Part shown: piece after piece, positions 1-64,000 of the stretch
How positions within the stretch are numbered: position 1 is the first letter of the stretch
How the letters are laid out: each line of letters starts with the position of its first letter
Notes under the pieces: model-generated
The model's input: only the letters and a program-made list of their open reading frames with translations
Databases searched by the model: none
What the model was told of the DNA's origin: nothing
NCBI GenBank assembly: GCA_964455625.1
Contig: CAYVXZ010000002.1
Coordinates: 60,949 to 124,948, forward strand
Reading direction: 5' to 3'
Origin: an uncultured Planctomycetales bacterium
GTDB taxonomy: Bacteria > Planctomycetota > SBBH01
DNA: 64,000 nt
Position numbers and translations under genes: made by a program

Positions 1-1048
1 AGAGGAGGAACCCGCCGCAGGCGAGGACCTCGAGGATCCGGGGACCCAGGCCCGTGTCGAACATGACCTTCGAGACGTTCACGTTGACGAGCGCCCCGTT
101 GATCGCCTCGGGGAGGTCCGTCGCCCAGTCCGCCTCGCCCCGCCAGTCGAGGTCCGGGATGCCGGCGTCCCGCCAGGCGGACGGCCCCCAGACGGCGATA
201 CCGAGGGGAACGAGGCGCCTTACCGCCTCGACGCGCTGGCGCATCGCGGCCGCGATTCCCAGCTGGATCGCGAGCGTTTCCCTCTCGGGGGCCCTGTCAG
301 GGGGATAGAAGAAGAGCAGACGGTACTTCTTCTCCAGTTCCGGGATCATCTCCGCGATCCGGAAGCGCGAATAATCCGGAACCTGGCGGTCGGCCAGCTC
401 CTCCGCCATCATCCCGAGGCGATCGCAGACCGAGTGCGCCAGGGGCGACCGGCTTGCCGCGCGCATCTGGCGGACCGCCTCGCGGATCCGGTCGAGGCCG
501 TTGTCGGGGCCGGCGAGCGGCGATCCGATGAAGCTGACGGGGGCGCCGTAGCGCGCCGTCTCCTCCGCGGAGAGCGCCAGGGGACGGAACCGTCCCGCGT
601 CGACGCCGAACGGGAGGAATTCCGCGTGGCGCGCGCCGGCCGCGCGGTATCGCTCGACCTGTTCCGGCCCGCAGGTGAAGACGTAGAGATCCCGGCAGGG
701 GATCCCCTCCCGGAAATTCCAGTCGAGATGGCTGGCAAAGCGGATCGGCGAGGCGGCCCCGTCGTCCGCGTCCCGCGCCGGGTCATGGCGCAACCGGGGG
801 GAGTAGTACCACTGGTCGAGCGGCAGTCCCACGAACGGGATCCCCCGCGCGGTCACGCGGTGGAGCGTCGGGGCGCCCATGTTCGAGTCCACGACGAAGA
901 GGGGCGGGGGGCCGTCCTCCCCCGCGCGATCCGCCTCGGCGCGTTCCACCAGGCGGACCGGGAACCCCAGCGCGGCGAAGGCGGACGCGTAGTCCGCCAT
1001 GTAGAGCGCGCGCCTCACGAGCCAGATTTCGGGGCCGGCGGGGGCCAT
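1..1048 (-). CDS. CgeB-like glycosyltransferase (DUF3880-like N-terminus plus GT1-like C-terminal domain), paralog 1; partial, C-terminus runs off window start
   Basis: Not in ORF track because no stop occurs before window edge. Manual reverse-complement translation from ATG at 1048-1046 gives MAPAGPEIWLVRRALYMADYASAFAALGFPVRLVERAEADRAG..LFVVDSNMGAPTLHRVTARGIPFVGLPLDQWYYSP. The reverse complement of 1-60 gives ..DTGLGPRILEVLACGGFLL, colinear with the FEVLACGGFLL motif of the two downstream paralogs. Confidence 0.6.
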   Translation of the reverse strand, partial: MAPAGPEIWLVRRALYMADYASAFAALGFPVRLVERAEADRAGEDGPPPLFVVDSNMGAPTLHRVTARGIPFVGLPLDQWYYSPRLRHDPARDADDGAASPIRFASHLDWNFREGIPCRDLYVFTCGPEQVERYRAAGARHAEFLPFGVDAGRFRPLALSAEETARYGAPVSFIGSPLAGPDNGLDRIREAVRQMRAASRSPLAHSVCDRLGMMAEELADRQVPDYSRFRIAEMIPELEKKYRLLFFYPPDRAPERETLAIQLGIAAAMRQRVEAVRRLVPLGIAVWGPSAWRDAGIPDLDWRGEADWATDLPEAINGALVNVNVSKVMFDTGLGPRILEVLACGGFLL

Positions 1049-1144
1049 ACCCCATGTATCGACGCGGCGGGCAGGATCCGTGAAGGGGAAAAGGGGCCAG
1101 AAAACGGGGCGGAATGTCGAAATAAGGAGGGCAGGGGGGCTCCG

Positions 1145-2470
1145 ATCCTGGACACGGAAGAACGGGACATCTGGATCGTCAACCGGCCGCTCTACGCCGC
1201 CGACTGCGCGCGGGCGTTCCGGTCGCTCGGCTTCCGGGTCCGCCTCGTCGAGCGCGCGGAAGCGGACCGGGCGGGCCTGGAGGGTCCCGCTCCTCTTTTC
1301 GTCCTCGACACGAACCTGGGGGCGATGACCTGCCGTCTCGTCAGCTCCCGCGGGATCCCTTACGTGGGGGCCGTGCTCGACCACTGGTATTTCTCGCCGG
1401 ACTACGCCCTCCGGCAGCGGGATCTCGAGGTGTCGGCCGCCCTGAACGTCACCCCGTTCAAGACGCTTCTCGACTGGAACTTCACGCCGGATTCCCCGCT
1501 CTACCAGCCGGGACCGGCGGCGCGGCGGGACAGGATCCTTGTCTTCACGCTGGCTCCGGAACAGGTCCCCGCTTGGCGGCGCCTCGGGATGGCGCACGCG
1601 GAGCACCTCCAGATGGGGGTGGACCCGGAGCGGTTCCGGCCGATGGATCTCACGGACGGGGAGCGCGCCCGGCTGGGGGCGGCGGTCGGCTTCGTCGGCT
1701 CGCCCCTCCTGGGAGACCGGACCGACGGGTACGTGAAGCTCCAGAAGGGGTTTTCCGCGGTCCTTGCGGGCGATCCGGACCCGCGCATCCGGTCGGTCGT
1801 GACGCGCCTGAAGACGCTCGTCGAGGAAGCGGTCCAGGCGCAGGCCCGGGACCTCTTCCGTTTTTCCCTTCCCCGGCTTTTCCTGGAAGGGGAAATCCGG
1901 CATCGGGTCTCGCTTTTCGAGCCGGGAGGGATGACCCCCCTGAAGGAAAGCTGGGCGATCCTGACCGGCGCCCATATCGCGATGCTCCAGCGCGTCGAGA
2001 TGGCGAAACGCCTGGCCCGACTTGGCCTCGCGGTCTGGGGCGGCGCGGAATGGAAACTCGTGGACGCCCCGGGCCTCGACTACCGGGGCCCGGCCGACTG
2101 GGAGTCGGAACTGCCGGCGATCCTCAACGCGACGGGGATCTCGCTCAACATCTCGAAGCTCCCATTTCCCGGGACGGTGGGGGCCCGCGTCTTCGAGGTC
2201 CTCGCCTGCGGCGGATTCCTTCTCTCGAACCGCTACCCGGGGATCGAGGCGCTCTTCGAGGACGGCAGGGAGCTGGTCTATTATGACGATTTCGACGATC
2301 TCGAACGGAAGATCCGGCACTACCGGGACCGCCCGGAGGAGCGCCGGGCGATCGGCGCGCGGGGACGCGCCGCGATCCTGGCGCGCCACACCTGGCGGCA
2401 CTACGCCGGCCGGATCCTGGCGGTCCTCGAGGAGAAGGGGATCCTCGCGGCGGAGGCGGCCGTCCGATGA
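1145..2470 (+). CDS. CgeB-like glycosyltransferase, paralog 2 (start uncertain)
   Basis: C-terminal about 440 aa of track ORF 434..2470 align residue by residue with ORF 2467..3789 (LDHWYFS, FTLAPEQ(V/I)P(A/R)W, FEVLACGGFLL, YDDFDDLE). Upstream part of the track ORF is non-protein-like. AAGGAGG at 1124-1130. No canonical start codon sits right at the conserved N-terminus, so start is approximate. Confidence 0.6.
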   Translation: MLDTEERDIWIVNRPLYAADCARAFRSLGFRVRLVERAEADRAGLEGPAPLFVLDTNLGAMTCRLVSSRGIPYVGAVLDHWYFSPDYALRQRDLEVSAALNVTPFKTLLDWNFTPDSPLYQPGPAARRDRILVFTLAPEQVPAWRRLGMAHAEHLQMGVDPERFRPMDLTDGERARLGAAVGFVGSPLLGDRTDGYVKLQKGFSAVLAGDPDPRIRSVVTRLKTLVEEAVQAQARDLFRFSLPRLFLEGEIRHRVSLFEPGGMTPLKESWAILTGAHIAMLQRVEMAKRLARLGLAVWGGAEWKLVDAPGLDYRGPADWESELPAILNATGISLNISKLPFPGTVGARVFEVLACGGFLLSNRYPGIEALFEDGRELVYYDDFDDLERKIRHYRDRPEERRAIGARGRAAILARHTWRHYAGRILAVLEEKGILAAEAAVR

Positions 2471-3789
2471 CGCCGGGAAAGGAAGTCTGGGTCCTGAAGC
2501 CGGACCGGTATTTCATCGATTACATGAAGGGGTTCCGCGCGCTGGGGCTCGACGCCCGGATGATCGAGGCCGCTGAGGCCGAGAGCCGGATCGCCGCCGG
2601 CGAGCGTCCCCTGTTCGTCGCCGGATACAATTTCGGGCCGTCCACCTTCCGGCACGTCACGGGGCGCGGGATACCGTTCGTCGCGATCCTGCTCGACCAC
2701 TGGTACTTCTCGACCCGTCAGGCGCTCACGGAGCGGCAGATCGGGATCAGCCGGGCCTTGGGCTTCTCCCCGCTGGTCACTCCACTTGACATCCACTTCA
2801 ATCCGGACCAGCCGGTGCGTCAGAAACTGCCTCCGATGGACCCGAAGCGGCTGTACGTCTTCACGATCGCGCCGGAACAGATCCCGCGATGGAAGGAGTT
2901 GGGGGTCGGCCGCGCGGAGCACGTCCAGTTCGGGGTCGATGCGCGGAGGTTTCGTCCCATGGAACTGACGGAGGAAGACCGGCGCCGTTTCGGGGCGGCC
3001 GTCTCCTTTTTCGGGTCGCCCCCTACCCTGAAAAGCCTGTGCCGGAAGCTCGTCACGAGCCTCTCGGCCGGGCAGGAGGTGGCCCCGACCCCGCAGGAAC
3101 GGGTCGTTTACGGCAAGCTGTCGGCACTCCTCGGGGACCTCGTGCGAAGGCAGTCCGAAGACCCCTTGCGCTACCGGATGCCGGAGATCCTGCCCGAACT
3201 CGAGGCCTGGCACCGGGTCCATTTCCTGGAGCCCGGCGGGCTCACCCCGTTCAAGGAGACGTGGCTGATGCAGATCGGCCTGCAGTATTCCCTGGAGCTG
3301 CGCGTGGCGCTGGCGCGGCGCCTGACTCCGTTGGGGCTTGCGGTGTGGGGCTCCCCGTCATGGGCCGAGTGCGGGATCGATGACCTCGACTACCGGGGGG
3401 AGCTCGACTGGGAGACGGAGGCCGCCAGGGCGATCAACGCATCCGACATCAACATCAACATCTCGAAGATCATCTTCCCGACGATGGTCGGGTCGCGCCC
3501 CTTCGAGGTCCTCGCCTGCGGCGGCTTCCTGCTCACCGACCGGTATACCGCGACGGACACGCTCTTCACGGACGGCAAGCATCTTGTCTTCTACACGGAC
3601 TTCGACGACCTGGAGGACAAGGTCCGCTATTATCTGGCCCATCCCCGGGAGCGGCGCGACATCGCCGAGCGGGGGCACCGGGCGTTCCTCGAGAACCATA
3701 CGCTGATGCACCGCGTGCGCCGGATCGTGGAGGTCCTGGAGGCGGACGGCGTGATCCCGTCTCCCGCGGCCGAGCCCGTCAGCGCCTGA
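2467..3789 (+). CDS. CgeB-like glycosyltransferase, paralog 3
   Basis: 440 aa ORF. ATG overlaps the stop of paralog 2 (ATGA). Same conserved blocks as paralogs 1 and 2. Resembles the spore-maturation CgeB / Glyco_trans_1_2 family. Confidence 0.75.
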   Translation: MTPGKEVWVLKPDRYFIDYMKGFRALGLDARMIEAAEAESRIAAGERPLFVAGYNFGPSTFRHVTGRGIPFVAILLDHWYFSTRQALTERQIGISRALGFSPLVTPLDIHFNPDQPVRQKLPPMDPKRLYVFTIAPEQIPRWKELGVGRAEHVQFGVDARRFRPMELTEEDRRRFGAAVSFFGSPPTLKSLCRKLVTSLSAGQEVAPTPQERVVYGKLSALLGDLVRRQSEDPLRYRMPEILPELEAWHRVHFLEPGGLTPFKETWLMQIGLQYSLELRVALARRLTPLGLAVWGSPSWAECGIDDLDYRGELDWETEAARAINASDININISKIIFPTMVGSRPFEVLACGGFLLTDRYTATDTLFTDGKHLVFYTDFDDLEDKVRYYLAHPRERRDIAERGHRAFLENHTLMHRVRRIVEVLEADGVIPSPAAEPVSA

Positions 3790-4495
3790 CGTCGTACCAG
3801 AGGCCGCACGCCTCGCGGCGCCGGAGGTTCCCGCGGTCGAGCGCGAGGATCATCTGCCGGATCCCCTCCCAGGGCGTGAATTCGTCCGCCTTGCGCATCG
3901 AGCTGACATAGGCGTGGTCCCGCAGGGTCACGAACCGCATCCCGTGCGCGCGCCCCCAGCGTCCGAGGCGCTGGGAGAGATCGATCTCTTCCGACGCGAA
4001 GATCCGCTCGTCGAACCCCCGGACCGCGCGGAAGCCGTCCGCGCGACAGAAGAGGAGGGAGCCGGCTGCCCAGTCGGCGAAGCGTGTCACGAGATTCCAG
4101 CATTCCGCCATCGCGAACGCGGGGATCCCTCCGCCGTCGTAGGAGAGGCGCGCGCCGCCCCCGACGACGCGGCCGGTCGCGAGGGCCGCTGCCGCCGCAC
4201 GGAGAAGCGGCCCGTTCACCAGCGTGTCGGCATCGACGAACAGGAGCCAGCGTCCCCCGGCCGCCGCGGCACCGGCGTTCCGCGTCGCGGCGATGTTGCG
4301 CGCCCCCGACGGGACGACGCGGGCGCCCGCGTCGCGCGCGACCTCGGCCGTCCGGTCGGTCGATGCGTCATCCGCGACGATCACCTCGCCCGCGACGCCG
4401 GCTTCCGCGAGAGCGGCGCGGGCCGCGGCCAGGCATCCGGGCAGGTAGCGCTCCTCGTTCCGGGCCGGGACCACGACGGAAAGTTCCGCGGTCAC
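3779..4495 (-). CDS. family 2 glycosyltransferase
   Basis: 238 aa. LSVVVPARNEE...VADDASTD...FVDADT motifs typical of GT2 (DxD-type). Confidence 0.7.
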   Translation of the reverse strand: MTAELSVVVPARNEERYLPGCLAAARAALAEAGVAGEVIVADDASTDRTAEVARDAGARVVPSGARNIAATRNAGAAAAGGRWLLFVDADTLVNGPLLRAAAAALATGRVVGGGARLSYDGGGIPAFAMAECWNLVTRFADWAAGSLLFCRADGFRAVRGFDERIFASEEIDLSQRLGRWGRAHGMRFVTLRDHAYVSSMRKADEFTPWEGIRQMILALDRGNLRRREACGLWYDVRR

Positions 4496-4536
4496 AAGGG
4501 GATTGTAAGGCTCCCGCGGTCCGGTATCTTCACGGG

Positions 4537-5691
4537 ATGCCTGCCGCGATCGGGGCGGAGCCGGCCCCCGTCCAGGAAATCCTGACCCGGGCGCGCGAGG
4601 GGGAGCGCCTCTCCCGCGAGGCGGCCTCCGCGCTCTGGGAGGGGGCGACGCTCGCGGATCTCGGCGCGGCGGCGCACGCGCTCCGGATGAGAAAGGTCCC
4701 GCGTCGCGTCGTGACCTATCTCGTCGACCGGAACATCAACTACACGAACGCCTGCGTCACCGTCTGCAAGTTCTGCTCCTTCTACCGCTATCCCGGGGAT
4801 CCGGAGGTCTACGTCCTGACGAAGGACGAGATCGGGGCGAAGATCGATGAACTCGTCGCGATCGGCGGGACGCGGATCCTGATGCAGGGGGGACACAACC
4901 CGGATCTCCGGATCGCCTGGTACGAGGACCTCCTGCGCTGGATCCGGGCAGGGTGGCCCGCGCTCGCGATCGACGCCTTTTCCCCGTCGGAGATCGACCA
5001 TATCGCGCGGGTGGAAGGGATGACGGTCGAGGCGGTCCTCGGACGCCTGCAGGAAGCGGGGCTCACCGGGCTCCCGGGCGGCGGCGCCGAGATCCTGGAC
5101 GACGCGATGCGCGGCTGGATCAGCCCCCTGAAGCAGAAGGCGGACGGATGGCTTTCTGTGATGCGGACGGCCCAGAAGAGGGGCCTCGCCACCTCCGCCA
5201 CGATGGTGATCGGCTTCGGGGAGACCCTCGAGCACCGCCTCAACCACCTGGAGAGGCTCCGGGCCCTACAGGAGGAGTCGCTCGCGTCGCACGGGAACGG
5301 CTTCACGTCGTTCATCGCCTGGACGATGCAGCTGGCGCACAACGACCTGGGGAAGGCGGTCGCCCGCCGCGGCCACCGTCCGGCGGGGGCGCACGCGTAC
5401 CTGAAGAATCTCGCGCTCTCGCGCCTCTACCTCGACAACGTCGACCACCTGTCCGCCTCCTGGCCGACGCAGGGAGAGGCGGTGGCGCAGGTGGGGCTTG
5501 TCTTCGGGGCGGACGATTTCGGGAGCACCATGATGGAGGAGAACGTCGTCTCCGCCTCGGGGGCCGTGGAATGCCGCAAGACGGTGGAGACGATCCGCCG
5601 GCAGATCCGGGCCGCGGGGTACCGGCCCGCCCAACGCGATACGCGTTACAGGCCCGTCGGGGAAGGGTCGATAGAGGATGAAGCGGGTTGA
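4537..5691 (+). CDS. radical SAM enzyme of the futalosine menaquinone pathway (MqnC/MqnE-type; cannot be distinguished by eye)
   Basis: Track ORF 4084..5691 trimmed to ATG at 4537 (MPAAIGAEP). CxxxCxxC radical-SAM motif in NACVTVCKFCSF. Overall similarity to the MqnC/MqnE/CofH family (GGTRILMQGGHNP, GGAEIL). Confidence 0.7.
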   Translation: MPAAIGAEPAPVQEILTRAREGERLSREAASALWEGATLADLGAAAHALRMRKVPRRVVTYLVDRNINYTNACVTVCKFCSFYRYPGDPEVYVLTKDEIGAKIDELVAIGGTRILMQGGHNPDLRIAWYEDLLRWIRAGWPALAIDAFSPSEIDHIARVEGMTVEAVLGRLQEAGLTGLPGGGAEILDDAMRGWISPLKQKADGWLSVMRTAQKRGLATSATMVIGFGETLEHRLNHLERLRALQEESLASHGNGFTSFIAWTMQLAHNDLGKAVARRGHRPAGAHAYLKNLALSRLYLDNVDHLSASWPTQGEAVAQVGLVFGADDFGSTMMEENVVSASGAVECRKTVETIRRQIRAAGYRPAQRDTRYRPVGEGSIEDEAG

Positions 5692-5757
5692 TCGACGGAG
5701 ACCCCTAGATATAGTGGTCCCGGAGCGATAGGGCCCCAATTGAAAGGAGGAGAGCGC

Positions 5758-6453
5758 ATGGGAAACAGGTTTCTGGGTGTGGCGGTCGCGGCGACCCTGA
5801 TGATGGGGGTTGCTGCCCCCGCACACGCCGAGGGGAACGAGATCGTGAACGGGATGGGCAAGAAGCTCGTCCGCGGGTTCGTCGACACGTTCACCGGCAT
5901 CGTCGAATGGCCCGTCCAGACCTACAAGGGCTGGAACAACGGCATCAAATTCATCAAGAACGAGACGGGGTCGAAGATCACGGGGGGCGTCGTCGGGTTC
6001 CTCTTCACCGGGCCGAGCCACACGCTGGGCCGCACCGGTTCGGGGCTCCGCGACCTCTTCGGGTTCTGGACCGCCAACCCCAAGGACAATGACGGGGTGG
6101 GGACGCCGCTCGATGCCGAGTATTCCTGGGAGGAAGGGACGAAGTACGATTGCTTCGAGCCCAATCTCGGGGACGGGCTCCTCAAGCCCTGGGGCCGCAA
6201 GATCGTCCGCGGCGTCGGGAACGGCATCGGCGCGATCCTGGAGCTTCCCGGCCAGATCGTGAAGGGATGCAAGGAGGACAAGGTGGGTACCGGCATCGTG
6301 AAGGGGATCTGGTATCCCTTCAGCCGCGGCGCCTACGGGATCGGGGAGGCGTTCACCTTCTTCCTCCCGAACCACAAGGACAACCTCGGCCATGCCTTCG
6401 AGGAGAAGTGGCCCTGGGACGCCCTGGTGGGGAATTCCGGAAACGCGAAGTAG
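5758..6453 (+). CDS. secreted repeat protein resembling the exosortase-associated TIGR04073 family
   Basis: AGGAGG at 5745-5750 then ATG at 5758. Signal peptide MGNRFLGVAVAATLMMGVAAPAHA. Internal repeat units (KLVRGxxDxxTGxxExP.Q..KG ... GIxKGIWYPFSRGAYGIGEAFTFFLPN). Confidence 0.6.
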   Translation: MGNRFLGVAVAATLMMGVAAPAHAEGNEIVNGMGKKLVRGFVDTFTGIVEWPVQTYKGWNNGIKFIKNETGSKITGGVVGFLFTGPSHTLGRTGSGLRDLFGFWTANPKDNDGVGTPLDAEYSWEEGTKYDCFEPNLGDGLLKPWGRKIVRGVGNGIGAILELPGQIVKGCKEDKVGTGIVKGIWYPFSRGAYGIGEAFTFFLPNHKDNLGHAFEEKWPWDALVGNSGNAK

Positions 6454-6468
6454 TTCCGCGTGACGTCA

Positions 6469-6510
6469 GGACCCCGGAGGCCTGCCGGCCTCCGGGGTCT
6501 TTCTTTTTCC
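6469..6510 (+). terminator. rho-independent terminator
   Basis: GGACCCCGGAGGCC-tgcc-GGCCTCCGGGGTC perfect 13-14 bp stem followed by TTTCTTTTTCC. Lies 16 bp after the stop of the 5758..6453 gene. Confidence 0.6.
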
Positions 6511-6535
6511 GTCTTCTCTGCTAACGTGTCCCCGT

Positions 6536-7198
6536 ATGCGGAAGCGCGCGGCTTGGGCCGTCCTTTGCCTTGTCCTGTTCGCGGCCCCGGCCCGCGCCGA
6601 CGGGTTCGCGGCCACGGAGGACTTCTTCAAGGCGTGCGGGAACAAGATCCTGCGCGGCGCCGCGGACGTCCTCACCGGGTGGGTCGAGGTCGTGAACCAG
6701 CCGGTCAAGAAGACCTGGCGCGACGGTCCCGTCTCGGGGCTCACGCTCGGCCTCCTGAAAGGCGTCTGGTACGGGATCGGCCGCACGGCCCACGGGGCGG
6801 TGGAGCTCGCCACGTTCCCGCTTCCCAACCACCAGTCGAACGAGGATGTGGGGGTTCCGCTCGATGCGGAGTTCTCCTGGGAGGAGGGGGCCCCGGCGCG
6901 GCAGTACGGGCAGCCGATCGGGAACAAGCTCGTGCGCGGGGTGATCGACCTCTTCACCTTCTGGCTGGAGCTCCCCGCGCAACCCGCGGAGGGGACGCGC
7001 CAGCGCGGCGCCGGGCACGGCTGCACGGTCGGTCTCGTGAAGGGGATCTGGTTCACGCTCGGGCGGGCGGCGAGCGGCGTCCAGGAGACGGCGCTTTTCT
7101 TCTTTCCCAATCCGGTGGACACGGCGGGATACCCCTTCAGCAACCTGCGCGCCTGGGAGGGGTTCCGGCGCAAGGGGCCGCCGCCCGCGAAGGAATAG
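6536..7198 (+). CDS. secreted TIGR04073-like repeat protein, paralog 2
   Basis: Signal peptide MRKRAAWAVLCLVLFAAPARA. Same repeat architecture as upstream gene (KILRGAADVLTGWVEVVNQPVKK, GVWYGIGRTAHGAVELATFPLPN, GIWFTLGRAASGVQETALFFFPN). Confidence 0.6.
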   Translation: MRKRAAWAVLCLVLFAAPARADGFAATEDFFKACGNKILRGAADVLTGWVEVVNQPVKKTWRDGPVSGLTLGLLKGVWYGIGRTAHGAVELATFPLPNHQSNEDVGVPLDAEFSWEEGAPARQYGQPIGNKLVRGVIDLFTFWLELPAQPAEGTRQRGAGHGCTVGLVKGIWFTLGRAASGVQETALFFFPNPVDTAGYPFSNLRAWEGFRRKGPPPAKE

Positions 7199-7221
7199 CC
7201 AGGAAACAGGGAACACGGGCG

Positions 7222-8346
7222 TCAGCCCGTGATGCCCGAGCGCGCCTCGTCGAGGGTGATCCCCGCCAGGCGCATCCGGAGCGCCTCCGGATTCGGCGAC
7301 GCCTCCAGACCGGTCGCCTCGCTGATGGACCCTTCGACGATCAGCCGGTGGATCGAGTGGTTGAAGTCGTGCATCCCCTTCTCCTTGGCGCCGCGCACGA
7401 CGTCGGGGAGCTTGTGGTCCTCGGCCTTCCGGATCAGCTCCTTCACGATCGGCGTCACGAACATCACCTCGGTGGCGGGGACGCGCGGTTTCTCGGGTTT
7501 GAGGCCCGGCAGGAGCTTCTGGCAGACGATCGCCCGCAGGTTGAAGAAGAGCCCCAGGCGGATCTGGGCGTGGCGCGCCTCGGGGTAGAGCTCGAGGATC
7601 CGCAGGATCGACTGTCCCGCGCTCGCCGCGTGGAGGGTCGAGAAGACGAGGTGCCCCGTCTCGGCGGCGGCGATCGCGGCGTCGAACGTCTCGCCGTCGC
7701 GCATCTCGCCGATCAGGATCGTGTCGGGGTCCTGGCGCATCACCTGGCGCAGGGTCTCGCGGAACGAGGCGACGTCGATTCCCACCTCGCGCTGGGTCAC
7801 GAACGCCTTCCGGTCCACGATCACGTACTCGATCGGGTCCTCGACGGTGGCGATGTGGATCCGCCGCGTCGCGTTGATCTGGTCGAGGATCGAGGCGATT
7901 GTGGTGGTCTTCCCGGAGCCGGTCGGGCCGCAGACGAGGACAAGCCCTTCCTCGATCGCGAGGAGCCTTTCCATGGTGTCCTTCGGGAGGTGGAGGTCGG
8001 CGAAGCCGGGGATGCGGCTTTTCACGCGCCGCACGGCCATGGCGACGTTCCCCCGCTCGCGGAAGACGTTCACGCGGAACCGGTCGTCGCCCGAGGTGAT
8101 GGCGAGATCGACCGCGCCGACCCGGTTCAGCTCCGCCAGGTGCTCTTCCGAGAGGATCTCGTAGACCATTTCCTTGACGATCCCGGCCGTGAGGGGCGCC
8201 GTCTCGAGCGGCTTGCAGTCACCCGCCAGGCGCAGGACAGGAGGCGCTCCCGTCTTCACCAGGAGGTCGCTTCCCTCGTGCTTCACCAGCGCCTTGAGGA
8301 GCGTCTGGAGCGACGAGGATTTCGGGGATTCGCCTTGAACCGGCAT
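7222..8346 (-). CDS. pilT: type IV pilus retraction ATPase PilT
   Basis: 374 aa. Walker A GPTGSGKTT. PilT/PilU family blocks (RVNVF, LVFSTLH, GEMRD) throughout. Confidence 0.85.
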   Translation of the reverse strand: MPVQGESPKSSSLQTLLKALVKHEGSDLLVKTGAPPVLRLAGDCKPLETAPLTAGIVKEMVYEILSEEHLAELNRVGAVDLAITSGDDRFRVNVFRERGNVAMAVRRVKSRIPGFADLHLPKDTMERLLAIEEGLVLVCGPTGSGKTTTIASILDQINATRRIHIATVEDPIEYVIVDRKAFVTQREVGIDVASFRETLRQVMRQDPDTILIGEMRDGETFDAAIAAAETGHLVFSTLHAASAGQSILRILELYPEARHAQIRLGLFFNLRAIVCQKLLPGLKPEKPRVPATEVMFVTPIVKELIRKAEDHKLPDVVRGAKEKGMHDFNHSIHRLIVEGSISEATGLEASPNPEALRMRLAGITLDEARSGITG

Positions 8347-8361
8347 CGGAAGCGAGTGTAA

Positions 8362-8433
8362 AGGAGCCAGTAGTCAGGAGCCAGTAGTCAGGAGAAATCG
8401 GCCCACTTTTTGTTCTTTATTCTGGCTCCTGAC
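8362..8433. repeat. intergenic direct plus inverted repeat (GGAGCCAGTAGTCAG x2, then T-rich spacer, then inverted CTGGCTCCTGA)
   Basis: 15-mer GGAGCCAGTAGTCAG at 8362-8376 and 8377-8391. TCAGGAGCCAG pairs perfectly with CTGGCTCCTGA at 8423-8433. Lies between the AI-2E stop (8417) and the pilT start (8346), in the pilT leader. Confidence 0.5.
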
Positions 8434-9574
8434 TTCTGACCCCCGGTTTCCTCTTCGGTTCTTCACCCCATGTGGCAGTGATGTAGGGACGTGCCAGATC
8501 GGTCCAGAGGATCTTGGTGGCCGACGCGAGCGGGACGGCAAGAAGCACCCCGAACAGCCCCAGCAGCTTTCCGAAGGCGAGAATGGCGAAGATGATCATG
8601 ACCGGGTGGAGGCTCGCGGTCCGTCCCAGGATCACCGGGCTCAAGACCCCCTCGATCACCTCCGAGAGGATGAAGACCACCGCCACGCCGACCAGGGCCG
8701 CGGTCGAGGCATCCTGCGCCGCGGCGAGCATCAGCGCCACCCCGCCCACCCCGAAGAGGCTTGCCGCCGGGAGGAGGCTCAAGAGGCCGCCCGCGAATCC
8801 CAGGATGAAGGCGTACGGGACGTCGAGAAGCCAGAGGCCCAGCGCGATCACCAGCGCCTTGAGGAGGCAGACGAGCGAGCGTCCGAAGATGAACCCCGCC
8901 ATCGCCGTGTCGATCCGCGCGAGGATCGCGAGGGTCTTCGCCCGGATCGCGGGAGGGATCAGGGGGGGGACGGTCGCGTAGAGCGCCGGTATCTTTTCCA
9001 GGAAGTAGAAGGCGTAGATCGGAACCAGCACCAGGAACGACAGGAACGAGAAGGCGCTGGCGAGAGGCGCCGTCGCCCGCTCGCCGAACCAGGAGGCGGC
9101 GCGTCCCAGGCGGTCGGCGAGGTCCTCCCGGCGCTTCGGCTCGTCGAGGAAGATCCCGAGCAGTTTCACCGCGTCGTCGTAGTGGGGGACTTCGCTCACA
9201 CGGGCGCCGAGCTTCTCCGCGATCTTCTCGATCCCCGCGGGTTGACGCTCGATGTAGTCCTGCAGCCGCTCGGCCGAGCGGACCGACTGGCGGTAGATCG
9301 GGGGGATCGCGTAGAGCAGGGCCGCCGCGAAGAGGAGGCCCGCCGCGCCGTAGAGGAGGAGGATCCCCCGGAAGCGGGAGATCCCCTTGCGCTCCATCCA
9401 GGTGACCGTGGGGTTCAGGATGTAGGCGACGAGGGCCGCCAGCAGGAGGGGATTCAGGACCGCGCGCAGGAGGTAGCCGACCCAGATCGCGAGGACGAGC
9501 CCCGCGAGGACCACCCCGAGCCGCTTCCAGTCGGGGCTGCGGGCCGCCGTCACGGGCGCTCCGAGAGGGTGCAT
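8417..9574 (-). CDS. AI-2E family (UPF0118 / PerM-like) membrane transporter
   Basis: Track ORF trimmed to ATG at 9574 (MHPLGAPV). Multi-pass membrane protein with AI-2E-like TM pattern (FIFGRSLVCLLKALVIALGLWLL...). Confidence 0.7.
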   Translation of the reverse strand: MHPLGAPVTAARSPDWKRLGVVLAGLVLAIWVGYLLRAVLNPLLLAALVAYILNPTVTWMERKGISRFRGILLLYGAAGLLFAAALLYAIPPIYRQSVRSAERLQDYIERQPAGIEKIAEKLGARVSEVPHYDDAVKLLGIFLDEPKRREDLADRLGRAASWFGERATAPLASAFSFLSFLVLVPIYAFYFLEKIPALYATVPPLIPPAIRAKTLAILARIDTAMAGFIFGRSLVCLLKALVIALGLWLLDVPYAFILGFAGGLLSLLPAASLFGVGGVALMLAAAQDASTAALVGVAVVFILSEVIEGVLSPVILGRTASLHPVMIIFAILAFGKLLGLFGVLLAVPLASATKILWTDLARPYITATWGEEPKRKPGVRSQEPE

Positions 9575-9911
9575 GAGAACATGGGCTCTGACGCGGCGCG
9601 AGGGATCGCGGCCGATGGCGAGGCGCGGTGAGGAGGCAACCCTGGAAGAACGGGTTTCCGACGAGCCGCAACGACGCCACGCGGCCGCGAGACCCGCGCC
9701 CTGAAGGGTTGCGGGCACGGCCTGTTCACTAGTCCTTCCCTTACGAATCGAAGCAGCTTCACCCCCTCATTGGTCGCGCCCCTTCGGGTTGCGGCGGGGC
9801 ATGCCCGTCTGCCACGTCGCTCCTCTTCACCGTATCTCCCCTCAATACGCTTCATCGTCGCTCCTTGCATCCGGGCACGCCGCGCTCGCAACGCGTCGAG
9901 ATCCATGCTTC

Positions 9912-11216
9912 TCATGCACCCTCTACGATGAGGCTGCCCCCCTGTCCCCCGCCGATGCAGAGGGTGGCCAGTCCGTGCTGGACGCCGGCGCGCGCCATCT
10001 CGTGGAGGAGCGTGAGGACGAGCCGCGACCCCGTCGCCCCGACGGGATGGCCCAGCGCGATCGCGCCCCCGTTCACGTTCGTGGCCTCGCGCGGGAGGGG
10101 GCCCAGCTTCCCGGGGCGGCCCAGCTCTTTCCGGGCGAAGGCGTCGGAGTCGAAGGCGATCTCGTTCGCGATCACCTGCACGGCGAACGCCTCGTTGATC
10201 TCGATCCGTCCGATCTCCTTCATCGTGAGTCCCGCCTTGTCGAGGGCGGGGCCCGTCGCGTAGACGGGCCCGAGCCCCATCCGCGACGGCTCGAGGCCGG
10301 CATACGCCCAGCTCTTGAGGAACCCGAGGGGGGAATACCCTTCCGCCTTCGCGACATCCTCGCGCATGAGGAGCATCGCGACAGCCCCGTCGGTGATCTG
10401 GCAGGAGTTTCCCACCGTCACCGAGCCGAACCGCCGGTCGAAGTACGGCTTCAGTTTCGCGAGCGCTTCAAGGGTCTGCTCCTCCCGGGGGCCGACATCC
10501 GCCGCGACGGGGACGATCTCCTTCTTCCCCGCGAAGGCCGGGACGATCTCGGGAGCGAACCGCCCGGTCCGCGCCGCGGCGACCGCCCGCTTGTGGCTTT
10601 CGAGCGCGAAGGCGTCCTGCGCCTCGCGCGTCACGGAAAACTCGCGGGCCAGGATTTCCGCCGTTTTCCCCATGATCAGGCCGCAGGTGGGATCGGTGAG
10701 CCCCTGGACGAGGCTGATCTGCGGCGTCATCAGGGACGGCCGCCAGGCGAGGGCCGCCTGGAGCTTCCCCGGAAGCGACTTCTGGCGCGCGAGCCGCTCC
10801 AGGAATTTCCCGAACGCCTTGGGGTAGGAGATCGGGTAGTTGCTCATCGACTCGGTCCCGCCGGCGACGACGACCTTCGCCTCCCCGGCGCGGATCTTCT
10901 CGGCGGCCTGGGTCAGCGCCTCGAAGCCGGAGGCGCAGTTCCGGTGGACGCTCGCGGCGGGGGTCTTCGCGGGATACCCCGCCGTCAGGGCCGAGACGCG
11001 GGCGATGTTGGCGGAGTCCGACGGGGTGCCGCAGTTCCCCATGATCACGTGGTCGATCGAATCGGGGGAGATCCGGGTCCGCTCGACGATCTCCGCCAGG
11101 ACGATCCGTCCCAGCTCGGCCGCCGTGACGTCGTCGAGGGGGCCTCCCGCGCGGCAGAAGGGGGTCCTGACGCCGGCGACGATCGCGATCCGTGCGCCGC
11201 TAGTGGTGGTGGACAT
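9912..11216 (-). CDS. acetyl-CoA C-acyltransferase (thiolase)
   Basis: 434 aa. Thiolase N- and C-terminal signatures ([54 protein letters not shown]). Confidence 0.85.
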
Positions 11217-11907
11217 GTGCGTGGTCGTGGCCTCCCAACCCGATGAGAAGGAACGCGCCTGTCGCGGCCAGCACCAGGCCGCTCACGGTCTCGGCGTGCC
11301 GCTCCAGGAACGGCAGTTTCAGCTCCCGGTGGATCGCGAGCGCCGTCCAGGCCACCGCGAGGCTCGCCGCCACCGTCACGGCGAGATAGGTCCCCACCAG
11401 CGCCGCCTGGAAGGGGCCCGGAAGGCCGATCGCCCCGGCGAAGATCGGCACCGAGACGAAGCAGGGGCTCATTCCCGCCACCAGGACCAGGCTGACGAAG
11501 GTCGCCTTCCCCGCGAGGGAATCCGTATGGGCGTGCGAGTGCCCGTCATGCCCGTGGCTGTGGAAGTGCATGTGGAAGTGGGGGGCGCTCTTCTTGGAGC
11601 GCCAGAGCGCCCATCCCGCGTACGCCAAGCCAAACCCCACCAGGATCAGGCCGCCCGTCATCTCGATCCGCTCGTGGTACGGCTCGAACCGGTGAAGGAC
11701 GCTCTCCCCGGCCAGGATCGCGGCGATCCCGAGGATCACCGAAAGGAGGGAATCGCTCACGGCGCCCAGGCCCGCGGCCACAAGGGTCTTCGCCGTGGAC
11801 CAGCCCTGCTTTTTTCCCACAAGGACGAACGGCACCCAATGGTCCGGGATCAGGGCGTGGACGGCCGCGCTTCCCGCGGCGCCCGCCAGGAGCGGCCAGT
11901 GGAGCAT
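11200..11907 (-). CDS. His-rich metal (Ni/Co-type) transporter-like membrane protein (NicO/RcnA/HupE-like)
   Basis: Trimmed to ATG at 11907 (MLHWPLLAGA). Six or more TM segments. Central HFHMHFHSHGHDGHSHAH loop and C-terminal HDHAHVHHH. Confidence 0.5.
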   Translation of the reverse strand: MLHWPLLAGAAGSAAVHALIPDHWVPFVLVGKKQGWSTAKTLVAAGLGAVSDSLLSVILGIAAILAGESVLHRFEPYHERIEMTGGLILVGFGLAYAGWALWRSKKSAPHFHMHFHSHGHDGHSHAHTDSLAGKATFVSLVLVAGMSPCFVSVPIFAGAIGLPGPFQAALVGTYLAVTVAASLAVAWTALAIHRELKLPFLERHAETVSGLVLAATGAFLLIGLGGHDHAHVHHH

Positions 11908-12004
11908 CAGTTCGCTTGCCACGGCCCCGATTGTATCAGTGGTTTTGTGATTCGTGGTTCGTGTTTCGTGGCTCGCAGCCCGCGCCATGCCCGCGAATCA
12001 CGCT

Positions 12005-12832
12005 TCACGCACCACGAATCACGGGCCGGATCGTCTCGACGCGTGTCACATGTTCCGGCTGGAAGGCGAGGCGCCGGCCGTCCCCTGTCCGGATCACGAT
12101 CCCCTCGGAAAGCCCCGCGGAAAGGACCTCTCCCTCATGGATCCCGCCGGGGGTCTCGACGCGCGCCGGCCGGCCGGCGAGGTCCGACCGCTCCCGCCAG
12201 GCGGTTTCCAGGGCGGCGACATCTCCCCGGGCCGCGTCGCGGTAGAGCGTTTCGAGGCGCGTCAGGATCGCCGCCAGGAGCGCCCGGCGATCGGTTTCGC
12301 GACCCGTTTCCGTCCGGACCGAGGTGGCGGTCCCGCGGATCTCCGGGGGCCAGTCTTCCGGAAGCGAATTCGCGTTGAGCCCGATCCCGACGACGTAGGC
12401 GGGGCGCCCCTGGATCTCGCGCGACTCGGCCAGGATCCCGCAGAGTTTTTTCTCGCCGACGTACAGGTCGTTCGGCCAGCGGATCTTAAGACCGACCTGC
12501 GCGAAGCGCGAAGCGCGAAGCGAATCACTGGACGCTTCGCGCTGGACGCTTCGCGAGTCTGGAAACCTCTTTTCCAGTGTTTCGCACACGGCGACCGCCC
12601 CGAGCGCCGTCACGACGCCGGCGGGCGCGAGCGGCCGCGCCGGATGCAGGAAGATCGAGAAGAGGAGGTCCTTGCCGGCGGGGGCGTGCCAGGTCCGGCC
12701 ATGGCGCCCTCGCCCGGCGGTCTGCCGGTCGGCCGCGACGCAGAGAAAGTCCGCCCCGCGCGCGGGACCCTCGATCCAGGCCGCGTCGTTCGTGGAGGGG
12801 ATTTCGGGAAGCCAGAGAGGATCGGTGGTCAC
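12005..12832 (-). CDS. birA: biotin--[acetyl-CoA-carboxylase] ligase BirA, with an in-frame insertion of about 20 aa
   Basis: GRGRHGRTWHAPAG and KIRWPNDLYVGEKKLCGILAE are BirA catalytic-core motifs. An extra RFPDSRSVQREASSDSLRASRFAQ segment is encoded by the palindromic repeat at 12498-12557. Confidence 0.75.
   Translation of the reverse strand: MTTDPLWLPEIPSTNDAAWIEGPARGADFLCVAADRQTAGRGRHGRTWHAPAGKDLLFSIFLHPARPLAPAGVVTALGAVAVCETLEKRFPDSRSVQREASSDSLRASRFAQVGLKIRWPNDLYVGEKKLCGILAESREIQGRPAYVVGIGLNANSLPEDWPPEIRGTATSVRTETGRETDRRALLAAILTRLETLYRDAARGDVAALETAWRERSDLAGRPARVETPGGIHEGEVLSAGLSEGIVIRTGDGRRLAFQPEHVTRVETIRPVIRGA
12498..12557. repeat. GC-rich palindromic element, copy 1, in-frame inside birA
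   Basis: (GCGAAGC)x3 ...ACTGGACGCTTCGCGCTGGACGCTTCGCGAG. The GCGAAGCG half and the CGCTTCGC half are reverse complements. Confidence 0.7.
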
Positions 12833-13830
12833 GGGCGTCGTGCGCCCCCGGCGGGGGGGATCGGACGAAGGTCCATCGCGATGTCGAGCGCCGGGGCCGA
12901 GTGCGTGAGGGCGCCCACCGAGATCCGGTCGACGCCGGTCGCGGCGATCGCGCCGACCTTGGCGAGGGTCACGCCGCCCGAGACCTCGAGAAGGGGGCGG
13001 TGGCCTTTCAGTCCGCGCACGAGGCGCACCGACTTCCGGACACCAGCTAAGGACATGTTGTCGAGGAGAAGGATGTCGGCGCCCCCTTGCCCCGCGGCGA
13101 GCGCCTCGTCGGGTGTCGTCACCTCGATCTCGATGGGGGAGCCGCGCGGCGCGGTCTTGCGCGCCAGTTGAACAATCTGCCGGTAAAACTCAGCGGATCG
13201 CGAAGCGCGAAGCGCGAAGCGTGAAGCGCCTCGCTTCGCGCTGGACGCTGGACGCTTCGCGAGGGCGATGTGGTTGTCCTTCACCAGCACCTGGTCGAAG
13301 AGGCCGATCCGGTGGTTGTCGCCGCCGCCTGTCCGCACGGCGTGCTTTTCCAGCAGGCGCATGCCGGGAAGGGTCTTCCGCGTGTCGAGGATCCGGCATC
13401 GGGTCTTTCTCGCGGCCCGGACGAACCGGCGCGTCTGCGTGGCGATCCCCGAGAGGTGCTGGAGGAAGTTGAGGGCCGTCCGCTCGCCGGCGAGCAGCGC
13501 CCGCGCGCTCCCGTACACCTCGGCGAGGCGCGTCCCTTTCCGGACCGCGTCGCCGTCCGCGGCGAGCGTCTTCACGAAGGCATCGGGGTCGATCCGGGTG
13601 AAGAGGGGCCGGAGCAGGGGGAGCCCCGCCACGACGCCGTCTTCCTTGGCGGCGAATGTCCCGATCGCGGCGAGGTCTTCCGGGATCAGCGCGTTCGAGG
13701 TCACGTCCCCCGGCCCGATATCTTCCGCGAGGGCCGCGCGCAGGAGATCCTGGATCTCCGGGAGATCGGGATTCAGGGAGGAACGGCGCCGCATGTCGCC
13801 AAGGTTAACCGACTGCGCGGGCAGATTCAC
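12829..13830 (-). CDS. nadC: nicotinate-nucleotide pyrophosphorylase (carboxylating) NadC, with an in-frame insertion of about 22 aa
   Basis: QPRTase motifs (ILDTRKTLPGMRLLEKHAVRTGGGDNHR, LVKDNHIA, ADILLLDNMS). Insertion PASSAKRGASRFALRASRSAEF is encoded by palindromic repeat copy 2. ATGA overlap with the birA start. Real start may be the internal ATG at 13794. Confidence 0.8.
   Translation of the reverse strand: MNLPAQSVNLGDMRRRSSLNPDLPEIQDLLRAALAEDIGPGDVTSNALIPEDLAAIGTFAAKEDGVVAGLPLLRPLFTRIDPDAFVKTLAADGDAVRKGTRLAEVYGSARALLAGERTALNFLQHLSGIATQTRRFVRAARKTRCRILDTRKTLPGMRLLEKHAVRTGGGDNHRIGLFDQVLVKDNHIALAKRPASSAKRGASRFALRASRSAEFYRQIVQLARKTAPRGSPIEIEVTTPDEALAAGQGGADILLLDNMSLAGVRKSVRLVRGLKGHRPLLEVSGGVTLAKVGAIAATGVDRISVGALTHSAPALDIAMDLRPIPPAGGARRP
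13196..13266. repeat. GC-rich palindromic element, copy 2, in-frame inside nadC
   Basis: ATCGCGAAGCGCGAAGCGCGAAGCGTGAAGCGCCTCGCTTCGCGCTGGACGCTGGACGCTTCGCGAG. Same GCGAAGCG/CGCTTCGC arms and CTGGACGCT core as copy 1. Confidence 0.7.
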
Positions 13831-13868
13831 GGGACCCCGGGGAGACCCGCGTGGTTATATTGGAAAGG

Positions 13869-15236
13869 ATGCTCAAGCCGACGATCCGGGCCTTCGGGTG
13901 GATTCTCGCGTGCGGCGCGGCACTGGCCGGCGGGGAGGAGAGCGGCCGGATCCGGGCGCTTCTGGCGCGGTTGGGCGACCCCGAGGTCCAGGTCCGCGAG
14001 GAGTCGTTCGGGGCGCTCGCGACGCTCTGCCTGGAATCTCCCGAGGCGGTTCTCGCGACCCTTCCCCGGGAGGAGCCGGATCCCGAGGTGGCCGAACGCC
14101 TGGCCGACTTGAGGAAACGCGCCGACTGGGAGGTCGCGCGGCGCCGGGCGATGGCGCTCGCTGGCGGGGACGCCGACCTGCGGGACGCTGTCGAGAGGCT
14201 CTATCGCGATCCGACCCCGCAGACGGTCGGCGCCCTGGCGCGGGGGCAGGTGTCCGGAGGCGCGCGCCGCCCGGACCCGGCCGCCGTCGCGGCGATCGCG
14301 GCCCCTTTTCTCGGGCATCCCGAGAGGCAGATGCGTCTTTCCGCGCTCGGCGCGGTCGGGGCCGCCGGAACGGGGGCCCGGGAATTCGTCGGGGCGATCA
14401 CGTCGCTCCTGGCCGATCCGGACATGCAGTTCCGCCTCCAGGTGATCCAGGCGCTCCAGCGGATTCCGTGTCCCGAATCGGCGGCGGCGCTGGAAGGGCT
14501 CCTGGCGGATCCGAACAATACGGTGCGGATCCACGCGATCTCGGGGCTCTCGAACCAGAAGTTCAGGTTTCCGCCGGAGCTTCTCGCCCGGCTCCTGGCC
14601 GACCCGGACGACAACGTCCGCACGCACGCCCTGAACGCCCTCGGGACCACCGTTCCGGACGCGCTGGTCCCGACGGTGATCGACCTCTCCCGGCGGGGCG
14701 GGAGCGGGACCCGTTACGCGGCGGTCCAGAAACTCGCCTTTTGCGGCGGAGACCGGAAGGCGGTCCTTGCCGCGGTCGCCGCGGCATCGGAAGACCCGGA
14801 CGCGAACGTCCGGCAGTCCGTCGCGATCGTGGCCGGCAAGATGAGAGACCCTTCCGGGAAGGGGATCCTGGAGAGGCTCGTCCTCGACCAGGCAGACAAC
14901 GTCCGGTACCAGACGCTTCTGGCGATGGGGGAATGGTGCCGGGAAGACCCTGCTTTCGTCCGGATCCTGGCCGCGCATCTGGCCGATCCCGTGCCGGGGG
15001 TGGTCCCCGCCGCCGCACAGGCCCTGGCACGCGTGCTGGACCAGCCTGAATGGATCCGGAACCCCGCGGCTGCCGCCGACTGGTGGAAGACCCACACGGA
15101 TTCCTGCCGCGACGCTGCCTGCCCGTACCGGTGCCGCGAGCCGTTCACGCCCCGTCCGACGGAGCGGCGTAACCTGCCGGAGGACGAGGAGCTCAAGATG
15201 AAGCTGATGCAGGAAGAGGGGATCGAGTTCGAATAG
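13869..15236 (+). CDS. secreted HEAT (PBS-lyase-like) repeat protein
   Basis: GGAAAGG then ATG at 13869. Signal peptide MLKPTIRAFGWILACGAALAG. Repeated LxDPDxxVRxxAxxAL units. Confidence 0.6.
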   Translation: MLKPTIRAFGWILACGAALAGGEESGRIRALLARLGDPEVQVREESFGALATLCLESPEAVLATLPREEPDPEVAERLADLRKRADWEVARRRAMALAGGDADLRDAVERLYRDPTPQTVGALARGQVSGGARRPDPAAVAAIAAPFLGHPERQMRLSALGAVGAAGTGAREFVGAITSLLADPDMQFRLQVIQALQRIPCPESAAALEGLLADPNNTVRIHAISGLSNQKFRFPPELLARLLADPDDNVRTHALNALGTTVPDALVPTVIDLSRRGGSGTRYAAVQKLAFCGGDRKAVLAAVAAASEDPDANVRQSVAIVAGKMRDPSGKGILERLVLDQADNVRYQTLLAMGEWCREDPAFVRILAAHLADPVPGVVPAAAQALARVLDQPEWIRNPAAAADWWKTHTDSCRDAACPYRCREPFTPRPTERRNLPEDEELKMKLMQEEGIEFE

Positions 15237-15248
15237 CCGGACCCGCGG

Positions 15249-17294
15249 TTACAGCGCCGCGCGGGGGGACCGGCGTTTTCCTTTTGGTCCCCTCCGGCGC
15301 CCCTCGACGGACGGGATGAAATCCCCTTTCCAGTCGGGTTTCAGCTTCAGGATCCGGTCGCGGATCTCGGCGGCGTGCTCGAACTGCAGGAGCCGCGCCG
15401 CCTCCATCATCTTCCCTTCCAGCTCGAAGACGAGCTCCCCCGTGGCGTACCCGGTCGGGCTCTCGCGGACCATCGTGCGGGCGTACTCGGCCTGCTCGCG
15501 CTCGATCTCGATGGTCTTCCGGATCTCCTTCCTGATCGTCTGCGGCGTGATCCCGTTCTTCCTGTTGTATTCCGTCTGCGCGGCGCGTCGGCGGGCGGTC
15601 TCGCGGATCGCGAGGTCCATCGACGGGGTGACGCGGTCGGCATACAGGACGACGCGGGCGTTGACGTTCCGGGCGGCGCGGCCGATGGTCTGCACCAGCG
15701 ACGTCTCCGAGCGCAGGAACCCTTCCTTGTCGGCGTCGAGGATGGCGACGAGCGACACCTCGGGAAGGTCGAGTCCCTCACGGAGGAGGTTGACGCCCAC
15801 CGCGCAGTCGATCTTCCCCTTCCGCAGGTCCGTGAGGACGTCCACCCGCTCGAAGGCGTCGAGCTCCGAGTGGAGGTAGCTGACCTTGACCCCCTTTTCC
15901 CGCATGTAGTCCGAGAGCTCCTCGGCGAGCCGCTTCGTGAGGGTGGTCACCAGCGTCCGCTCGCCCGCCTTGACCCGCTCCTTCACGCGCGCGAGGAGGT
16001 CCTCGATCTGTCCCGCGGTCGGCCGGACCTCCACCTCGGGATCGAGAAGCCCCGTCGGGCGGATCAGCTGCTCCACGACGTGGGGGCCGCACCGCTCGCG
16101 CTCGTAGGGGCCGGGTGTGGCCGAGACGAAGATCGCGCGCTTCACGATCGCCTCCCATTCGGGGAAACGCAGGGGGCGGTTGTCGAGCGCGGAGGGGAGC
16201 CGGAACCCGTGCTCGACCAGGGTCTGCTTCCGGGCCCGGTCGCCGTTGAACATTCCGCGGATCTGCGGGACCGTGACGTGCGCCTCGTCCACGACCACGA
16301 GCGCGTCCTCCGGAAAGTAGTCGAAGAGGGTCGCGGGGCGGGCGTCCGGCTCGCGCCCGGCGAGGGGTCGGGAGTAGTTCTCGATCCCCGGGCAGTATCC
16401 CAGCTCCGTCATCAGCTCGCAGTCGTAGCGGGTGCGCGCCTCGATCCGCTGCGCCTCGAGGAGCTTTCCCTGGTCCCGGAAGAAGGTCACGCGCTCCTCC
16501 ATCTCGGCGAGGATCTTCCCGACCGCCGCGGCGAGCTTCTCCTTCGGCATGATGAAATGCTTCGCCGGGTAGAGGGTGACCCCTTGGGCCGCGTGCAGGA
16601 CGTCGCCCGAGACCGGGTGGACCGCCTGCAGGGCGGCGATCCGGTCGTCCTCGACCGTCACGCGCCAGGCGAACTCCTCGTAGGACGGGAAGATCTCGAC
16701 CACGCCCCCCTTGGCACGGAAGGTGGCGCGCTTGAAGTCGATCTCGCCGCGCTCGTACTGGAGCGTCACGAGGCGCCGGAGCAGGTCCTCCCGGACGCAG
16801 GGTGATCCGACCGCCAGGGGAAGGACCATCTGCCGGTAGCTCTCCGGGTCCCCGAGGCTGTAGATGCAGGAGACCGACGCCACCACGATCGTGTCGCGCC
16901 GTTCCATCAGGGCCGAGGTCGCCGCGAGGCGCAGGCGATCCAGGTCCTGGTTGATCGAGGCGTCCTTCTCGATGTAGAGGTCCTTCTGCGGGATGTACGC
17001 CTCCGGCTGGTAGTAGTCGTAGTAGCTGACGAAGTAGTGGACGGCGTTCTCCGGGAAGAACTCCTTGAACTCGCCGTAGAGCTGGGCGGCGAGCGTCTTG
17101 TTGTGCGAGATCACCAGGGTCGGCTTCTGGACGCGCTGGATGACGTTGGCGAGGGTGAACGTCTTTCCGGAGCCGGTGACGCCCAGGAGCGTCTGGAACG
17201 GGACCCCGGTCTCGAGCCCCCTCACCAGCTTCTCGATCGCCTGGGGCTGGTCGCCGCGCGGGACATAAGGGGCGTGGAGCTTGAAAGGGGCCAT
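15249..17294 (-). CDS. uvrB: excinuclease ABC subunit B UvrB
   Basis: 681 aa. GVTGSGKTFT Walker A, YYDYYQPEAY, and helicase motifs. C-terminal UvrB/UvrC interaction region. Confidence 0.9.
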   Translation of the reverse strand: MAPFKLHAPYVPRGDQPQAIEKLVRGLETGVPFQTLLGVTGSGKTFTLANVIQRVQKPTLVISHNKTLAAQLYGEFKEFFPENAVHYFVSYYDYYQPEAYIPQKDLYIEKDASINQDLDRLRLAATSALMERRDTIVVASVSCIYSLGDPESYRQMVLPLAVGSPCVREDLLRRLVTLQYERGEIDFKRATFRAKGGVVEIFPSYEEFAWRVTVEDDRIAALQAVHPVSGDVLHAAQGVTLYPAKHFIMPKEKLAAAVGKILAEMEERVTFFRDQGKLLEAQRIEARTRYDCELMTELGYCPGIENYSRPLAGREPDARPATLFDYFPEDALVVVDEAHVTVPQIRGMFNGDRARKQTLVEHGFRLPSALDNRPLRFPEWEAIVKRAIFVSATPGPYERERCGPHVVEQLIRPTGLLDPEVEVRPTAGQIEDLLARVKERVKAGERTLVTTLTKRLAEELSDYMREKGVKVSYLHSELDAFERVDVLTDLRKGKIDCAVGVNLLREGLDLPEVSLVAILDADKEGFLRSETSLVQTIGRAARNVNARVVLYADRVTPSMDLAIRETARRRAAQTEYNRKNGITPQTIRKEIRKTIEIEREQAEYARTMVRESPTGYATGELVFELEGKMMEAARLLQFEHAAEIRDRILKLKPDWKGDFIPSVEGRRRGPKGKRRSPRAAL

Positions 17295-17349
17295 GGAGCG
17301 CGCATGAAGCGTATCCCGGGAAGGGGTGGACGGGAAGGTTCCCGACGAG

Positions 17350-17694
17350 ATGGCGGAGAGGATCTTCGGCCAGGCGGCGGCCGGGCCCTACGACCTGATC
17401 CGCCTGGCCCCGGGCGAGTCGCACAGTCTCGCGTACGACAGCCAGTACACGGAGGAAGGCGGGCTCACGCTGTCGTTCAGCTACGCCGCGCCGGAGCCGG
17501 AAGAGATCCGGAAGGCGGTCGAGCAGGCGCGGACGCTCGCGAAGGCGTTCAACACGGAGATCCCGGACCAGCTGGCCTGGCCGACCCCCTTCAGGGCGAT
17601 CGAGGCGCGCCTGGACGTCGTGATCGGCGGCGCCCCGACGAAGGGCGGAAAGCCGCTCTTCCCGGAAGGACAGAAGACTCCCTTCGAGGCGTGA
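17350..17694 (+). CDS. hypothetical protein (small, acidic)
   Basis: Protein-like composition. ATG at 17350 preceded by GGGAAGG. No recognisable family. Confidence 0.35.
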   Translation: MAERIFGQAAAGPYDLIRLAPGESHSLAYDSQYTEEGGLTLSFSYAAPEPEEIRKAVEQARTLAKAFNTEIPDQLAWPTPFRAIEARLDVVIGGAPTKGGKPLFPEGQKTPFEA

Positions 17695-18225
17695 TCAGGC
17701 CCGCACGCCGCGGTCGTAGAGGGCGCGCCCGACCTCGACCAGGATGACGCGGTTCTTGTGGACCGTCACGTACTCCTTGAAGAAGGTCAGGACGTTGAAG
17801 ACGAGGGCCAGGAGCACGACCGCGAAGTGGATCCAGCGGGGGATGTGCCCCGTGTGGACGGCCGCCCCGACCGCCGCCGCCGCGATCATGAAGATCGAGG
17901 AAAAGGTCGCGTACGGGTGGACGTCCCACTTGAAGTCGCGCAGGCGCGCGAGGTACTTCTCCTGCAGGTCCGGATGCCCGGCGATCGCCTTCTGGACGTC
18001 CTTTCCCGTTCCGACGAGATAGAACATCGTCATGCAGTGGATGAAGCAGGTGAAGAACGCCGCGAAGAGCCCCCACAGGATGTGGGCGTTCAGCGCCGAC
18101 CAGTCTCCGAGGAAACAGCGGAGCCCCATGTGGATGGTCACCGAGAGGAGAAAGGCGTCGATCCCGATCAGCCCCAGCGTCACGAGCGGCACGGGCGGGA
18201 GGATACACCCTGCCCGCCGCGCCAT
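17695..18225 (-). CDS. hypothetical integral membrane protein
   Basis: 176 aa with 4-5 hydrophobic segments. No family recognised. Confidence 0.5.
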   Translation of the reverse strand: MARRAGCILPPVPLVTLGLIGIDAFLLSVTIHMGLRCFLGDWSALNAHILWGLFAAFFTCFIHCMTMFYLVGTGKDVQKAIAGHPDLQEKYLARLRDFKWDVHPYATFSSIFMIAAAAVGAAVHTGHIPRWIHFAVVLLALVFNVLTFFKEYVTVHKNRVILVEVGRALYDRGVRA

Positions 18226-18249
18226 CGAGGCCGCTTCGGGCGCGGCGCG

Positions 18250-19203
18250 TCAGGAAGCGGGCGCGGGGACGGGCGATGTCGATGAGGCCTTTCCCGCCCA
18301 GACGTTCGCCCCGATGACGAGCGCGCCCCCCAGGAGGATCGGGGCGGTCAGGATCTCGCCGAAGAAGGCGGCCGAGAAGGCGGCGGCGTAGATGGGTTCC
18401 GTGGCGTAGACGATCGCCGCGTGCGTGGGGTCGAGCGCCTTCTGGAACCGGTTCATGGCGAGAAGCGGGATCGACGAGGCCACCAGTCCCAGGAAGAGGA
18501 CGGGAAGGAGCGCAGCGGGGGATCCGGCGAGCGCCGCGAGCGCCGCGGGGGAGAGCGCCGCCCGTCCCCCCGGGGTCGCCAGGGCCGCCGCCAGGAGGAT
18601 CCCTCCGATCACGACCGACGCCGCGGCGGTGATCGCCCCGGCGTCATGGCGCGTCGAGAACCGGTCGATCACCACGATCTGGATCCCGTACATCACGCCG
18701 CATCCGATGGTCAGAAGCTCTCCGGCGCCGAACGCCGGATCGGTCGGGGGATTCATGACCCAGAGGCCGGCGAGCGCCAGCCCCACGCACGGGAGGAGCG
18801 CCTTCGGCCAGGCGCGCCGGAAGAGGAGCCACGCCGCGATCGGTGTCGCCGGGACGTAGAGACTCGTGAAGAAGGCGGAGATCGACGGGGAGACCGAGAC
18901 GAGCCCGAGGGTCTGGAGGAGGTGCCCCGCCGCCCCACACAACCCGATCCAGAAGGCGCCCTTCCAGAGCGCCGCGTCCGCGAGACGCGCGAATGCCCCC
19001 GGCGAGACCACCAGCACCGCCGGGATCGCCAGGAGGAAGCGGATCGCCAGGAACCCGGTTCCGATCTCCTCCGTGGGGAGGGACGTCGCCGCCGCGACGC
19101 CGTCGAGCCCTATCTTGATGAGGAAGAAGGTGCTTCCCCACAGGATGTTGACGCCCGTGAGGGCGAGGATCGCCTTTTTCCGGTCGGTCACGAGGAAGGA
19201 CAA
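18250..19203 (-). CDS. EamA/DMT-family transporter
   Basis: 317 aa, about 10 TM segments in two halves typical of the drug/metabolite transporter superfamily. Confidence 0.7.
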   Translation of the reverse strand: MSFLVTDRKKAILALTGVNILWGSTFFLIKIGLDGVAAATSLPTEEIGTGFLAIRFLLAIPAVLVVSPGAFARLADAALWKGAFWIGLCGAAGHLLQTLGLVSVSPSISAFFTSLYVPATPIAAWLLFRRAWPKALLPCVGLALAGLWVMNPPTDPAFGAGELLTIGCGVMYGIQIVVIDRFSTRHDAGAITAAASVVIGGILLAAALATPGGRAALSPAALAALAGSPAALLPVLFLGLVASSIPLLAMNRFQKALDPTHAAIVYATEPIYAAAFSAAFFGEILTAPILLGGALVIGANVWAGKASSTSPVPAPAS

Positions 19204-19250
19204 TAGGGGGAAGTCCGCCGGTCCACCAGCCCCGCCGGTATGATCGCGGA

Positions 19251-20018
19251 ATGTCCCGGAAGGCGGCGCTCGACGCGCTGGAAAGGAAGATCGTCGCCTG
19301 CGCGCGCTGCCCGCGCCTGCGGGCGTACTGCCGGAAGGTCGCGCGGGAAAGGAAGCCCCAGTTCGCGCGCGACGCGTACTGGGGGAGGCCGGTCCCCGGT
19401 TTCGGAGACCCGCGGGCCCGGATCCTCGTCGTGGGCCTGGCCCCCGCCGCGCACGGCGCGAACCGCACCGGACGGATGTTCACCGGGGACGGGACGGACG
19501 GCATGGGATCGTCCGATTTTTTGGCCCGTGCCCTTCACGCGACGGGTCTGGCGTCGCGGCCGACCTCGCGGCATCGGGGAGACGGGTTCCGCCTTTCGGG
19601 CGTCTGGCTGACAGCGATCGCCCGGTGCGCGCCGCCCGGCAACAAGCCGGCGCCGCGCGAGGTCGAGAACTGCGCGTCCTGGCTGGAGCGGGAGATGGTC
19701 CTTCTCGCGGACGTCCGCGTGGTCGTGGCGCTCGGAAAACTGGCGTTTGACCGGATCCTGAAGATGATTCTCCCCTCATCCGCGCCGGGTCGCGCGCGTC
19801 GGATTCCCTCTCCCCCCGGGGGGGGAGAGGGGAGGGTGAGGGGGTGCGTGTTCGCGCACGGCGTGCGGGTGGATCTTGCGGATGGCCGCGTGCTGATCGG
19901 TTCCTACCATCCCAGCCGCCAGAACACGCAGACGGGAAGGCTGACGCCGGCGATGCTCGCGCGGGTGTTCCGCCAGGTGCGCCGGGCGGCGCATATCAGC
20001 CCCCATAAAATGAAATAA
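19251..20018 (+). CDS. uracil-DNA glycosylase, family 4, with an in-frame low-complexity insertion
   Basis: CARCPRL Fe-S-type motif. VPGFGDPRARILVVGLAPAAHGANRTGRMFTGD and HPS..N motifs of family 4 UDG. Extra SSAPGRARRIPSPPGGGEGRVRG segment at about 19790-19850. Confidence 0.75.
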   Translation: MSRKAALDALERKIVACARCPRLRAYCRKVARERKPQFARDAYWGRPVPGFGDPRARILVVGLAPAAHGANRTGRMFTGDGTDGMGSSDFLARALHATGLASRPTSRHRGDGFRLSGVWLTAIARCAPPGNKPAPREVENCASWLEREMVLLADVRVVVALGKLAFDRILKMILPSSAPGRARRIPSPPGGGEGRVRGCVFAHGVRVDLADGRVLIGSYHPSRQNTQTGRLTPAMLARVFRQVRRAAHISPHKMK

Positions 20019-20083
20019 TCGCCCCATTCCCCCGGACCGGCCGCGTTTGCGGTTCCGGGCAGGGGGGGTAGGATGACCGGGAT

Positions 20084-23000
20084 ATGCCGGAACGCGCCCG
20101 CCGGGGGGTCGTGCTGGTGCTGGTCACCGGATTGGTCGTCATGATCGGCATGGCCGGGACGGTCCTTCTCCAGGTATCCGCCTTTTCGCGGATCCGGGTG
20201 AAATCGGCCGTCCTGTCCGCGGAGGCGCGCCTCGCCGCCGGAGCAGGACTCGAATACGCCGTCGGGAGACTCTGGCGGGATTCCCTGGCGATCTCTGATC
20301 GCGGTCTCGCCATGACGGCCGCGAACCGCCGGGACGACTGGACCTCGCGCGGGAACGCCTCTCCGGCGACGCCCCCGTCCCGGCTTCACAACCCGTCGTA
20401 TGCGCGGGGTGAGCCCTGGATCGACGTGGCCCCGGGGGACGGGATCTACGCGCCGGGAACGGACGGCCCCTCCCCGGGGGGGGATCTGGACGGCGACGGG
20501 CATCTGGACGTCGCGAGCGGCCGGTTGCGCGGCTCACCCTCGAGCCTGTTCTTCCTCCGGATCCGGCCGGCCGGCGCCGGCGTCTGCATCAACAGCGGGG
20601 AGCTGGGGGCCCTGACGGGGGACCATGACCTCGACGGTGTCCTGAATGCGGACGATACCTCGGCATCCGCCACGAGCGGTCCTTACCGGACCGACCTCGA
20701 CGGCGCGTACGGGGATCATGACGGGGACGGCCTGGCGAACGGCGACGATCCCGATTTCCCGGGCCCCTTGGGGAACGGCGTCCCGGACTGGCGCGACCCG
20801 GCGTTCATCGGGAACCGGCATCTGGTGAACCTCCTCGACAACCTGGGGGCGATCCTGGACCTCTCCGTCAAGCAGACGGGTGTTCCCTACAGCGCGCTTC
20901 CCGGCCACGGGGCGCTCGGGACGGTCGAGACCTCCACGCTGGGGATCCTCGTGGTGGCGAACCGCCCGCGCGGTGGGTACGGCGCGGTGGAGGACCTGAA
21001 GCCGTTCCTGTCTCCGGCCGACCATGCGCGGGTCGCGCCGTTCCTCTGCACGCAGGCGCGGATCGTTCCGGTCCCGTTCCCGGTCGACGAGCCGTGGAAC
21101 AAGGACAGCGGCTACGCCAGGCTGATCGCCTCCCCCGAATCGCGCCACGAGTTCCACGCCCTCGTCGATTTCAACGGCGCGCCGGAGGAGGTGCTGGCCG
21201 CCACCCTGCGGCACCTCTGCGCCTCCGGGTCGTCTGACGGGATGATCACCTTCGTCGATCCGGCGCCCCCCACCACGCAGTTCATCCGGATCGGCGGGGC
21301 GGAGGGGGACGCGATCGCGAACAGGCTGGCCCAGGCGCGTCCCTTGCATGCCTGGAAGGATTTTTTGACGGCGTTGCATGTCTCGGCAGCGTCCGCCTTC
21401 GAGGACGATCCTTTCACCCGGACCACCGCGGGCGGGCTCCCGGTGGACGAGGGGACCGACCCGGCCCTGAAGCGCCGCAAGGAGGACCTGATCCTCGCGC
21501 AGGCGATGCCCGGGGGGTATTTCGCCGATCCGCACGCGTGGCGCGCCAATTCGCTCGAGGTCCCGCGCGAGGCGGCGTTTCCCCCTGTCGGGATCGACGC
21601 GACCGACCCGCGGCGCCTCTCCAAGGAATACATGGCCGGTCCGGTGAACACCTTCCCGTTCGACGGGGCGGGGAACGGGATCCTGGACCTGTGGAACGGC
21701 CTCCAGGACCTGCCGGCCCGGATCACGACGGAGTATTCGCTCGCCCCCTGTCGTGAGGCGTTCCGGGTCGAGTCGGAGGGGAGCGCCGGGGAAGGGCGCG
21801 CCCTGGCGTCGGCGGACGGGGAGATCTCCCTGGCCGCCGGATCCCTCGAGCTTTCCGGACAGCAGGTCTTCGAGATGCGTTCCACGGTGGAGCGTCCGGT
21901 CTCGCCGGCCTTTCCCTGGCGCCTGTCCGGCGGCCACGCGCGCGTCGAGGCGGCGGCTCCCGGAGGGGCGGGCGCCTGCACCGTCCCGAAGTCCGACATG
22001 GACTGCTACCACTACACCGGGTTCGGCGCCCCCCAGCCCTGGATGGTCCGGAACGACCGGTACCCGCGCGCGACGGGCGGCGTGACCCTCGAGCCGGTGC
22101 GACTCCCGAAGGACGCGCTCTCGGTCGATCCCCTGACGGGAAACGCCTGCCTTTTCGGCATCCCGTTCAATCCGGACCGTTTCTCGGTGCCCGGCGTCCC
22201 CGAGGCGGGGACCTGGTACGCCACTCCGAACGTACGTCAATGGCAGGACAACCTGGGGGATCCGCTTCTCGATCCGGTGACGGGAAGCCGCCGGAGCCCC
22301 GACCCGACGGGATTTTTGAGCCTGGTCAGTCCGGCCACGACATCGCTTCCGCCGCTCCTGCATACCGGGCTCTCGTTCGGCCCCTCGGGGCCGCGGTTCG
22401 ACCATTCCCCTGTCCTCTGCACGGGGTTCGTCTGGGACGGCGTGACGAACGTCCTGCCGCCGACCCTGGTGTCCCCCGCCGGCCGCCTCCGCGACGTCAC
22501 CGTCGCGTTCTGGTACCCCGCCGGCCGCCAGGAGACGCTGGGAGGACAGGGGGGGACACCGCTTGCCACCAAGGTCGCCCTGCAATACCTGAACGCCGGA
22601 TTCTTCTCGGACATCCTCCTGGTTGACCTGGCGAACGAGGGGCCGAAGGTCTCCGGGCTCCTGCCGCCCCAGTATCCTGCCGTCTGGTGGCTGGCGGATC
22701 CCGCCCTCGCGCAGGCCGGATGGCACCACATCGCCTTCACCTTCGACGCGGCGGGAGACAACGTTTCCTTGAGGGTGGAGGGGGTGGACGCCGGCACCTT
22801 CGCGGTTTCCGCTCCGGGATCGGTGCCGTCTGTCTTCCGGCTGGCGATGACAGGACCGGTCGACGACCTGCGCGTCTTCCACCCGGGGCTTTCGGGCCCC
22901 GCGATCGAGGCGCTGACGCGGGAACCCCGATATCCCCTGTCCGGGAACTTCACGACGCCGCGGTTCCGCCTGGATCCCGTCCGGTTCCCGTCGGGAGTGG

Positions 23001-23341
23001 CCGTCCGGGGACTCTCCTGGGACGGGTTCATCCCCGCGCAGACCGGGGGGACCTTTTCGTTCACCGTGAGCGGGTATGACGCTTCCGGGGCCCTGATCGG
23101 GACGACGCCGGCGACCCCGCCATGGGGAGGCGGCACTCCCCCCCTGGCGCCGGCGAGCCTCGCCGGATGCTCCGCGATCGAGGCGACGCTTTTCCTGCAG
23201 GCCGCTCCGGCGATGCTCCCCCTGAATCCGCCCGGGCCGGGCGGCGGCGGGGTGCCGGTCCTGCGCGACACGCCCGAGATCCGGTCGGTGACCCTGTTCT
23301 ACGGCGACCGGCCCCGCTGGTCGTCGCTATCGTTCCGCTGA
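20084..23341 (+). CDS. giant secreted protein with PilX_N-like (type IV pilus minor-pilin-associated) N-terminal domain, paralog A
   Basis: 1085 aa. N-terminus RRGVVLVLVTGLVVMIGMAGTVLLQVS matches the PilX N-terminal hydrophobic helix. Shares NPSYARGEPW, VNLLDxLGAxL and ARPRGGYxxVEDLKPxL blocks with the 29082..32432 paralog. Asp/Gly-rich DxDGDG repeats. Confidence 0.6.
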   Translation: MPERARRGVVLVLVTGLVVMIGMAGTVLLQVSAFSRIRVKSAVLSAEARLAAGAGLEYAVGRLWRDSLAISDRGLAMTAANRRDDWTSRGNASPATPPSRLHNPSYARGEPWIDVAPGDGIYAPGTDGPSPGGDLDGDGHLDVASGRLRGSPSSLFFLRIRPAGAGVCINSGELGALTGDHDLDGVLNADDTSASATSGPYRTDLDGAYGDHDGDGLANGDDPDFPGPLGNGVPDWRDPAFIGNRHLVNLLDNLGAILDLSVKQTGVPYSALPGHGALGTVETSTLGILVVANRPRGGYGAVEDLKPFLSPADHARVAPFLCTQARIVPVPFPVDEPWNKDSGYARLIASPESRHEFHALVDFNGAPEEVLAATLRHLCASGSSDGMITFVDPAPPTTQFIRIGGAEGDAIANRLAQARPLHAWKDFLTALHVSAASAFEDDPFTRTTAGGLPVDEGTDPALKRRKEDLILAQAMPGGYFADPHAWRANSLEVPREAAFPPVGIDATDPRRLSKEYMAGPVNTFPFDGAGNGILDLWNGLQDLPARITTEYSLAPCREAFRVESEGSAGEGRALASADGEISLAAGSLELSGQQVFEMRSTVERPVSPAFPWRLSGGHARVEAAAPGGAGACTVPKSDMDCYHYTGFGAPQPWMVRNDRYPRATGGVTLEPVRLPKDALSVDPLTGNACLFGIPFNPDRFSVPGVPEAGTWYATPNVRQWQDNLGDPLLDPVTGSRRSPDPTGFLSLVSPATTSLPPLLHTGLSFGPSGPRFDHSPVLCTGFVWDGVTNVLPPTLVSPAGRLRDVTVAFWYPAGRQETLGGQGGTPLATKVALQYLNAGFFSDILLVDLANEGPKVSGLLPPQYPAVWWLADPALAQAGWHHIAFTFDAAGDNVSLRVEGVDAGTFAVSAPGSVPSVFRLAMTGPVDDLRVFHPGLSGPAIEALTREPRYPLSGNFTTPRFRLDPVRFPSGVAVRGLSWDGFIPAQTGGTFSFTVSGYDASGALIGTTPATPPWGGGTPPLAPASLAGCSAIEATLFLQAAPAMLPLNPPGPGGGGVPVLRDTPEIRSVTLFYGDRPRWSSLSFR

Positions 23342-24511
23342 AGCGTTTCGCGCGCCTGCCGGAAGTCCGGCGAGGGGGTCCGCGAGCCGTCCGGCCAGCT
23401 TCCCGAACGTCCCGCCGAAGCGCGCCAGGAGCGCCGCCCCGTCTCCCGCGGAAGCGGGGGACGAGACCGTTTCCAGCACCACCCGCACGCACCCCAGATA
23501 GTCGGCCAGGTGGATCCGCTCGGGGGCGATCCGGCCCCGCGGGCTCATGTTGTGGTAGTTGATCAGGGGAAGCGCCATCGCGCCGGAGCGAAATCCCGAG
23601 AGGGTGAAGGCGCTCGCCTCGCATCCGCCCCCCGTCATGAGGGCGCGCTGGAACCTGAATTTCCTGTCGCGTGCGGAAATGCGCTCCGCCGCCGACGTGA
23701 GCGCGAGCGTGATCTCCGGGTCGAACGTCATGATCCGGTCGCCGGTCCGCACGATCGGCCCCGCGCCGGCCGCCACGCCCGGGACGCGGCAGGAGCTCGC
23801 CTCCACGTTGACGATCCGGGCGTTTCGCGGGATCAATCCCGACCGGACCGCGCCCAGGGCCCCGATGAATCCCGCCTCCTCGCCGCGCGTGAGGAGCGCC
23901 ATCACCGTCGCGGAAGACCGCGCGCGCGCCGCGGCCGAGACCACGGAGGCGGCGACGGCGCATCCGGCCAGGTCGTCGATCGATTTCGACGAGACGATCC
24001 CGCCGTCGAGGGAATACGGGACCAGGTCCCACGAGCCGAAATCCCCCCGGGAAACGGGGCGGGGAAGGTCGAGCCGCATCGTCGTCACGCGTTTCGTCTG
24101 CGGGTCGAGCGCGATTCCCGTCACGCGCCCCCGGACCTGGCCGTCCGGCGTGTAGACGACGACGCGGGCGTCCCGGAAGAAGTCGGGCCGGACCCCGCCC
24201 GTCCACTGGGCGCTCGCTTTCCATCGGGCGCTCGCTTGCGCTCGCTTGGCGCCGGTGGTTTTGCGGGCAGGTGTGCAGTCGAGGATCGTGAATCCCGGAT
24301 GGTCCAGGTGCCCGGTCACGACCCACGGCCTGCCGCGCCCCGTCCCCTTCCAGGTGACCAGGAGATTGCCGTGTGCGTCCCGCTTCAGGCGGAGGCGGCG
24401 CGCGCGTGAAAACGCCTCGACCTTCGCCATGAGCCGGTGCTCGTGGAAGGGGGCGGTGGGTGTCGCGATGAAGTCGGCGAGGATCCGGGAGGCTTCCTGG
24501 ACGTCCATCAT
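23327..24511 (-). CDS. M42-type (FrvX-like) metallo-aminopeptidase
   Basis: Trimmed from the 1070-aa GC-artifact ORF to ATG at 24511 (MMDVQEAS). VVTGHLDHPGF, DDLAGCAVAASVV and TRGEEAGFIGA resemble the M42/M20 metal-binding blocks. Confidence 0.6.
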   Translation of the reverse strand: MMDVQEASRILADFIATPTAPFHEHRLMAKVEAFSRARRLRLKRDAHGNLLVTWKGTGRGRPWVVTGHLDHPGFTILDCTPARKTTGAKRAQASARWKASAQWTGGVRPDFFRDARVVVYTPDGQVRGRVTGIALDPQTKRVTTMRLDLPRPVSRGDFGSWDLVPYSLDGGIVSSKSIDDLAGCAVAASVVSAAARARSSATVMALLTRGEEAGFIGALGAVRSGLIPRNARIVNVEASSCRVPGVAAGAGPIVRTGDRIMTFDPEITLALTSAAERISARDRKFRFQRALMTGGGCEASAFTLSGFRSGAMALPLINYHNMSPRGRIAPERIHLADYLGCVRVVLETVSSPASAGDGAALLARFGGTFGKLAGRLADPLAGLPAGARNASAER

Positions 24512-24531
24512 GAACGGGGCAGGGTATCGGA

Positions 24532-26757
<2,226 letters not shown>

Positions 26758-26807
26758 GACCAGATGGTGCGGGACGTAGCGAGATCATTCAATGAATTTT
26801 GAATGGA

Positions 26808-26846
26808 CAGGAAATGAAAACCCCCGGCGCCGAGCGGCGCCGGGGG
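26808..26846 (-). terminator. rho-independent terminator (minus strand)
   Basis: CCCCCGGCGCC-gagc-GGCGCCGGGGG perfect 11-bp stem. On the minus strand it is followed by UUUUCAUUUC. About 50 bp downstream of the serpin-like gene stop. Confidence 0.6.
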
Positions 26847-26899
26847 AGGGATTCCCGCGCGCGGGAGCCTGTCGGCTCGACTTGTCCCTGCCGCTCTCC

Positions 26900-28003
26900 T
26901 TATCTTTTCTCGATCGGCGCGAGAAGATCGGCGTTGTCGACCCACAGGGCGAAATACGGCCGCTTCGCGTCGGCGTGCCGGATCATCACCAGGAACGGCT
27001 TGTCGAAGATCAGGTCCCGGCCCATGCCCTGGAGGATGAGCACTGCCTCTGACTTCAAGAGCGCTCCGCTCTCGTCCAGGCGAAAGCGGATCTTCTGCAG
27101 GGCGGTGTCGATGGTCATGCCGCCGAGAGGGCCTTTCCCGGCGCGAAGCGGCCTTCCGGTCAGTTCCGCGTAGTCGCGGAGGATGTCGAAATCCAGCACC
27201 GGTACGGCCAGCGTGCCGGATTCGGCCATCGCTACCGGTTTCGCCTCCTCCACGCGCTTCAGGACCGATTCGACGGTCTCCCGCAGCGTCGCCCGCGGGG
27301 GGACCTTCGCGAGGAAGAGGCGGTGCGCCTCGCGTTGCGTCTCCAGCTCGACGATGAAGTCGCCATCGTTCCGGCGGTCGAAGACGCGGACCTGCCGGGC
27401 GGCCCTGGCCTCGGTCTCCTGTTCTACCAGGTACTGGTAGATGCCGAACGATTCCACGTCCGCGCCCGCGAAACCGAGTGTCATCTCGTCGCGAAGGCGC
27501 GTGAAGGGGGACGCGAACGGCAGGTCAGCCAAGAGAGAGGAGTAGGCGATCACGCCGTTCCCGGCCGGACTTTCGCCGGACAACAGTTCGGGCGCCTCGG
27601 TTTCGCCGAATCGGGCTTCCAGCCGATTCCGGATCCGTCCAAGGATCCCGTCCCGGCCGAGTCCCGCCATCGAGACATGCGTCGCGTCGTCCAGGTCGTC
27701 CCGCGTCGCCCCCTTCCGGTTGAGGGCTCCGACCATGGGGTCCTCGTTCTCCATCAGGACCTCCCCTTGGGCCAAGTCGCACAGCTCGTTCCAGGCCACC
27801 TGGAACGAGGCGCACCAGAGGACGTTGGTGCCCGGGGCGATCGGCTGTTCCAGGTGCGGCGTCACGACCGTGCTCTGGAGCCGTGCGGCGTCGCATTGGA
27901 GGCGCGCCTTTCCCCCGGTTTCGGCGCGCTGGCAACCGGAAAGGATCGCCATGGCGCAGGGGATGACCGATCGAATCGCGATCGAACGGAAGGAGGCGGG
28001 CAT
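26900..28003 (-). CDS. serpin-family lipoprotein (putative protease inhibitor)
   Basis: Lipoprotein signal with LSGC lipobox. C-terminal LIFDKPFLVMIRH fits the serpin signature pattern ([LIVMFY]-x-[LIVMFYAC]-[DNQ]-[RKHQS]-[PST]-F-[LIVMFY]-[LIVMFYC]-x-[LIVMFAH]). Length 367 aa. Confidence 0.6.
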   Translation of the reverse strand: MPASFRSIAIRSVIPCAMAILSGCQRAETGGKARLQCDAARLQSTVVTPHLEQPIAPGTNVLWCASFQVAWNELCDLAQGEVLMENEDPMVGALNRKGATRDDLDDATHVSMAGLGRDGILGRIRNRLEARFGETEAPELLSGESPAGNGVIAYSSLLADLPFASPFTRLRDEMTLGFAGADVESFGIYQYLVEQETEARAARQVRVFDRRNDGDFIVELETQREAHRLFLAKVPPRATLRETVESVLKRVEEAKPVAMAESGTLAVPVLDFDILRDYAELTGRPLRAGKGPLGGMTIDTALQKIRFRLDESGALLKSEAVLILQGMGRDLIFDKPFLVMIRHADAKRPYFALWVDNADLLAPIEKR

Positions 28004-28005
28004 TC

Positions 28006-28821
28006 CTATTTACCTCCGCGGCTTTTCCCTTTCCCGTCGCCGCGTCCCTTCCCTTCCTTGCTTCCCTTTTCCTTTCCGGCCTTGCGCTCCTGGTCGAGCT
28101 CGCGCTTCGCCTCCTTTTTCGTGAGGCTGCCGTCCCCGTCGCGATCGGCGCGGTCGAACCGTTTCTCGCCGCCGGCCCTCCGTTCGAGGGGGGTCGCCCC
28201 GTCGCGGGCTTCCTCCTTCGAGAGCAGGCCGTCATCCCCGGCGTGCCGCTCGAACCGGTCCTGGTCGTACCCGCTCGGGTCGGACGGGTCGACGTATCCC
28301 TGTCGCCACTTGCGTTCGGCCTGGTCCCGGCGGTTCGAGCCGTCCTGGTCCGGGTCGCCGGGCGGGGCGGCGGGGGGCAGGGGGAGGCCGGCCGCGGCGC
28401 CGCCTCCGGTCACGGCCGGGCCGCTCGCGGCCCGATGGTTCTTCACACGCTCGTGGATCTCGCGCCGGTGGGCGCGCTCCCACTTCAGGTAGTCGCGGGC
28501 CTCGCCCATCTCCAGGGCCCCGTCGGTCCCGGCCGCGCGGTTCCACCGCTCGCGCCCGCCCGTCTCCTCGCCGGCCAGATGCGCCGCGACCGCCTCGTCC
28601 CAGGTCAGTTTTCCGTCCCCGTTCCTGTCCGCGGCGGTGAACCGCTCCTTGTCGAGCTTCCCGTTCTCGCCGGTGTAGAGCTCCTGCCACCGCCCGACGA
28701 CCTTTTCCCGGGGTGTCCTTCCGTCGTCCGGCGTTCCGTCCGTCCCGTCGTTCCCCAGATCCGCACGGGCCGCCCCGCAGAGGAGTCCCGCCGCCGCCAT
28801 CCAGACCGGTATCCGTTTCAT
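28006..28821 (-). CDS. secreted EF-hand calcium-binding protein
   Basis: Signal peptide MKRIPVWMAAAGLLCGAARA. EF-hand loops DRNGDGKLTWDE, DRDGDGSLTKKE and DDGLLSKEE. Lys/Glu-rich tail. Confidence 0.6.
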   Translation of the reverse strand: MKRIPVWMAAAGLLCGAARADLGNDGTDGTPDDGRTPREKVVGRWQELYTGENGKLDKERFTAADRNGDGKLTWDEAVAAHLAGEETGGRERWNRAAGTDGALEMGEARDYLKWERAHRREIHERVKNHRAASGPAVTGGGAAAGLPLPPAAPPGDPDQDGSNRRDQAERKWRQGYVDPSDPSGYDQDRFERHAGDDGLLSKEEARDGATPLERRAGGEKRFDRADRDGDGSLTKKEAKRELDQERKAGKEKGSKEGKGRGDGKGKSRGGK

Positions 28822-29081
28822 GCGATCTCCTTTCGTCCAGTCGCCAGGCGCCCCGACGGGCGCTCGGGATCAGGAAGCGCAATCCCGGTGCCACGCGGGG
28901 AAGGAGGTGGGGCGACCCAGGATTCTCCTTAATGAGATGAGAATGAGCAGACAATGAGGCATCTTGTTGACTATTCGGACTTTCCGCCGGCCGGTCCCCG
29001 CACCGGACGACGCAACCCGTTCAAAACCGGTGCCGGAGGGGAATCCGCCGGGCGGGAACCCGTTTTGCGGTGCTTTCCGTC

Positions 29082-32000
29082 ATGAAACGAACCGATGCGG
29101 GTATCGCGCTCGTGATGGCGACGGGGCTCGTGACGCTCATGGCGTTCCTGGCGATCCTCGTGGTCCGGGGGGCGCAGGTCGCCTCCTCCTCCCTGGGGGG
29201 GGGCGGGGAGCTGGCGGCGGAGAGCGGCTTGAGTTACGCCGCCGCGCGCCTGGTCGAGGGGGCGCGCCGGGTCCCGCCGTCGGCCGCCAACCGGTGCGAC
29301 GACTGGCGCGCGCGCGGGGCCCACGAGGGGACGCTTCCGGCGGGGCGCCTCGACAACCCGTCCTACGCCCGGGGGGAGCCGTGGGGGGACGACGGGGACG
29401 GCGTGCGGATGCCGGGCGAGGGGGGGGGCGCCTGGCGCGACCTCGACGGGGACGGACGCTTCTCCGCCTGGAGCGGGCGGACGCGGGGGGGCGGGCCGTT
29501 CTCCCGGCGCTTCTCGCTGCGGATCGCGTCGGACGCGGGGCTCGTCCCGGTGAACGCCGGGGAACTGGGGGATCCGCTCGCGGACCATGACGGCGACGGG
29601 GCCGCCAACGCCGACGATCCGGAATACGCGGACCTCCTGGCGGCCGGGGGGGCGCCGTGGGCCTCGGTCGACGTCCCGGCGAACCGCGCGATCGTGAACC
29701 TCCTCGACAGCCTGGGGGCGGTCCTCGGCGTCTCCGGGACGCGCCTCGTCAACCACACGCCGGCGGAGGGGAACTGGCCCGCGACGATGCGGCTGGGGAA
29801 GATCGCGCTGTCGGATCTCGGGACGCGGATCGTCTCGGCCCGGCCGCGGGGCGGGTACGCCTCGGTCGAGGACCTGAAGCCCGTCCTGGGTCAGGCGGAC
29901 TGGGAGAAGGTCCTTCCGTACCTCACCGTCCGGGGATCGCGCGTCCCCCGGGCCGGGGGGGGCGGCGGGTCGTTCTTCGCCGACCTGACGCGTCCTCCGA
30001 ACGTGGCCGCCGACCAGCCCCGGCTCGACCTCGACGAGGCGCCGCTCGCGGCGATCCGGGCGGTGCTCCGGATCATGACGGCGGGCGGGTACTACCACTG
30101 GGATCCGTTGAGCTACGACGCCAGCGACACGGCGCTCTACCAGTCGGTGGCGGTCGAAGGGGGATTCGTCCGCGTCCTGCCGGAGGAGGCGGACCTGATC
30201 GCGGACCTCATCGACCGCGAGCGGCGCGTCCGGCCGATCGCGAGCTGGCGCCGCCTGGCCGAGGTGCTCGGGGGGCTCCCGGCGGCGGTCGCCGACGATC
30301 CGTTCACCGCGGAAGCCGACGGCGAGGAAAGGCGGCGGCTCCTCGAGGACCTGGTCCTCGCGGGGTTCAACGCCAACTTCTACCTGCCGGACCCGTTCTC
30401 CCGGAGCCGGGACACCCTGGAGCTGGCGCGCGAGGCCATCCAGGCCGGACATGACACGCTGCGCCCCCGGCGCGTCGCCTCGGGCGGGATCATGGCCTGG
30501 AGCACCGCCCCGTACACGTCGGCGGGCCAGAGGCCGGCCATCGGGTCGGTCGGGTTCCCGAAGCTCTACGAGCCGATGGACCTGTTCCGGCCGCCGCCGC
30601 CGGATCCGGACCATCCGACGATGGCGCCGCTGAAGGCGCGCCCCGCGGCCCCGTTCGGCCTGTCCGGAGGGGTCCCCCTGTACGCGGTCGAGTCGCAGGC
30701 GGGCGGGCGGGAGGGTTCGCGCGGGACGGCGCGGGGGACTTTTGCCGCGGCGCGCGGCGCGCTGCATCTCACCAGCCAGGAGGATTTCGAGCAGTCGCGG
30801 CCGTCGTCCGCGTCGCCGCGCCGGTACGCCGGAGGCGACATCCTTTCGGCGGGGGACGCCCCGGTCGTCAAGACGGGCGTCCAGAGCCATCCCCGCTTTT
30901 CCCTGTCGGGTTACCGGGCGCAGCCGCTCGTCGACGCCTATCCGCTCCTGACGCCGGCACAGCGCGCGGCGGTCCTCGCGGCGCACGCCTATCCGGACCT
31001 CGCCGGGGACCTGCGCCTCTCGGTCCGGCAGCTCCCCGTGACGGAACTGGCGCAGGCGGATCCCCCGTGCGTCTTCGCGCTTCCGTTCAACGAGGACCAG
31101 GCCCCGTCCGCGGACACGCTCTACTCCGACACCGACTGGAAGGACAATTTCGGCGATCCGGTCCGCCGCGCGGGGGGCGCGCCGTCGCTTCTGCTGGCCT
31201 CCGACCAGGGAGCGCCGTTCGTGATCGAGGAAGGGGGGCGGTTCTCGCCGTGCGGCCCGCGCGCCTTTGCCCGGGTGATGCCGGGGCGGAAGGCGGATTC
31301 GGTCCTGTACGGGTGGAGCCCCTTCTCGGCGCCGTTCCCGCTGACGCGCGGCGACTACCGCGACCCGGACGACCCCTCGAAGGTCGTGGCGCGGGGGGGC
31401 GAGGTCCGGAACGCCACGATCTCGTTCCTTTACCCGTCGCGCGGCGGGGAGGATGTCGTCCCCCAGCACTGGAACGGGACGTTCGTCCTGCGCTACCACC
31501 GCGGGACGGGGACGGGCGCCGGGACCGGCCCCGGCGATTCAGGCGGTTCGGGCGACGCGGGCGGGAAGGGGTCCGGGGGCGCCGTCGCCGGCGGCGGCCT
31601 GGACGGCGGCGGGATGCCCCCTCCGAACGAGGAGGATTCCGACGGCCAGGAGGGGACGGGAAGCGCGTATCCGGTCTATCTCCAGGTCGAATGCATGATG
31701 AACGACGGCCTGATGATCACGCCGGTCGGAGCGACCGGCGCCAGCGGGTCGGCGCTCGTGATGCCGCCGCCGATTTCCGCCGGGTCTCCGCAGCGATGGC
31801 GGCACGTGGCGCTCGTGATCGACGGCGGCACGAACCCGGACGACGGTGACGCGCAGATGCGGATCCACGTGGACGGCGTCGCCACGCTTTCCGTGATCAG
31901 CCTGAAGATGAGCGCGCTCGCGGCCGGGAACCGTCCCCGATCCGACGAGATGCGCCTCGAGATCCTGCAGGGTCCGTTCGATGACCTGAAGTTCTTCGAC

Positions 32001-32432
32001 CGCGCCATGACCCCGGAAGAGGTCACGGTCGAGGCGGCGCGCTCGCTCGTGCGGCACGAGCCGGCGGGGGTCTACCGGTCGGGGCTTTTCACGTTCGATC
32101 CGGACCGGTTTCCGGCGGGGGGGATCCCGGCAGGCGCCTCCTGGGACGCCTTCTCGCCCGCCGCGTGCCGCGCCGGCGGGACGACCCCGCTCGCGTTCGC
32201 CGTCCGCGCCTACGCCGAGGACGGGACGACGCTTCTCGGAGAGGCGCGCTTCGACTGGGACGGGGATCCCGCGACGGCGCAGGAGGCGCTCTTCCGGCTC
32301 CCGCGGTGCCGGCACGTCCGCTGGGAGGCGACGCTCCGGTCGGCGACATCCGCGGACACGCCGGTCCTTGACGAGTTCCGCCTGCTCTACGCGTCCCCCG
32401 GGAACGCCTGGAGCGGCTACGTGGTCGAGTGA
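29082..32432 (+). CDS. giant secreted protein with PilX_N-like N-terminal domain, paralog B
   Basis: About 1116 aa from ATG 29082 (MKRTDAGIALVMATGLVTLMAFLAILVV). Conserved blocks shared with 20084..23341. Gly-rich low-complexity stretch (GTGTGAGTGPGDSGGSGDAGGKGSGG). Confidence 0.6.
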   Translation: MKRTDAGIALVMATGLVTLMAFLAILVVRGAQVASSSLGGGGELAAESGLSYAAARLVEGARRVPPSAANRCDDWRARGAHEGTLPAGRLDNPSYARGEPWGDDGDGVRMPGEGGGAWRDLDGDGRFSAWSGRTRGGGPFSRRFSLRIASDAGLVPVNAGELGDPLADHDGDGAANADDPEYADLLAAGGAPWASVDVPANRAIVNLLDSLGAVLGVSGTRLVNHTPAEGNWPATMRLGKIALSDLGTRIVSARPRGGYASVEDLKPVLGQADWEKVLPYLTVRGSRVPRAGGGGGSFFADLTRPPNVAADQPRLDLDEAPLAAIRAVLRIMTAGGYYHWDPLSYDASDTALYQSVAVEGGFVRVLPEEADLIADLIDRERRVRPIASWRRLAEVLGGLPAAVADDPFTAEADGEERRRLLEDLVLAGFNANFYLPDPFSRSRDTLELAREAIQAGHDTLRPRRVASGGIMAWSTAPYTSAGQRPAIGSVGFPKLYEPMDLFRPPPPDPDHPTMAPLKARPAAPFGLSGGVPLYAVESQAGGREGSRGTARGTFAAARGALHLTSQEDFEQSRPSSASPRRYAGGDILSAGDAPVVKTGVQSHPRFSLSGYRAQPLVDAYPLLTPAQRAAVLAAHAYPDLAGDLRLSVRQLPVTELAQADPPCVFALPFNEDQAPSADTLYSDTDWKDNFGDPVRRAGGAPSLLLASDQGAPFVIEEGGRFSPCGPRAFARVMPGRKADSVLYGWSPFSAPFPLTRGDYRDPDDPSKVVARGGEVRNATISFLYPSRGGEDVVPQHWNGTFVLRYHRGTGTGAGTGPGDSGGSGDAGGKGSGGAVAGGGLDGGGMPPPNEEDSDGQEGTGSAYPVYLQVECMMNDGLMITPVGATGASGSALVMPPPISAGSPQRWRHVALVIDGGTNPDDGDAQMRIHVDGVATLSVISLKMSALAAGNRPRSDEMRLEILQGPFDDLKFFDRAMTPEEVTVEAARSLVRHEPAGVYRSGLFTFDPDRFPAGGIPAGASWDAFSPAACRAGGTTPLAFAVRAYAEDGTTLLGEARFDWDGDPATAQEALFRLPRCRHVRWEATLRSATSADTPVLDEFRLLYASPGNAWSGYVVE

Positions 32433-32450
32433 CGGCAGTGACAGTGGGGA

Positions 32451-33848
32451 TTACCGGATCGTGACGGGGACTGGCGGGGCGACGGACTCTCCGGTCCATG
32501 CCTTTCCCGTCTCCGTCCCGCCGCCGATCTTCCCCCCGAACAGGCGAGCGAACCCGCTCTCGAGCCGGGCGCCGGAGTATCCCGCGACCAGGCGGTAACG
32601 TCCCGGGGGGACGTCCTGGGGGAGCTCTGCCGTCAGGCGGACCGGTTCCCCCTTTTTCCCGAGGATCCGGGCGGTTCCGCTTCCCGCGTCATGCCGGTAG
32701 GCCTTCATGGCGGCGACCGTCCCGTCCTCGGCCAGCAGGGCCGCCCAGAAACAGAGGCCGGGCGCGCGGCCGGGAGGGAGGTCGAGCCGGATTCCGGGGC
32801 GGTTGTTCTCTCCCGTCAGGACGAGATCGAAGACGAGGGGCGTCCCCGACGCCGTCTCCCGCTCCGCGGGGACCAGTTCCATCTTCAGGCCGCTCTCCTT
32901 CCGGTCGAGCGAAGGGAGCATCCAGGCGGGGCCCGTCTCGGCCTCCGCCAGCAGGCGCTGCACGGGCGGCGTGAATCCGTCCCCGGGGTCCGCATCCGGC
33001 AGTCGGTCCTGGGCGGCGGTCGTGTCGTACCGGACGGCCAGCCGGAACGGGCCGACCCGTGTCGAGGCGTTTCCGGGGAGGGAGACGTCCTGTTCCAGCG
33101 TCTCGCCGGGCGCCAGGCACAGGGAGCGGAAGGTCGGGGCCCCCGGCCCCCTTCCTCCCGCCGCCACGAGGGCCTCCTTCATTATCTGGCCCTTCACGAC
33201 GGCCCCCATCACTTCGGCGTCTCGGGCCGCATCGGCGGGGTCGTCCTCCCACTTGGGGAAGTACTGGAGCGCGTCCGGATCGATCCAGAGGGGAGCCTTT
33301 CCCCCGTTCCTGAAAACCACCCGGAATCCGGACGGCTTCTCGCGGGTGAGGGTCGTCGTTTCGAGGCGGACCGACAGTTCCAGCGCTCCAGGGTCCGCTA
33401 CCCCGTCCGGGAACAGCGCTTCCAGCCTCTTGCGAGCGCCCTTTCCCATCCCGTTCAGGAGGTCGAAGGCCCGCGAGGCGGCCTGCCTGTCCCGCGTCGT
33501 CTCCAGGACGCCGATCAGCCGGTCGATCTCCTCGCGCTGGTCGGCCCGGATCCACGCCATGCCATCCAGCAGTTCCCGCGCGCGCAGGCGGACCTCGGGC
33601 TCGCCGCTTTCCGAGGCGCTCACCAGCGCCCAGGCCGCCTCCGGCCCGATCCCTGCCAGCCGGCGGCCCGCCTCCTCGCGGCGTTCGAGCTCCGGATGGC
33701 CAAGGTTCCTGACGAGGGTCTCGATCTCGGCCCGCAGGGCGGGATCGGCGGGAGGGGAGGGCGTTCCGGAGTCGGCGCTTGCGGGCGCGGAAAGCGCGGG
33801 GAAGGCCAGGCCGCAGGCCAGGATGACGGGAAGCAGACGCATGTGCAA
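32451..33848 (-). CDS. hypothetical secreted protein
   Basis: 465 aa, signal peptide MRLLPVILACGLAFPALSAPASA. No family recognised. Confidence 0.5.
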   Translation of the reverse strand: MHMRLLPVILACGLAFPALSAPASADSGTPSPPADPALRAEIETLVRNLGHPELERREEAGRRLAGIGPEAAWALVSASESGEPEVRLRARELLDGMAWIRADQREEIDRLIGVLETTRDRQAASRAFDLLNGMGKGARKRLEALFPDGVADPGALELSVRLETTTLTREKPSGFRVVFRNGGKAPLWIDPDALQYFPKWEDDPADAARDAEVMGAVVKGQIMKEALVAAGGRGPGAPTFRSLCLAPGETLEQDVSLPGNASTRVGPFRLAVRYDTTAAQDRLPDADPGDGFTPPVQRLLAEAETGPAWMLPSLDRKESGLKMELVPAERETASGTPLVFDLVLTGENNRPGIRLDLPPGRAPGLCFWAALLAEDGTVAAMKAYRHDAGSGTARILGKKGEPVRLTAELPQDVPPGRYRLVAGYSGARLESGFARLFGGKIGGGTETGKAWTGESVAPPVPVTIR

Positions 33849-33984
33849 AAGACCCCCCTTTCGGATCGCCTGTCATCCGGGACGTTCCGCGGCGTTTCCT
33901 TGACTCAATGATTTCGCGGGAAATCCGCGCGTCTCCCGGTGCGTCCGGAGCGGGTACACTGTCGGACAGGTGGGGTCGAACCGG

Positions 33985-35526
33985 ATGGGTGTCACGTTCG
34001 CGCGCATCTCCTTCCTGGCCGGCGTCCTGTTTGCCGGCGGCGCGCGCGGCGATCCGGCGCCGGACGCGGCGATCCGGGACCTTTCCAGCCCTTCCTTCGA
34101 GGAGCGTCAGGCCGCTTCCAGGCGTCTCGCGGCCGAGGCGGCGCGGCTGGAAAAGGCGGGAGACCGGAAGGGGCTTTCCGCCCTGATGAAGACGCTCCGG
34201 GCCTGCGTCGACGACAGCGAGGACCAGGAGGCCCGCGAGGCCGCGCGGCTGATCCTGGCGCCGCTTCTGGCGGGGAATCCGCGCTGGCGGAAACTTCTCG
34301 AGGATCTTCCGGGTCGCGCCGTCCGCGGCATGGCCGTTCCCGAGGGGATCCTGCTCACGAATCTTTCCACCGGCGTGATGACGGACGCCTTCCTGGAAAC
34401 GGACGTCGACGGGACGACCCCGCTCTGGATCGGCCTCTACGATCCGTCGACGGGCGCGCGGATCTGGGAGACGAAACTGGACGCCGGCCAGGTCGGGTTT
34501 TCGGGACTCGACGTTTCGGAGGCGGGGATCCTCGCCTTCGGGAACGACGTCGGGGGGGGGATCACTTTCCAGGTTGCCGGGGAAGCGGGCGTTTTCCGCC
34601 AGGAGTCCGGGACCGGATGGGCCAGGCTTCTCGACCGGAAGACCGGGCGCACCCTGTGGGAGGCGGCCCCGAAGATGCTCGGAGCCGGCATCGTCGGGGC
34701 GTTCGTTTCCGGAAAGAGGATCGTGCTTCACGGCCTGGACGCCAAGGGGGGCGGGCGCGTCTGGTGCCTGGATCTCGCCGGCGACCCCTCCAAGCCGCTC
34801 TGGTCGATCGGGTTCAAGTCGCCCCCGACGGTCCGGCTGGCCCCCGCGGACTGGCTGGGCGAGCCGGCCGTTTTCGTCGCGACCCCCGGTCAGATCGGGG
34901 TCTGGCGCCTGGCGGACGGCCGGGAGGCCTGGAGCCGGAAGGGGGAGGCGACCTGCCATGTCTTCGAGACGGTCCCGGGCGGGATCGTCCTTGCGGGGTA
35001 TCCGGGCGCGTCTCCGGGCGGCGCGTTTTTCGGGGCGTTGGACGGATCCGGGGAGAAGGAGTTCCTGCGGCTGGTCTCCGGGAAGACGGGCGAGACGGTC
35101 TGGGAAAAGAAACCCCCTCCCGGGCACGTGTTTGCGGCCGCCCCCCTGGAAGGGGGCGTCTGGGCGGGCGGGGACGCGGAGGGAAACCTCGAGGGTCCCT
35201 GGTGGATGGGGCTCTACGACGCGGCGACGGGAAAACCCCGCTGGGAGATCACGGGGGTGCATTTTCCCGACGGGAACGTCCCGATCCCGCACGTCTCGCC
35301 GCAGGGAATCCTGGTGGGAGGAAAGGCGCCTCCCTTCGGCGGGATGGTGGCGCCCGGCTTCTCCCTGACCTTCTACGCCGCGGCCACCGGAAAGGTCGTC
35401 TGGAAGCGGGTCCTCGAATGGGTCGACACCGACGTCACCGGGATCGAGACCGTGTCCGGAGGGGTCCTTGTCTTCGCGCCGGCGGGCGTCTCGTTCGTCC
35501 GTCTCGCGGACGCCGACACCGAATAG
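33985..35526 (+). CDS. secreted PQQ-like beta-propeller repeat protein (BamB-like fold)
   Basis: Signal peptide MGVTFARISFLAGVLFAGGARG. Repeated G(x)xxW(E/K)xK/ GxV(W) units (ARIWETK, RTLWEAAP, GREAWSRK, GETVWEKK, GKPRWEITG, GKVVWKRV). Confidence 0.55.
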   Translation: MGVTFARISFLAGVLFAGGARGDPAPDAAIRDLSSPSFEERQAASRRLAAEAARLEKAGDRKGLSALMKTLRACVDDSEDQEAREAARLILAPLLAGNPRWRKLLEDLPGRAVRGMAVPEGILLTNLSTGVMTDAFLETDVDGTTPLWIGLYDPSTGARIWETKLDAGQVGFSGLDVSEAGILAFGNDVGGGITFQVAGEAGVFRQESGTGWARLLDRKTGRTLWEAAPKMLGAGIVGAFVSGKRIVLHGLDAKGGGRVWCLDLAGDPSKPLWSIGFKSPPTVRLAPADWLGEPAVFVATPGQIGVWRLADGREAWSRKGEATCHVFETVPGGIVLAGYPGASPGGAFFGALDGSGEKEFLRLVSGKTGETVWEKKPPPGHVFAAAPLEGGVWAGGDAEGNLEGPWWMGLYDAATGKPRWEITGVHFPDGNVPIPHVSPQGILVGGKAPPFGGMVAPGFSLTFYAAATGKVVWKRVLEWVDTDVTGIETVSGGVLVFAPAGVSFVRLADADTE

Positions 35527-35714
35527 AGCCCACATTCCCGGACAGCCTCTAAATCGCATTTTCCGGAAGATGGGCGTCGAATAGGCATGAAATGATCTGC
35601 TGATCATTCGGATCCGGCGCAGTCGCCTCTCCGGGCCTCGCTGGAGCCGGCTCGCACGCTTTTTGCTCGTCTACTCTCGCAATGCATTTCCGGAAAACGC
35701 ACAGGAGGGGATTC

Positions 35715-36974
35715 ATGATGATGACGACAAGGACTGTCCTGAAGGCCGTTCTTTTCGCGGGCGTGGTCTTTTGCGCGCACGCCGATCCGTTCCTGCGCAT
35801 TCTCGAGAATCCCTGGGGCCCGATGGGATCGGGGCAGTTCGGGATGAGCGTCGCGGGAGGCGGGGACTGGGACGCCGACGGCTATCCGGATCTGGTCGTC
35901 GGGTCTCCGAAATACGTGCCCCCGCAATATGGCAGCGTGTCCGTGTTCTCGGGGAGGACGGGGAAGTCCATGGATTCGTGGGTCAGCTCTGTCGGGATCA
36001 ACTACGGGAAGGGTTTCGGCGCCTCTGTGGCGCATGCGGGGGACCTTGACGGCGACGGTCTCGGTGACGTCATCGTGGGTTCCTTGACGGCGATTTCCGC
36101 CTTCAACGGAGACGGTTTTCTGTGGATGCAGACCCGCCCGGATCCCGGCGTGTTGATCCCCGTCGTCGTGGCCTCGCTCGGGGACGTGGACGGCGACGGC
36201 CGGCCGGACGTCGCGATGGGGGACAGCCAGTTCGACGGATCCGCCGGCGCCCTGGCCGGGCGCGTGGCGGTCTATTCGGGGGCGACGGGCGCCTTCATCC
36301 GGAACATCGAAGGGGAGACCCCTTATTCGTACCTGGGGACCTCGGTCTGCGGCGCCGGCGACGTGAACGGAGACGGCGTCCCGGATATCGCGGCCGGCGG
36401 AGCGGGGTACCAGCAGAACGTGGGACGTACGTATCTTTTTTCAGGCGCCAGCGGGAGCCTTTTGCGCGCCTACGATGCCGCCCCGGGCGACATGGACATG
36501 GGGCGCGCCGTGGCGAACGCCGGGGACGCGACCGGGGACGGGATCCCGGATCTTCTCGTCAGCTCGATGCAGACGAACAGCTATCCGATCGGGAGGGGGA
36601 GGGTGTCCTTGTTCTCGGGGGCGGACGGGACGCGGGTCTGGTCGCAGGTGGGCCCCCAGGTCGCCGATCTCTTCGGGAGCAGCATTGCCGCGACCGGGGA
36701 CGTGAACGGCGACGGGAAGGGGGATTTCCTGGTGGGGGCGCCGCAACTCCAGCCGCAGCCCGACAAGAAAGGGAAGGCATACCTCTACTCCGGGGCACCG
36801 GGCCGCGCCTTGCTGCGTGAGGAGACCGGCCAGCAGTTCCAGGACGGGTTCGGGACGTCTGTCTGCGGGGCGGGCGACCTGGACGGGAACGGCCGGGCCG
36901 AGGTGGCCATCGGCGCTCCGTTTTTCTCGGGATCGGCCGGCGGTGGCGGGCGCGTTTACGTGGGAGGGGAGTAG
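35715..36974 (+). CDS. secreted FG-GAP repeat (integrin-alpha-like beta-propeller) protein
   Basis: AGGAGGGG then ATGATGATG at 35715. Seven or more FG-GAP / DxDGDG units (GDWDADGYPDLVVG, GDLDGDGLGDVIVG, GDVDGDGRPDVAMG, GDVNGDGVPDIAAG, GDATGDGIPDLLV, GDVNGDGKGDFLVG, GDLDGNGRAEVAIG). Confidence 0.7.
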   Translation: MMMTTRTVLKAVLFAGVVFCAHADPFLRILENPWGPMGSGQFGMSVAGGGDWDADGYPDLVVGSPKYVPPQYGSVSVFSGRTGKSMDSWVSSVGINYGKGFGASVAHAGDLDGDGLGDVIVGSLTAISAFNGDGFLWMQTRPDPGVLIPVVVASLGDVDGDGRPDVAMGDSQFDGSAGALAGRVAVYSGATGAFIRNIEGETPYSYLGTSVCGAGDVNGDGVPDIAAGGAGYQQNVGRTYLFSGASGSLLRAYDAAPGDMDMGRAVANAGDATGDGIPDLLVSSMQTNSYPIGRGRVSLFSGADGTRVWSQVGPQVADLFGSSIAATGDVNGDGKGDFLVGAPQLQPQPDKKGKAYLYSGAPGRALLREETGQQFQDGFGTSVCGAGDLDGNGRAEVAIGAPFFSGSAGGGGRVYVGGE

Positions 36975-36991
36975 GCCAGGCAGACCAGGCG

Positions 36992-37996
36992 CTAGGACAG
37001 CGCCTTCGCGAGGAGCGGCACGCTCACGTCGTACCGGTAGGGGATCGACATGTGGCCGTCGTCGAACTCCTCGTGGATGACCTTCTTCCCGAGGCCATGC
37101 TTCCGGAGCGCCGCGACGAGGGCGCGCGCCCCCCAATGCAGGTGCCATTCGTCCGCGGTTCCGCAGTCGACGTAGATGAGCTTCAGCTTCCGGAGGTTCT
37201 TCACGTGCCTCGGGACCATGTTGACCGGGTCCCAGGCGCGCCACCGCGCCCAGACCTCCGGGCGGAAGGCGCCCGTCTCGAGGTCGAACGGGAAGTCGAT
37301 CCCGAGGGTCTTCCTCGCCTTCGGGTCCGGGGAATAGTGTGCCGACATCGCGAGCATGTTGAGGGGGTTCAGGAAGCGCTTCCTGCGCTGGTTGTCGTCC
37401 CGCCAGAACCCGTCGAGCCATTTCGCGGGGCCGCCGGCCTTGCGCCAGGCGTCGAGGGCCGACGGGAAGTCGGGGAGGTACGAGAGCTCGAAGTTGGAGT
37501 CGCCCGAATGGTCGGCCACGGCCTCGAACACCTCTGGATTGCGCATCCCCTGGACGATCGCGCCGTATCCGCCGGACGACTTGCCGAAGATCCCCCAGCG
37601 TCCCGTCCGGAACGATTCCGACACGTACGGGACGATCTCCTTCACGAGATAGTCCTCGTACCGGCCGATGGCCGACGAATTGATGTACTGGTTTCCCCCC
37701 AGGCGCGTGAAGCAGTCCGGGGCGGCGACGATCACGGGAGGGCACTTTCCCGACGTGATCAGGCGGTCGAGCCGTTCTTTCAGTCCTTCGGTGAGCGGAT
37801 CCCGATTGAAGAGCATCGCCCCCGTCCCCGTGAACCCGGCGATGGCGAGAAGCGCCGGGTAGCGCCGTTTCGCCGCGGGGTCGTACCCGGGCGGCAGGTA
37901 GACGTAGAGGTCGCGCGTCGCCGGATCCCCGAGGGGATTTCCCGCGAGGACGCGGCTCGTGTGGCGCCGGATGACGAGGGTTCCTTCCTTGCGCAT
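36992..37996 (-). CDS. esterase (putative esterase / enterochelin-esterase-like alpha/beta hydrolase)
   Basis: Trimmed to ATG at 37996 (MRKEGTLV). GKSSGGYGA nucleophile elbow. YVYLPPGYDP start typical of the PF00756 esterase family. Confidence 0.6.
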   Translation of the reverse strand: MRKEGTLVIRRHTSRVLAGNPLGDPATRDLYVYLPPGYDPAAKRRYPALLAIAGFTGTGAMLFNRDPLTEGLKERLDRLITSGKCPPVIVAAPDCFTRLGGNQYINSSAIGRYEDYLVKEIVPYVSESFRTGRWGIFGKSSGGYGAIVQGMRNPEVFEAVADHSGDSNFELSYLPDFPSALDAWRKAGGPAKWLDGFWRDDNQRRKRFLNPLNMLAMSAHYSPDPKARKTLGIDFPFDLETGAFRPEVWARWRAWDPVNMVPRHVKNLRKLKLIYVDCGTADEWHLHWGARALVAALRKHGLGKKVIHEEFDDGHMSIPYRYDVSVPLLAKALS

Positions 37997-38030
37997 GGAG
38001 AGGATTGTAGGGGGGGGTAGACTGGAAGGA

Positions 38031-39098
38031 ATGCGTCGTTTCGTTGTTGCGGGGTACTTGGTGCTTGCCTCGGCCGGATTCTCGGCGCCGGGGATCACCG
38101 CCGCGGACTTCCGGGACTGGAAAGACGTGATCCTGCCTGACGCGGAAGAAAGCGCGTGGGAGAAGATCCCGTGGCGGACCTCCCTCTGGGCCGGGGCCGC
38201 CGAGGCCCAGAAGAAGGGGGTTCCGGTCCTGTTCTTCATCGGGAAGGACGGCGGGCGTCCGCTGGGGCCCGGCGTCCCGGACGGAATCGAAGCATCCGGC
38301 GTCTGGAATGATCCGGCGGTGCGGCAGCTCGCGTTCCTCTATGTCGCCGTGGCCGACGACGGCGGGCTCCTGATCGACGACGAGGGACCCGAGGGAGAGT
38401 GGTTCCGGAAGATCCTGCATGAGGCGAAGGGACGGGGAGGCGAGGGGGTCTATCTCGTCGCGCCGGGGGGTGCCCTCTTGGGGGTGGTGACGCCGGACGG
38501 TCCCGCGGCGGTGGCCGAGGCCCTGAAGCGTGGGCTCGCCGCATGGAACGCGCTCCGGGAACAGGATCGCCTCGGAAAGCCGATCGATCCGGCGGACGCC
38601 GCGGAGCGTCCCGAGTCGCGCTTTCCCGATGAGGGGCTGGCGCTCGTCGCGCGCGCGCGCGAACCGGTGCCGGGCCGCCCCGTGCACTGGCGCAAGACAC
38701 GCGACGCCGTCTGGTTTTCCCGCGCCGAGGCGGAGGAGCTGTTGCCGGAGGACTTCCGCCGCGGCGACCGGATCGAATGGCCGGAACGGCTCGCGCGGCG
38801 CCTGGCCTGCTTTCCGGCGCTGGCCGGGGCACACCTGACGTCGACGGTGGTCTCCCTGGAGGAAGGGGAGGTCGTCCTGTCGGTCGGGGGGCGCGCGGGG
38901 AATCTCGTCCTGACCGGGGATGCCGTCTGGGACATCGGGGCGGAAAGGTTCACGGCGTTCGACCTGCTGGCCGCCGCGGATCTCCGCCGGGACAAGGACG
39001 GCCCCGGCTTCTACTGGACCCTCGCGGAGAAGGGGGCGATCGACCGCCTCGCGCCGTCGTCGCTCGATGACGACTGGCCCGAACCGGACGAGGAGTAG
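38031..39098 (+). CDS. hypothetical secreted protein
   Basis: GGAAGGA then ATG at 38031. Signal peptide MRRFVVAGYLVLASAGFSA. No family recognised. Confidence 0.5.
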   Translation: MRRFVVAGYLVLASAGFSAPGITAADFRDWKDVILPDAEESAWEKIPWRTSLWAGAAEAQKKGVPVLFFIGKDGGRPLGPGVPDGIEASGVWNDPAVRQLAFLYVAVADDGGLLIDDEGPEGEWFRKILHEAKGRGGEGVYLVAPGGALLGVVTPDGPAAVAEALKRGLAAWNALREQDRLGKPIDPADAAERPESRFPDEGLALVARAREPVPGRPVHWRKTRDAVWFSRAEAEELLPEDFRRGDRIEWPERLARRLACFPALAGAHLTSTVVSLEEGEVVLSVGGRAGNLVLTGDAVWDIGAERFTAFDLLAAADLRRDKDGPGFYWTLAEKGAIDRLAPSSLDDDWPEPDEE

Positions 39099-39107
39099 GC
39101 TGTTCAA

Positions 39108-40268
39108 ATGATCATGATCAAGCGGTTCATTCCGGCGGTCGCGATTGTCCTTGCGGGGGCGTTTGCCCCGGTGGTCCGTGCCGATGAGGAGGCCGTGACG
39201 ATCCCGCTCCTTTCGCGGATGTGCCCGATCGTGCGGGGGGAGGCGGGGTCGGGACGCGCCGCCGACTTCGCGCTCGACACGGGAGGGGCCGGGGGTCTTC
39301 TCCTTTCGCGGAAGGCCGCCACCGACTGGAAGCTGGAACTGAAGGAATGGACCGGTCCCGGGATCCTGGACAGCGGAAACCGGGTCACCCAGCCGAAGAG
39401 CGTCCTTCTGGAGGGGTTTTGCCTGGGTGGGAACGGCGGCGGGCTCCGGATGGACGTCGAGGCGCTTGTCGCCGACCTCCCGAAGACCCTGGGCCTCTCC
39501 GGGATCGTCGGGGTCCAGGTGTTCAAGGGGCGACCGCTTTTTTTCAATGTTCCCGAGGGGAAGGTGCGGGTCCTTCCGGCCGGGGATGCCGGGGCGTGGC
39601 TCGCGAAGAACGACCCCGGACGGTCCTGGGTTTCCTTGCCGTTCGAATGGCGGCAGAACCATCCCGTCGTGACGCTCCACGCGCCGGACGGGCAGGGGAT
39701 CCCGCTACTGTTCGATACGGGTGCCAATGCCACCATCCTGCTTCGCGACCGGATGGACGAGGCGAAGGGAATGAAACTGGGTCCCTGGACGGTCTCGACC
39801 CCCATCTCCCCGACACCTTCCCGGAACGCGATCATGACGGCGGCGAAGGTGGACGGGCTTCTGGGATTCGACGTCATGGGGCTCATTCCGTTCGTTTTCG
39901 ACGGGGCAGGGTCGAGGCTGTGGGTCGCCTCCCCGCCGGATGGGATGGAGGCCGTCCTGAAGATCCCGCGTGCCGACCGCGCCCGCCGGCATTTCGAAGA
40001 CCCGTACCCGGCGATCCGGATCCGGGCGGCCGAAAGCGTCGCGCGGGGAAAGACGAAAGAGAACGCCTCCCGGGTCGCGAAGCTCCTGGATGACGCGGAA
40101 CCGGCCGTCCGGGAAGCGGCCGCCTCGGCACTGATGGGCTTGGCCGGCGAGGAGTGGCCTGTCGCGGCCGCCGAGCGCCTCGCCAAGGCCCGCGCCTGGT
40201 GGGAGGCGCGCAGGGACGACCCGGCGTACGCCCGCCCGGCGGAGCGACCGTCAGGTTCCGCGGAATGA
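39108..40268 (+). CDS. secreted pepsin/retropepsin-like aspartic protease with C-terminal HEAT-like region
   Basis: Signal peptide. Two D-T-G active-site triads (FALDTGGAGG and LLFDTGANAT). C-terminal EDPYPAIRIRAAESV...DAEPAVREAAASAL HEAT-like repeats. Confidence 0.55.
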   Translation: MIMIKRFIPAVAIVLAGAFAPVVRADEEAVTIPLLSRMCPIVRGEAGSGRAADFALDTGGAGGLLLSRKAATDWKLELKEWTGPGILDSGNRVTQPKSVLLEGFCLGGNGGGLRMDVEALVADLPKTLGLSGIVGVQVFKGRPLFFNVPEGKVRVLPAGDAGAWLAKNDPGRSWVSLPFEWRQNHPVVTLHAPDGQGIPLLFDTGANATILLRDRMDEAKGMKLGPWTVSTPISPTPSRNAIMTAAKVDGLLGFDVMGLIPFVFDGAGSRLWVASPPDGMEAVLKIPRADRARRHFEDPYPAIRIRAAESVARGKTKENASRVAKLLDDAEPAVREAAASALMGLAGEEWPVAAAERLAKARAWWEARRDDPAYARPAERPSGSAE

Positions 40269-40392
40269 CCGGATCTGCGCTAGGCCCCTTCGATAAACAG
40301 ACGTCAGGCCCTCTCAGTTTTTTTGCGGTTCCCGGCGGTCGGGGGTTAAATCCCCGCGCGTCCGGAAGGGGCGCCGCGAAAGGAGAGGGGAG

Positions 40393-40974
40393 ATGATCGG
40401 ATATGTCGCGGGAGGGCTAGAGCGGTCGGCCTGGGATCCGGGAATCCCGTCCGTGGCTCGGGATCTCCTGCATTCCTTTCGCGTGCCGCAGACGGAGGTC
40501 TCCGAGATCATCTGGTTCGCGATCGGGGCCATGGGGGTGGCGCTTCTTTTTCGGGGGGCTTTCCTTTTTGAGCGGCACTTCGCCCGCCGGCGCGCTGGGT
40601 GCCGCCTGCCGGCGATCCGGGAGGGGCGGCGAAGGCACTATCGCGTTCCGGTCCGCCTTCCGGTGCGCGTCGCGCTTCCGGGCCCGGGGCGCCCTGTTCG
40701 CGGCACGATCACGGACATCTCGGCGGAAGGGGCCGCGCTGCTCCTGGACCGGGCGATCCCCGAGAAGACCTGTCTGACGCTTTCGCTGGCCGTGGAGCGC
40801 CGGGACGAGATCCTGGCCGCCGAAATCATCGGCAGCGCACCGCATCCGCAAGGCCGGATGCTCCGTTGCCGGTTCGTGGCCGGCTCCTCCGGCCGCAGGC
40901 AGCATCTGGCCCGACTGGCCGCGGGCTTCGAGAGGGCTCGGATCCGGTTCCGCAGGTCGCTGGTTCCGGCGTGA
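40393..40974 (+). CDS. PilZ domain protein (putative c-di-GMP receptor)
   Basis: AAAGGAGAGGGGAG then ATG. RRHYRVPVRLPVRV ... GTITDISAEGAAL matches the PilZ RxxxR...D/NxSxxG motifs. Confidence 0.65.
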   Translation: MIGYVAGGLERSAWDPGIPSVARDLLHSFRVPQTEVSEIIWFAIGAMGVALLFRGAFLFERHFARRRAGCRLPAIREGRRRHYRVPVRLPVRVALPGPGRPVRGTITDISAEGAALLLDRAIPEKTCLTLSLAVERRDEILAAEIIGSAPHPQGRMLRCRFVAGSSGRRQHLARLAAGFERARIRFRRSLVPA

Positions 40975-41046
40975 TCACGCGCGGCGCGCAGGTGATGAAG
41001 TTCCGTCGCTCAAACCGGGGAGGGGTATGCCGTGAGGAAAAGAAAA

Positions 41047-42366
41047 ATGCTCGCAACGGGCACTCTTGTGGCCGTGGCTTGGGGAGCCTTCGGCGTCGGC
41101 CTAGGGGGGACGTTCGAGGGTCCTGCCGCACCTGTCTACCGGACCTATTCGGGCCAGGCCCAGGGAGACAGGTTCGGAGGTGAGGTTGTCAGCGGGGGGG
41201 ACGTGAACGGCGACGGCGTCCAGGATTACGCGGTTTCCGCGATCGGATACGGGGGGACTTCCGGGACCGGGGTCGGCAGGATCCACGTCTATTCTGGCAA
41301 GACGGGCAAGTTGCTCTGGACCGCGGACGGGACGCAGGAGCATGACACGAATACTCATAGTGGCGGAAAACACAGATCGGATCTGGCGATCGTCGAGGAT
41401 CTCGACGGGGATGGCCTGGACGATCTCCTAGTCGGGGATGCCCTGTTCGACGGGCCGGCGGGCGTCGAGAGCGGTCAGGTGAGGATCTACTCGGGCACCG
41501 GGGCGTTGTTGGGGGTCTTGCATGGGGACACGATTTTCTCGTTCTTCGGCTCCACGGTGTCCGGCGTCGGCGACGTGGATGGGGACGGGAAAGGGGAATT
41601 CATCGTGGGAGCCCCCCGCCGTAATCCTCATGGGCGCGTGTATCTGTACACGCTGGATGTTCGCGGGAACCCCGCGCTGATAAGGACTTGGGACACCACT
41701 CCCATTTTTGGATTCTTACACGTAGGGGGCTTCGGCTTCGCCCTGTCCGGGATCGGCGACTTCAACGGGGACGGAACCCCGGATTTCGTGGCTGTAGCGC
41801 CGGATTACCCGCAGGGGACGAGTTACACCGTACTGTCTGTTTATTCGACGAGCGGTCCCTTGCTATGGACGGACCTGGAGGCAGCGCACGGGAATGAGGG
41901 CGGGCACGCCATCGGTATCGGCGATGTGAACGGGGATGGCTATGACGATATGGCCGTGGATTCGAAGGAGTACGGCGGCAATAAGGTACAGGTCTATTTG
42001 GGAGGGGCCAGCGGGACCGGCACCCTTCATTTCGTCGTCCACGGGGTCCGTAGGCAGGGCATGAAGCTGGGGCAACAGATCTCCGCCGCGGATCTTGATG
42101 GAGACGGCCTGAACGATGTCATCATCGGAAGCGTCCCTTCGGCAAGCGAGAAGGGCCGTGTAGCCGTCTACTCGGGCCTGACGGGGCAGGAAATCCTCGC
42201 TTGGACTGGAGGCGAGCCGGGGGCCGGGGGGGAGGAAACAAGCGCCTATGGAGGGGCGGTGGCGGGCATCGATGACCTGAACGGGGACGGCAGGGCCGAA
42301 ATCCTTGTCGGCGACTGGAGGTCCAGGCTGGAAACCGGAAAGGTCCAGGTTTTATCGGGACGCTGA
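41047..42366 (+). CDS. secreted FG-GAP repeat protein, second copy
   Basis: Signal peptide MLATGTLVAVAWGAFGVGLGG. Repeated GDVNGDGVQDYAVS, DLDGDGLDDLLVG, GDVDGDGKGEFIVG, GDFNGDGTPDFVAV, GDVNGDGYDDMAVD, DLDGDGLNDVIIG, DLNGDGRAEILVG. Confidence 0.7.
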   Translation: MLATGTLVAVAWGAFGVGLGGTFEGPAAPVYRTYSGQAQGDRFGGEVVSGGDVNGDGVQDYAVSAIGYGGTSGTGVGRIHVYSGKTGKLLWTADGTQEHDTNTHSGGKHRSDLAIVEDLDGDGLDDLLVGDALFDGPAGVESGQVRIYSGTGALLGVLHGDTIFSFFGSTVSGVGDVDGDGKGEFIVGAPRRNPHGRVYLYTLDVRGNPALIRTWDTTPIFGFLHVGGFGFALSGIGDFNGDGTPDFVAVAPDYPQGTSYTVLSVYSTSGPLLWTDLEAAHGNEGGHAIGIGDVNGDGYDDMAVDSKEYGGNKVQVYLGGASGTGTLHFVVHGVRRQGMKLGQQISAADLDGDGLNDVIIGSVPSASEKGRVAVYSGLTGQEILAWTGGEPGAGGEETSAYGGAVAGIDDLNGDGRAEILVGDWRSRLETGKVQVLSGR

Positions 42367-42418
42367 CCGGATTTCAGGGAAGGGGCCACCGCCCGCCGTC
42401 CGTAACGGCGGGCGGTTT

Positions 42419-43009
42419 CTATTTGTAGTGCTCCGGCACCAGCTCCCGCTCGACCCCCTCGATGAGGACGTGCAGGAGCATCATGTGGAGCTCCTGGATG
42501 CGGTCCGACGTCGCTCCGGGGACGACGATCGCCTCATCGCAGAGAAGCTTCAGCTTTCCGCCCCCCTTGCCCAGAAAGCCGACGACGGTCATCTGGCGCT
42601 TCTTCGCCGCCTGGGCCGCCCGGACAAGGTTTTCGGAGTTCCCGCTGGTGGACAGGACGAACAGCATGTCCCCCGGATGCCCCAGGGCGGTGACGGGGCG
42701 CGCGAAGATCTCCTCGAAGCCGTAGTCGTTCGCCACGCAGGTGATGTGGGAGGGGTCAGCGAGGGCGATCACCGGGAAGGGCTCCCGGTCCTTCCGGTAG
42801 CGGCCGGTCCATTCCTCGGCGAAATGGGTGGCGTCGGAGAGGCTCCCGCCGTTCCCGCAGGCGAAGGCGCGCCCCCGGCGCTTGATGAGATCCCGGAGCT
42901 GGGCCCCCACCCGGTCGAGGAAGGGGACCGTCCCGGGGTCGGCCATGAGGCGGTCCAGGACCTCACGGGCTTCTCCCAGAGCCGTTGCGTAGTGACGACT
43001 GATGGCGGA
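42419..43009 (-). CDS. gmhA: D-sedoheptulose-7-phosphate isomerase (SIS domain) GmhA
   Basis: Trimmed to ATG at 43009 (MSAISRHY). SIS-domain motifs ([32 protein letters not shown]). About 197 aa. Confidence 0.7.
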
Positions 43010-43119
43010 CATGGGCGGATCATATACAAGGATTCGCGCGAAGAGAATGGTGTGAACAGAAGACAGAAACCGGGATGTGCCGTTGTCACGGGGGACCGGA
43101 ATTATTTTCGTGCGAATCC

Positions 43120-43147
43120 TTGACAACAAACAAATGTTTGCTATTCT
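43120..43147 (+). promoter_or_regulatory. candidate sigma-70 promoter (TTGACA-N16-TATTCT) with embedded perfect palindrome CAAACAAATGTTTG upstream of recA
   Basis: TTGACA at 43120-43125. CAAACA-AA-TGTTTG at 43127-43140. TATTCT at 43142-43147. AT-richer patch in a 70% GC background. Palindrome loosely resembles GAAC-N4-GTTC (Cheo-type) LexA boxes. Confidence 0.35.
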
Positions 43148-43275
43148 TCGGTCATCGGCGTCCGGTCAGCAAGGGCACGGCCAGGAGGCGGCTCCCGGCG
43201 GGTCCGGACACGGGGGGGTGGACGAGGACGCCGGTGTCACGAAAAGTCCGCCTGGTGGCGGAGAAAGGGGTCTGC

Positions 43276-44391
43276 ATGGGCATGTCAGCCGCGGTGGAGA
43301 AAGAAAAGGAGAAGGAGGGAAAAAAAGAGGTCACCGCCCCCCCGAAGCCACAGGGGATCTCCCCGGCGCGCAAGGAGGCCCTGGTCTCGGCCCTGAAGCT
43401 GATCGAGAAGTCGTTCGGGAAGGAGGCGATCCGCCGCCTGGGGGACCGCGCCATCGATCCGATCGACACCATCTCGACCGGGTCGTTGTCGCTGGATCTG
43501 GCCCTAGGGGTGGGGGGGCTTCCCCGCGGGCGCGTGGTCGAGGTGTTCGGACCGGAGTCGTCCGGGAAGACCACGATCGCCCTGCATGTCGTGGCGAACG
43601 CCCAGCGGGCGGGGGGGGTGGCGGCGTTCGTCGATGCCGAGCATGCCCTGGACCCGGCCTACGCGCGGAAGCTGGGTGTGGATCTCGAGAACCTCCTGAT
43701 CTCGCAGCCGGACACCGGCGAGCAGGCGCTGGGGATCGTCGAGATGCTGGTGCGGTCCGACGCGGTGGACGTCGTGGTGGTCGACTCGGTGGCGGCGCTC
43801 CTTCCCAAGGCGGAGCTCGAGGGGGAGATGGGGGATTCCCACGTGGGCCTGCAGGCGCGGCTCATGTCGCAGGCGCTCCGGAAGCTCACCGGCGCCATCA
43901 ACCAGTCGAAGACGATCGTGATCTTCATCAACCAGTTGCGCGAGAAGATCGGGGTCATGTTCGGAAACCCCGAGACCACCTCGGGCGGGCGGGCGCTCAA
44001 GTTCTACGCGTCGGTGCGCCTCGACGTGCGGCGGATCCAGAGCATCAAGTCGGGAGAGGAGAACCTGGGGAACCGCACCAAGGTGACGGTGGTGAAGAAC
44101 AAGGTGGCGCCCCCGTTCCGCCGGGCCGAGTTCGACATGGTGTTCGGGCAGGGGATCTCCTGGGCGGGGGATGTCCTCGACATGGGGGAGATCACGGGGG
44201 TCGTCAGGAAGACCGGGGCCTCCTGGTACGAGTTCGGGCAGACGAAGCTGGGGCATGGCCGCCCCGCCGCCATCGCTTACCTCAAGGAGAACCGGGATGT
44301 CCTCGCGGAGATCGCCGCCAAGGTGCGCTCCGCCCGGATGGCGGCCGTTGCCGCTCCGGCATCGGCCCCGGAGAAGGCCGCGGAGGAGTAG
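43276..44391 (+). CDS. recA: recombinase RecA
   Basis: GAGAAAGGGG then ATG at 43276. GPESSGKTT Walker A. Full RecA core ([46 protein letters not shown]). Confidence 0.9.
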
Positions 44392-44449
44392 GGGAACCGT
44401 TAAACGCGGGTCATGACAGTCGTGCGCGAAGACATGAAAGGAGGCTTTT

Positions 44450-44737
44450 ATGGGACAGCCCTTGACGCGGTTCACGAACGGAAAGATCCAGCTCTCGGTC
44501 TGGGAAAACGAGGGGGCCAAGGGGAAGTATCACAGCATCAAGATCGGGAAGCGGTACAAGGACCCGAAGACGGGCGAATGGCGCGATTCGGGAAGTTTTT
44601 TCGCCGGGGAACTTCCCCATCTACAGGGCCTGCTCCAGCAGGCGATCGATTTCCTGGCCGACGGAAATCCCCTTCCGGACGGCGGGTCTGACGGGGGGGA
44701 GGAGGCCGGGCGGGACCAGCGGATGGCGCGGGTGTGA
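44450..44737 (+). CDS. hypothetical small protein
   Basis: AAAGGAGG at 44436-44443 then ATG. 95 aa, Lys-rich N-terminal half. Candidate hairpin CCGGGAGGGCGGC-gtga-GCCGCCCTCCCGG just downstream (44749-44778). Confidence 0.45.
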   Translation: MGQPLTRFTNGKIQLSVWENEGAKGKYHSIKIGKRYKDPKTGEWRDSGSFFAGELPHLQGLLQQAIDFLADGNPLPDGGSDGGEEAGRDQRMARV

Positions 44738-44972
44738 CGGTCGCTCCTCCGGGAGGGCGGCGTGAGCCGCCCTCCCGGACGGGGCATGAATTTTCAGGAA
44801 AGACGGGGATTTTCCGGAAAGTGATTTCCCCGTCAGGTCGATAACCGGAATAGGCCGCTTTCCCTCTCCCGGGATTTCAGGCCGCCCGTGCCGCCAGGGC
44901 TCATCCGGGCGTCCGGGCACCTTCATCCCGCCTCACGGCACGGCCCGGGACGTGAAAAGAAAGGAGAGGGCC

Positions 44973-45302
44973 ATGAAGTCCATGAAGTCGTTGAAGCTCA
45001 AGGTGGACGAGAGGTTGTACCGCCAGGTCCAGGAAATCTGCCAGGCGGCCGGGATCGCGCGCGAGGACCTGATCGAGACGTTTTTCCGGCAGGCGGTCGT
45101 CGGGGCCGCGAAGGGGGCGTCCGGCCTTTCCTCGCCCAAGTACCTCTTCCCCGAAATGGAAGAGGACTGGACCCGGGAGGCGCTGGAGGGGACCGGCGAA
45201 GGGGGGATCGCGAGCTCCCTCAACGCGGAGGCGGTCTGCGCCTACGCCCGGGAGCTGGCCAAGGCGTTCGAGACCAACGCCTCGCACGCACCCGGGGTAT
45301 AA
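44973..45302 (+). CDS. hypothetical protein with ribbon-helix-helix-like N-terminus
   Basis: AAAGGAGAGGG then ATG at 44973. N-terminal SLKLKVDERLYRQVQEICQAAGIAREDLIETFFRQAV resembles the CopG/Arc-type RHH pattern (basic beta-strand then two helices). Confidence 0.4.
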   Translation: MKSMKSLKLKVDERLYRQVQEICQAAGIAREDLIETFFRQAVVGAAKGASGLSSPKYLFPEMEEDWTREALEGTGEGGIASSLNAEAVCAYARELAKAFETNASHAPGV

Positions 45303-45309
45303 TCCCCGG

Positions 45310-46890
45310 ATGCGCTCAAGTTGCTTGGCGCTTGTCCTGGGGATGGCGTTCGTTCTGACGGTTCCCGTCCAGGCGGCCGGCAAGAAGAACAAGGCGGCGG
45401 AGCCCGGAAAGACCGAGGAGATCCCGTTCGGCGAGCCGTACCTGCTGGGGTCGATCGGCGCGAAGGGGCTCGTCAAGAAAGACCATATCATCATCACGGA
45501 GATCGAGGCCGGGTCTCCCGCCGAGGCGGGAAAGCTGGCCGTCGGCGACAAGATCGTGGGGATCAAGGTCCCCGGGATCGGGACGGCCCTTTTCCGGGAC
45601 CTCTCGCAGACCGAGTCGCCGTTCACGCTGTTCACGAGCGCTTTGACGCGGGCCGCTTCCGGCCCCAAGGAGAAGTGCCGGCTGACGATGCTGGTCGAGC
45701 GGGGCGGGAAGACGGATGACTACACCGTGAAACCCGAGAGAAGCAAGAAGCACGCGAAGGGGTGTCCCAAGAGCTGCAAGCAGTGCGACGTGGTGATCCG
45801 GGAGGCCCTGGACTGGCTTGCCGCCCGGCAGATGGACGACGAGAAGAAGCCCAAGAGCCTTACCGCCTGGACCGTGGAGGAGTCGGTCCGCGGGCTCGCC
45901 TTCATCGCGGACGGGAAGACGACCCCCCAAGGAGGGCCCTACACGAAATCCCTCATCGATTGCATCAAGATCGTGGTTGAGGGGGTCCAGTTCGCGATCG
46001 AGAGCTCCGCCGCCTCCAATCGCGAGGACGCCGACCCGGAGGAGGGGGGCGGCAAGATGGAGAACTGGGCCCTGGGGCTCGGGGGGCTCTTCCTCACGGA
46101 GCTCTACGCCAAGTTCGGCGCGGACGCCATCAATGTGGGGGGAGTGAAGTACCGCAACGCGAGCGGCGGGTGGGGGACCCCGCCGCAGGGAGCGTTGGTG
46201 GATCTCCTCGCGAAGATCGCCAAGCGCCTGGCGGCGAACCAGGAGACGAGCGGCGGCTGGTCGCACGGCGGTCAGGTGGGCTCTCCCAACAATCTCAAGT
46301 ACATCGAGTTCATGGCGGTCAGCAACTGGTGCCTGGCGGCCCTGGGACGGATGAGCGAGTCGGGGATCCCGGTCCCTCCCGGGACGCTCAAGAAGGCGAT
46401 CGCCTACGCGCAGGGGTGCAGCCACAACGGCGGAGTCGCCTACGCCGCCGGGGCGAAATATGCCGGAACCGGACAGATCGGCCGCACCGGCGGGACGCTC
46501 TTCGCCTTCTGGTGCGGGGGGCTCACGAAGGAGCCCTTGTTCCTCGAGATGGAGCGCTACGTCGAGAAGACGATCGACAAGATGCCGGACGGCCACGCCT
46601 CTCCCACGATGCACTTCCTGGCGTGCGGCCTCGGCGCGAGCCGCGACGGGTTCGACGCGCCGGTCTGGAAGGAATTCTGGGACAACTACATCCCCAAGAT
46701 GGAGTCGCTCCGGAAGGCGGACGGCAGTTTCGCGCTCTGGCCCTCGGATGTCGGGAACGATCCGAAGTGGGGCGGGCTGATTCCGGAGTCGCAGCTTCCG
46801 CTCGCCTGGCCGACCGCGGCTCACGCCCTCCTGATGCAGCTTCCGCAGGGCGAGATCTTCGAGCCGCTCCGGAAAAAGAAAAAGCGGTAG
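45310..46890 (+). CDS. secreted PDZ-domain protein with C-terminal alpha/alpha-toroid (prenyltransferase/terpene-cyclase-like) repeats
   Basis: Signal peptide MRSSCLALVLGMAFVLTVPVQA. PDZ-like EIEAGSPAEAGKLAVGDKIVGI. Repeated GGW-type motifs (SGGWSHGG, NGGVAYAAG, DGSFALWPSD). Confidence 0.5.
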   Translation: MRSSCLALVLGMAFVLTVPVQAAGKKNKAAEPGKTEEIPFGEPYLLGSIGAKGLVKKDHIIITEIEAGSPAEAGKLAVGDKIVGIKVPGIGTALFRDLSQTESPFTLFTSALTRAASGPKEKCRLTMLVERGGKTDDYTVKPERSKKHAKGCPKSCKQCDVVIREALDWLAARQMDDEKKPKSLTAWTVEESVRGLAFIADGKTTPQGGPYTKSLIDCIKIVVEGVQFAIESSAASNREDADPEEGGGKMENWALGLGGLFLTELYAKFGADAINVGGVKYRNASGGWGTPPQGALVDLLAKIAKRLAANQETSGGWSHGGQVGSPNNLKYIEFMAVSNWCLAALGRMSESGIPVPPGTLKKAIAYAQGCSHNGGVAYAAGAKYAGTGQIGRTGGTLFAFWCGGLTKEPLFLEMERYVEKTIDKMPDGHASPTMHFLACGLGASRDGFDAPVWKEFWDNYIPKMESLRKADGSFALWPSDVGNDPKWGGLIPESQLPLAWPTAAHALLMQLPQGEIFEPLRKKKKR

Positions 46891-47010
46891 ACACTTTCCG
46901 GGGGAGTGTCATCTTTCCGGAGACACCCCGGTTGGATTCGCACCAGTATGAACTTTAACATAAGACATTTGTTTATTTGAGTTGCATATCGCTATTTCAT
47001 GGCGTGACGA

Positions 47011-47026
47011 TGGTATGTTGTTTGCG
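47011..47026 (+). promoter_or_regulatory. candidate sigma-54 promoter (TGGTAT-N4-TTTGCG; GG-N10-GC spacing)
   Basis: GG at 47012-13 and GC at 47024-25 with exactly 10 nt between them, as in TGGCAC-N5-TTGC. About 33 nt upstream of the response-regulator ATG. Inside an unusual AT-rich stretch at 46930-47050. Confidence 0.3.
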
Positions 47027-47058
47027 CTCTTTCATATCGTGATCGACAAGGAGGGAGC

Positions 47059-47448
47059 ATGATCGCGAAGCGCCGCATACTGCTGGTCGATGACGAACCG
47101 GATTTCCTGACGGGGATGCGCTCCTCGCTTGAGCGGGCCGGCTACGAGGTGCGCACCGCCGACGCGGGACAGGCGGCCTGGAATATCGTCCGTGAGGAGA
47201 AGATCGATCTCGTGCTCCTCGACGTGAACCTTCCGGATGTGAGCGGGATCGACGTCTGCCGACGGATCCGGATGGACATCCACCTGTGCACCCTGCCGGT
47301 GATCCTCGTCACCGTCCGGACCGGCATGTCGGACGTCCTGGCGGGGTTCGCGTCGGGGGCGACCGAGTACCTTGCCAAGCCCGTGCGCCAGGAGGAGCTC
47401 CTGGACCATGTGAAGAAGCTGATGGGCGGAGAGGCCCAGAACTCGTGA
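47059..47448 (+). CDS. single-domain response regulator (CheY-like receiver)
   Basis: CAAGGAGGGAGC then ATG. ILLVDDEPDF, DLVLLDVNLPDVSG (phospho-acceptor Asp) and conserved Lys in YLAKP. Confidence 0.8.
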   Translation: MIAKRRILLVDDEPDFLTGMRSSLERAGYEVRTADAGQAAWNIVREEKIDLVLLDVNLPDVSGIDVCRRIRMDIHLCTLPVILVTVRTGMSDVLAGFASGATEYLAKPVRQEELLDHVKKLMGGEAQNS

Positions 47449-48227
47449 GGGCCGGGATCGCCGCTCTGTGCCTCCTGGCGACGGCGTCCGCCGCCTCCGG
47501 GGATGAAACGGCCGAAGCGAAAAAAGCGGACCCGCGCGCCTGGATCGTTTCCCTGGCGCGAAACGCCGCGGGAGAGGCCGGACCGGCCGCAGCGGCCGGA
47601 GAGATCGCCGCGCGCGGCGAGGAGGGGCGCGCGGCGCTGTCGGGGCTGCTGGACGATGTCCGGAAGCAGCCGCGCGCGGTCCGCGAGGGATCCGTGCGCC
47701 TGGCGGGAGCGCTCGCGCTGCGCGAGGCCGAGCCGCGGATCACGGCGCTCGCCCTGCGCGACCCGGACAGGGAGGTCCGTTCGGCCGCCGCGGACTGGGT
47801 CGCCGGGGTCGTCGGGGAGACGCCGCCGGCGGCCCTCAAGGCGCTCTGCGCCGGCGACGAGAGCGACGCGCGCCACGCCGCCGAGCTGGTGGCCGTGGTC
47901 GGCGACCGGCAGGGTGTCGAGACGATGGTGAAGGTCGTCCGGATGGTGATCGAGGCGCGTCTCGACCAGACGGTCGTGAGCGGGTTCCGCGAGATTGATG
48001 TCAGCGGGGGGCTCCAGGACGATCCGGGCAATCCCCGGCCGCCCGATGCCCGTCCCCTGAATATCGAGCTCCCCGAGGTGGAGCATGTCTCCGTCCGGAC
48101 GACGGTCTCTTCTTCCGCCGCGAAGTCGGTCCGGAAGGTGTTCCAGGAGCGCGTTGCCCGCCGCTCCTTCGAGACACCCGCCGAGCTCGACCGCTGGTGG
48201 GACGGATCGAAGGATTCTTTCCGCTGA
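47445..48227 (+). CDS. secreted HEAT-like repeat protein
   Basis: GTG start overlapping the response-regulator stop (GTGA). Signal peptide MRAGIAALCLLATASAASG. Repeated alpha-helical Ala/Arg-rich units (DPDREVRSAAADWVAG). Confidence 0.5.
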   Translation: MRAGIAALCLLATASAASGDETAEAKKADPRAWIVSLARNAAGEAGPAAAAGEIAARGEEGRAALSGLLDDVRKQPRAVREGSVRLAGALALREAEPRITALALRDPDREVRSAAADWVAGVVGETPPAALKALCAGDESDARHAAELVAVVGDRQGVETMVKVVRMVIEARLDQTVVSGFREIDVSGGLQDDPGNPRPPDARPLNIELPEVEHVSVRTTVSSSAAKSVRKVFQERVARRSFETPAELDRWWDGSKDSFR

Positions 48228-49894
48228 TGCGCCGGCCGGCCGCCGGAATCGCGGCGTGGGGGGCGGCCCTGGCGCTGTTCCTGGCGGTCCCGGTCCCGAC
48301 GGCGAGCGCCGCGAAGGACAAGGACCGGAAGCGCGCGGAAAAGGCGGAAGACGAACGGATCGCGGCACTTCTCAAGGCGTTCGACCGGGAATACGCCGAC
48401 CTTCCCGAGGAGGCGGTCGACACGACGGGCGGAGTCCCCGTGGTCGACCCGGACGCCGTCGCGCGGCATCACCGCAAGACCCTCGCGATGCTGCACGGGG
48501 CGAGCCATCCTGACGTCCTGGCCCGGCTGAAGAACCTCCTGGGGACGGAGAAGAACTACTCTTCCTACGGCGACGTCTACCTGGCGATCGCGACCCTGGA
48601 CCTTCCCGAGGCGGCGGCGTTCCTGATCGAACGGTTCCGGAGCACCGGTGAGCCGGGGGACCATTTCTCGGCGAAGGCGGCCCTGGCGCGGTGCGTCCAT
48701 CCGGACGGCCTCGAATGGATCGCCGGGCAGGGGGTCTCGAAGGAAGGGGGGCTGGTGCGCCTCGGGGCGATCGACCTGGCGGGGCGCCTCGCGCTCGCCG
48801 GGGCCACGGAGCCCCTGCTCAAGATCGCCGAGAAGGGGAAGGACGTCGCGGAGGTCGCCTTCGCGCTTGCGGCCCTGGGGGAGATCGGGGACGCCCGGGC
48901 GCTCCCGTTCCTGCGGGAACGCGCGCGCCACAAGGACGACCGGATCGCGCGCGCCGCCCTGATCGCGCTCGGCCGGCTCAAGGACGCCGAATCGATCCCG
49001 TTCATCCTGGAGAGGCTCCGGAGCCGGGACTTCGAGGTCCACTACGCCGCCATCCGGGCGCTCCGGCACGCCGGGGACGTGAAGGCCGGGCTCGTCCTGG
49101 CGGAGCTCCTGTCGGCGTCGCGCGGCCGCCAGCGCGAGGACATCCTGCTGGCCCTGCGCGCGATCGCGGGGAAGGACCTGGGGTTCGATACGCGCGACTG
49201 GATCCGGCATTTCCGCAAGGCCGTCCGGGAGGCGGAGGGGGGCGCTCCGGAGGAGGGGCTCGGCGAGGCGTTCACGCCGGCGCTCGACCGGGGACTCCCG
49301 GTCTTTTACGGGGTGAAGGTGTTCTCCGAGAGGGTGACGTTCGTCCTGGACACGAGCGGCAGCATGGACCGCTATTACGGCGAGCTCACCAAGCCTGCCA
49401 AGGAAGCCGACCGGAAGAAGCTCGACGTCCTGAAGGCGGAGGTCTTCTCGGCCCTGGACGGTCTCGCTGTCCACGAGTCGAAGCGCGGGTACGAGAAGAG
49501 CCGTTTCCCGTACCCCCTGTTCCGCCTGGTGCGGTTCCACACCGCGGTCTTGCCCTGGAAGGATGATCTGTTGCCCGCCTCCCCCGAAAACGCCCACGAG
49601 GCGCGCAAGTACGTCCAGCGCCTGGAGCCGGACGGGGCCACGAACCTCTGGGGGGCATTCGATCGCGCCCTGAACGTCTCCGGTTCCCTGGCGCTTCCGG
49701 ATACCGTGATCCTGGTTTCCGACGGCGAGCCGACATCGGGTGAAACCGTGAGCCTGTCGGCGATCGTGGAGGCGGTCGCCCACTGGAACAAGATGCTCGG
49801 GGTCCGGATCCATGTGATCGGGATCGACAGCGGAAACAACGAATTCATGAAGGAGATCGCCGAGCGGAACGACGGAACGTACAAGGGGTTGTGA
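48227..49894 (+). CDS. secreted HEAT repeat plus von Willebrand factor A (VWA) domain protein
   Basis: ATG overlapping the previous stop (TGATG). Signal peptide. HEAT units (DDRIARAALIALGRL, DFEVHYAAIRALRHAG). VWA MIDAS motif VTFVLDTSGSMD ... VILVSDGEPT. Confidence 0.65.
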   Translation: MRRPAAGIAAWGAALALFLAVPVPTASAAKDKDRKRAEKAEDERIAALLKAFDREYADLPEEAVDTTGGVPVVDPDAVARHHRKTLAMLHGASHPDVLARLKNLLGTEKNYSSYGDVYLAIATLDLPEAAAFLIERFRSTGEPGDHFSAKAALARCVHPDGLEWIAGQGVSKEGGLVRLGAIDLAGRLALAGATEPLLKIAEKGKDVAEVAFALAALGEIGDARALPFLRERARHKDDRIARAALIALGRLKDAESIPFILERLRSRDFEVHYAAIRALRHAGDVKAGLVLAELLSASRGRQREDILLALRAIAGKDLGFDTRDWIRHFRKAVREAEGGAPEEGLGEAFTPALDRGLPVFYGVKVFSERVTFVLDTSGSMDRYYGELTKPAKEADRKKLDVLKAEVFSALDGLAVHESKRGYEKSRFPYPLFRLVRFHTAVLPWKDDLLPASPENAHEARKYVQRLEPDGATNLWGAFDRALNVSGSLALPDTVILVSDGEPTSGETVSLSAIVEAVAHWNKMLGVRIHVIGIDSGNNEFMKEIAERNDGTYKGL

Positions 49895-50209
49895 TGTCAA
49901 GTTTTCTGCGTTTCTCGATCTCGCTTATAAACTAGATCGCATATAACATTTTAAATTAAAGGAGATGTGATTTTATATTTCTTCCGGTCACCTGGAAGCC
50001 GATTTCAACATGCACTTGTCAAGGGCTTGCACTTGACAAAATAAAACATCACAAATCTTTTATTTAAACGTTTTAAAGTGTCAAAAGACTCCGCCGCTTG
50101 ATTTGACACCCCTTCGACCAGAGGGTAGACTGACACGTCTTCCGAGGGGGGCTACAGAGGTTGTCCGGAACCGGGCTCGCGAGACGGTTCGATACGGAAA
50201 GGGGTCGTC

Positions 50210-51985
50210 TTGCCGCGTATTCCGGATTCGGTCGTTGCCGAGATCCAGCAGGCGACGGATCTCGTCGAGCTCCTGACCCCTCACGTCCAGCTCAAGAAGG
50301 CGGGGCGCACGTTCAAGGGGCTCTGCCCGTTCCACCAGGAGAAGACCCCCTCGTTCCATGTCGATCCGGTCCGCGGGTTCTACCATTGCTTCGGGTGCGG
50401 GGCCGGCGGAAGCGCCTTCACGTGGGTCATGAAGCAGGAGGGGATCTCCTTTCCGGAGGCGGTGCGCCGCCTCGCCGAGAAGGCCGGGATCCGGGTTCCC
50501 GAGGAGGATCCCCGAGAGGCATCCGGAGCGGCCGAGCGCGACGGGGTCCTGTCCGTCAACCGCTGGGCGATGGAGCGCTTCGAGGAGTTCCTGCGCCAGG
50601 ACGTCGGAAATCCCGCCAAGGCCTATCTCAAGGGGCGCGGCGTCGAGGGGATCACCGCGGCCCGGTTCCGCCTGGGGTTCGCCCCCGCGGGGGGCCAGCT
50701 CCTGGCCGCGGCCCGGCGCGACGGCGTGTCGCCGGAGAATCTCGAGAAGGCGGGACTCATCGGCCGCCGCGACGGGACCGCCGGGGCCGATAAGGAAAGG
50801 CCGTTCGAGATGTTCCGCAACCGCGTGATCTTCCCGATCCTGGACGCGCGCGAGCAGGTGGTCGGGTTCGGCGGCCGGACGCTGGGCGATGCCGAGCCGA
50901 AATACCTCAACACCGCGCAGAACGCCGTCTTCCACAAGGGAAAGCTCCTCTACGCCCTGCCGATGGCCCGCAAGGGGATGGGCCAGTCCCGCCAGGCGCT
51001 CGTGGTCGAGGGGTACATGGACTGTCTCATGGCCCACCAGTTCGGCGTCGACCGGTGCGTGGCGACCCTGGGGACCGCGCTCACCGAGGACCATGCCCGG
51101 TTCCTGTCGCGCCAGGTCGATCGGGCCGTCCTCCTCTTCGATCCGGACGCAGCGGGGGTCCGGGCGGCCCTGCGGAGCCTGTCTGTCTTCGCCCGCGTCC
51201 CGGTCGAACTCCGGATCGCGACGATTCCGGGGGATCTTGATCCGTGCGAATTCCTGGTGGCTCACGGGCGCGACCGCTTCCAGCAGGTCCTGGACGGGGC
51301 GGAAGGACCTGTCGCGTTCCGGATCCGCCTGGCCGCCGAGGCGGGAGACTGGGAGACCCCCGAAGGGAAGAGCCGCGTGGTGCGCGAGCTCGTGGAGTGG
51401 GCTTCAGCCTCCCCTGACGCGATCCGGCGGGAGATGCTCCTGAAGGAGATCGCGGAGCGGTCCGGCTTGAGCGAGGATCTGGTGCGCCGGGAGGCCGGCA
51501 GTCCGGCCCGCCGCCCGTCCGGGAACATGACGCGCGGGCGGATGCCGGTCCTTTCCCGCCCCGGGATGCGCGACCGGGTCCAGCGCGACCTCGTCCGCCT
51601 CCTGATGGAACCCGCCTATGCGGCGCGCCTGGCCGGCGAGCTCTCCGACGGGGATTTCGCCGACGGGCGCTACGCGGCGATCGCGGCCGAGTGCCTGGCC
51701 GCCGCCGCCGGGGGACGGCCGATCGACCCGGCGGGCGCGGCCGCCCGCGCCGAGAGCCCCGAGACGGCGGGCCTCTGGGCGGAGATCCTGTCGGTTCCGG
51801 TGGACGTCGAGGGGCAGAAGGAGCAGTGCGACACGCTGGTGCGGGAATCCCTGCAGTGGATCCGCGACGCGAAGCGGAACCGGGGACTCCAGGAGATCCG
51901 GACGCGACTGCGCGAACCGGGCACGGCGGACGTCGTCATCAACGAGGAACTGGAACGGGCCCAGGAACTGGCCCGGAAAAACTAG
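50210..51985 (+). CDS. dnaG: DNA primase DnaG
   Basis: TTG start after GGAAAGGGG. CHC2 zinc finger ([13 protein letters not shown]...HCFGCGAGG). TOPRIM region ([15 protein letters not shown]). Confidence 0.85.
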
Positions 51986-52031
51986 GTCACGACGCGAAGG
52001 GCGCTTTTCGGGTCACAAGAGAGGAGGACGC

Positions 52032-53789
52032 GTGCAGCCACAGGATTCGAGGACGGACAAGGTCGAGCAGGCCCGCACCATGGAAGAGGCGATGAAGATC
52101 ATCCTCCAGCGGGGGGCCACCAAGGGATTCCTGACCTACAAGGAAGTGAACGACATCCTTCCGGAGGATCTCTCGAGCCCGGACAAGATCGACGAGATCC
52201 TGATGACACTCGACGAGAAGGGGATCGACCTCGTCGATGACGTCGAGGAGCAGCTTCCCGCCGAGGAAGAGCCGGTCGCCGCGCGCCCCTTCGAGGAGGA
52301 GGAGCCCGGGTTCGTCGAGGAGGAGGACCTCGGGCGGGTGGACGACCCGGTCCGGATGTACCTCGTCCAGATGGGCGAGATCCCCCTCCTGACGCGCGAG
52401 CAGGAGCTGTCGCTGGCGAAGACCATCGACAATTCGCGCACCGCCTTCCGGCGCCTGACGTTGCAGGTGGAGCCGTCGATCGAGAACGCGACGAACATCC
52501 TCCAGAAGGTGATCGACGGGCGGCTTCCGGTCGACCGCACCGTGAAGGTGACGGAGGCGGGCGAGTCCCGGAAGACCCGGGTGCTTCGGCAGCTTCCGGT
52601 CGCGGTCTCGCAGCTGCGCAAGTTCCTCGAGGCCAACCGTTCCGACTACGCGCGGATCGCGAAGCGCTCCGGCGCCCGGACCGCCAGGGCGCGCCTGCGC
52701 CAGAACATCCGCGACCGGCGCAACAAGGCGGTCGCGATCCTCGAGGACATCTCGATCCAGATGAAGAATTTCGAGCCGATGGTGCGCTCGCTCATCGACC
52801 GGCGCGATGCCCTCGTGAAGGCGCAGCGCGAGATGAAGCGCAAGCGCAAGGGATCCAACGCCTGGAACGAGGCGAACGCCTGTCTCGACAAGACCGTCGG
52901 CGACATGCAGGAGGACGCGCTCCACTTCAAGCGCCGCGTGATGCTGATCGAGAAGCGCTACGACCAGTACGAGCAGGCCAAGCGCAAGCTCTCGAGCGGC
53001 AACCTGCGTCTCGTGGTCTCGATCGCGAAGAAATACCGCAACCGCGGGCTCTCCTTCCTTGACCTCATCCAGGAAGGGAACACCGGGCTCATGCGCGCCG
53101 TCGAGAAGTTCGAGTACAAGCGCGGCTACAAGTTCAGCACGTACGCCACGTGGTGGATCCGGCAGGCGATCACGCGCGCGATCGCGGACCAGGCCCGGAC
53201 GATCCGGATCCCGGTCCACATGATCGAGACGATGAGCCGCCTGCGGAACATCTCGAAGAACCTGACCCAGAAGCTCGGGCGGCGGCCCACCACCGAGGAG
53301 ATCGCCAAGCACGCCAGGCTCTCCATCGACGAGGCGCAGCGGGTGCTGCGCACGGCGAAGAATCCGATCTCGCTCGACCGCCCCGTGGGGGAGTCCGAGG
53401 ACAGCTACTTCGGGGACTTCATCGAGGACAACCGCGCCGAGAATCCGATCAGCGCCGCCTCCAACGAGATGCTGAAGGACAAGATCGACGATGTCCTCTC
53501 GACCTTGAGCTACCGCGAGCGGGAGATCATCAAGCTCCGCTACGGTCTCGGGGACGGATACACCTACACGCTGGAAGAGGTCGGCCGGATCTTCAAGGTG
53601 ACGCGCGAGCGCGTCCGCCAGATCGAGGCGAAGGCGGTCCGCAAGCTCCAGCACCCGATCCGGGCCCGCCAGCTCGAGGGGTTCCTCGAGGGGCTCTTGA
53701 GCGGGGCGATGGCGGCGAGCCTCAATCCCGCGCCGGCCGGCGGCACGCCGCCGCCGGTCCCGCCGCTCGCCGCGGAAGCGGGGAAATGA
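52032..53789 (+). CDS. rpoD: RNA polymerase sigma-70 factor RpoD
   Basis: Track ORF trimmed to GTG at 52032 preceded by AGAGGAGGA. Regions 1.1-4.2 present ([65 protein letters not shown], sigma-70 r4 [23 protein letters not shown]). Confidence 0.9.
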
Positions 53790-54556
53790 GGTTTCGGGGA
53801 ACCTTCCTGCCGGTCCTGGGCATCGCCGCGGCTCTCGCCGCGGCGATGCCGTTTCATGCCGTCGCCGACACGACGGGGGAGAAGGTCCGCGCCGTCGTGG
53901 CCCGGCACAAGGCGGCGTTCGCGCGCGTCTCGATGGTCCTCGAGATGAAGGCGGCCGCCGGCGGCCGCAGCCTCGACGCCGAGGAGGTCTCGATCGAGCT
54001 CACGGCGGCGGCGGTGGACGCGGAGGGGTTGTTCCTCTGCGCGGATTTCGCGGGCCTCATGGCGGGCCAGGCCGGCGCGGACGGGGTCGCGCTCCAGCTC
54101 GAGATCCGGTCGTGCAAGATCGTCCTGCCGGACGGCCGGGAGTTCCCCGCCCGGGCCGAGTGCCGGGACGACGAGACGCACCTCCTGTTCCTGCGCGCCG
54201 AGGCGCTCGCGGGGAAGGTCGCGCCGCTCCCGGCGGGCGGGGGGCGGATCGACGTCGGGGATGCGATCGTGATCATGGATCTCCTCTCGAACCGGTATCC
54301 GGAGCCGTGCGCGCGTCTGGCGCGGGTCAATTTCCGCTTCGACAGGCCTTTCCTGATGTTCCGCTACGACGACCGGGAGCCGGAGCCGGGCCAGGCGGCG
54401 TTCGACCTGGACGGGAATTTCGTCGGCGTGACGTCCCTTTTCCGGGAGACCGGGGCGGGAGGCGGGGAGTATCACGTCGTGATCCCCGCCGAGCGGGTGA
54501 AGGCGCTCCAGGCAAACGCGAAGGTTCCCCGGGTCCCTGTGGTGAAGCCCGAATAG
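53786..54556 (+). CDS. hypothetical secreted protein
   Basis: ATG overlapping the rpoD stop (ATGA). Signal peptide [27 protein letters not shown]. 256 aa. No family recognised. Confidence 0.5.
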
Positions 54557-54565
54557 GCCGCGCTT

Positions 54566-55033
54566 TCAGCGCTCCGGCAGGTCCCTTGCGCCGTCGGCCG
54601 GTACGGTGTTCTCCGCTTTCGCCCTTTTGCTCAAGGTCTCGAGTTCCTTGATCACCTTTTCCGCGGCGTCGGGCGGGAAGCAGGACGCGATCAGTTCGGG
54701 TCCCTTGGGCGTGCGTTTCACGAGATCCACGCCTCCGACTCCGTCCGCGCCGTTGGGCACGGTGTCATATGTGATTCCGATGGTCTTTCCCGCTCCTGCA
54801 GCGTTGAGTTCATCAACGATAAACTCCGACGCGCAGGGTTTGAGGCCGGTCGCGATGATCTCATGCTTCGTGTCCTTGGCTTTTTCGTCGGGAATAGTCC
54901 TGTAACACGTTCTTCCGTCGTGTCTCGCGGTCTTGATGATCGAGACCATGCCGGTGGCGGCCATCACGCCGGCCGTCCAGACCGCCAGGCCCGCCAGGAT
55001 CACGCCCGTCCGGATTCTCCATCCCTTGTCCAC
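54566..55033 (-). CDS. small N-terminally membrane-anchored protein, paralog a (no internal stop)
   Basis: AAGGAGG then 6 nt then GTG at 55033. N-terminus WRIRTGVILAGLAVWTAGVMAATG resembles the hydrophobic N-termini of the two TGA-interrupted genes at 57233-58119. Confidence 0.45.
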   Translation of the reverse strand: MDKGWRIRTGVILAGLAVWTAGVMAATGMVSIIKTARHDGRTCYRTIPDEKAKDTKHEIIATGLKPCASEFIVDELNAAGAGKTIGITYDTVPNGADGVGGVDLVKRTPKGPELIASCFPPDAAEKVIKELETLSKRAKAENTVPADGARDLPER

Positions 55034-55122
55034 GCTCGCCTCCTTTTTGACCGCCCCCGCGATTCTCCGACGCTTCCCGAAGCCGGTCTGATTCGGGGAT
55101 TCCGGAGGCAACGGGGGAGAAG

Positions 55123-55818
55123 TCAGCTCTGGACAAGGCGCCGGACGAAATCCGAGAGCGAGGACGCCCGGGGTTGGGGGTGCCCGGTCCAGAGGTCGCC
55201 CGGATCCAGGGTCCAGCCGGCGAGCCCCGCAGCGGCGGCCGCCTCCGCATCGATCCAGGGGAGGTCGCCGATGTGCACCGCCTCTTCCGGGGTGACCTTC
55301 GCCTGCCGGCAGGCGAGATGGAAGATCTCCCGGGAGGGTTTCTCGACTCCGACGACGTGGGAATCGATCGCCACGTCGAAAAGGGGCGCGAGGCCCGCCG
55401 CGGAGAGGAGCCCCGCCAGGCTTCCGTCGGCGTTCGAGATGATCCCCAGGCGGAACCCGGCCGCGCGCAGGGCCCGCGCGGCATCCGCCGCTTCGGCATC
55501 CGCTTGCGCGTAGGGGTGGACGCGCTTGCGTTGTTCCTGGATCCTCGCCCAGAACGCATCCGGATCGACCCGACCTGCCGGGTCCGCCTCGCGGAGGATC
55601 GCGTCCCGGTAGAAGCGGATCGTCGCGGGATCCTCCGTGCTGCGACCCGCGCGCAGGTGGCGGTCCAGGTGGACGCGGGCGCGGTGCTCCGCGTTCCGGA
55701 CATCCGCGGGGGCGGCAGGAAGCCCGAGCCCCGCGAGGATCGCTGCGAGCACGGCATAGTCCTGGGTCAGGAGGGTGTTCCCCGCGTCGAAAAAGACCGC
55801 CTTGACCGCGCTTCTCAT
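55123..55818 (-). CDS. HAD-superfamily hydrolase
   Basis: VFFDAGNTLL (DxG/D motif I). ISNADG and GD-type motifs. 231 aa. Confidence 0.7.
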   Translation of the reverse strand: MRSAVKAVFFDAGNTLLTQDYAVLAAILAGLGLPAAPADVRNAEHRARVHLDRHLRAGRSTEDPATIRFYRDAILREADPAGRVDPDAFWARIQEQRKRVHPYAQADAEAADAARALRAAGFRLGIISNADGSLAGLLSAAGLAPLFDVAIDSHVVGVEKPSREIFHLACRQAKVTPEEAVHIGDLPWIDAEAAAAAGLAGWTLDPGDLWTGHPQPRASSLSDFVRRLVQS

Positions 55819-57179
55819 CGCAGGACCTTGAGCCGCTCCCGCGCTTCCCGCCCGTAGGGAGTCTCGGGTCCGGCTGCCTCGGCGCGACGGTAATGGCGGA
55901 TCGCCTCCTCGCGCTTTCCTTCCTGTTCCGAGATGCGTCCGAGGTAGTAGTAGGGGCCCGGGTGGACCGTGTAGAGGGAGGCAGCCTTCGCGAACGCCTC
56001 GCGCGCCCCGGGGAGGCCGCCGTCCGAGAAGCGGTGGATCCCCAGGTGGAAAAGCGGCTCGAACAGCTCGCCGTCCAGCTCCACGGCACGCGCGAGCGCC
56101 TGTCCGGCCGCCTCGGCGTTCCCCTGGAGGAGGAAGAGAAGCCCGCGGGAGGCGTGGAACGGGGCCTGATCGGATTTCATGCGGATCGCGTCGTCGAAGG
56201 CTGAGTGCGCGATTCCGGCCGCCTGTCTCCCTTCCGGCGACTGGATCTCCTGCTTCCGGCCGGCGAGCGGGGCCATCGCCGCGAGCCCCTCCGCGTGGCG
56301 GGCGTACGCCTTCTGGGCCTCGCGCAGGGAGGCGGTCGCAGCCTGGAACCGGTCGGCGTGCGTCGCATAGCCGGCGTCAAGATCCTGGCCGGCGAACCGC
56401 TTCGCGATCCACTCGCGGGCGCCGGCGATCCGGTCGTCGGACGGGGGATGGCTGTGAAAGAGCGCCTCGAACGCCTTGGGGTCCTTCTTCTGGAGGGATT
56501 TCAGAACCTCCTGGACGCGGATCATCCCGCGCGGATCCCAGCCGGCCTTGGCGGCGTATTTCATGCCCAGCGTGTCCGACTGGATCTCGTCGTCGCGGCT
56601 GTACTTCATCCGGAGCGCCATGGCGCCGACCCGCGCGGCCCCCGCGATCTCGTCCACGCCCACGAGGTCGGGGTTTTTCGCCTGGAGGACGACGGCGCCC
56701 AGGCGGATCAGGATCTCCATTCCCGTCGCTGACTGCATGTGGTGGACGCCGTGGCGCGCGGCGACGTGACCGATCTCGTGCCCGATCACGGCGGCGAGCT
56801 CCGCCTCGTCCGAGAGGCGCGCGAGGATCCCGCGCGTCACGAAGATCTGCCCGCCGGGAAGCGCGAAGGCGTTCACCTCCGGGCTGTTGAGAAGATGGAA
56901 GGCGTAGCGGAACGATCCGTCCTCCGGCGGGATGAAGGGGCGGTCGGACGCCGCGACGAGCTTCTGGCCGATTCCGTCGACGTAGGCGGCAAGCGCCGCG
57001 TCCCGGAAGAGTCCCCCGGACTCCTGGATGATCGAGGGGGCGGCCTGCCGCCCGAGGTTGATCTCCTGCCGGTCGGAGTAGAGCGAGATCTCGGTGCGTC
57101 CCGTGGCGGGATTGCGGGCCAGGCATCCGGCGGCGAGAAAGGAGGCTGCGGCGCAAAAAAGAATCCCCGGGCGGTCCAC
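55815..57179 (-). CDS. M48-family Zn metalloprotease with TPR region (BepA/YfgC-like), lipoprotein
   Basis: Lipobox LAAGC. HEIGHVAARH zinc-binding HExxH. C-terminal TPR-like repeats (YYYLGRISEQEGKREEAIRHYRRA). Confidence 0.75.
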   Translation of the reverse strand: MDRPGILFCAAASFLAAGCLARNPATGRTEISLYSDRQEINLGRQAAPSIIQESGGLFRDAALAAYVDGIGQKLVAASDRPFIPPEDGSFRYAFHLLNSPEVNAFALPGGQIFVTRGILARLSDEAELAAVIGHEIGHVAARHGVHHMQSATGMEILIRLGAVVLQAKNPDLVGVDEIAGAARVGAMALRMKYSRDDEIQSDTLGMKYAAKAGWDPRGMIRVQEVLKSLQKKDPKAFEALFHSHPPSDDRIAGAREWIAKRFAGQDLDAGYATHADRFQAATASLREAQKAYARHAEGLAAMAPLAGRKQEIQSPEGRQAAGIAHSAFDDAIRMKSDQAPFHASRGLLFLLQGNAEAAGQALARAVELDGELFEPLFHLGIHRFSDGGLPGAREAFAKAASLYTVHPGPYYYLGRISEQEGKREEAIRHYRRAEAAGPETPYGREARERLKVLR

Positions 57180-57232
57180 GCCCGGGGATTCTAGCCCTTC
57201 CGTCGCGCCTCGACGAGGCGCCCGGATTACTT

Positions 57233-57637
57233 TCAGGTGCCGCCAGGCGCGGCGTCGTCGTCCTGGGTATCGTCGACAGGGGCGGTGTTCCCCGTGCCGG
57301 CCCCGGGTTTCGCCTGCCCGTTCAGTTCCTTGACCTTCACGTCGGCCTTGGAGCGGGGGACCCCGGACTCGATCACCTCCATCTCCATCTTCTTGGCCTT
57401 GTCACCCTGCTTTTCCTGGGCCTTGATCATGCTCTGCTTGAGCTGGTCCACCGCGTCGTCGGGAACGGCCATGTACTTCACGTTCTCGCCGGTGGTGACC
57501 TTGACGATCGAGGTCTTCTGGTTCGGGTCCGCACGGGACCCGCCCCTGGGGCCTCAACCGGCGATCGCGTCGCCGGCCGTCCAGCTCAACAGTCCCGCCA
57601 GAATCGCGCCTGTCCAGGCGCCCGTCTTCGTGCGCAT
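57233..57637 (-). CDS. small secreted/membrane-anchored protein, paralog b, interrupted by one in-frame TGA at 57556-57554 (candidate recoding; may instead be two ORFs)
   Basis: GGGAGGTG SD then ATG at 57637. MRTKTGAWTGAILAGLLSWTAGDAIAG-TGA-GPRGGSRADPNQK...MAVPDDAVDQLK... Track ORF 57233..57481 is in the same frame as the upstream peptide. Confidence 0.4.
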
Positions 57638-57663
57638 ACGCACCTCCCTGGTTGCGGGGGCGG

Positions 57664-58119
57664 CTACGAGCCGCCCTCCTTGTCCTTTTTCGCCTCCGCT
57701 TTTTTTCGTTTCTTCTCGATCTTCTCGGTCAGCTGGGCCGCGAATTCGTCGGCTTTCTCGCGGGTGCATTCCGTGGCCTTGACCGTCGCCCTGCTCTTGA
57801 CCGGCTTCTCGCCCCGTTCGGATTCCGAGGTGCCCTTCCAGGTCTCGAGATCCTTCTCGTAGGTATCCAGGAGTTTTTTCTTGTAGTCGCCGAACTCGCT
57901 TCCGCGCATGACCGTGTAGGTCTCGGAGAGCGCGACACCGGTCTTTTCGGTCTCGACGACGATGTAATCCCGGGATTCCTTCTGGCCGCTCCCGCCGCGT
58001 CCGCCGGGACCCCCGCCGGGGATCCCGCCGCCGCCGCGGGGGCCTCACCCGGCCTGGAGCCGCGAGGCCAGGGAAACGATCAGGATCAGGGAACCCGCTG
58101 CCAGCGCGAAACGTCTCAT
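57664..58119 (-). CDS. small secreted protein, paralog c, interrupted by one in-frame TGA at 58047-58045 (candidate recoding; may instead be two ORFs)
   Basis: GGGAGGTG SD then ATG at 58119. MRRFALAAGSLILIVSLASRLQAG-TGA-GPRGGGGIPGGGPGG...KLLDTYEKDLETWKG... Same GCCGGNTGAGGCCCC context as paralog b. Confidence 0.4.
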
Positions 58120-58209
58120 CGGCACCTCCCGCGCGGCCCGTCCCGATGGCCGCTTAATCATTATACGCCCCATCCTGCATTTGGTTTCTTCCGTGTCTAT
58201 AGTGACGGG

Positions 58210-59652
58210 ATGGAGGGATGGGGGGAGGCGTCCGTCGGGATCCGGCTCGGGGGGGGACTTCCCCGAGGGGCGCGCCTCCTCCTGGGGGTCTCCGGCGGGC
58301 CCGATTCGGTCGCGATGGCGGCATTGTTCCGGGAACGCTCGCCGCGTCGCGGCTGGACCGTCTCCTGGGCCCACGCGGATCACGGCCTGCGCGGGGCCGA
58401 ATCCGATGGGGATGCGGCGTTCGTGGCGCGTCTGGCCCGGGAGTGGGGAGTTTCCCTCCGGACCGGCCGTGTTCCGGTCGCGGGCCGGGGGTCGGTCGAG
58501 GCGGCCGCCCGCGCGGCCCGATATGCCTTCCTGGAGGAGGCCGCCCGCGCGGCCGGTGCGGGGTATGTCCTGACGGCCCATACGCGCGACGACCAGGCCG
58601 AAACGGTGCTCATGCGCCTCGCGCGCGGCTCCGGGGTGCGCGGGATGCGCGGGGTCCTGGCGTCGCGCCCGATCGCGCCCGGGTCGGACATCCGGCTCGT
58701 GCGGCCCCTCCTGATGGAATCCCGGGAACGCCTGCGTGCCGTCCTTGCCGCGCGTCAAATCCCGTTTCGCGCCGACTCGTCGAACCGCGACATGCGCTTT
58801 CAGCGGAACCGCGCCCGGGCGTTCCTGGCCGATCTCTCGCCCGCGCGGCCCGATCTCGTCGCCCGGCTTGCCGGTGCGGCGTCGGCGGCCGCGTTCCTGT
58901 GGGAGCGTGTCGAAAAGGCGCTTGCGCCGGCGCTCGAGGCGGCTTGGCGAGATACCGAGGGCGTCCCGTCGGTCGACACGGGCGTCCTGTCGGCGTTTTC
59001 GGAGCCGGTCACACGGGAGATCCTGCGGGAGGGGATCCGCCGGCGCGGGGGCGCGACGCTTTCCCGGGCGCATCTGGCGGCGCTCTGCCGCATGGCGTCG
59101 GGGCAGGGGGGGAGCGGCCGGTCGCTCGACCTTCCCGGCGGCACCTGGCGGCGCGAGTACGGGGACCTCGTCTGGGTCCGGTCCCGCGATGCCGCGCCCG
59201 AGGGGATCCCGATCCCCGGCGCGGGCCGCTACGCCTGGGGGGACTGGCACCTTTCCGTCGAGCGCGGCGCGGGGAACGGCTCCGCCGTTCCGGTCGTGCG
59301 GGAGTCGCTCTTTCCGCTGGTGGTCCGCCGCTGGCGTCCCGGCGACCGGATCCGGGCGGCGGGCGCGGACGGGAGGGCGAGAAGCCGCAAGATGAGCGAT
59401 TTCTGGGGCGACCGGAAGGTCCCGCGCACCGTCCGGGACGCCTGGCCCCTTCTCTGCCGGGAGGAAACGGTGGTCGTGGTTCCCGGGCTCGCCGTCCATG
59501 CGGAGGCGGCCCCGGCGCGGGGGGAGGAGGCGTTCCGCGTCACCGCGTCCGGCGGCGCCGTTGGCCGGGAATGGCTCCGTAGAGTCCGTGCCGCCGTGCG
59601 TAGCGGGCCACCGCGTCCGGCATCCGGTTCCATTCCGACCGGCGTTTCCTGA
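58210..59652 (+). CDS. tilS: tRNA(Ile)-lysidine synthetase TilS
   Basis: Track ORF 57652..59652 trimmed to ATG at 58210. PP-loop SGGPDS in LLLGVSGGPDSVAMAAL. LTAHTRDDQAETVLMRLARG block. About 480 aa. Confidence 0.7.
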   Translation: MEGWGEASVGIRLGGGLPRGARLLLGVSGGPDSVAMAALFRERSPRRGWTVSWAHADHGLRGAESDGDAAFVARLAREWGVSLRTGRVPVAGRGSVEAAARAARYAFLEEAARAAGAGYVLTAHTRDDQAETVLMRLARGSGVRGMRGVLASRPIAPGSDIRLVRPLLMESRERLRAVLAARQIPFRADSSNRDMRFQRNRARAFLADLSPARPDLVARLAGAASAAAFLWERVEKALAPALEAAWRDTEGVPSVDTGVLSAFSEPVTREILREGIRRRGGATLSRAHLAALCRMASGQGGSGRSLDLPGGTWRREYGDLVWVRSRDAAPEGIPIPGAGRYAWGDWHLSVERGAGNGSAVPVVRESLFPLVVRRWRPGDRIRAAGADGRARSRKMSDFWGDRKVPRTVRDAWPLLCREETVVVVPGLAVHAEAAPARGEEAFRVTASGGAVGREWLRRVRAAVRSGPPRPASGSIPTGVS

Positions 59653-60261
59653 TCGCGGTGGCGCTCGCGGGGTCCGGCCGCATCGGGAGGACGACGAACC
59701 GTTCGGCGATCGGGGCAAGGCGCCTTTTCGCGTCCGCGATCCCGCGGCGCGCCGGAAATCCGGGCCGTTCGCCGGTCGCGATCCGCGTCCTGTCGAGGAG
59801 CTCCCCGACGCGGTGCCAGGTGTGCAGGATCTCCAGGGAGTCGCTCCCCATCACGAGGAGGATCTCGGCATTCCGGCCGGCGCGCCGCCGGATCCGCCCG
59901 ACCGTGTCGATCGTGTAGGAGACCCGCCTCGGGCGGCGAAGCTCGCCGTCGTCGACCCGGACCGGGAACCCTTCCGCGCGCAGGAGCCGCGCCGCGATCC
60001 GCGCCATCGCGAGGCGGTGGCGGGGCGCCGCGAGGCGCCGGCCCCGCTTGTGCGGGGGGATCGCCGCCGGGACCAGGAGCAGTCGCGCGAGTCCCAGATT
60101 CCGGCAGGCGGCGCGCGCCAGGCTCATGTGTCCCCGGTGGATCGGGTCGAACGATCCTCCCAGGATGCCGATGCGAGGGGTGAGGGGTGAGGGATGAGGG
60201 GTGTGCAGGGGATTTTTTTTGACCCCTGACCCCTGACCCCTGACCCCTCGAAGTTGCGGCA
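59540..60261 (-). CDS. nadD: nicotinate-nucleotide adenylyltransferase NadD (start uncertain; N-terminus may be encoded by the heptad repeat)
   Basis: RIGILGGSFDPIHRGHM (HxGH motif) and downstream NMNAT blocks. Only in-frame ATG upstream of the conserved core is at 60261, which would add MPQLRGVRGQGSGVKKNPLHTPHPSPLTP translated from the repeat. Convergent 113-bp overlap with the tilS 3' end. Confidence 0.6.
60172..60249. repeat. composite heptad element copy 1: (GGGGTGA)-type G-rich arm, T8 run, (GACCCCT)x4 C-rich arm
   Basis: GAGGGGTGAGGGGTGAGGGATGAGGGGTGTGCAGGGG-GATTTTTTTT-GACCCCTGACCCCTGACCCCTGACCCCTC. Arms can pair with one G-G mismatch per heptad. Each strand carries a G4 motif of four G3-4 tracts. 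Confidence 0.7.
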
Positions 60262-60273
60262 TGACGACCCGGA

Positions 60274-61668
60274 TTGTACCGTTGGGCCGTGAGAAGGGAC
60301 CGCGCGCCCCGCGGCGCTTTTCCGTGTCTCGTGTGGGGTCCTTCCGCCCCGGCCGCGGCGCTGCGGGCCGCCCTGGCCCGGCGGGGGCATGCAGTCGACG
60401 TGGTCCGTTCCCCGGCCCAGGTCGCCGCGCGGGCCGGCCGGCGGCGCGCATTCGTCTTCATCGACCTCGGCGCGCACCCCGAGGACGGTTTCGACCTGAT
60501 CCAGGAACTCTCCGACCTCGACGAGCCGCCGCAGGCGATCGCGGTGGTTCCGGTCTCGGGGCTCGCGACGGCGCTCTCGGCCGTCCGGCAGGGGGCCAGC
60601 GACTATCTCACCGTTCCGGTGCGCGATGGGGAACTGGACCATGTCCTCGCGCGCGCGGACGAGCGTGAGCGCCTCGCGCGTCGCGCGCAGGCGAACGCGG
60701 TCCTGGCACACCGCCCGCCGGTCTTCCCGGATCTCGTGGGGCGCTCCTCCGCCACGCGCGCGATCCAGGGGTTCGTGCGAAAGGCCGCCCGGGCGCAGCT
60801 TCCCGTGATGCTCGCGGGCGAGACCGGAACCGGGAAGGACCTCGTGGCGCGCCTCATCCACGACGCGGGGCCCCGCGCGCACGCGCCGTTCGTGACCCTG
60901 AACTGCGCCGGTCTGACCTCCGACCTCCATACGGCGCAGCTCTTCGGCTACGAGAAGGGGTCGTTTACAGGGGCCGCCGAGCGCCACCAGGGGATCTTCG
61001 AGGCGGCGGACGGCGGCACCCTGTTCCTGGACGAGATCGACGCCCTGCACCCGGCCGCCCAGGCGGGGCTCCTGCGCGCGATCGAGAGCGGCGAGGTGCG
61101 CCGTGTGGGCGCCGCCGCCACGATCCGCGTCAACGTCCGCGTGGTCGTCGCCACGACCGCGGACCTCGCCCGGGCCGTCGAGAAGGGGAGCTTCCGGAAG
61201 GACCTCTTCTACCGGGTGGGAGGGCTCACGTTCCGCGTCCCGTCCCTCCGGGAGCGTGCCGCCGACGTCCCGGCGCTCGCGCAATACTTCCTGGCGCGCC
61301 TGCGCGGCGGGCGCCGCGCCCTCGCCTTCAGCCGGCAGGCGCTCTCGGCGCTCTCGGCGCATGCCTGGCCGGGGAACGTCCGGGAGCTCCGGAACCTGGT
61401 CGAGCGTCTGGTCCTCACGGTATCGGGCGACCGGATCGAGGCCGCGGACGTCCGGTCGCACCTCGCGGCGGTGCGACCAGCGGGAGAGGACCCGGTGGGG
61501 GAGACGCTGGAGTCGGTCGAGAAGGGGCACATCGAGCGGATCCTTGCGCGCTACCGCGGCAACAAGACGCATGCCGCGCGGGCCCTGGGGATCTCGCTCC
61601 GGAACCTCTACCAGAAGATCGACCGCTACGGCCTGGGGAAGGCCGTCGAGACGTTCAGGAAGTCCTGA
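60274..61668 (+). CDS. sigma-54-dependent response regulator (NtrC family; atypical receiver)
   Basis: Receiver-like N-terminus (RRAFVFIDLG). AAA+ sigma-54 domain (VMLAGETGTGKDLVARLIH, GYEKGSFTGA = GAFTGA-type). C-terminal Fis-type HTH (NKTHAARALGISLRNLYQKI). Start could be the internal GTG at 60331. Confidence 0.8.
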   Translation: MYRWAVRRDRAPRGAFPCLVWGPSAPAAALRAALARRGHAVDVVRSPAQVAARAGRRRAFVFIDLGAHPEDGFDLIQELSDLDEPPQAIAVVPVSGLATALSAVRQGASDYLTVPVRDGELDHVLARADERERLARRAQANAVLAHRPPVFPDLVGRSSATRAIQGFVRKAARAQLPVMLAGETGTGKDLVARLIHDAGPRAHAPFVTLNCAGLTSDLHTAQLFGYEKGSFTGAAERHQGIFEAADGGTLFLDEIDALHPAAQAGLLRAIESGEVRRVGAAATIRVNVRVVVATTADLARAVEKGSFRKDLFYRVGGLTFRVPSLRERAADVPALAQYFLARLRGGRRALAFSRQALSALSAHAWPGNVRELRNLVERLVLTVSGDRIEAADVRSHLAAVRPAGEDPVGETLESVEKGHIERILARYRGNKTHAARALGISLRNLYQKIDRYGLGKAVETFRKS

Positions 61669-61729
61669 TCCGGTTTTCTTTCGACAACTTTCAGTGTGCC
61701 GCGCGGTCCCGCGGGGCATTTCGTGATCC

Positions 61730-62260
61730 TCACCCCGGCTTCATGACCGGGGCGGGATCTCCCTGCGGAAAGAGATCGGTGACGAGGCGGTCCGACCAGT
61801 CGGCGAGGATCCCGGCGAGCTCCAGGTAATCCTTCCGCGAGAACCCGACTCCCGTGAAGGCGATCTTGCCGGAACTGTTTACCGCCCCGGAACTGTTTAC
61901 CGCCCCGGAACGGTTTACCGCAAAGAGAGTCGGGACGTTCGTGAGCCCGTAGCGGGTCGAGACCGGGTAGTCCGGCCCGTCGGAACAGAGGGGGAACGAG
62001 GCGTTCCCGTTCTCGCGCGCGAAGACGAGCGCCTCCGGGGCGGGGTCCTGCGCGATCCCCAGGAACGTCACGCAGTCGCCGTACGCCTGGTTCAGCCTCT
62101 CGATGTAGGGGAAGGCGAGCCGGCAGGTGGGGCAGGTGACCTTGAAGAAGGCGACGAGCGCCGGCCCGGTCTTGAGGATGTCACCGAGCGCGTGCGTCTT
62201 TCCCCTGGCGTCGACCAGGGAGAAATCGGGGGCGACCGTTCCCGGGGCCAGGGCGCTCAC
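61730..62260 (-). CDS. thioredoxin-fold thiol-disulfide oxidoreductase / peroxiredoxin-like (AhpC-TSA/TlpA family)
   Basis: APDFSLVDARGKTHALGD...ALVAFFKVTCPTCR with CPTC redox motif. Contains in-frame 18-bp tandem repeat. Confidence 0.65.
   Translation of the reverse strand: MSALAPGTVAPDFSLVDARGKTHALGDILKTGPALVAFFKVTCPTCRLAFPYIERLNQAYGDCVTFLGIAQDPAPEALVFARENGNASFPLCSDGPDYPVSTRYGLTNVPTLFAVNRSGAVNSSGAVNSSGKIAFTGVGFSRKDYLELAGILADWSDRLVTDLFPQGDPAPVMKPG
61871..61924. repeat. in-frame 18-bp tandem repeat (GGAACTGTTTACCGCCCC x about 3) inside the thioredoxin-like gene
   Basis: Three consecutive units. Third unit diverged (GGAACGGTTTACCGC). Encodes SGAVNS-SGAVNS-SGAVNR in the minus-strand protein. 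Confidence 0.6.
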
Positions 62261-62281
62261 GGGCGGATGATAGGGGGGCGG

Positions 62282-63310
62282 TCAATCGACGGCCAGAACC
62301 ACCTTGCCGACGTGCGTCCCTTTCTCCAGGTACTCGTGGGCCGCGCGGGCGTCGGCGAGCGGGAAGACGCGGTCGACGACAGGGCGGATCTTCCCCTGCC
62401 CCGCGAGTTTCAGGACTTCTCCCAGCTGCCAGCAGGACCCCAGATAGGAGCCGTGCAGCGAGATGCGCCTGGCGAAGAGAGCACCGAGCGGCAACGTGGC
62501 CGAAGGGCCCGCCGTCACGCCGCAGAAGGCGATCCGTCCCCCGGGGGCGAGGAGATCCGGGAGGCGCGCGAACGGCTCGCCGCCGACGGAATCGCAGACG
62601 ACGTCGACCCCCCGGCCGCCCGTGATTTCCCGGACGCGGGCCGCGATGTCTCCGGCCTTGCGGTCGATCACGTGGTCGGCGCCGAGCGTTTTCAGGCGAT
62701 CGAGCTTTTCAGGGGAGCCGGCGCTCGCGATCACCGTCGCGCCGAACGCCCTGGCGAGCCGGACCGCGGCCGTCCCGACCCCGCTCGCCGCGGCGGTGAC
62801 GAGGACGGTCTCGCCGGGGGCCAGCTTCGCGCGGGAAAGAAGCATCTCGAAGGCGGTGACTGCCGCCAGGGGGAGCGCCGCCGCTTCCGGGAAATCCCAC
62901 CCCTCGGGGATCGGGAAGATCGCGCGCGCGGGGGCGAGGACATGTTCGGCATATCCCCCCGGAAAGGAACGTCCCAGGATCCCGAAGGAGGGGCAGAGGG
63001 GCTCCGTCCCTTTCCGGCAGGCGTCGCACGTCCCGCAGGAGCGGGCCGGGAAGAGGAGCACGCGCCTTCCGGCGAGCGCCGGATCGACCCCGTCGCCGCA
63101 GGCATCCACGATGCCGGCGATGTCGCTCCCGAGGACGTGGGGAAAGGGGACGCCCCCGCGGGCGCCTTGTCTCACCCAGAGATCGAGATGGTTCAGGGCG
63201 CAGGCGCGCACCCGGACGCGCGCCTCGCCGGGGCCCGGGACGGGATCGGGAAGGGGCCCGACTGAGAGGACCTCGGGGCCGCCGTGCCGCTCGATGAAGA
63301 CGGCCTTCAC
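62282..63310 (-). CDS. zinc-binding alcohol dehydrogenase / quinone oxidoreductase (MDR superfamily)
   Basis: GTG start at 63310 (MKAVFIERHGGPEVL). GHEVxG-like HVLGSDIAGIV. Rossmann fold VTAAASGVGTAAVRLA. 342 aa. Confidence 0.8.
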   Translation of the reverse strand: MKAVFIERHGGPEVLSVGPLPDPVPGPGEARVRVRACALNHLDLWVRQGARGGVPFPHVLGSDIAGIVDACGDGVDPALAGRRVLLFPARSCGTCDACRKGTEPLCPSFGILGRSFPGGYAEHVLAPARAIFPIPEGWDFPEAAALPLAAVTAFEMLLSRAKLAPGETVLVTAAASGVGTAAVRLARAFGATVIASAGSPEKLDRLKTLGADHVIDRKAGDIAARVREITGGRGVDVVCDSVGGEPFARLPDLLAPGGRIAFCGVTAGPSATLPLGALFARRISLHGSYLGSCWQLGEVLKLAGQGKIRPVVDRVFPLADARAAHEYLEKGTHVGKVVLAVD

Positions 63311-63409
63311 GAGGAGGGGTGAGGGGCGAGGGGTGAGGGGACAACGGCCTGCACAAGGTTTGTCATTTTTTTTCTTTCTCTGACCCCTGACCCCTGACCC
63401 CTGACCCCT
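63311..63409. repeat. composite heptad element copy 2: G-rich arm, spacer with T8 run, (GACCCCT)x4
   Basis: GAGGAGGGGTGAGGGGCGAGGGGTGAGGGG...TTTGTCATTTTTTTTCTTTCTC-TGACCCCTGACCCCTGACCCCTGACCCCTG. Same architecture as 60172-60249. Lies between the pduO-like gene and the adh start. Confidence 0.7.
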
Positions 63410-63980
63410 GCTGTTCCGGGATCCATTCGATCTCGGGCCTCTTCGCGCGGCGGTTCGCCGCCCGCGCCATTGTGAAGAGGAGATCCGAGAGGCGGTTCAT
63501 GAACCGGACGACCTCGGGGTCGACCCGGTCCTTCTCGGCGAGCGCGATGAGCGACCGCTCGGCGCGCCGGCAGGCGGTCCGTCCCAGGTGGAACCAGGCG
63601 GCAAGCTCCGTTCCCCCGGGGAGGATGAACCGGCGCAGGGGGGGGAGTTCCGTATCGAGGCGGTCGATCCAGCTTTCGAGGAGCTTCGTGTCCGCCTCAC
63701 GGATCCGCGGCGTTTTCGGGTGCGGCTTCGGGGAGGCGAGGTCCGCCCCCACCACAAACAGGAGATCCTGGATCCGCGCCAGCATCGCGGTGAGTTCCCT
63801 GTCACGCGAGACGCTGCGCGCGAGCCCGAGGATCGCGGAGAGCTCGTCCGACTCGCCGTAGGCGTCGATCCGCGGATGCGCCTTCGAGACGCGTCCGGCG
63901 CCGAAAAGCCCCGTCGTTCCGGCGTCTCCGGTCTTCGTGTAGATCTTGTGCCTGTTGGGCGGCGCGGCGCGCTTTCTCAA
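63363..63980 (-). CDS. PduO-type ATP:cob(I)alamin adenosyltransferase (N-terminus may extend past window end)
   Basis: KIYTKTGDAGTTGLFGAGRVSKAHPRIDAYGESDELSAILG is the PduO-type signature. C-terminal 20 aa (..QQGSGVRGQGSEKEKK) are translated from the heptad repeat. TTG at 63980 is the first start in window. Confidence 0.65.
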   Translation of the reverse strand: MRKRAAPPNRHKIYTKTGDAGTTGLFGAGRVSKAHPRIDAYGESDELSAILGLARSVSRDRELTAMLARIQDLLFVVGADLASPKPHPKTPRIREADTKLLESWIDRLDTELPPLRRFILPGGTELAAWFHLGRTACRRAERSLIALAEKDRVDPEVVRFMNRLSDLLFTMARAANRRAKRPEIEWIPEQQGSGVRGQGSEKEKK

Positions 63981-64000
63981 GAGGAGCGTGATTCTAGCCG

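Follow-up and report, generated by a model that had tools for sequence, protein, structure and literature searches.

Two hairpins that lie inside the adjacent genes birA and nadC are probably inverted tandem-heptamer arrays with 3-4 units per arm, that is, simple-sequence-repeat hairpins situated in this case in two coding regions. Hairpins of heptamer repeats are widespread, little studied and usually intergenic. The inverted-heptamer type is common between genes of a planctomycete-like clade and is present in other phyla too. Both of the elements described here lie in the window, by which we mean the whole 64,000-nucleotide stretch of uncultured planctomycete-like bacterial DNA that was analysed, and both are translated in frame into segments of ~20 residues that are modelled as low-confidence loops at length-tolerant points of the two enzymes.

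The hairpins, which carry no strand assignment, were defined by repeat finding, folding and the alignment of relatives. In birA (12499..12557), the left arm (12499-12522) is (GCGAAGC)x3, for which the repeat finder gives the register (GCGCGAA)x3.4. A spacer that includes GAATCAC (12523-12533) leads to the right arm (12534-12557), GCTTCGCGCTGGACGCTTCGCGAG, which can be divided as GCTTCGC-GCTGGAC-GCTTCGC. The nadC hairpin (13199..13263) consists of a left arm of (CGCGAAG)x4.4 (13199-13229), the loop CTC (13230-13232) and a right arm that reads GCTTCGC-GCTGGAC-GCTGGAC-GCTTCGC (13233-13263). The arms are separated by 3-11 nt, stems of ~21-25 pairs are predicted, and the hairpins measure 59-65 nt at 70-80% GC. 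Tandem Repeats Finder reports a period of 7 with 3.4 and 4.4 copies and a 91-100% match, and an autocorrelation scan concurs. When the mRNA strand was folded, the birA hairpin gave -45.1 kcal/mol (z -5.9 against shuffles) and the nadC hairpin -44.7 kcal/mol (z -4.1). As direct repeats the two are 83% identical over 59 nt, while their loops are unrelated and the units on the coding strand differ both in number and in order (A-B-A-B in birA vs A-B-B-A in nadC). Perfect GCGAAGC arrays occur nowhere else in the 64 kb, where GCGAAGC matches with <=2 mismatches number 8 vs 1.13 expected, a count reached in 0/100 shuffles. The first-pass annotation, which had described two related elements with complementary arms ~700 bp apart, is borne out on this point.

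It had also placed each copy inside a CDS with the frame kept. Both copies do lie in intact minus-strand ORFs with domain matches to the two enzymes. birA (12005..12832, -) encodes a group I biotin protein ligase of 275 aa (PF03099, E 8e-21), and nadC (12829..13830, -), which shares 4 nt with the start of birA, encodes a quinolinate phosphoribosyltransferase of 333 aa (QRPTase_N + QRPTase_C, E 6e-52). Read from the coding (-) strand, the hairpins give the peptides ..SRSVQREASSDSLRASRFA.. in BirA and ..AKRPASSAKRGASRFALRASRSA.. in NadC; the addition of ~20 Ala/Ser/Arg-rich residues and the peptides quoted earlier, ..SRSVQREASSDSLRASRFAQ.. and ..SSAKRGASRFALRASRSAEF.., match this translation. 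Solved homologues and distant relatives of both proteins are 16-23 residues shorter precisely at the insert points, as expected from the earlier remark that the inserts fall in regions that are short in homologues. AlphaFold modelling gave a mean pLDDT of 89.1 for BirA, with residues 91-110 at ~50, and of 91.4 for NadC, with residues 191-210 at ~65. Both folds are intact, and pLDDT is low at the inserts and termini only. The AlphaFold check proposed in the annotation has thus returned two low-confidence loops in otherwise confident folds.

GCGAAGC, GCTTCGC and GCTGGAC were computed to be free of stop codons in all six frames, so that a whole hairpin built from them is tolerable inside an ORF. 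Of the commoner GGGGTCA/TGACCCC type, what persists within ORFs is limited to the half without stops or to the orientation without stops, and in the birA of one relative (L002, see below) a heptamer that would yield an in-frame TGA is mutated from TCCTGAGT to TTCCAAGT. Splicing or bypass of the inserts was rejected in view of the lack of stops and the unbroken frame, and the possibility that birA and nadC are pseudogenes in view of their conservation and confident folds. An HMMER search with the 33-aa NadC insert, a query that is too short and of low complexity, returned no match among 1.84 billion proteins.

To place the two elements in time we rely on the same sites in relatives, of which the closest named one in a NadC scan of a genome collection is 'Planctomycetales bacterium Bin_31' (L002), at 68% identity. 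At the birA site, L001 and L006 carry a GCGAAGC hairpin like that of the window and keep the peptide ..LRASRFA..; segment and palindrome thus occur together in these orthologues, where the annotation had named segments lacking palindromy as the finding that would count against an inserted element. In L002 the site is occupied by another hairpin, (TCCTGAG)n/(CTCAGCA)n (fold z -5.0), which may reflect either independent insertion at the same permissive loop or in-situ turnover. In L003 the element has decayed and lost its folding (z -0.3), and in L008, P0126 and P0128 the insert is absent. Against the L001/L006 orthologues the birA hairpin shows 92% nucleotide identity and the remaining birA 72%, and the hairpin segment is the highest-identity DNA of the gene, though it encodes a disordered loop. 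Third codon positions in this comparison are 90-95% identical within the hairpin and 57-60% in the rest of the gene (Fisher p 0.007, from approximate counts rebuilt from identity fractions), and the hairpin changes several-fold more slowly than synonymous sites. Judged from these alignments, the birA copy is old and vertically inherited, and predates the split from relatives with ~70% identical BirA. Because its nucleotide conservation is strong, the near-unchanged copy suggests that the DNA or RNA stem itself may be constrained; compensatory substitutions in the stem were not seen in the L001/L006 comparison.

The nadC site has a different history. L001, L004, L005 and L008 hold (GGGGTCA)3-4 with an A-rich tail, and L002 holds (CATGGGC)n with an A-rich tail matching that found after (CAGGGGT)n arrays. 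In L003 the array has decayed, and relatives at ~56% identity are without the insert. Where relatives have a nadC element, it is half a hairpin and shows no folding (z +0.6), and among the relatives compared the birA-like GCGAAGC hairpin is confined at this site to the window lineage. From this distribution, the nadC copy is seen to be recent. It came not into a naive site but into one that ancestrally held (GGGGTCA)n followed by an A-rich tail, an array that it replaced. It was probably derived from the birA copy 700 bp off, as signs of which we note the GCGAAGC/GTCCAGC units in common, the proximity of the two hairpins and one informative site (GCGTCCAG, not GCGTCCGG).

Four further hairpins of the inverted tandem-heptamer type were found in the window, all with units unlike GCGAAGC and without strand assignment; 2/6 in total lie inside ORFs, a sample too small for a rate. 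An intergenic one at 11947..12023, (GTGNTTC)x4 ... (CACGAAN)x4 (fold z -4.1), is located between the birA stop and a downstream membrane-protein gene, and the last 5 codons and stop codon of birA extend into it. Its GAATCAC unit reappears between the two arms of the birA hairpin, and it is found in the window and L001, the orthologous site being empty in L006, L002, L003 and L008. At 60172..60250, upstream of a sigma-54 activator gene, (GAGGGGT)x4 and (GACCCCT)x4 flank a T8 loop (fold z -7.5); this intergenic hairpin has stops in three + frames and none on the - strand. Another, at 63313..63412, has (GAGGGGT)x4, a 40-nt T-rich loop and (CTGACCC)x4 (fold z -4.8) and lies between two minus-strand genes, those for cobalamin adenosyltransferase and for alcohol dehydrogenase; its right arm and loop encode the C-terminal tail of the adenosyltransferase, GSGVRGQGSEKEKK. 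The hairpin at 8362..8444 has a 14-nt unit, (AGGAGCCAGTAGTC)x2.4 ... CTGGCTCCTGACTTCTGAC (fold z -3.7), and closes the nadC-birA string of genes distally, where it covers the 3' last 28 nt of an AI-2E transporter ORF (8417-9718, -) and continues beyond the stop. The third, looser copy that the annotation proposed (24205-24250) is indeed situated in an M42-like peptidase ORF, but it is unrelated: the decamer GCGCTCGCTT is repeated there in direct orientation, with no complementary arm and no excess of folding energy (z -0.43), and as a third copy it was rejected. Rfam at gathering thresholds gave zero families and no rRNA over the entire window. A scan of 8000-14200 for sigma-70 promoters and intrinsic terminators found nothing, which leaves a terminator role unsupported.

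Beyond the window, related hairpins mark gene boundaries in the planctomycete-like clade and in Blastocatellia. Period-7 arrays reach 21.8 per 100 kb in the clade, compared with 0-4.4 for periods 5, 6, 8 and 10, and 7 is the dominant array period among non-multiples of 3 (period 9, a multiple of 3, stands at 10.5 per 100 kb). A third in-ORF hairpin was found in a FecR-like gene of L001, directly past the FecR domain. At the loci from other phyla (1.38 Mb), 17/17 hairpins appear to be intergenic, two seeming in-ORF candidates having proved so on inspection. A metagenome scan with (GCTTCGC)x3, intended as a copy count, matched at least 120 contigs from unrelated organisms with a GC content of 27-76%. 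The complementary arm was present in 2/83 of these matches and the others were plain arrays; since almost all are plain and come from unrelated organisms, the scan gauges a common simple repeat and not hairpins of the birA/nadC type.

Under our preferred reading as heptamer arrays, the arrays would grow and homogenise by replication slippage, a process with a documented preference for heptamers, and either hairpin-templated repair or selection on the stem would keep the arms complementary. Gene conversion over a short range, or else template switching, may have produced the nadC copy from the birA copy, rather than a transposase, and within BirA and NadC the element would be a tolerated passenger. 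Neutral slippage and homogenisation alone are insufficient to explain the slow evolution of the birA copy.

Palindromes that add surface peptide in frame to protein-coding genes, with function kept, are a feature shared with the Rickettsia palindromic elements (RPEs), which Ogata and colleagues reportedly described in 2000 as AT-rich families of 100-150 bp with a defined consensus, found at many loci and lying in frame in genes. The elements studied here differ in their length of 59-65 bp, 70-80% GC, 7-nt units, lack of a fixed consensus, two copies in 64 kb and same-site turnover. Homology to RPE-1 to RPE-8 is very unlikely on composition (~75% GC vs AT-rich). RPEs are also mentioned in PMC10969869. 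Nearer in structure are the 70-75 convergent GGGAATC array pairs of Xanthomonas, with their preference for four units (Rehm et al. 2015, PMC4692102), and the GGGGAYT inverted heptamer pairs of Nostoc, alongside which cyanobacterial STRR heptamers are cited (PMC4692102). These share with our hairpins the 7-nt tandem units, ~four per array, in close convergent arrays able to form a stem-loop. They favour non-coding DNA over ORFs (PMC4692102) and lie mostly between same-direction genes, near stop or start codons, as most of the heptamer hairpins here appear to do. The Xanthomonas and Nostoc units have G-tracts that could form a G-quadruplex from four tracts; in the window this is shared by the GAGGGGT arrays (60172, 63313) only, which carry four G4 tracts. 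In the absence of G-runs from GCGAAGC, GCTTCGC and GCTGGAC, a G-quadruplex cannot be invoked for the birA and nadC hairpins. Further differences are the other phylum, the many units per genome, the presence of whole hairpins in frame in conserved enzymes, and conservation across species. The TAACTGA repeats of Beggiatoaceae, cyanobacteria and Bacteroidetes (MacGregor 2015, PMC4679880) are likewise heptamer arrays at gene boundaries; one orientation stops all three frames, and the other is stop-free and occasionally found in ORFs, mainly at protein termini (PMC4679880). Unlike the present elements they are direct repeats (one indirect case is reported) that use one and the same unit throughout a genome, and no copy in frame in the interior of a conserved enzyme is reported for them. 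According to Mrazek 2007, in the part relayed by PMC4679880, heptamers are the most abundant class of long simple-sequence repeats in bacteria, and polymerase slippage was proposed as their origin. REP/BIME and REPIN sequences, associated with RAYT transposases (PMC3333891, PMC3116915, PMC3733652), are imperfect palindromes too, of small size and high GC content; they occur repeatedly, for the most part between genes, and may have an effect at the ends of mRNAs. REPs are extragenic, with a genome-specific consensus and hundreds of copies, in contrast to variable heptamers with two intragenic copies. Of the REP-type head (PMC3733652), GTAG is absent from the birA and nadC hairpins, and CGTC occurs inside GCGTCCA units only, never terminally.

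Several other explanations for the pair have to be considered. A transposable element resembling an RPE or MITE, with a defined 60-70 bp consensus mobilised by a transposase and inserted in frame into ORFs, seems improbable to us. Two related copies in two genes 700 bp apart, residence in frame in surface loops as for RPEs, and the variable presence of related hairpins at orthologous sites are what such an element would produce. However, there is no unique consensus, the number and order of the 7-nt units vary between the copies, and the other hairpins have unrelated units; of the RPE resemblance raised in the first-pass annotation, the in-frame palindromes in coding regions stand and the single transposed 60-70 bp consensus does not. 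Units also change in situ, as in L002 NadC, where (CATGGGC)n keeps the tail of (CAGGGGT)n, and (GCTTCGC)3 takes the hairpin form at so few of its metagenome matches (2/83). No target-site duplication was recognisable between filled and empty orthologous sites, whose sequences are too diverged to fix boundaries. Somewhat less improbable, though still unlikely, is a cis-acting nucleic-acid structure selected for what it does to the nadC-birA DNA or its transcript, for instance as a target of RNase III, a pause in translation or a punctuation mark of replication/transcription; the peptide would be a by-product. That the birA hairpin tops the DNA conservation of its gene despite its disordered product argues for it, as do the sequence-unrelated, structurally equivalent hairpin of L002 birA and the kindred hairpins at gene boundaries in the clade and Blastocatellia. 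Against this, L008, P0126 and P0128 dispense with the birA insert, the L003 element and the nadC half-hairpins of relatives do not fold, compensatory changes were not seen, and there is neither an Rfam family nor a terminator or promoter consensus. We can hardly credit that these are lineage-specific segments shaped by selection on the proteins, their palindromy being incidental, or that they are an assembly artefact. The conserved ..LRASRFA.. in BirA of L001 and L006 would fit the former, but third codon positions are as conserved as the others, the fold energy is well past that of shuffles, one nucleotide repeat is found in two unrelated proteins, and AlphaFold confidence is low at the segments. 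As for the artefact, three Logan assemblies (SRR8109491-3) give a NadC identical to that of the window, and 2/3 also give a 275-aa BirA call of equal length. Matching sequences in three independent assemblies make an artefact unlikely, homologous hairpins occur in independent samples, and we reject it.

A more serious competitor, though one we regard as doubtful, is that heptamer hairpins are the ORF-less form of a widespread, unrecognised cassette in which an Avd-like '23S rRNA intervening-sequence protein' (IVP) gene is combined with inverted arrays. The birA and nadC hairpins might then, with the same low probability, be the ORF-less form of an IVS-type cassette, in which a PF05635 four-helix-bundle gene occupies the loop of an inverted heptamer-array stem, and the stems would have landed in, or been copied into, protein-coding loops. 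The content of the window would look the same as under the slippage view, the origin being different, and the element type would equal the one that gives ORF-containing and ORF-less 23S rRNA intervening sequences cut by RNase III. The nadC-birA junction of L002 (Bin_31) carries (GAAATGA)x4, a 131-aa PF05635/TIGR02436 ORF and (TCATTTC)x4, and that of L005/L006 a heptamer hairpin without an ORF. Inverted repeats flank 26/38 IVP genes, all distinct (6 loci from bacteria or metagenomes and 32 from IMG/VR; ten copies of one conjugation-operon locus, homologue P0303, were counted once), with both arms clearly 7-periodic at 17/38, vs 0/68 shifted controls. The bracketing units vary by locus, and at L210 the arms consist of GCTTCGC and CTGG.. 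units, resembling the window element. In the Coxiella IVS, 2-3 GACAGAT heptamers lie ahead of the S23p ORF, and RNase III cuts the terminal stem, which is 28 bp long (PMC4990558). The 23S rRNA IVS of Coxiella, Leptospira and Salmonella (Warrier et al. 2016, PMC4990558) resemble our hairpins in their terminal-repeat stem of 20-30 bp at a tolerant loop of an essential molecule; they exist with and without an ORF, and in Coxiella the heptamers lie beside the ORF. They differ in that the host here is protein-coding, not rRNA helices 9, 25 or 45, and in that the loops are of 3-11 nt without an ORF. Because the birA/nadC segment is translated, removal by RNase III can hardly be the host's way of coping. 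It also counts against a cassette origin that no IVP (PF05635) gene was found by tblastn and HMM in the 64-kb window or the remaining clade loci, that the ORF-less hairpins of L002 do not reuse its IVP-flanking unit, and that heptamer arrays are very frequent without an IVP gene. IVP genes might settle in, or be selected within, hairpins already present, and IVS elements are not known to have any means of moving. The literature on heptamer repeats with IVP or four-helix-bundle genes yielded the Coxiella IVS remark only, and PMC4692102 does not describe an IVP-gene link.

Returning to inverted heptamer arrays as the favoured explanation, we note that in many bacteria no other class of long simple repeat is as strongly over-represented as the heptamers. 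The two protein loops, traceable over ~eight related lineages, display stasis, concerted in-place unit change, decay and replacement, and form an evolutionary series open to dating and testing. They indicate that essential enzymes can carry a whole 60-bp GC-rich in-frame hairpin that is better conserved than the codons of the enzyme itself, and they extend the RPE phenomenon of Rickettsia to a high-GC free-living lineage and to another kind of repeat. Were the doubtful cassette origin true, one cassette family would cover 23S rRNA intervening sequences, in-frame palindromes in essential genes (birA, nadC) and much of the bacterial heptamer-repeat excess. The bracketing of IVP genes by heptamers, if confirmed genome-wide, would tie heptamers to 23S rRNA intervening sequences and offer a handle on the origins of both.

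Both palindromes that the first-pass annotation placed in frame in birA and nadC are present, and both lie within minus-strand ORFs: birA (12005-12832), encoding a group I biotin protein ligase (PF03099, E 8e-21), and nadC (12829-13830), encoding a quinolinate phosphoribosyltransferase (PF02749 and PF01729, E 6e-52). Reading of 12000-13800 showed each copy to be a GC-rich palindrome that keeps a 7-nt register throughout. Copy 1, in birA (12499-12557), reads GCGCGAAGCGCGAAGCGCGAAGCG / AATCACTGGAC / GCTTCGCGCTGGACGCTTCGCGAG and copy 2, in nadC (13199-13263), reads CGCGAAGCGCGAAGCGCGAAGCGTGAAGCGC / CTC / GCTTCGCGCTGGACGCTGGACGCTTCGCGAG. Tandem Repeats Finder assigns them period 7 with 3.4 and 4.4 units, respectively, and a repeat finder aligns them at 83% identity over 59 nt. 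Folded as the mRNA strand they reach -45.1 kcal/mol (z -5.9 relative to shuffles) and -44.7 kcal/mol (z -4.1). No perfect GCGAAGC dimer occurs outside these copies in the 64 kb; allowing up to two mismatches gives eight matches against 1.13 expected, a count reached by no shuffle.

Translation of the in-frame inserts would give peptides such as SVQREASSDSLR, ASRFAQVGLK and GASRFALR. Alignment of each protein to solved structures splits into two blocks with the insert between them. AlphaFold2 models built from 100-sequence alignments gave confident folds for NadC and BirA (mean pLDDT 91.4 and 89.1), low values being confined to the termini, NadC 191-210 (~65) and BirA 91-110 (~50, with residues 95-101 and 104-108 below 50). 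As confidence falls only at the inserts and termini, the models show the inserts as extra loops on intact enzymes. An identical NadC was recovered from three separate Logan assemblies (SRR8109491-3), two of which also gave a 275-aa BirA gene call. The elements are best described as a pair of inverted tandem-heptamer arrays that are translated as disordered loops.

The history of these arrays was compared using fetched DNA from relatives in a small clade (NadC 65-77% and BirA 51-71% identity in protein searches) that keeps the order nadC-birA-membrane protein-thiolase-AI-2E transporter. At the BirA site, two relatives (L001 and L006) carry the GCGAAGC hairpin as in the window. In a codon alignment with these, the hairpin is 92% identical and the remainder of the gene 72%, and third codon positions are 90-95% identical in the hairpin versus 57-60% elsewhere (Fisher p 0.007, from approximate counts reconstructed from fractions). 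No change affects the right arm, (GCTTCGC)3; the handful of differences between the window and L001/L006 lie in the loop or left arm, with no compensatory substitution among them. Judged from these alignments, what is kept is the nucleotide sequence and not the peptide, a conservation that is predicted by neither slippage nor conversion alone. In Planctomycetales bacterium Bin_31 (L002) the site holds an unlike hairpin, (TCCTGAG)n..(CTCAGCA)n (z -5.0), and the one unit of its birA that would yield an in-frame TGA is mutated. The site is decayed in L003 (z -0.3), and L008 and the protein homologues P0126 and P0128 have no insert there.

The NadC site follows a different series. Four relatives (L001, L004, L005 and L008) carry (GGGGTCA)3-4 and then an A-rich tail, encoding ..GSGVRGQKK..; this arm-plus-loop matches in sequence and frame the C-terminal tail GSGVRGQGSEKEKK of the window's cobalamin adenosyltransferase ORF (63363-63980, minus strand), which is itself the stop-free arm and A-rich loop of a hairpin at 63313-63412. 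In L002 the array is (CATGGGC)n, followed by the identical A-rich tail and encoding ..GAAAACTG..; here the unit has changed in concert and in place. Only the A-rich tail remains in L003, and relatives at ~56% identity have no insert at this site. The GCGAAGC hairpin occupies it in the window only, without the A-rich tail, and the old nadC array was replaced in the window lineage. The nadC copy lies 700 bp from the birA copy; both alternate GCGAAGC and GTCCAGC units and share a window-specific GCGTCCAG where L001 and L006 have GCGTCCGG, while unit order (A-B-B-A in nadC, A-B-A-B in birA), arm length and loop differ. The simplest reading is that the nadC copy would have derived from the birA copy through short-range conversion or template switching. 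The pair is best described as an ancient, strongly conserved birA array and a recent local replacement in nadC.

Every 21 nt, a heptamer array runs once through the three reading frames. Neither GCGAAGC nor GCTGGAC contains a stop in any of the six frames, and it is because its units carry no stop in any frame that the GCGAAGC hairpin can reside in a gene. In a perfect GGGGTCA/TGACCCC hairpin, whichever strand is read, one of the arms would contain TGA. The pattern within ORFs fits this logic, with complete GCGAAGC hairpins in ORFs and the G-rich half only in the relatives' NadC. A third in-ORF hairpin, (GGGGTCA-like)4/(CCCCTCA)4 at L001:6457-6527 (z -4.4), is found just past the FecR domain of a FecR-like anti-sigma gene (6019-7152, minus strand); it is in frame there and turned so that no stop is read.

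Four further hairpins in the window share the architecture with other units (z -3.7 to -7.5) and sit at or straddle gene boundaries. One, (GTGNTTC)4/(CACGAAN)4 at 11947-12023, spans the stop codon of birA as well as the start annotated for the membrane-protein ORF that follows; the first ~27 residues of that ORF (MARAASHETRTTNHKTTDT...) probably derive from the hairpin and are unlikely to be genuine. It is shared with L001 and absent from the orthologous site of L006, L002, L003 and L008, where the conserved GATACAATC comes directly after. The nadC-birA junction carries a hairpin in L005 and L006, a bigger one in L002 and none elsewhere. In every clade member the GATACAATC motif (11925-11935, minus strand, in the window) is positioned just 5' of the membrane-protein gene that comes after birA; across the orthologous sites of L001, L002, L003, L006 and L008, with variants GTTACAATC (L003) and GGTACAATC (L008), its TACAATC core is invariant, and it resembles a -10-type promoter element. 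A scan of 8000-14200 found no promoter or terminator consensus.

Two of the four, one upstream of a sigma-54 activator gene (60172-60250) and one between the cobalamin adenosyltransferase and alcohol dehydrogenase genes (63313-63412), pair (GAGGGGT)4 with (GACCCCT)4 around loops that include a T8 run. In both, each heptamer contains a single G.G (or C.C) mismatch, and stops occur in all three plus-strand frames and in none on the minus strand. Each G-rich arm holds four GGGG tracts, and a G-quadruplex is therefore possible. The last, built of 14-nt units (8362-8444), reaches across the stop of the AI-2E transporter ORF and takes in its final 28 nt. No Rfam family matched anywhere in the window. 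Period 7 dominates among the array periods not divisible by three: such arrays number 21.8 per 100 kb in the clade, and loci from other phyla (1.38 Mb) have 6.5 per 100 kb. Within the clade, periods 5, 6, 8 and 10 reach 0-4.4 and period 9 reaches 10.5. These figures agree with the heptamer excess of Mrazek 2007, as summarised in PMC4679880.

The looser third copy proposed at 24205-24250 was rejected. This stretch of an M42-like peptidase ORF is a stemless direct decamer repeat (z -0.43) of GCGCTCGCTT, with 2.1 copies preceded by a partial one, encoding ..AKRAQASARWKASAQW.., and is non-palindromic and unrelated to the heptamer hairpins. Among other repeats, the top TRF score of the window belongs to a near-perfect tandem 18-nt unit, CCGGAACTGTTTACCGCC (61869-61921; 2.9 copies, 97% match), downstream of the sigma-54 activator gene. 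Many 40-50 nt motif copies at 36039-36915 and 41192-42302, in two large genes, and also at 20471-20522, encode GDVNGDG-type (FG-GAP/VCBS-like) repeats. Two inverted-repeat pairs between 1-248 and 1978-2225, one of 48 nt (85% complementary) and one of 63 nt (75%), ~1.7-2.1 kb apart, may be inverted paralogous gene segments.

Beyond the clade, in Blastocatellia/Acidobacteriota genomes, long heptamer hairpins lie to one side of nadC or to both (L065:9865-9994 and 10865-10959; L071:10861-10975; L075:4816-4966; L078:2740-2828 and 3702-3789; also L058 and L072), which all appear intergenic. Examples of their units are (GGTGTCA)4-5/(CTGAAAC)4-6, again with one mismatch per unit, and (GATGTCA)n/(TGACATC)n. 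Many contigs of metagenome Ga0196963 (L098, L139, L143, L146, L149, L152 and L160), from one high-GC (70-76%) organism or community, hold long mixed GCTTCGC/GCTTCGA arrays by gene ends; as these contigs carry such arrays, GCTTCGC is a common repeat unit far outside the window clade.

Exactly between nadC and birA in L002 (5736-6198), (GAAATGA)4 and (TCATTTC)4 enclose 390 nt encoding a 131-aa four-helix-bundle "23S rRNA intervening-sequence protein" (IVP; PF05635, E 9e-32, and TIGR02436) with weak similarity to DGR Avd. The other IVP loci compared were four bacterial or metagenomic ones, one from a (GCTTCGC)3 scan and thirty-six from IMG/VR, giving 38 distinct genes including that of L002. Flanking inverted repeats, called at a score of at least 14, were found at 26 of the 38, and both arms were clearly 7-periodic at 17; none of 68 shifted controls had either. 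Further brackets lie at L223:2900-3460, L226:400-950, L213:1400-1930, L210:2330-2960 and in L227-L262. The heptamer differs at nearly every locus (GTCATGA, GGGAGTA, GTTGGCT, GAGAGTG, AACGTTC and others), and the arms of the scan-derived locus (L210) are made of GCTTCGC and CTGG units.

Plausibly, the ORF-less hairpins could be IVP cassettes of this kind in an empty state. The excess of bracketed genes over controls favours this, as does the one precedent for an IVP-heptamer link in our literature searches, the Coxiella 23S rRNA intervening sequence, in which 2-3 GACAGAT repeats precede the S23p ORF and RNase III cleaves a terminal stem of 28 bp (PMC4990558). However, no IVP gene was found in the window, the ORF-less hairpins of L002 do not reuse its IVP-flanking unit, and heptamer arrays abound where IVP genes are absent. 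The alternative of a transposon resembling Rickettsia palindromic elements survives in part: the likeness is functional, both being in-frame palindromes on protein surfaces, but not structural, since the birA and nadC elements differ in length and composition and have no consensus.

The closest described objects are the 70-75 pairs of convergent GGGAATC heptamer arrays of Xanthomonas, which prefer four units (PMC4692102) and share the architecture of the window hairpins. Unlike in those pairs, the GCGAAGC type lacks G-tracts, units are diverse, and hairpins reside in frame and show conservation across species. The birA and nadC elements also differ from REP/BIME sequences in location and in the GTAG/CGTC head, and they share their frame logic with the TAACTGA repeats (PMC4679880), which are, however, direct repeats. 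The system is of interest chiefly because successive evolutionary states can be followed at fixed sites, because the nucleotide conservation calls for an explanation, and because of the connection to IVP genes.

Follow-up and report, generated by a model that had tools for sequence, protein, structure and literature searches.

Two paralogous giant proteins combining a GspK-like pilin module with a predicted lectin-like head in a planctomycete-like bacterium

The window, i.e., the whole stretch of DNA analyzed here, comprises 64,000 nucleotides of contig CAYVXZ010000002.1 from an uncultured Planctomycetales bacterium (GCA_964455625.1). It includes two large genes, P1 and P2, which are listed with their modules and selected neighbors in Table 1. 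The translation of P1 is identical to P0001, encoded on a 321,535-bp NCBI contig. For P2, an alternative GTG start at position 29070 would give 1120 aa, while P0053 begins at the ATG at 29082. Both genes show a coding-type composition (GC3 0.88 in P1 and 0.92 in P2) at a genome G+C of 70%, in agreement with the first-pass annotation, which had described two proteins of about 1100 aa. Minus-strand open reading frames lying within them (e.g., 20534-22882 and 28971-31499) were attributed to the 70% G+C and dismissed as artefacts, since their G+C by codon position does not resemble that of coding sequence. In BLASTP, P1 and P2 align over 877 columns with 30% identity (E 5e-68), and a second segment in the C-terminal part shares 28%. 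Judged by these alignments, which extend well outside the N-terminus, they are true paralogs along their whole length, as had been proposed. The blocks NPSYARGEPW, VNLLDxLGA, and RPRGGYxxVEDLKPxL, already noticed as common to both, were all located in P1 and P2 and are conserved family-wide.

Table 1. Coordinates of P1, P2, their modules and selected neighboring genes in the window.
Feature	Coordinates	Strand	Basis or remark
PilT-like (PilT/GspE-like) ATPase gene, lone	7222-8346	-	12 kb upstream of P1; sole filament-related gene of the window
P1 gene, giant GspK-like modular pilin (probable), 1085 aa	20084..23341	+	Open reading frame and translation; database protein P0001
P1 aa 1-600, GspK-like pilin module (predicted), about twice the size of GspK	20084..21883	+
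P1 aa 1-65, leader MPERARRG and helix alpha1 with hydrophobic VVLVLVTGLVVMIGMAGTVLL	20084..20278	+	AF2 model, motif statistics, hhalign
P1 aa 134-222, three DxDxDG-type Asp-rich loops (DLDGDGHLD, DHDLDGVLNADD, DHDGDGLANGDD)	20483..20749	+	Motif positions; putative Ca2+ sites
P1 aa 248-322, helix-hairpin-helix-like block VNLLDNLGA...RPRGGYGAVEDLKPFL...VAPFL	20825..21049	+
P1 aa 601-790, connecting loops and short strands with conserved PFNxD block	21884..22453	+	Secondary structure, pLDDT, conserved columns
P1 aa ~791-950, LamG/ConA-like jelly-roll (lectin-like) module (predicted)	22454..22933	+	Most variable region of the family
P1 aa 951-1085, C-terminal beta-sandwich (predicted), blocks SPRFxFD...WDGFIP...LRDTP conserved	22934..23338	+	All-beta, pLDDT > 90
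P2 gene, paralog of P1, 1116 aa	29082..32432	+	ATG at 29082; database protein P0053
P2 aa 1-570, leader MKRTDAG, alpha1 and GspK-like module (predicted) up to conserved SQEDFE block	29082..30791	+	Alignment with P1, motif positions
P2 aa ~778-972, LamG-like module (predicted) with low-complexity insertion	31413..31997	+	Motif positions, Laminin_G_3
P2 aa ~999-1116, C-terminal beta-sandwich (predicted) homologous to that of P1	32076..32429	+	Second BLASTP segment, conserved blocks
Gene for protein with HEAT-like N-terminus	32451-33848	-	Tentatively associated neighbor
Gene for protein with HEAT-like N-terminus and PQQ-type beta-propeller	33970-35526	+	Tentatively associated neighbor
FG-GAP propeller gene	35682-36974	+	Tentatively associated neighbor
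PilZ gene	40393-40974	+

In the AF2 model, residues 3-65 of P1 form a single helix. This helix alpha1, of about 60 residues, is hydrophobic in its N-terminal third to half. A putative prepilin-peptidase site follows Gly8, a residue kept in at least 90% of the family members, and the motif G[IV][AV]L[VI]L[VA][SA]G[LI], with the putative cut after its first Gly, follows the leader in 139 of 164 members. Position +5 is occupied by Leu in 99 of these 139 sequences and by Glu in none of them. Glu5 is also absent from GspK itself, with which the family shares the basic leader, the Gly at -1, and the hydrophobic alpha1, a class III-type layout in which cleavage is a prediction. The helix of PilX is of the same kind, again without Glu5. 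When the family profile was compared with a profile of 32 GspK sequences, hhalign gave a probability of 96.2% (E 2.1e-9) and placed alpha1 in register, residues 6-72 onto 6-72. Canonical prepilin motifs (G-F/M-T-L-I-E) were found in no frame of the window, and N_methyl (PF07963) matched 0 of 46 family members. The first-pass annotation had assigned a PilX_N-type N-terminus. By sequence alignment, the PilX/GspK kind of N-terminus holds, and an ordinary signal peptide does not account for it; membership of PilX_N, however, was ruled out by the profile searches. PF14341 gave no match in P1 and P2 at E <= 1 and none in the 46 members at E <= 0.1, and its end-to-end alignment with the family consensus was not significant (E 1.3; 9.5 bits, cutoff 25.5).

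GspK/XcpX (PDB 3CI0 chain K, 5VTM chain X; PF03934, PF21687) is the minor pseudopilin K, which caps the type II secretion pseudopilus. Residues 1 to about 600 of the proteins studied here are predicted to adopt a GspK-type fold with helix-hairpin-helix elements. The AF2 models of P1 reached a pLDDT of 88.7 and a pTM of 0.91 over the full length, and 89.1 and 0.89 for aa 1-600; the GspK fold was recovered in these predicted, not solved, structures. GspK and the family have in common an RP.GGY..v..L-type helix-hairpin-helix block, which aligned with the GspK profile at 50% probability (E 1.6e-4). Under relaxed settings (mact 0.05), hhalign of the family against GspK gave 92% over 256 columns. 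The 32-sequence profile was needed for these comparisons, the alignment with one E. coli GspK being weak (18% probability). With Pfam T2SSK (PF03934), 15 of the 46 members matched at E <= 0.1, mostly below threshold (best E 1.7e-5); in P2, aa 248-273 matched with E 0.004 and 17.8 bits against a gathering cutoff of 24.2, and P1 gave no Pfam match to this family. T2SSK_1st (PF21687) was found in 0 of 46 members. Thus, unlike bona fide GspKs, which match PF03934 and PF21687, P1 and P2 fall below the gathering score for T2SSK. They also differ from GspK in length, being about 3.3 times longer, with the GspK-like module alone spanning some 600 aa instead of about 330, and in the additional LamG domain and beta-sandwich that follow this module.

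The DxDxDG-type motifs are conserved in P1 (Table 1) and in P2 (aa 120-179), and D180, D184, G185, and D191 are nearly invariant across the family. Long Asp/Gly-rich, Ca-binding extensions following the conserved blocks had been proposed; instead, the conserved motifs lie inside the N-terminal module, between the blocks. From their sequence, these loops may bind Ca2+. GspK and XcpX bind 2-3 Ca2+ ions (PMC6211770), and the possible likeness to them is drawn from the motifs.

The C-terminal 450-500 residues or so are predicted to be folded and rich in beta structure, with a LamG/ConA-like jelly roll followed by a second beta-sandwich. Foldseek with the full P1 model returned LamG-type matches only, as did the PDB profile search, and a single-sequence PDB search gave only noise. 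Both a profile match and a jelly-roll fold relate this region to the LamG/concanavalin A-like superfamily (PF13385), and Laminin_G_3 was matched in P2 (aa 902-981, E 2.5e-5). Tandem-galectin matches spanning about 340 columns suggest two neighboring sandwiches in the C-terminal region of the P1 model. The fold family of the last sandwich of P1 was not identified. The connecting region at aa 601-790 was confidently modeled; it gave no separate fold match and may in part be an element of the jelly roll. A long Gly/Asp-rich stretch occurs only in P2, as a low-complexity insertion (aa 808-861, nt 31503-31664) which is not conserved in the family; folded beta domains are predicted where the Asp/Gly-rich extension had been proposed. 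Conservation is highest in the GspK-like part, and the LamG part varies most and has the most insertions; mean pairwise identity in the family is 47% over aa 66-330 and drops to 26% over the LamG region.

P1 and P2 belong to a family of about 200 clusters at 50% identity, all with 950-1,200 residues and none of them named. No name for the family was found in Pfam, NCBIfam, or the source annotations, and no NCBIfam match was obtained. The records of the 321,535-bp contig, taken as one contig, contain eight family proteins including P1 and P2, and tandem copies occur at three loci (L001, L002, and L011). A single related locus was found among the species-representative genomes, and two JGI metagenome scans for the family found nothing. 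The family resides in a diderm planctomycete-like lineage.

Genes for a filament machinery do not accompany these proteins. No pseudopilin, secretin, platform protein, or prepilin peptidase adjoins the family copies in about ten contexts covering some 153 kb plus the window; pilin-like genes are absent from the window and from the same 153 kb of related loci, and no Gsp homologs were found near the copies. An ECF sigma factor with a FecR anti-sigma factor lies directly upstream of the family gene at one locus (L012) and nearby at another (L005). This arrangement, together with the missing pilus and secretion genes beside the copies and the lack of both Glu5 and the N_methyl signature, would suit membrane-anchored sensors or surface proteins, in which an uncleaved signal anchor in the inner membrane carries a large lectin-like periplasmic or surface part and the GspK-like fold is an evolutionary leftover; such proteins might signal to the nearby ECF sigma/anti-sigma pairs and would not be filament subunits. 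We regard this reading as unlikely, since a plain anchor needs neither a conserved Gly nor a continuous helix of about 60 residues, the leader-Gly-hydrophobic layout is conserved in register with GspK, and GspK likewise lacks Glu5.

Somewhat less likely still, P1 and P2 could be true GspK orthologs capping a type II secretion-like system encoded elsewhere, with the variable LamG head picking or pushing different cargo or gating the secretin rather than binding ligands outside the cell. The closest fold and the sole sequence signal are indeed those of GspK/T2SSK and not PilX_N, and in type II secretion the GspK-I-J tip is regarded as contacting cargo and secretin (PMC6211770). However, GspK is a single operon-encoded protein, one copy per system, in the E. 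coli order gspG-H-I-J-K, whereas the present family has at least eight paralogs with hypervariable heads (eight on one contig) amid housekeeping genes, outside a gsp operon and without adjacent gspI or gspJ. In addition, the characterized LamG-bearing pilins are adhesins (PMC9934059).

The reading that we find reasonably probable takes P1 and P2 for giant minor pilins of modular build that belong to the GspK/PilX class and are located at the tip of type IV filaments. Since PilX, a type IVa minor pilin, is considered to have its type II secretion equivalent in GspK, a role as tip or adhesin fits. The module architecture is well supported, and we infer assembly into a filament. Because each protein joins a GspK-like module to a lectin-like head, they are probably interchangeable adhesive tips. 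A prepilin peptidase would cut them after the conserved Gly, and they would be placed at the very tip of a pilus or secretion pseudopilus, like GspK and PilX, probably accompanied by small partner pilins encoded elsewhere. Ca2+ held by the Asp-rich loops would stabilize the GspK-like module. The lectin-like head, as its modeled fold suggests, would face outward and bind a glycan or surface ligand. Different paralogs would provide one filament with different tips, some copies being turned on by their own ECF sigma/anti-sigma pair. A subunit of 1,100 residues must pass a secretin or be seated outside it, and we know of no diderm precedent at such a size.

PilX (type IVa; encoded in the Pseudomonas/Myxococcus fimU-pilVWXY1E set; PF14341) belongs to the same role class, being the GspK equivalent at the pilus tip. 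It has about 150-200 aa and acts beside a separate large adhesin, PilY1, whereas P1 and P2 (1085 and 1116 aa) carry the adhesin-like head in the same polypeptide; and it is encoded with fimU/pilV/pilW/pilY1-type genes, whereas they have no pilin-like genes nearby. A bolder proposal, which we put forward as tentative and rather doubtful, is that in a planctomycete-like lineage the tip pilin (GspK/PilX) and a tip adhesin with a PilY1-type role have merged into one polypeptide of ~1,100 residues, which has expanded to at least eight interchangeable tips per genome, each with a lectin-like head of its own and some with an ECF sigma/anti-sigma switch. Precedents for single elements of the preferred reading are available. 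Modular type IV pilins (in the sense of Raynaud et al. 2021) with grafted lectin or vWA modules include PilC (pilin plus ConA/LamG-like lectin, PDB 7OA7) and PilB (pilin plus vWA) of Streptococcus sanguinis (PMC8179133, PMC9934059), and the predicted LamG-like module and beta-sandwich of P1 and P2 likewise follow the pilin module. The pilin module of those proteins is small, canonical, and marked by the IPR012902/N_methyl signature, in contrast to the GspK-like module without it seen here. Modular pilins were surveyed in the literature by means of that signature, so families like this one would escape the survey, and its largest case has 860 residues against 950-1,200 here (PMC8179133). In the large type IVb minor pilins CofB and TcpB, too, beta-rich lectin-like modules come after a pilin module; these proteins are reported to sit at the tip and to start assembly (PMC6048534, PMC5207764). 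Interchangeable minor-pilin tips are known from the Kil (Tad) pilus of Myxococcus xanthus, where one filament can be fitted with any of several Tip sets whose exposed domains vary (PMC12075869); these are multi-protein complexes of the Tad/Flp filament class and not single giant polypeptides, and the likeness is drawn from the arrangement.

If P1 and P2 cap filaments, the size limit of pilin subunits would be extended, and the proteins would be candidates for capturing substrates in a planctomycete-like group that branches deeply and has been little studied. What a type IV pilus or secretion pseudopilus binds or moves is determined by the minor pilins at its tip. Known GspK and PilX proteins are small and are encoded in operons as single copies, whereas in this family a GspK module of doubled size carries a variable lectin-like head, and the genes occur in multiple copies per genome, dispersed away from machinery genes. 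Should the merged-tip repertoire be true, a single type IV filament machine could be re-armed for different polysaccharides or surfaces, which would offer a molecular handle on how planctomycetes use their fibers to bind and take up complex glycans. If the proteins are not assembled, the pilin fold would have been re-used as a membrane-anchored receptor.

Between P1 and P2 lie genes for an M42 peptidase, a sigma-54 activator, an EF-hand protein, and a serpin-like protein. The names given to these and to the pilT and PilZ genes in the first-pass annotation are about right by Pfam matches, except for the serpin-like lipoprotein, whose serpin match is weak, at 16 bits (E 0.007; cutoff 27). A regulated module for the cell surface or for control of proteolysis was further proposed, made up of the intervening genes and of two oversized PilX-family adhesins whose C-terminal extensions would bind Ca. 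In its favor, P1 and P2 do have an N-terminus of the PilX/GspK kind, and upstream of the EF-hand gene, which adjoins the sigma-54 activator gene, the sigma-54 promoter consensus is matched perfectly. Nevertheless, this proposal appears very improbable: a PilX_N match is absent, the Asp-rich motifs belong to the N-terminal module and the C-terminal half to folded beta domains, P1 and P2 are on the strand opposite to that of the intervening genes, and the serpin match does not reach the threshold. Homologs of the four intervening genes were absent from about 130 kb around members at other loci; since these genes do not recur in relatives, the four-gene module was ruled out, and the module part of the proposal is largely refuted. 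A sigma-54 promoter before P2 was rejected, the site having two mismatches and being at chance level. Given the perfect consensus at the EF-hand gene, the intervening genes may form a small regulon of their own. Among 44 window genes tested, only the three at 32451..36974 and a HEAT-repeat gene (13851-15236) recur beside family members elsewhere, with homologs at five loci (L007, L009, L010, L011, and L005); these HEAT and propeller proteins could merely be abundant families of the lineage.

P1 and its paralog P2 belong to an unannotated, lineage-restricted family, which has been classed here as giant GspK-class modular pilins. The family is distantly homologous to GspK, the minor pseudopilin that caps the type II secretion pseudopilus, and would work in a similar way. 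It departs from GspK in its scores against Pfam thresholds, in size, in operon context and in copy number. It fits the concept of modular pilins. The survey of modular pilins relied on the N_methyl signature, which the family lacks, and the largest protein in it has 860 residues (PMC8179133), fewer than the proteins described here. Modular tip pilins are already known as a principle; the architecture of the family is unusual and solidly supported.

The window has a G+C content of ~70%, so that long spurious ORFs are common. Both ORFs are found where the first-pass annotation had placed them, and their codon pattern is that expected for coding sequence, with GC3 values of 0.88 for P1 and 0.92 for P2 and GC1 > GC2 in both. 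The ATG start of P2 is the one used by database protein P0053. The two proteins can be aligned across almost their full length: BLASTP gave one segment of 877 columns at 30% identity (E 5e-68) and a second in the C-terminal part at 28% identity. The conserved blocks quoted in the first-pass annotation occur in P1 and P2 alike and are among the invariant or near-invariant columns of a 55-member family alignment. P1 and P2 are the only copies revealed by tblastn in the window. P1 and the M42 peptidase gene converge, and their 3' ends share 15 bp (23327-23341). The frame of the peptidase gene runs on upstream as a spurious 1070-aa ORF, and its start (~24499) was therefore taken from the Pfam match.

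Features of the window and of protein P1
Feature	Position	Strand	Remark
HEAT-repeat protein gene	13851-15236		homologs near family members elsewhere
UvrB gene	15249-17294	-	best named relatives in text
P1	20084-23341	+	ORF, 1085 aa
P2	29082 (ATG) or 29070 (GTG) to 32432		ORF; 1116 aa counted from ATG
HEAT-like N-terminus protein gene	32451-33848	-	homologs near family members elsewhere
HEAT-like N-terminus + PQQ-type beta-propeller gene	33970-35526		homologs near family members elsewhere
FG-GAP propeller protein gene	35682-36974		homologs near family members elsewhere
Further all-beta domain	P1 aa 951-1085		confidently modelled

The N-termini had been assigned to the PilX_N type, an assignment that Pfam does not bear out. 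At E <= 1, PilX_N matched neither P1 nor P2; at E <= 0.1, it matched no protein in a set of 46 from the family. NCBIfam gave no match; the family consensus reached only 9.5 bits (E 1.3), though its alignment with PilX_N covers the entire model. Of 164 family members, 139 begin with a short leader, mostly basic and as a rule 6-13 residues long, that ends in Gly and is followed by the pattern [I/V][A/V]L[V/I]L[V/A][S/A]G[L/I]. Residue +5 is Leu in 99 of these 139 and Glu in none. The other 25 members look mostly like mis-called starts. The same pattern is present in the GspK consensus QRG-VALL.VLL, obtained from a 32-sequence alignment, and comparison of the two profiles gave a 96.2% probability (E 2.1e-9), with family positions 6-72 aligned in register with GspK positions 6-72, the entire alpha1 helix. 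The N-terminus is nonetheless far from an ordinary signal peptide.

Full-length P1 was modelled by AlphaFold2 from the family alignment with a pLDDT of 88.7 and a pTM of 0.91, residues 3-65 forming a single unbroken helix. Residues 1-600 alone gave 89.1 and 0.89, respectively, and the only strong matches of this shorter model are two GspK structures, XcpX (5vtm_X; 13.4, 208/259, 3.1 A, 23%) and GspK (3ci0_K; 13.2, 222/280, 3.4 A, 16%). The Pfam T2SSK model matches 15 of 46 family members, with a best E of 1.7e-5, and stays below threshold for P2 (17.8 bits vs a cutoff of 24.2); hhalign places the RPRGGY..VEDL block on the second helix-hairpin-helix of GspK with 50% probability. Sequence comparison is thus in line with the GspK fold, but weakly. 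Conserved Asp-rich motifs of the DxDxDG type are located within the GspK-like module (P1 aa 134-222). Since two Ca2+ sites have been described in GspK and three in XcpX (PMC6211770), Ca2+ binding by these motifs is plausible in the family.

The C-terminal half contains a lectin-like LamG module, behind which comes a further all-beta domain. Conservation declines from the N- to the C-terminus, mean pairwise identity being 47% in aa 66-330 vs 26% in the LamG region, where most of the large insertions of the family are found. Inside the LamG module of P2 lies a Gly/Asp-rich low-complexity insertion (aa 808-861) that is absent from other members; the long Asp/Gly-rich, Ca-binding extension proposed earlier is no conserved feature.

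The key functional claim is that these proteins would be assembled at a filament tip. By analogy with GspK, PilX and modular pilins (PMC8179133, PMC9934059), prepilin peptidase would cut after the conserved Gly, Gly8 in P1 and Gly7 in P2, and the GspK-like module would cap a type IV filament, joined by small partner pilins whose genes lie elsewhere. The head, lectin-like, would face outward to bind some ligand, most probably a glycan. Through different paralogs the filament would be given different tips, for which the Myxococcus Kil pilus offers a precedent (PMC12075869). A function at a secretion tip, with the head handling cargo instead of mediating adhesion, would fit the data as well, though it is taken to be less likely.

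About ten genomic contexts of family members, ~153 kb in total, were surveyed along with the window. Tandem copies are frequent, with three in locus L002 and two each in L001 and L011. Homologs of E. coli GspC, D, F, G, H, I, J, L, M and O were not detectable near any copy in these ~153 kb or in the window. The only related gene encodes a PilT/GspE-like ATPase (window 7222-8346) and adjoins an unrelated transporter; the canonical prepilin motif is absent from all frames of the window. The lack of machinery genes near the copies, as well as the ECF/FecR neighbours of some of them, would suit an uncleaved membrane-anchored receptor. This reading is rather unlikely, as the N-terminus is of the GspK type in perfect register and the pilin module is strongly conserved. 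ECF sigma and FecR/zf-HC2 anti-sigma genes lie directly upstream of the family member in L012 (3-1592), the anti-sigma gene overlapping it by 11 nt, and a similar pair is found ~2 kb upstream of the member in L005 (2325-4224). These pairs hint at copy-specific regulation.

Other genes beside family members may also be mentioned. A 541-aa protein without Pfam match (L009 3942-5567; also L010 5938-7563), whose N-terminus is a hydrophobic helix like that of PilX/TadG, MEKRSEAGSVYAMVLMLAGTLGLAALAAATL, may be a further pilin-like component. In L009, its gene is upstream of the family member, in a same-strand run with HEAT proteins and a weak PilZ match; the PilZ match lies two genes upstream of the member. 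Directly downstream of the second copy in L011, a 198-aa soluble protein is encoded (21252-21848), whose precomputed Pfam T2SSF_N match was not reproduced by a rescan at E <= 0.1.

Homologs near family members elsewhere were sought for 44 window genes and found for four, all listed in the table. The M42 peptidase, sigma-54 activator, weak serpin-like and EF-hand genes gave none. The regulated proteolysis module that the first-pass annotation had read from the genes between P1 and P2 is not supported, as these genes do not recur beside relatives. HEAT-like secreted, PQQ-type and FG-GAP propeller proteins are encoded within a few kb of members in L005, L007, L009, L010 and L011. Their association with the family is tentative, since a general abundance of such proteins in the lineage could be enough to explain it. 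Further along the window, a secreted protein with a retropepsin-like aspartyl protease domain and HEAT repeats (39108-40268, +) is followed by a PilZ-domain protein gene (40393-40974, +) and, 3' of it, by a second FG-GAP-like coding region (41200-42309, +), which showed up only in a tblastn search with the FG-GAP protein of L011 as query.

The sole zero-mismatch sigma-54 promoter consensus of the window, TGGCACCGGGATTGC (28879-28893, -), belongs upstream of the EF-hand gene (28006-28821, -), whose ATG it precedes by ~58 bp. Next on this strand come the weak serpin-like gene and, after it, the gene for the TPR/sigma-54 activator; together, the three genes may make up a small, separate sigma-54 regulon.

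Only 55 relatives came out of a word-indexed search of 5.8 billion proteins; each is a singleton of ~950-1,220 aa, and none is named. Eight of them, including P1 and P2, come from 321,535-bp contigs, taken as one contig, that of P1. When 1.84 billion cluster representatives were searched exhaustively with a profile, 198 matched at E <= 1e-30, 1,214 at E <= 1e-10 and 7,292 at E <= 1e-3. Among the 150 matches listed of the 198, nearly all have 900-1,220 aa and most aligned across most of their length; many weaker matches are presumably LamG-only or GspK-only. For ten members checked, no source held a name or accession, and ten distant members had no significant Pfam match. One genome per species yielded a single locus, 'MAG: Planctomycetales bacterium', and two scans of JGI metagenomes no member. 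The best named relatives of the window UvrB, from Pirellulales, Thermogutta and other Planctomycetota, share only 62-65% identity with it, and none of the 5.8 billion proteins exceeded 65%; all named best matches are from Planctomycetota. The host therefore belongs to a poorly sampled planctomycete-like lineage. No tRNA gene or Rfam family reached threshold in window 1-64000. Topoisomerase VI is uncommon in bacteria; a gene for its subunit A (TP6A_N/Topo_VI_alpha) is present on a related bacterial contig (L003 13146-15755), where the next gene runs off the contig end.

Follow-up and report, generated by a model that had tools for sequence, protein, structure and literature searches.

A conserved in-frame UGA, candidate selenocysteine codon, behind the signal peptides of two unrelated small planctomycete proteins

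In selenoproteins made through SelB and a SECIS element, such as FdhF, selenocysteine (Sec) occupies a site-specific, conserved in-frame UGA in genomes where UGA otherwise terminates. Bacterial selenoproteins include periplasmic or extracytoplasmic cases, among which PMC13188914 lists FdnG, DsbA/DsbG-like proteins and SaoB/SaoX. UGA is also read as sense under genetic codes 4 and 25 or through tRNA-Trp readthrough, which affect all UGAs and belong to low-GC reduced genomes (PMC13092985). Two further systems resemble the locus described here in layout only in part. Bacterial lipoproteins carry an L-[AS]-[GA]-C lipobox, acted on by Lgt, LspA and Lnt, and leader peptides such as TnaC, SecM, VemP and MifM are encoded by short hydrophobic N-terminal ORFs.

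Here we describe two genes, c and b, in a stretch of 64 kb of DNA (the window) from an uncultured Planctomycetales bacterium. They form a two-gene operon on the minus strand. Sequence inspection confirmed the architecture proposed in a preliminary description of this DNA: each gene has a Shine-Dalgarno (SD) sequence, an ATG, a signal peptide, an internal TGA and an in-frame continuation, exactly where they had been placed. The features are as follows.

58160..58165, minus strand: TATAAT box read directly from the sequence, putative -10 element of the c-b operon
58123..58130, minus strand: SD sequence GGGAGGTG of gene c, 3 nt 5' of the ATG
57664..58119, minus strand: gene c, entire frame including the internal TGA, 151 codons plus TAG
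58048..58119, minus strand: signal peptide of c, MRRFALAAGSLILIVSLASRLQAG, 24 aa, with n-, h- and c-regions
58045..58047, minus strand: in-frame TGA of c, candidate Sec codon, TGA in 4/4 lineages covering the site
57973..58044, minus strand: tether of c, GPRGGGGIPGGGPGGRGGSGQKES, 24 codons, predicted disordered (AF2 pLDDT <50 for most residues among the first 23)
57667..57972, minus strand: folded domain of c, beta-beta-alpha-beta-alpha, whose C-terminal helix is long and rich in Lys/Glu
57641..57648, minus strand: SD sequence GGGAGGTG of gene b, read from the sequence
57233..57637, minus strand: gene b, entire frame including the internal TGA, 134 codons plus TGA
57557..57637, minus strand: signal peptide of b, MRTKTGAWTGAILAGLLSWTAGDAIAG, 27 aa, with an A-x-A site before Gly27
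57554..57556, minus strand: in-frame TGA of b, candidate Sec codon, TGA in 5/5 lineages
57512..57553, minus strand: tether of b, GPRGGSRADPNQKT, 14 codons
57236..57511, minus strand: folded domain of b, beta-beta-alpha-beta-alpha, plus an acidic disordered tail (AF2 mean pLDDT 71)
57227..57235, minus strand: terminator TGA of b plus in-frame backup stop (TGA AAG TAA), tandem stops in all lineages
57160..57192, minus strand: intrinsic terminator ending the c-b operon, 14-bp stem plus T-run
54566..55033, minus strand: gene a, paralog of b, which has a signal anchor that looks uncleaved and neither TGA nor tether segment

Gene c runs from its ATG at 58117-58119 to a TAG at 57664-57666, with 126 in-frame codons after the internal TGA, and gene b from its ATG at 57635-57637 to a TGA at 57233-57235, with 106. 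We compared the window lineage with four others (L005, L051, L054 and L055), a sample of five fairly close lineages only, drawn from six unrelated SRA projects. Gene b has orthologs in all four and gene c has orthologs of like architecture in L051, L054 and L055 and a partial copy in L005, giving nine sites for the internal TGA. The same intrinsic terminator follows b in L005, L051, L054 and L055. Equivalents of the TATAAT box lie upstream of c in L051 and L055, and a consensus promoter scan at the operon found no full -35/-10 pair.

Are the internal TGAs real, and does translation continue past them? Both are borne out by independent assembly: the Logan assemblies SRR8109492, SRR8109493 and SRR8109494 are 100% identical to the window where they cover it, and all three span both TGAs. 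Because three independent assemblies agree, the TGAs are not assembly artefacts. At the orthologous sites, where a sense codon had been seen as the alternative outcome, TGA stands in 9/9 (b in five lineages, c in four) and a sense codon in none, and the true stop of c varies (TAG, TGA, TAA) across the same lineages whose internal TGA stays fixed. The frame across the TGA is intact in all nine copies, with at least four indel events between TGA and domain, every one a multiple of 3: the c tether differs in length from that of L051 by 6 codons, and the b tether has a one-codon insertion in L005 and another in L055. Between the c genes of the window and L051, pN/pS was 0.47 from the TGA to the first start codon and 0.59 in the rest of the gene; the signal peptide of b differs from that of L005 mostly by synonymous changes (pN/pS 0.19). 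The fixed TGA, the frame held over indels and the protein-level constraint beyond the TGA bear out the earlier view that its conservation is not random decay.

Twin pseudogenes, which the preliminary description had also raised, or a sequencing or assembly error would account for the in-frame stop itself and for an apparent frameshift in the C-terminal tail of b in L055. Yet both sides of the TGA are under purifying selection, the SD sites, terminators and frame are intact, and the TGA recurs in five lineages from the six projects as well as in the three assemblies; a systematic error common to all Logan assemblies is implausible, since the runs differ and the sequences have diverged. We regard decay or error as extremely improbable.

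Alternatively, each gene could give two products, a hydrophobic leader of 24-27 aa that ends at the UGA and a cytoplasmic domain made by reinitiation or independent initiation. Gene callers annotate b and c in this way, an in-frame GTG lies 8-9 codons past the UGA, after a G-rich stretch, in 4/5 b orthologs, and c of L055 has an ATG after GGAGGGGGG. However, these candidate starts are not conserved: b of the window has GCG at that position and no in-frame ATG, GTG or TTG for 25 codons after the TGA, and c of the window has none for 45. The start-less stretches of both genes are conserved as protein, and the residues of b that align with paralog a include ones upstream of the first internal start of b. 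Independent ORFs would need neither a frame held over indels in 9/9 copies nor an internal stop that is always TGA while the real stops drift. Moreover, the signal peptide of c has diverged fully in sequence in L051 and L055 yet has retained its signal-peptide character, and a leader rewritten in this manner is intelligible only with a passenger attached.

The leaders do recall those of TnaC, SecM, VemP and MifM, being short and hydrophobic with ...R-A-G or ...I-A-G before the UGA and Pro-containing sequence after it, and the ...IRAGP arrest motif of SecM and the stalling of TnaC at UGA are superficially reminiscent of them. Unlike in those systems, the downstream domain of b and c never leaves the frame and has no start of its own, and the downstream partner does not encode secretion machinery. 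In addition, a peptide of 24-27 aa is too short to leave the ribosome before the stop; it is still within the ribosomal tunnel at termination and cannot act as a secretion monitor. We give little credence to two products per gene, and the leader peptide with reinitiation envisaged earlier did not withstand these observations. To reach the conserved folded part, which follows in frame and has no start codon to itself, the ribosome must pass the UGA. On this comparative evidence the UGA of b and c is evidently decoded, with assembly error, decay and separate ORFs effectively excluded.

Reading UGA as sense is what b and c would share with codes 4 and 25 and with tRNA-Trp readthrough, but the window has 69% GC and terminates at UGA. 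TGA ends about 22 of the 48 window ORFs that pass a GC3 coding filter, b itself among them, in agreement with the earlier statement that it is an ordinary stop elsewhere. An alternative genetic code with UGA as sense does not agree with this count. Since TGA is by the same count a normal stop genome-wide, recoding is site-specific, as in SelB/SECIS selenoproteins. The TGA lies in a common context in b and c, GCC-GGN-TGA-GGC-CCC (A-G-*-G-P-R-G-G in protein), as had been claimed. Across lineages A-G-U-G-P-R is kept at the protein level with synonymous variation (GGT/GGC/GGG, CCC/CCG, AGG/CGG/CGC), and its conservation in two otherwise unrelated proteins indicates that the UGA-encoded residue matters.

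We propose, with a probability of roughly 55%, that c and b encode two unrelated small exported proteins in which the UGA after the signal peptide is decoded as Sec. The two genes show what is expected of a selenoprotein gene, a conserved in-frame UGA flanked on either side by coding sequence of a single frame, and some Planctomycetes are known to have the complete Sec machinery. Searches of the 64-kb window for selA, selB, selD and tRNA-Sec found none of them. As in SelB/SECIS selenoproteins, each gene has a hairpin, here a candidate SECIS, within the coding region just after the UGA, at a SECIS-compatible spacing.

58005..58027, minus strand: hairpin of c, SECIS candidate, 10-bp stem CGGGAUCCCC/GGGGGUCCCG with a GGC triloop
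57524..57542, minus strand: hairpin of b, CGGGUCC-CGUGC-GGACCCG, SECIS candidate, stem beginning 11 nt past the UGA

The bSECIS criteria used, which reportedly go back to Zhang and Gladyshev (2005), were an apical loop 16-37 nt away, a loop of 3-14 nt and a G in its first two positions. A hairpin is present at all nine sites, with a loop that begins 18-27 nt past the UGA and a G within its first two positions. In c of the window, the loop begins 27 nt past the UGA and the hairpin is more stable than expected (z=-3.3; 0/200 shuffles fold as well), also against a null of synonymous recoding (p=0.004); in c of L054, two nonsynonymous changes in the stem maintain pairing. For b, the 7-bp stem and CGUGC loop at 11 nt after the UGA are as first described, but the hairpin is not clearly stronger than the recoding null (p=0.06, marginal); it is retained in L005 and is imperfect, with a mismatch, in L051, L054 and L055. 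In total, 7/9 hairpins show no excess stability over synonymous recodings of their peptide, and only that of c in the window is significant. An Rfam search returned no bacterial SECIS match. Most of the hairpins are no stronger than Gly/Pro/Arg coding sequence yields alone, and the Sec mechanism is unproven.

These hairpin results bear on a SelB-independent explanation, in which a near-cognate tRNA for Trp, Cys or Arg inefficiently decodes the UGA by programmed or leaky readthrough, so that most ribosomes terminate and the full-length exported protein is made in small, perhaps regulated, quantity. The evidence for passage of the UGA applies equally to it, selection on most hairpins is not demonstrable, the window holds no visible Sec machinery, and the terminator of b has a conserved backup stop two codons on, as if UGA were somewhat leaky here. 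Yet a Trp, Cys or Arg codon is one mutation away and 0/9 sites have changed, and a motif conserved round the UGA in two unrelated proteins suits a residue that is specific and important. Bacterial chromosomal genes with conserved, programmed readthrough of a UGA are also very rare as far as is known, which counts against it. UGA-reading tRNA-Trp variants occur in bacteria, but readthrough via altered tRNAs is genome-wide (PMC13092985), unlike the use of TGA in the window. SelB-independent readthrough seems to us unlikely, if worth keeping in mind.

Where would the exported protein be cut? By rule-based criteria, the signal peptides have a basic n-region, a hydrophobic h-region, small neutral residues at -3/-1 and, 4-6 residues ahead of a signal peptidase I (SPase I) site, a G or P as helix breaker. 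This site lies before the Gly that precedes the UGA and reads A-x-A in 8/9 copies and L-x-A in one; in c of the window, cleavage would follow Ala23, with L at -3 and A at -1. A more radical sub-case of the Sec reading is that Sec replaces the invariant lipobox Cys and is diacylglyceryl-modified by Lgt via a selenoether, whereupon LspA would cut before Sec and the Gly-rich linker would tether the protein to the membrane. This would make b and c the first lipoproteins with a selenoether-linked diacylglycerol anchor, Lgt and LspA accepting Sec for Cys, a proposal that we consider improbable.

Several features do recall lipoproteins: (i) the UGA is exactly at +1 after ...[IV]-A-G in 5/5 b copies, and 9/9 copies have G at -1 and A at -2; (ii) the special +1 residue leads straight into a disordered, Gly/Pro-rich tether ahead of a small globular domain, as is classic for lipoproteins; (iii) the neighbouring M48 peptidase, a canonical lipoprotein example in the same organisms, has the lipoboxes LAAG-C, LLTG-C and LLSG-C; and (iv) paralog a would use a transmembrane helix as its anchor, and exchanges of helix for lipid anchors are probably common. 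Against this, with U written as C, the PROSITE lipobox rule PS51257, {DERK}(6)-[LIVMFWSTAG](2)-[LIVMFYSTAGCQ]-[AGS]-C, was passed by 0/9 b and c signal peptides versus 3/3 M48 controls. Asp at -5 in every b copy and Arg or Gln at -3 in every c copy break it, b matching only the minimal [IV]-A-G-+1 core. The SPase I site one residue earlier fits 9/9 copies, we found no precedent in the literature, and costly Sec would have no obvious advantage as a mere lipid attachment point. On sequence criteria we favour SPase I cleavage between A-x-A and G-U-G-P-R over a lipobox.

What kind of proteins would be released? The tethers of both are Gly/Pro-rich and disordered, b has no Cys at all and c no conserved Cys. 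In L055 the C-terminal tail of b carries an apparent frameshift. Homology between b and c was not detected (BLASTP E=1.3; hhalign probability 0.4%), and they appear to share the N-terminal motif only; the initial impression of two copies of one gene is not sustained. Gene a, likewise introduced as a paralog, does exist; its relation is to b (BLASTP E=3e-6) and not to c, and none of the other lineages showed it. When c was run exhaustively with phmmer against 1.84 billion representatives, the matches were c and one other protein, with no Cys homolog aligned to the UGA. Word-indexed searches for b and c matched orthologs only, Cys-containing homologs being absent, and Pfam and NCBIfam searches gave nothing above noise. 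In public databases b and c are present only as shortened, signal-less fragments of 79-113 aa, so that export and N-terminal chemistry are invisible to annotation.

As selenoproteins, b and c would be exported like FdnG, the DsbA/DsbG-like proteins and SaoB/SaoX. They would differ from known selenoproteins in lacking Cys homologs and a UxxC/CxxU-type partner, where most of the 119 known families have a redox partner residue (PMC13188914), and in carrying one Sec motif in two unrelated proteins. The candidate Sec stands at the boundary of signal peptide and mature protein on a disordered tether, whereas that of known selenoproteins lies in a folded active site. The motif G-U-G-P-R does not occur in the available part of the selenoprotein family table (119 families), and the review never uses the terms signal peptide, lipoprotein or secreted (PMC13188914).

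Translation starts at the strong SD/ATG of b and c, and in the proposed mechanism the hairpin 11-17 nt past the UGA, within the stretch coding for the Gly/Pro/Arg-rich tether, would recruit SelB with Sec-tRNA(Sec). The preprotein would be exported via the Sec translocon and cut by signal peptidase I, and the mature protein would start G-U-G-P-R, with one selenol on a flexible N-terminal tether before the beta-beta-alpha-beta-alpha domain. Because b lacks Cys and c lacks a conserved Cys, a UxxC-type redox pair is unlikely. More probably the selenol acts alone, for example in soft metal or metalloid binding, or in an intermolecular (b-c) diselenide or selenenylsulfide link. Joining of SPase I-released b and c by an intermolecular diselenide between their N-terminal selenols would be slightly less radical than the selenoether anchor.

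If the UGA is read without Sec, b and c would be a rare case of conserved programmed UGA readthrough in bacterial chromosomal genes. If it encodes Sec, they would be two new, oddly built selenoprotein families, without Cys relatives or a redox-partner residue and with Sec on the flexible tether that starts an exported protein. Selenoprotein finders based on homology to Cys would miss such genes, and selenium would seem to serve beyond active-site redox chemistry, for instance in capturing metals or metalloids, in covalent tethering or even in anchoring to lipid.

Genes c and b, a two-gene operon of small exported proteins, proved to be built as the preliminary description had proposed. Each starts with an SD site and ATG, continues through a signal-peptide-like N-terminus into a TGA with a common context (GCC-GGN-TGA-GGC-CCC), and then runs on in frame:

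57664-58119, minus strand: gene c; GGGAGGTG, 3 nt, ATG; 24-aa signal-peptide-like N-terminus; TGA; 126 further in-frame codons
57233-57637, minus strand: gene b; GGGAGGTG, 3 nt, ATG; 27-aa signal-peptide-like N-terminus; TGA; 106 further in-frame codons
57160-57192, minus strand: intrinsic terminator after b; 14-bp stem and T-run, also present at orthologous loci

Elsewhere TGA is an ordinary stop, as first noted: in the window (65–74% GC) it ends 22 of the 48 ORFs passing a GC3 coding filter (TAG 20, TAA 6), and it is b's own terminator. These counts speak against genome-wide UGA reassignment, and an alternative genetic code was rejected; frameshifting at the TGA was also rejected because the downstream part lies in the zero frame. 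Read support had been proposed as a check, and three independent Logan assemblies (SRR8109492, SRR8109493 and SRR8109494), each matching the window at 100% where covering it, all reproduce both TGAs. Thus, assembly error is excluded as their source.

A word-indexed homolog search with c returned no match, not even c's own fragment, which an exact-sequence look-up did find. Exhaustive phmmer with c against 1.84 billion representatives matched c itself and one other protein, and a profile of b and the b-related gene a retrieved a, b's truncated ORF and one relative at 75% identity; the b alignment had no match in JGI metagenomes. The relative's contig, L005 (SRR22388166), carries a b ortholog that keeps the TGA in frame and has one codon inserted behind it (GPRGG to GPGKGG), together with the C-terminal portion of an ortholog of c. 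Further lineages were reached via the conserved M48 peptidase gene directly downstream of b (55815-57179, minus strand), which encodes TPR repeats and a canonical lipoprotein signal (…FLAAG-C) conserved in relatives. Both b and c were found in three more lineages: L051 (SRR6202010), L054 (SRR27828366) and L055 (SRR31738700). A scan of genome contigs with the M48 neighbour yielded one close relative, L007 (NCBI label 'Planctomycetales bacterium Bin_31'), without b and c. The stretch from tilS to the M48 gene is a variable slot. Five lineages have c and b there; L007 and two other related contigs, L052 and L053, have unrelated genes, which encode a secreted-looking protein of 471 aa (L007 and L052) or one of 272 aa (L053):

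tilS–M48 gap: window 57180-58200; L007 8385-9955; L052 417-1832; L053 1989-2807

Nine sites were compared, five for b and four for c, each from a different lineage. The proposed ortholog comparison, sense codon versus TGA, gave TGA at 9/9 sites, each in frame with the downstream domain. Over the same lineages c's true terminator is TAG (window), TGA (L005) or TAA (L051, L054 and L055). The tether, the Gly/Pro/Arg-rich stretch between the TGA and the folded domain, is 14 or 15 codons long in b, through two separate insertions, and 24 or 18 in c, through at least two events; all its indels are multiples of 3. The signal peptide of c is wholly rewritten (MRRFALAAGSLILIVSLASRLQAG in the window, MGKTGARSPILWVLALAFAFPLSARAG in L051, MHAQRSLILGALALAFSLPAARAG in L055), yet its signal-peptide character is kept and A-G precedes the TGA in every lineage. 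The motif is kept as protein with wobble positions free (Gly GGT/GGC/GGG, Pro CCC/CCG, Arg AGG/CGG/CGC).

Past b's genuine TGA, a second in-frame stop follows two codons later in every lineage (TGA AAG TAA, TGA AAG TAG or TGA AAC TAG):

b tandem stops: window 57227-57235, minus strand; L005 ~732-740; L051 ~2280-2288; L054; L055 1251-1259

Kept in all lineages, the double stop could guard against occasional readthrough of UGA, be it in the organism or on this mRNA. In L055 the acidic low-complexity tail of b appears to be frameshifted by 1 nt (~1190-1260), with the family-type ending ...GGT-stop in the +1 frame; this reflects either an error of the Logan assembly or a genuine change of the tail.

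Does the ribosome pass the UGA? In the window copies, the first in-frame start codon (ATG, GTG or TTG) past the TGA lies 45 codons downstream in c and 25 in b, and these start-less stretches include conserved parts of the domains (RDY[IV]VVE.E..GV.LSETY.VM in c, SIVKV...Y.AVPDD in b). Substitutions there follow the same pattern as elsewhere in the gene (pN/pS for c: 0.47 from the TGA to the first start, 0.59 downstream of it), and gene a, a continuous ORF, aligns with b residues upstream of b's first internal start. The in-frame GTG or ATG that some orthologs have soon after the TGA is not conserved. The window copies therefore cannot be accounted for by separate initiation, and the earlier suggestion of a leader peptide followed by reinitiation, which would have to produce a conserved protein across 45 or 25 codons with no start, is very improbable. 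A SecM- or TnaC-like arrest peptide was rejected because leaders of this length are too short for it and because the frame is linked. To the extent that sequence can tell, the ribosome passes the UGA in both genes.

The preliminary description had also argued against random decay while listing twin pseudogenes among its explanations. Sequence is conserved both before and after the TGA, the SD sites are intact, L051 and L055 retain a putative -10 box, and a strong terminator follows b, all of which bears out the former and contradicts the latter; with the three Logan assemblies in agreement, the chance that pseudogenes or sequencing errors lie behind the pattern is close to nil. In L055 (384-471) the SD-plus-ATG region of L051 is deleted; the c transcript of this lineage may be leaderless, given that the in-frame ATG of c (397) lies 7 nt after the TATAAT box (384-389).

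Genes a, b and c had been treated as paralogs of one another. The kinship of a and b stood (E=3e-6); that of b and c did not, with a BLASTP E of 1.3 and an hhalign profile-profile probability of 0.4% between the ortholog sets, despite a beta-beta-alpha-beta-alpha topology in both models. Only A-G-TGA-G-P-R-G-G is common to b and c, in codons that differ synonymously, and their likeness is one of shared motif, with no detectable common ancestry. Gene a lacks exactly the D-A-I-A-G-*-GPRGGSRADPNQKT segment, so that its hydrophobic helix joins the domain directly. This helix-anchored b paralog (54566-55033, minus strand) has three Cys and was found only in the window lineage; in L051 and the related contig L050, a HAD hydrolase gene is followed directly by a convergent gene of 254-257 aa, with no gene a between. 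Scanned against Pfam and NCBIfam, all three genes gave noise only and no family match.

A six-frame scan for the motif recovered b and c and no further copy. Scanning the whole window for further genes interrupted by TGA gave none that convinced, the crude filter also missing b and c because their upstream segments include 5' UTR. Among at least 120 JGI metagenome matches listed for the DNA motif GCNGGNTGAGGNCCNMGNGGNGG, none lay behind a credible signal peptide; as far as those matches go, the A-G-TGA-G-P-R motif is thus not shown to be general and is known only from the lineage of the window and its relatives.

What is inserted at the UGA? Selenocysteine (Sec, U) is favoured because no other mechanism is, to our knowledge, well established for a UGA that is both conserved and site-specific in chromosomal genes of bacteria. 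With a probability of roughly 0.55, b and c would represent two candidate new selenoprotein families, exported proteins that carry Sec at their N-terminal edge. Readthrough independent of Sec is unlikely: tRNA-Trp variants that read UGA act across the whole genome and occur in reduced genomes (PMC13092985), an ill fit to a site-specific UGA locked in a GC-rich genome. The search for Sec machinery called for earlier found no selA, selB or selD among the window's ordinary chromosomal genes (which include recA, uvrB, rpoD, tilS, nadC, thiolase, sigma-54 activators, and HEAT, FG-GAP and VWA proteins) and no tRNA genes, tRNA-Sec included, in these 64 kb. Several Planctomycetes have complete Sec machinery (PMC4807772), the group to which the NCBI label of a single related MAG assigns this lineage. 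No Cys-containing homolog that would form a Sec/Cys pair emerged for c from the 1.84 billion representatives. The putative Sec is not in a conserved UxxC-type pair, since b has no Cys and the single Cys of c (window ~57766, minus strand, ...KATECTREK...), kept in the window, L051, L054 and L055, is Tyr in L005 (~170-180).

The hairpin first seen 3' of b's UGA is present there, and each of the other eight copies has one as well; they start 11–17 nt after the UGA, with the loop beginning 18–27 nt after it and a G within the first two loop positions. All nine match the geometry that Zhang and Gladyshev are said to have described in 2005 for the bSECIS, the hairpin directing Sec insertion in bacteria. 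When the copies were recoded synonymously according to the codon usage of the window, the share of recodings at least as stable as the native hairpin was 0.004 for c and 0.06 for b of the window, and 0.09 to 0.87 for the other seven copies. Hairpins are expected from coding alone, as the tether consists mostly of Gly, Pro and Arg codons, which form them readily. In the c stem of L054, two nonsynonymous substitutions both keep the pairing (C-G to U-G, U-A to U-G), which is suggestive but weak. Rfam searches of the window, at gathering thresholds and at E<=10, returned terminator-like noise only and no family. After b's UGA (window 57524-57553, minus strand) lie two mutually exclusive hairpins, and one U/G difference sets which is perfect:

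b H1: GGCCCC/GGGGCC, directly after the UGA, perfect in L051, L054 and L055
b H2: GGGUCC/GGACCC, perfect in the window and L005

The UGA falls at the position of the lipobox cysteine, the Cys that ends a lipoprotein signal. Within the selenocysteine reading, Sec might replace that Cys; three features would suggest as much, namely b's minimal [IV]-A-G core, the layout of the tether and the helix anchor of paralog a. The M48 peptidase signals (LAAG-C, LLTG-C and LLSG-C in these organisms) served as positive control for the lipobox rules of the window lineage. With U written as C, 0/9 signal peptides pass PROSITE PS51257, those of b failing through Asp at -5 and those of c through Arg or Gln at -3, whereas the M48 controls pass in 3/3 cases; a lipid-bearing Sec is thus improbable, and our literature search for selenocysteine joined with a lipobox found no relevant paper. 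A site of the signal peptidase I (SPase I) type lies one residue earlier in 9/9 (A-x-A|G in eight, L-x-A|G in one). Given both results we favour a secreted protein: an SPase I cut at A-x-A|G would leave a mature protein starting G-U-G-P-R.

A 2026 review of 119 prokaryotic selenoprotein families (PMC13188914) describes most families as having UxxC or CxxU-type motifs and Cys homologs, in contrast to b and c, which have no conserved UxxC-type pair and for which no Cys homolog was found; the review makes no mention of signal peptides, lipoproteins or secretion. Public protein sets hold b and c only as signal-less fragments of 79–113 aa (P0002, P0003, P0011 and P0012; window 57233-57481 and 57664-57909), truncated because gene callers restart after the TGA. 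The in-frame TGA of b and c is real and conserved, and the genes are currently mis-annotated.
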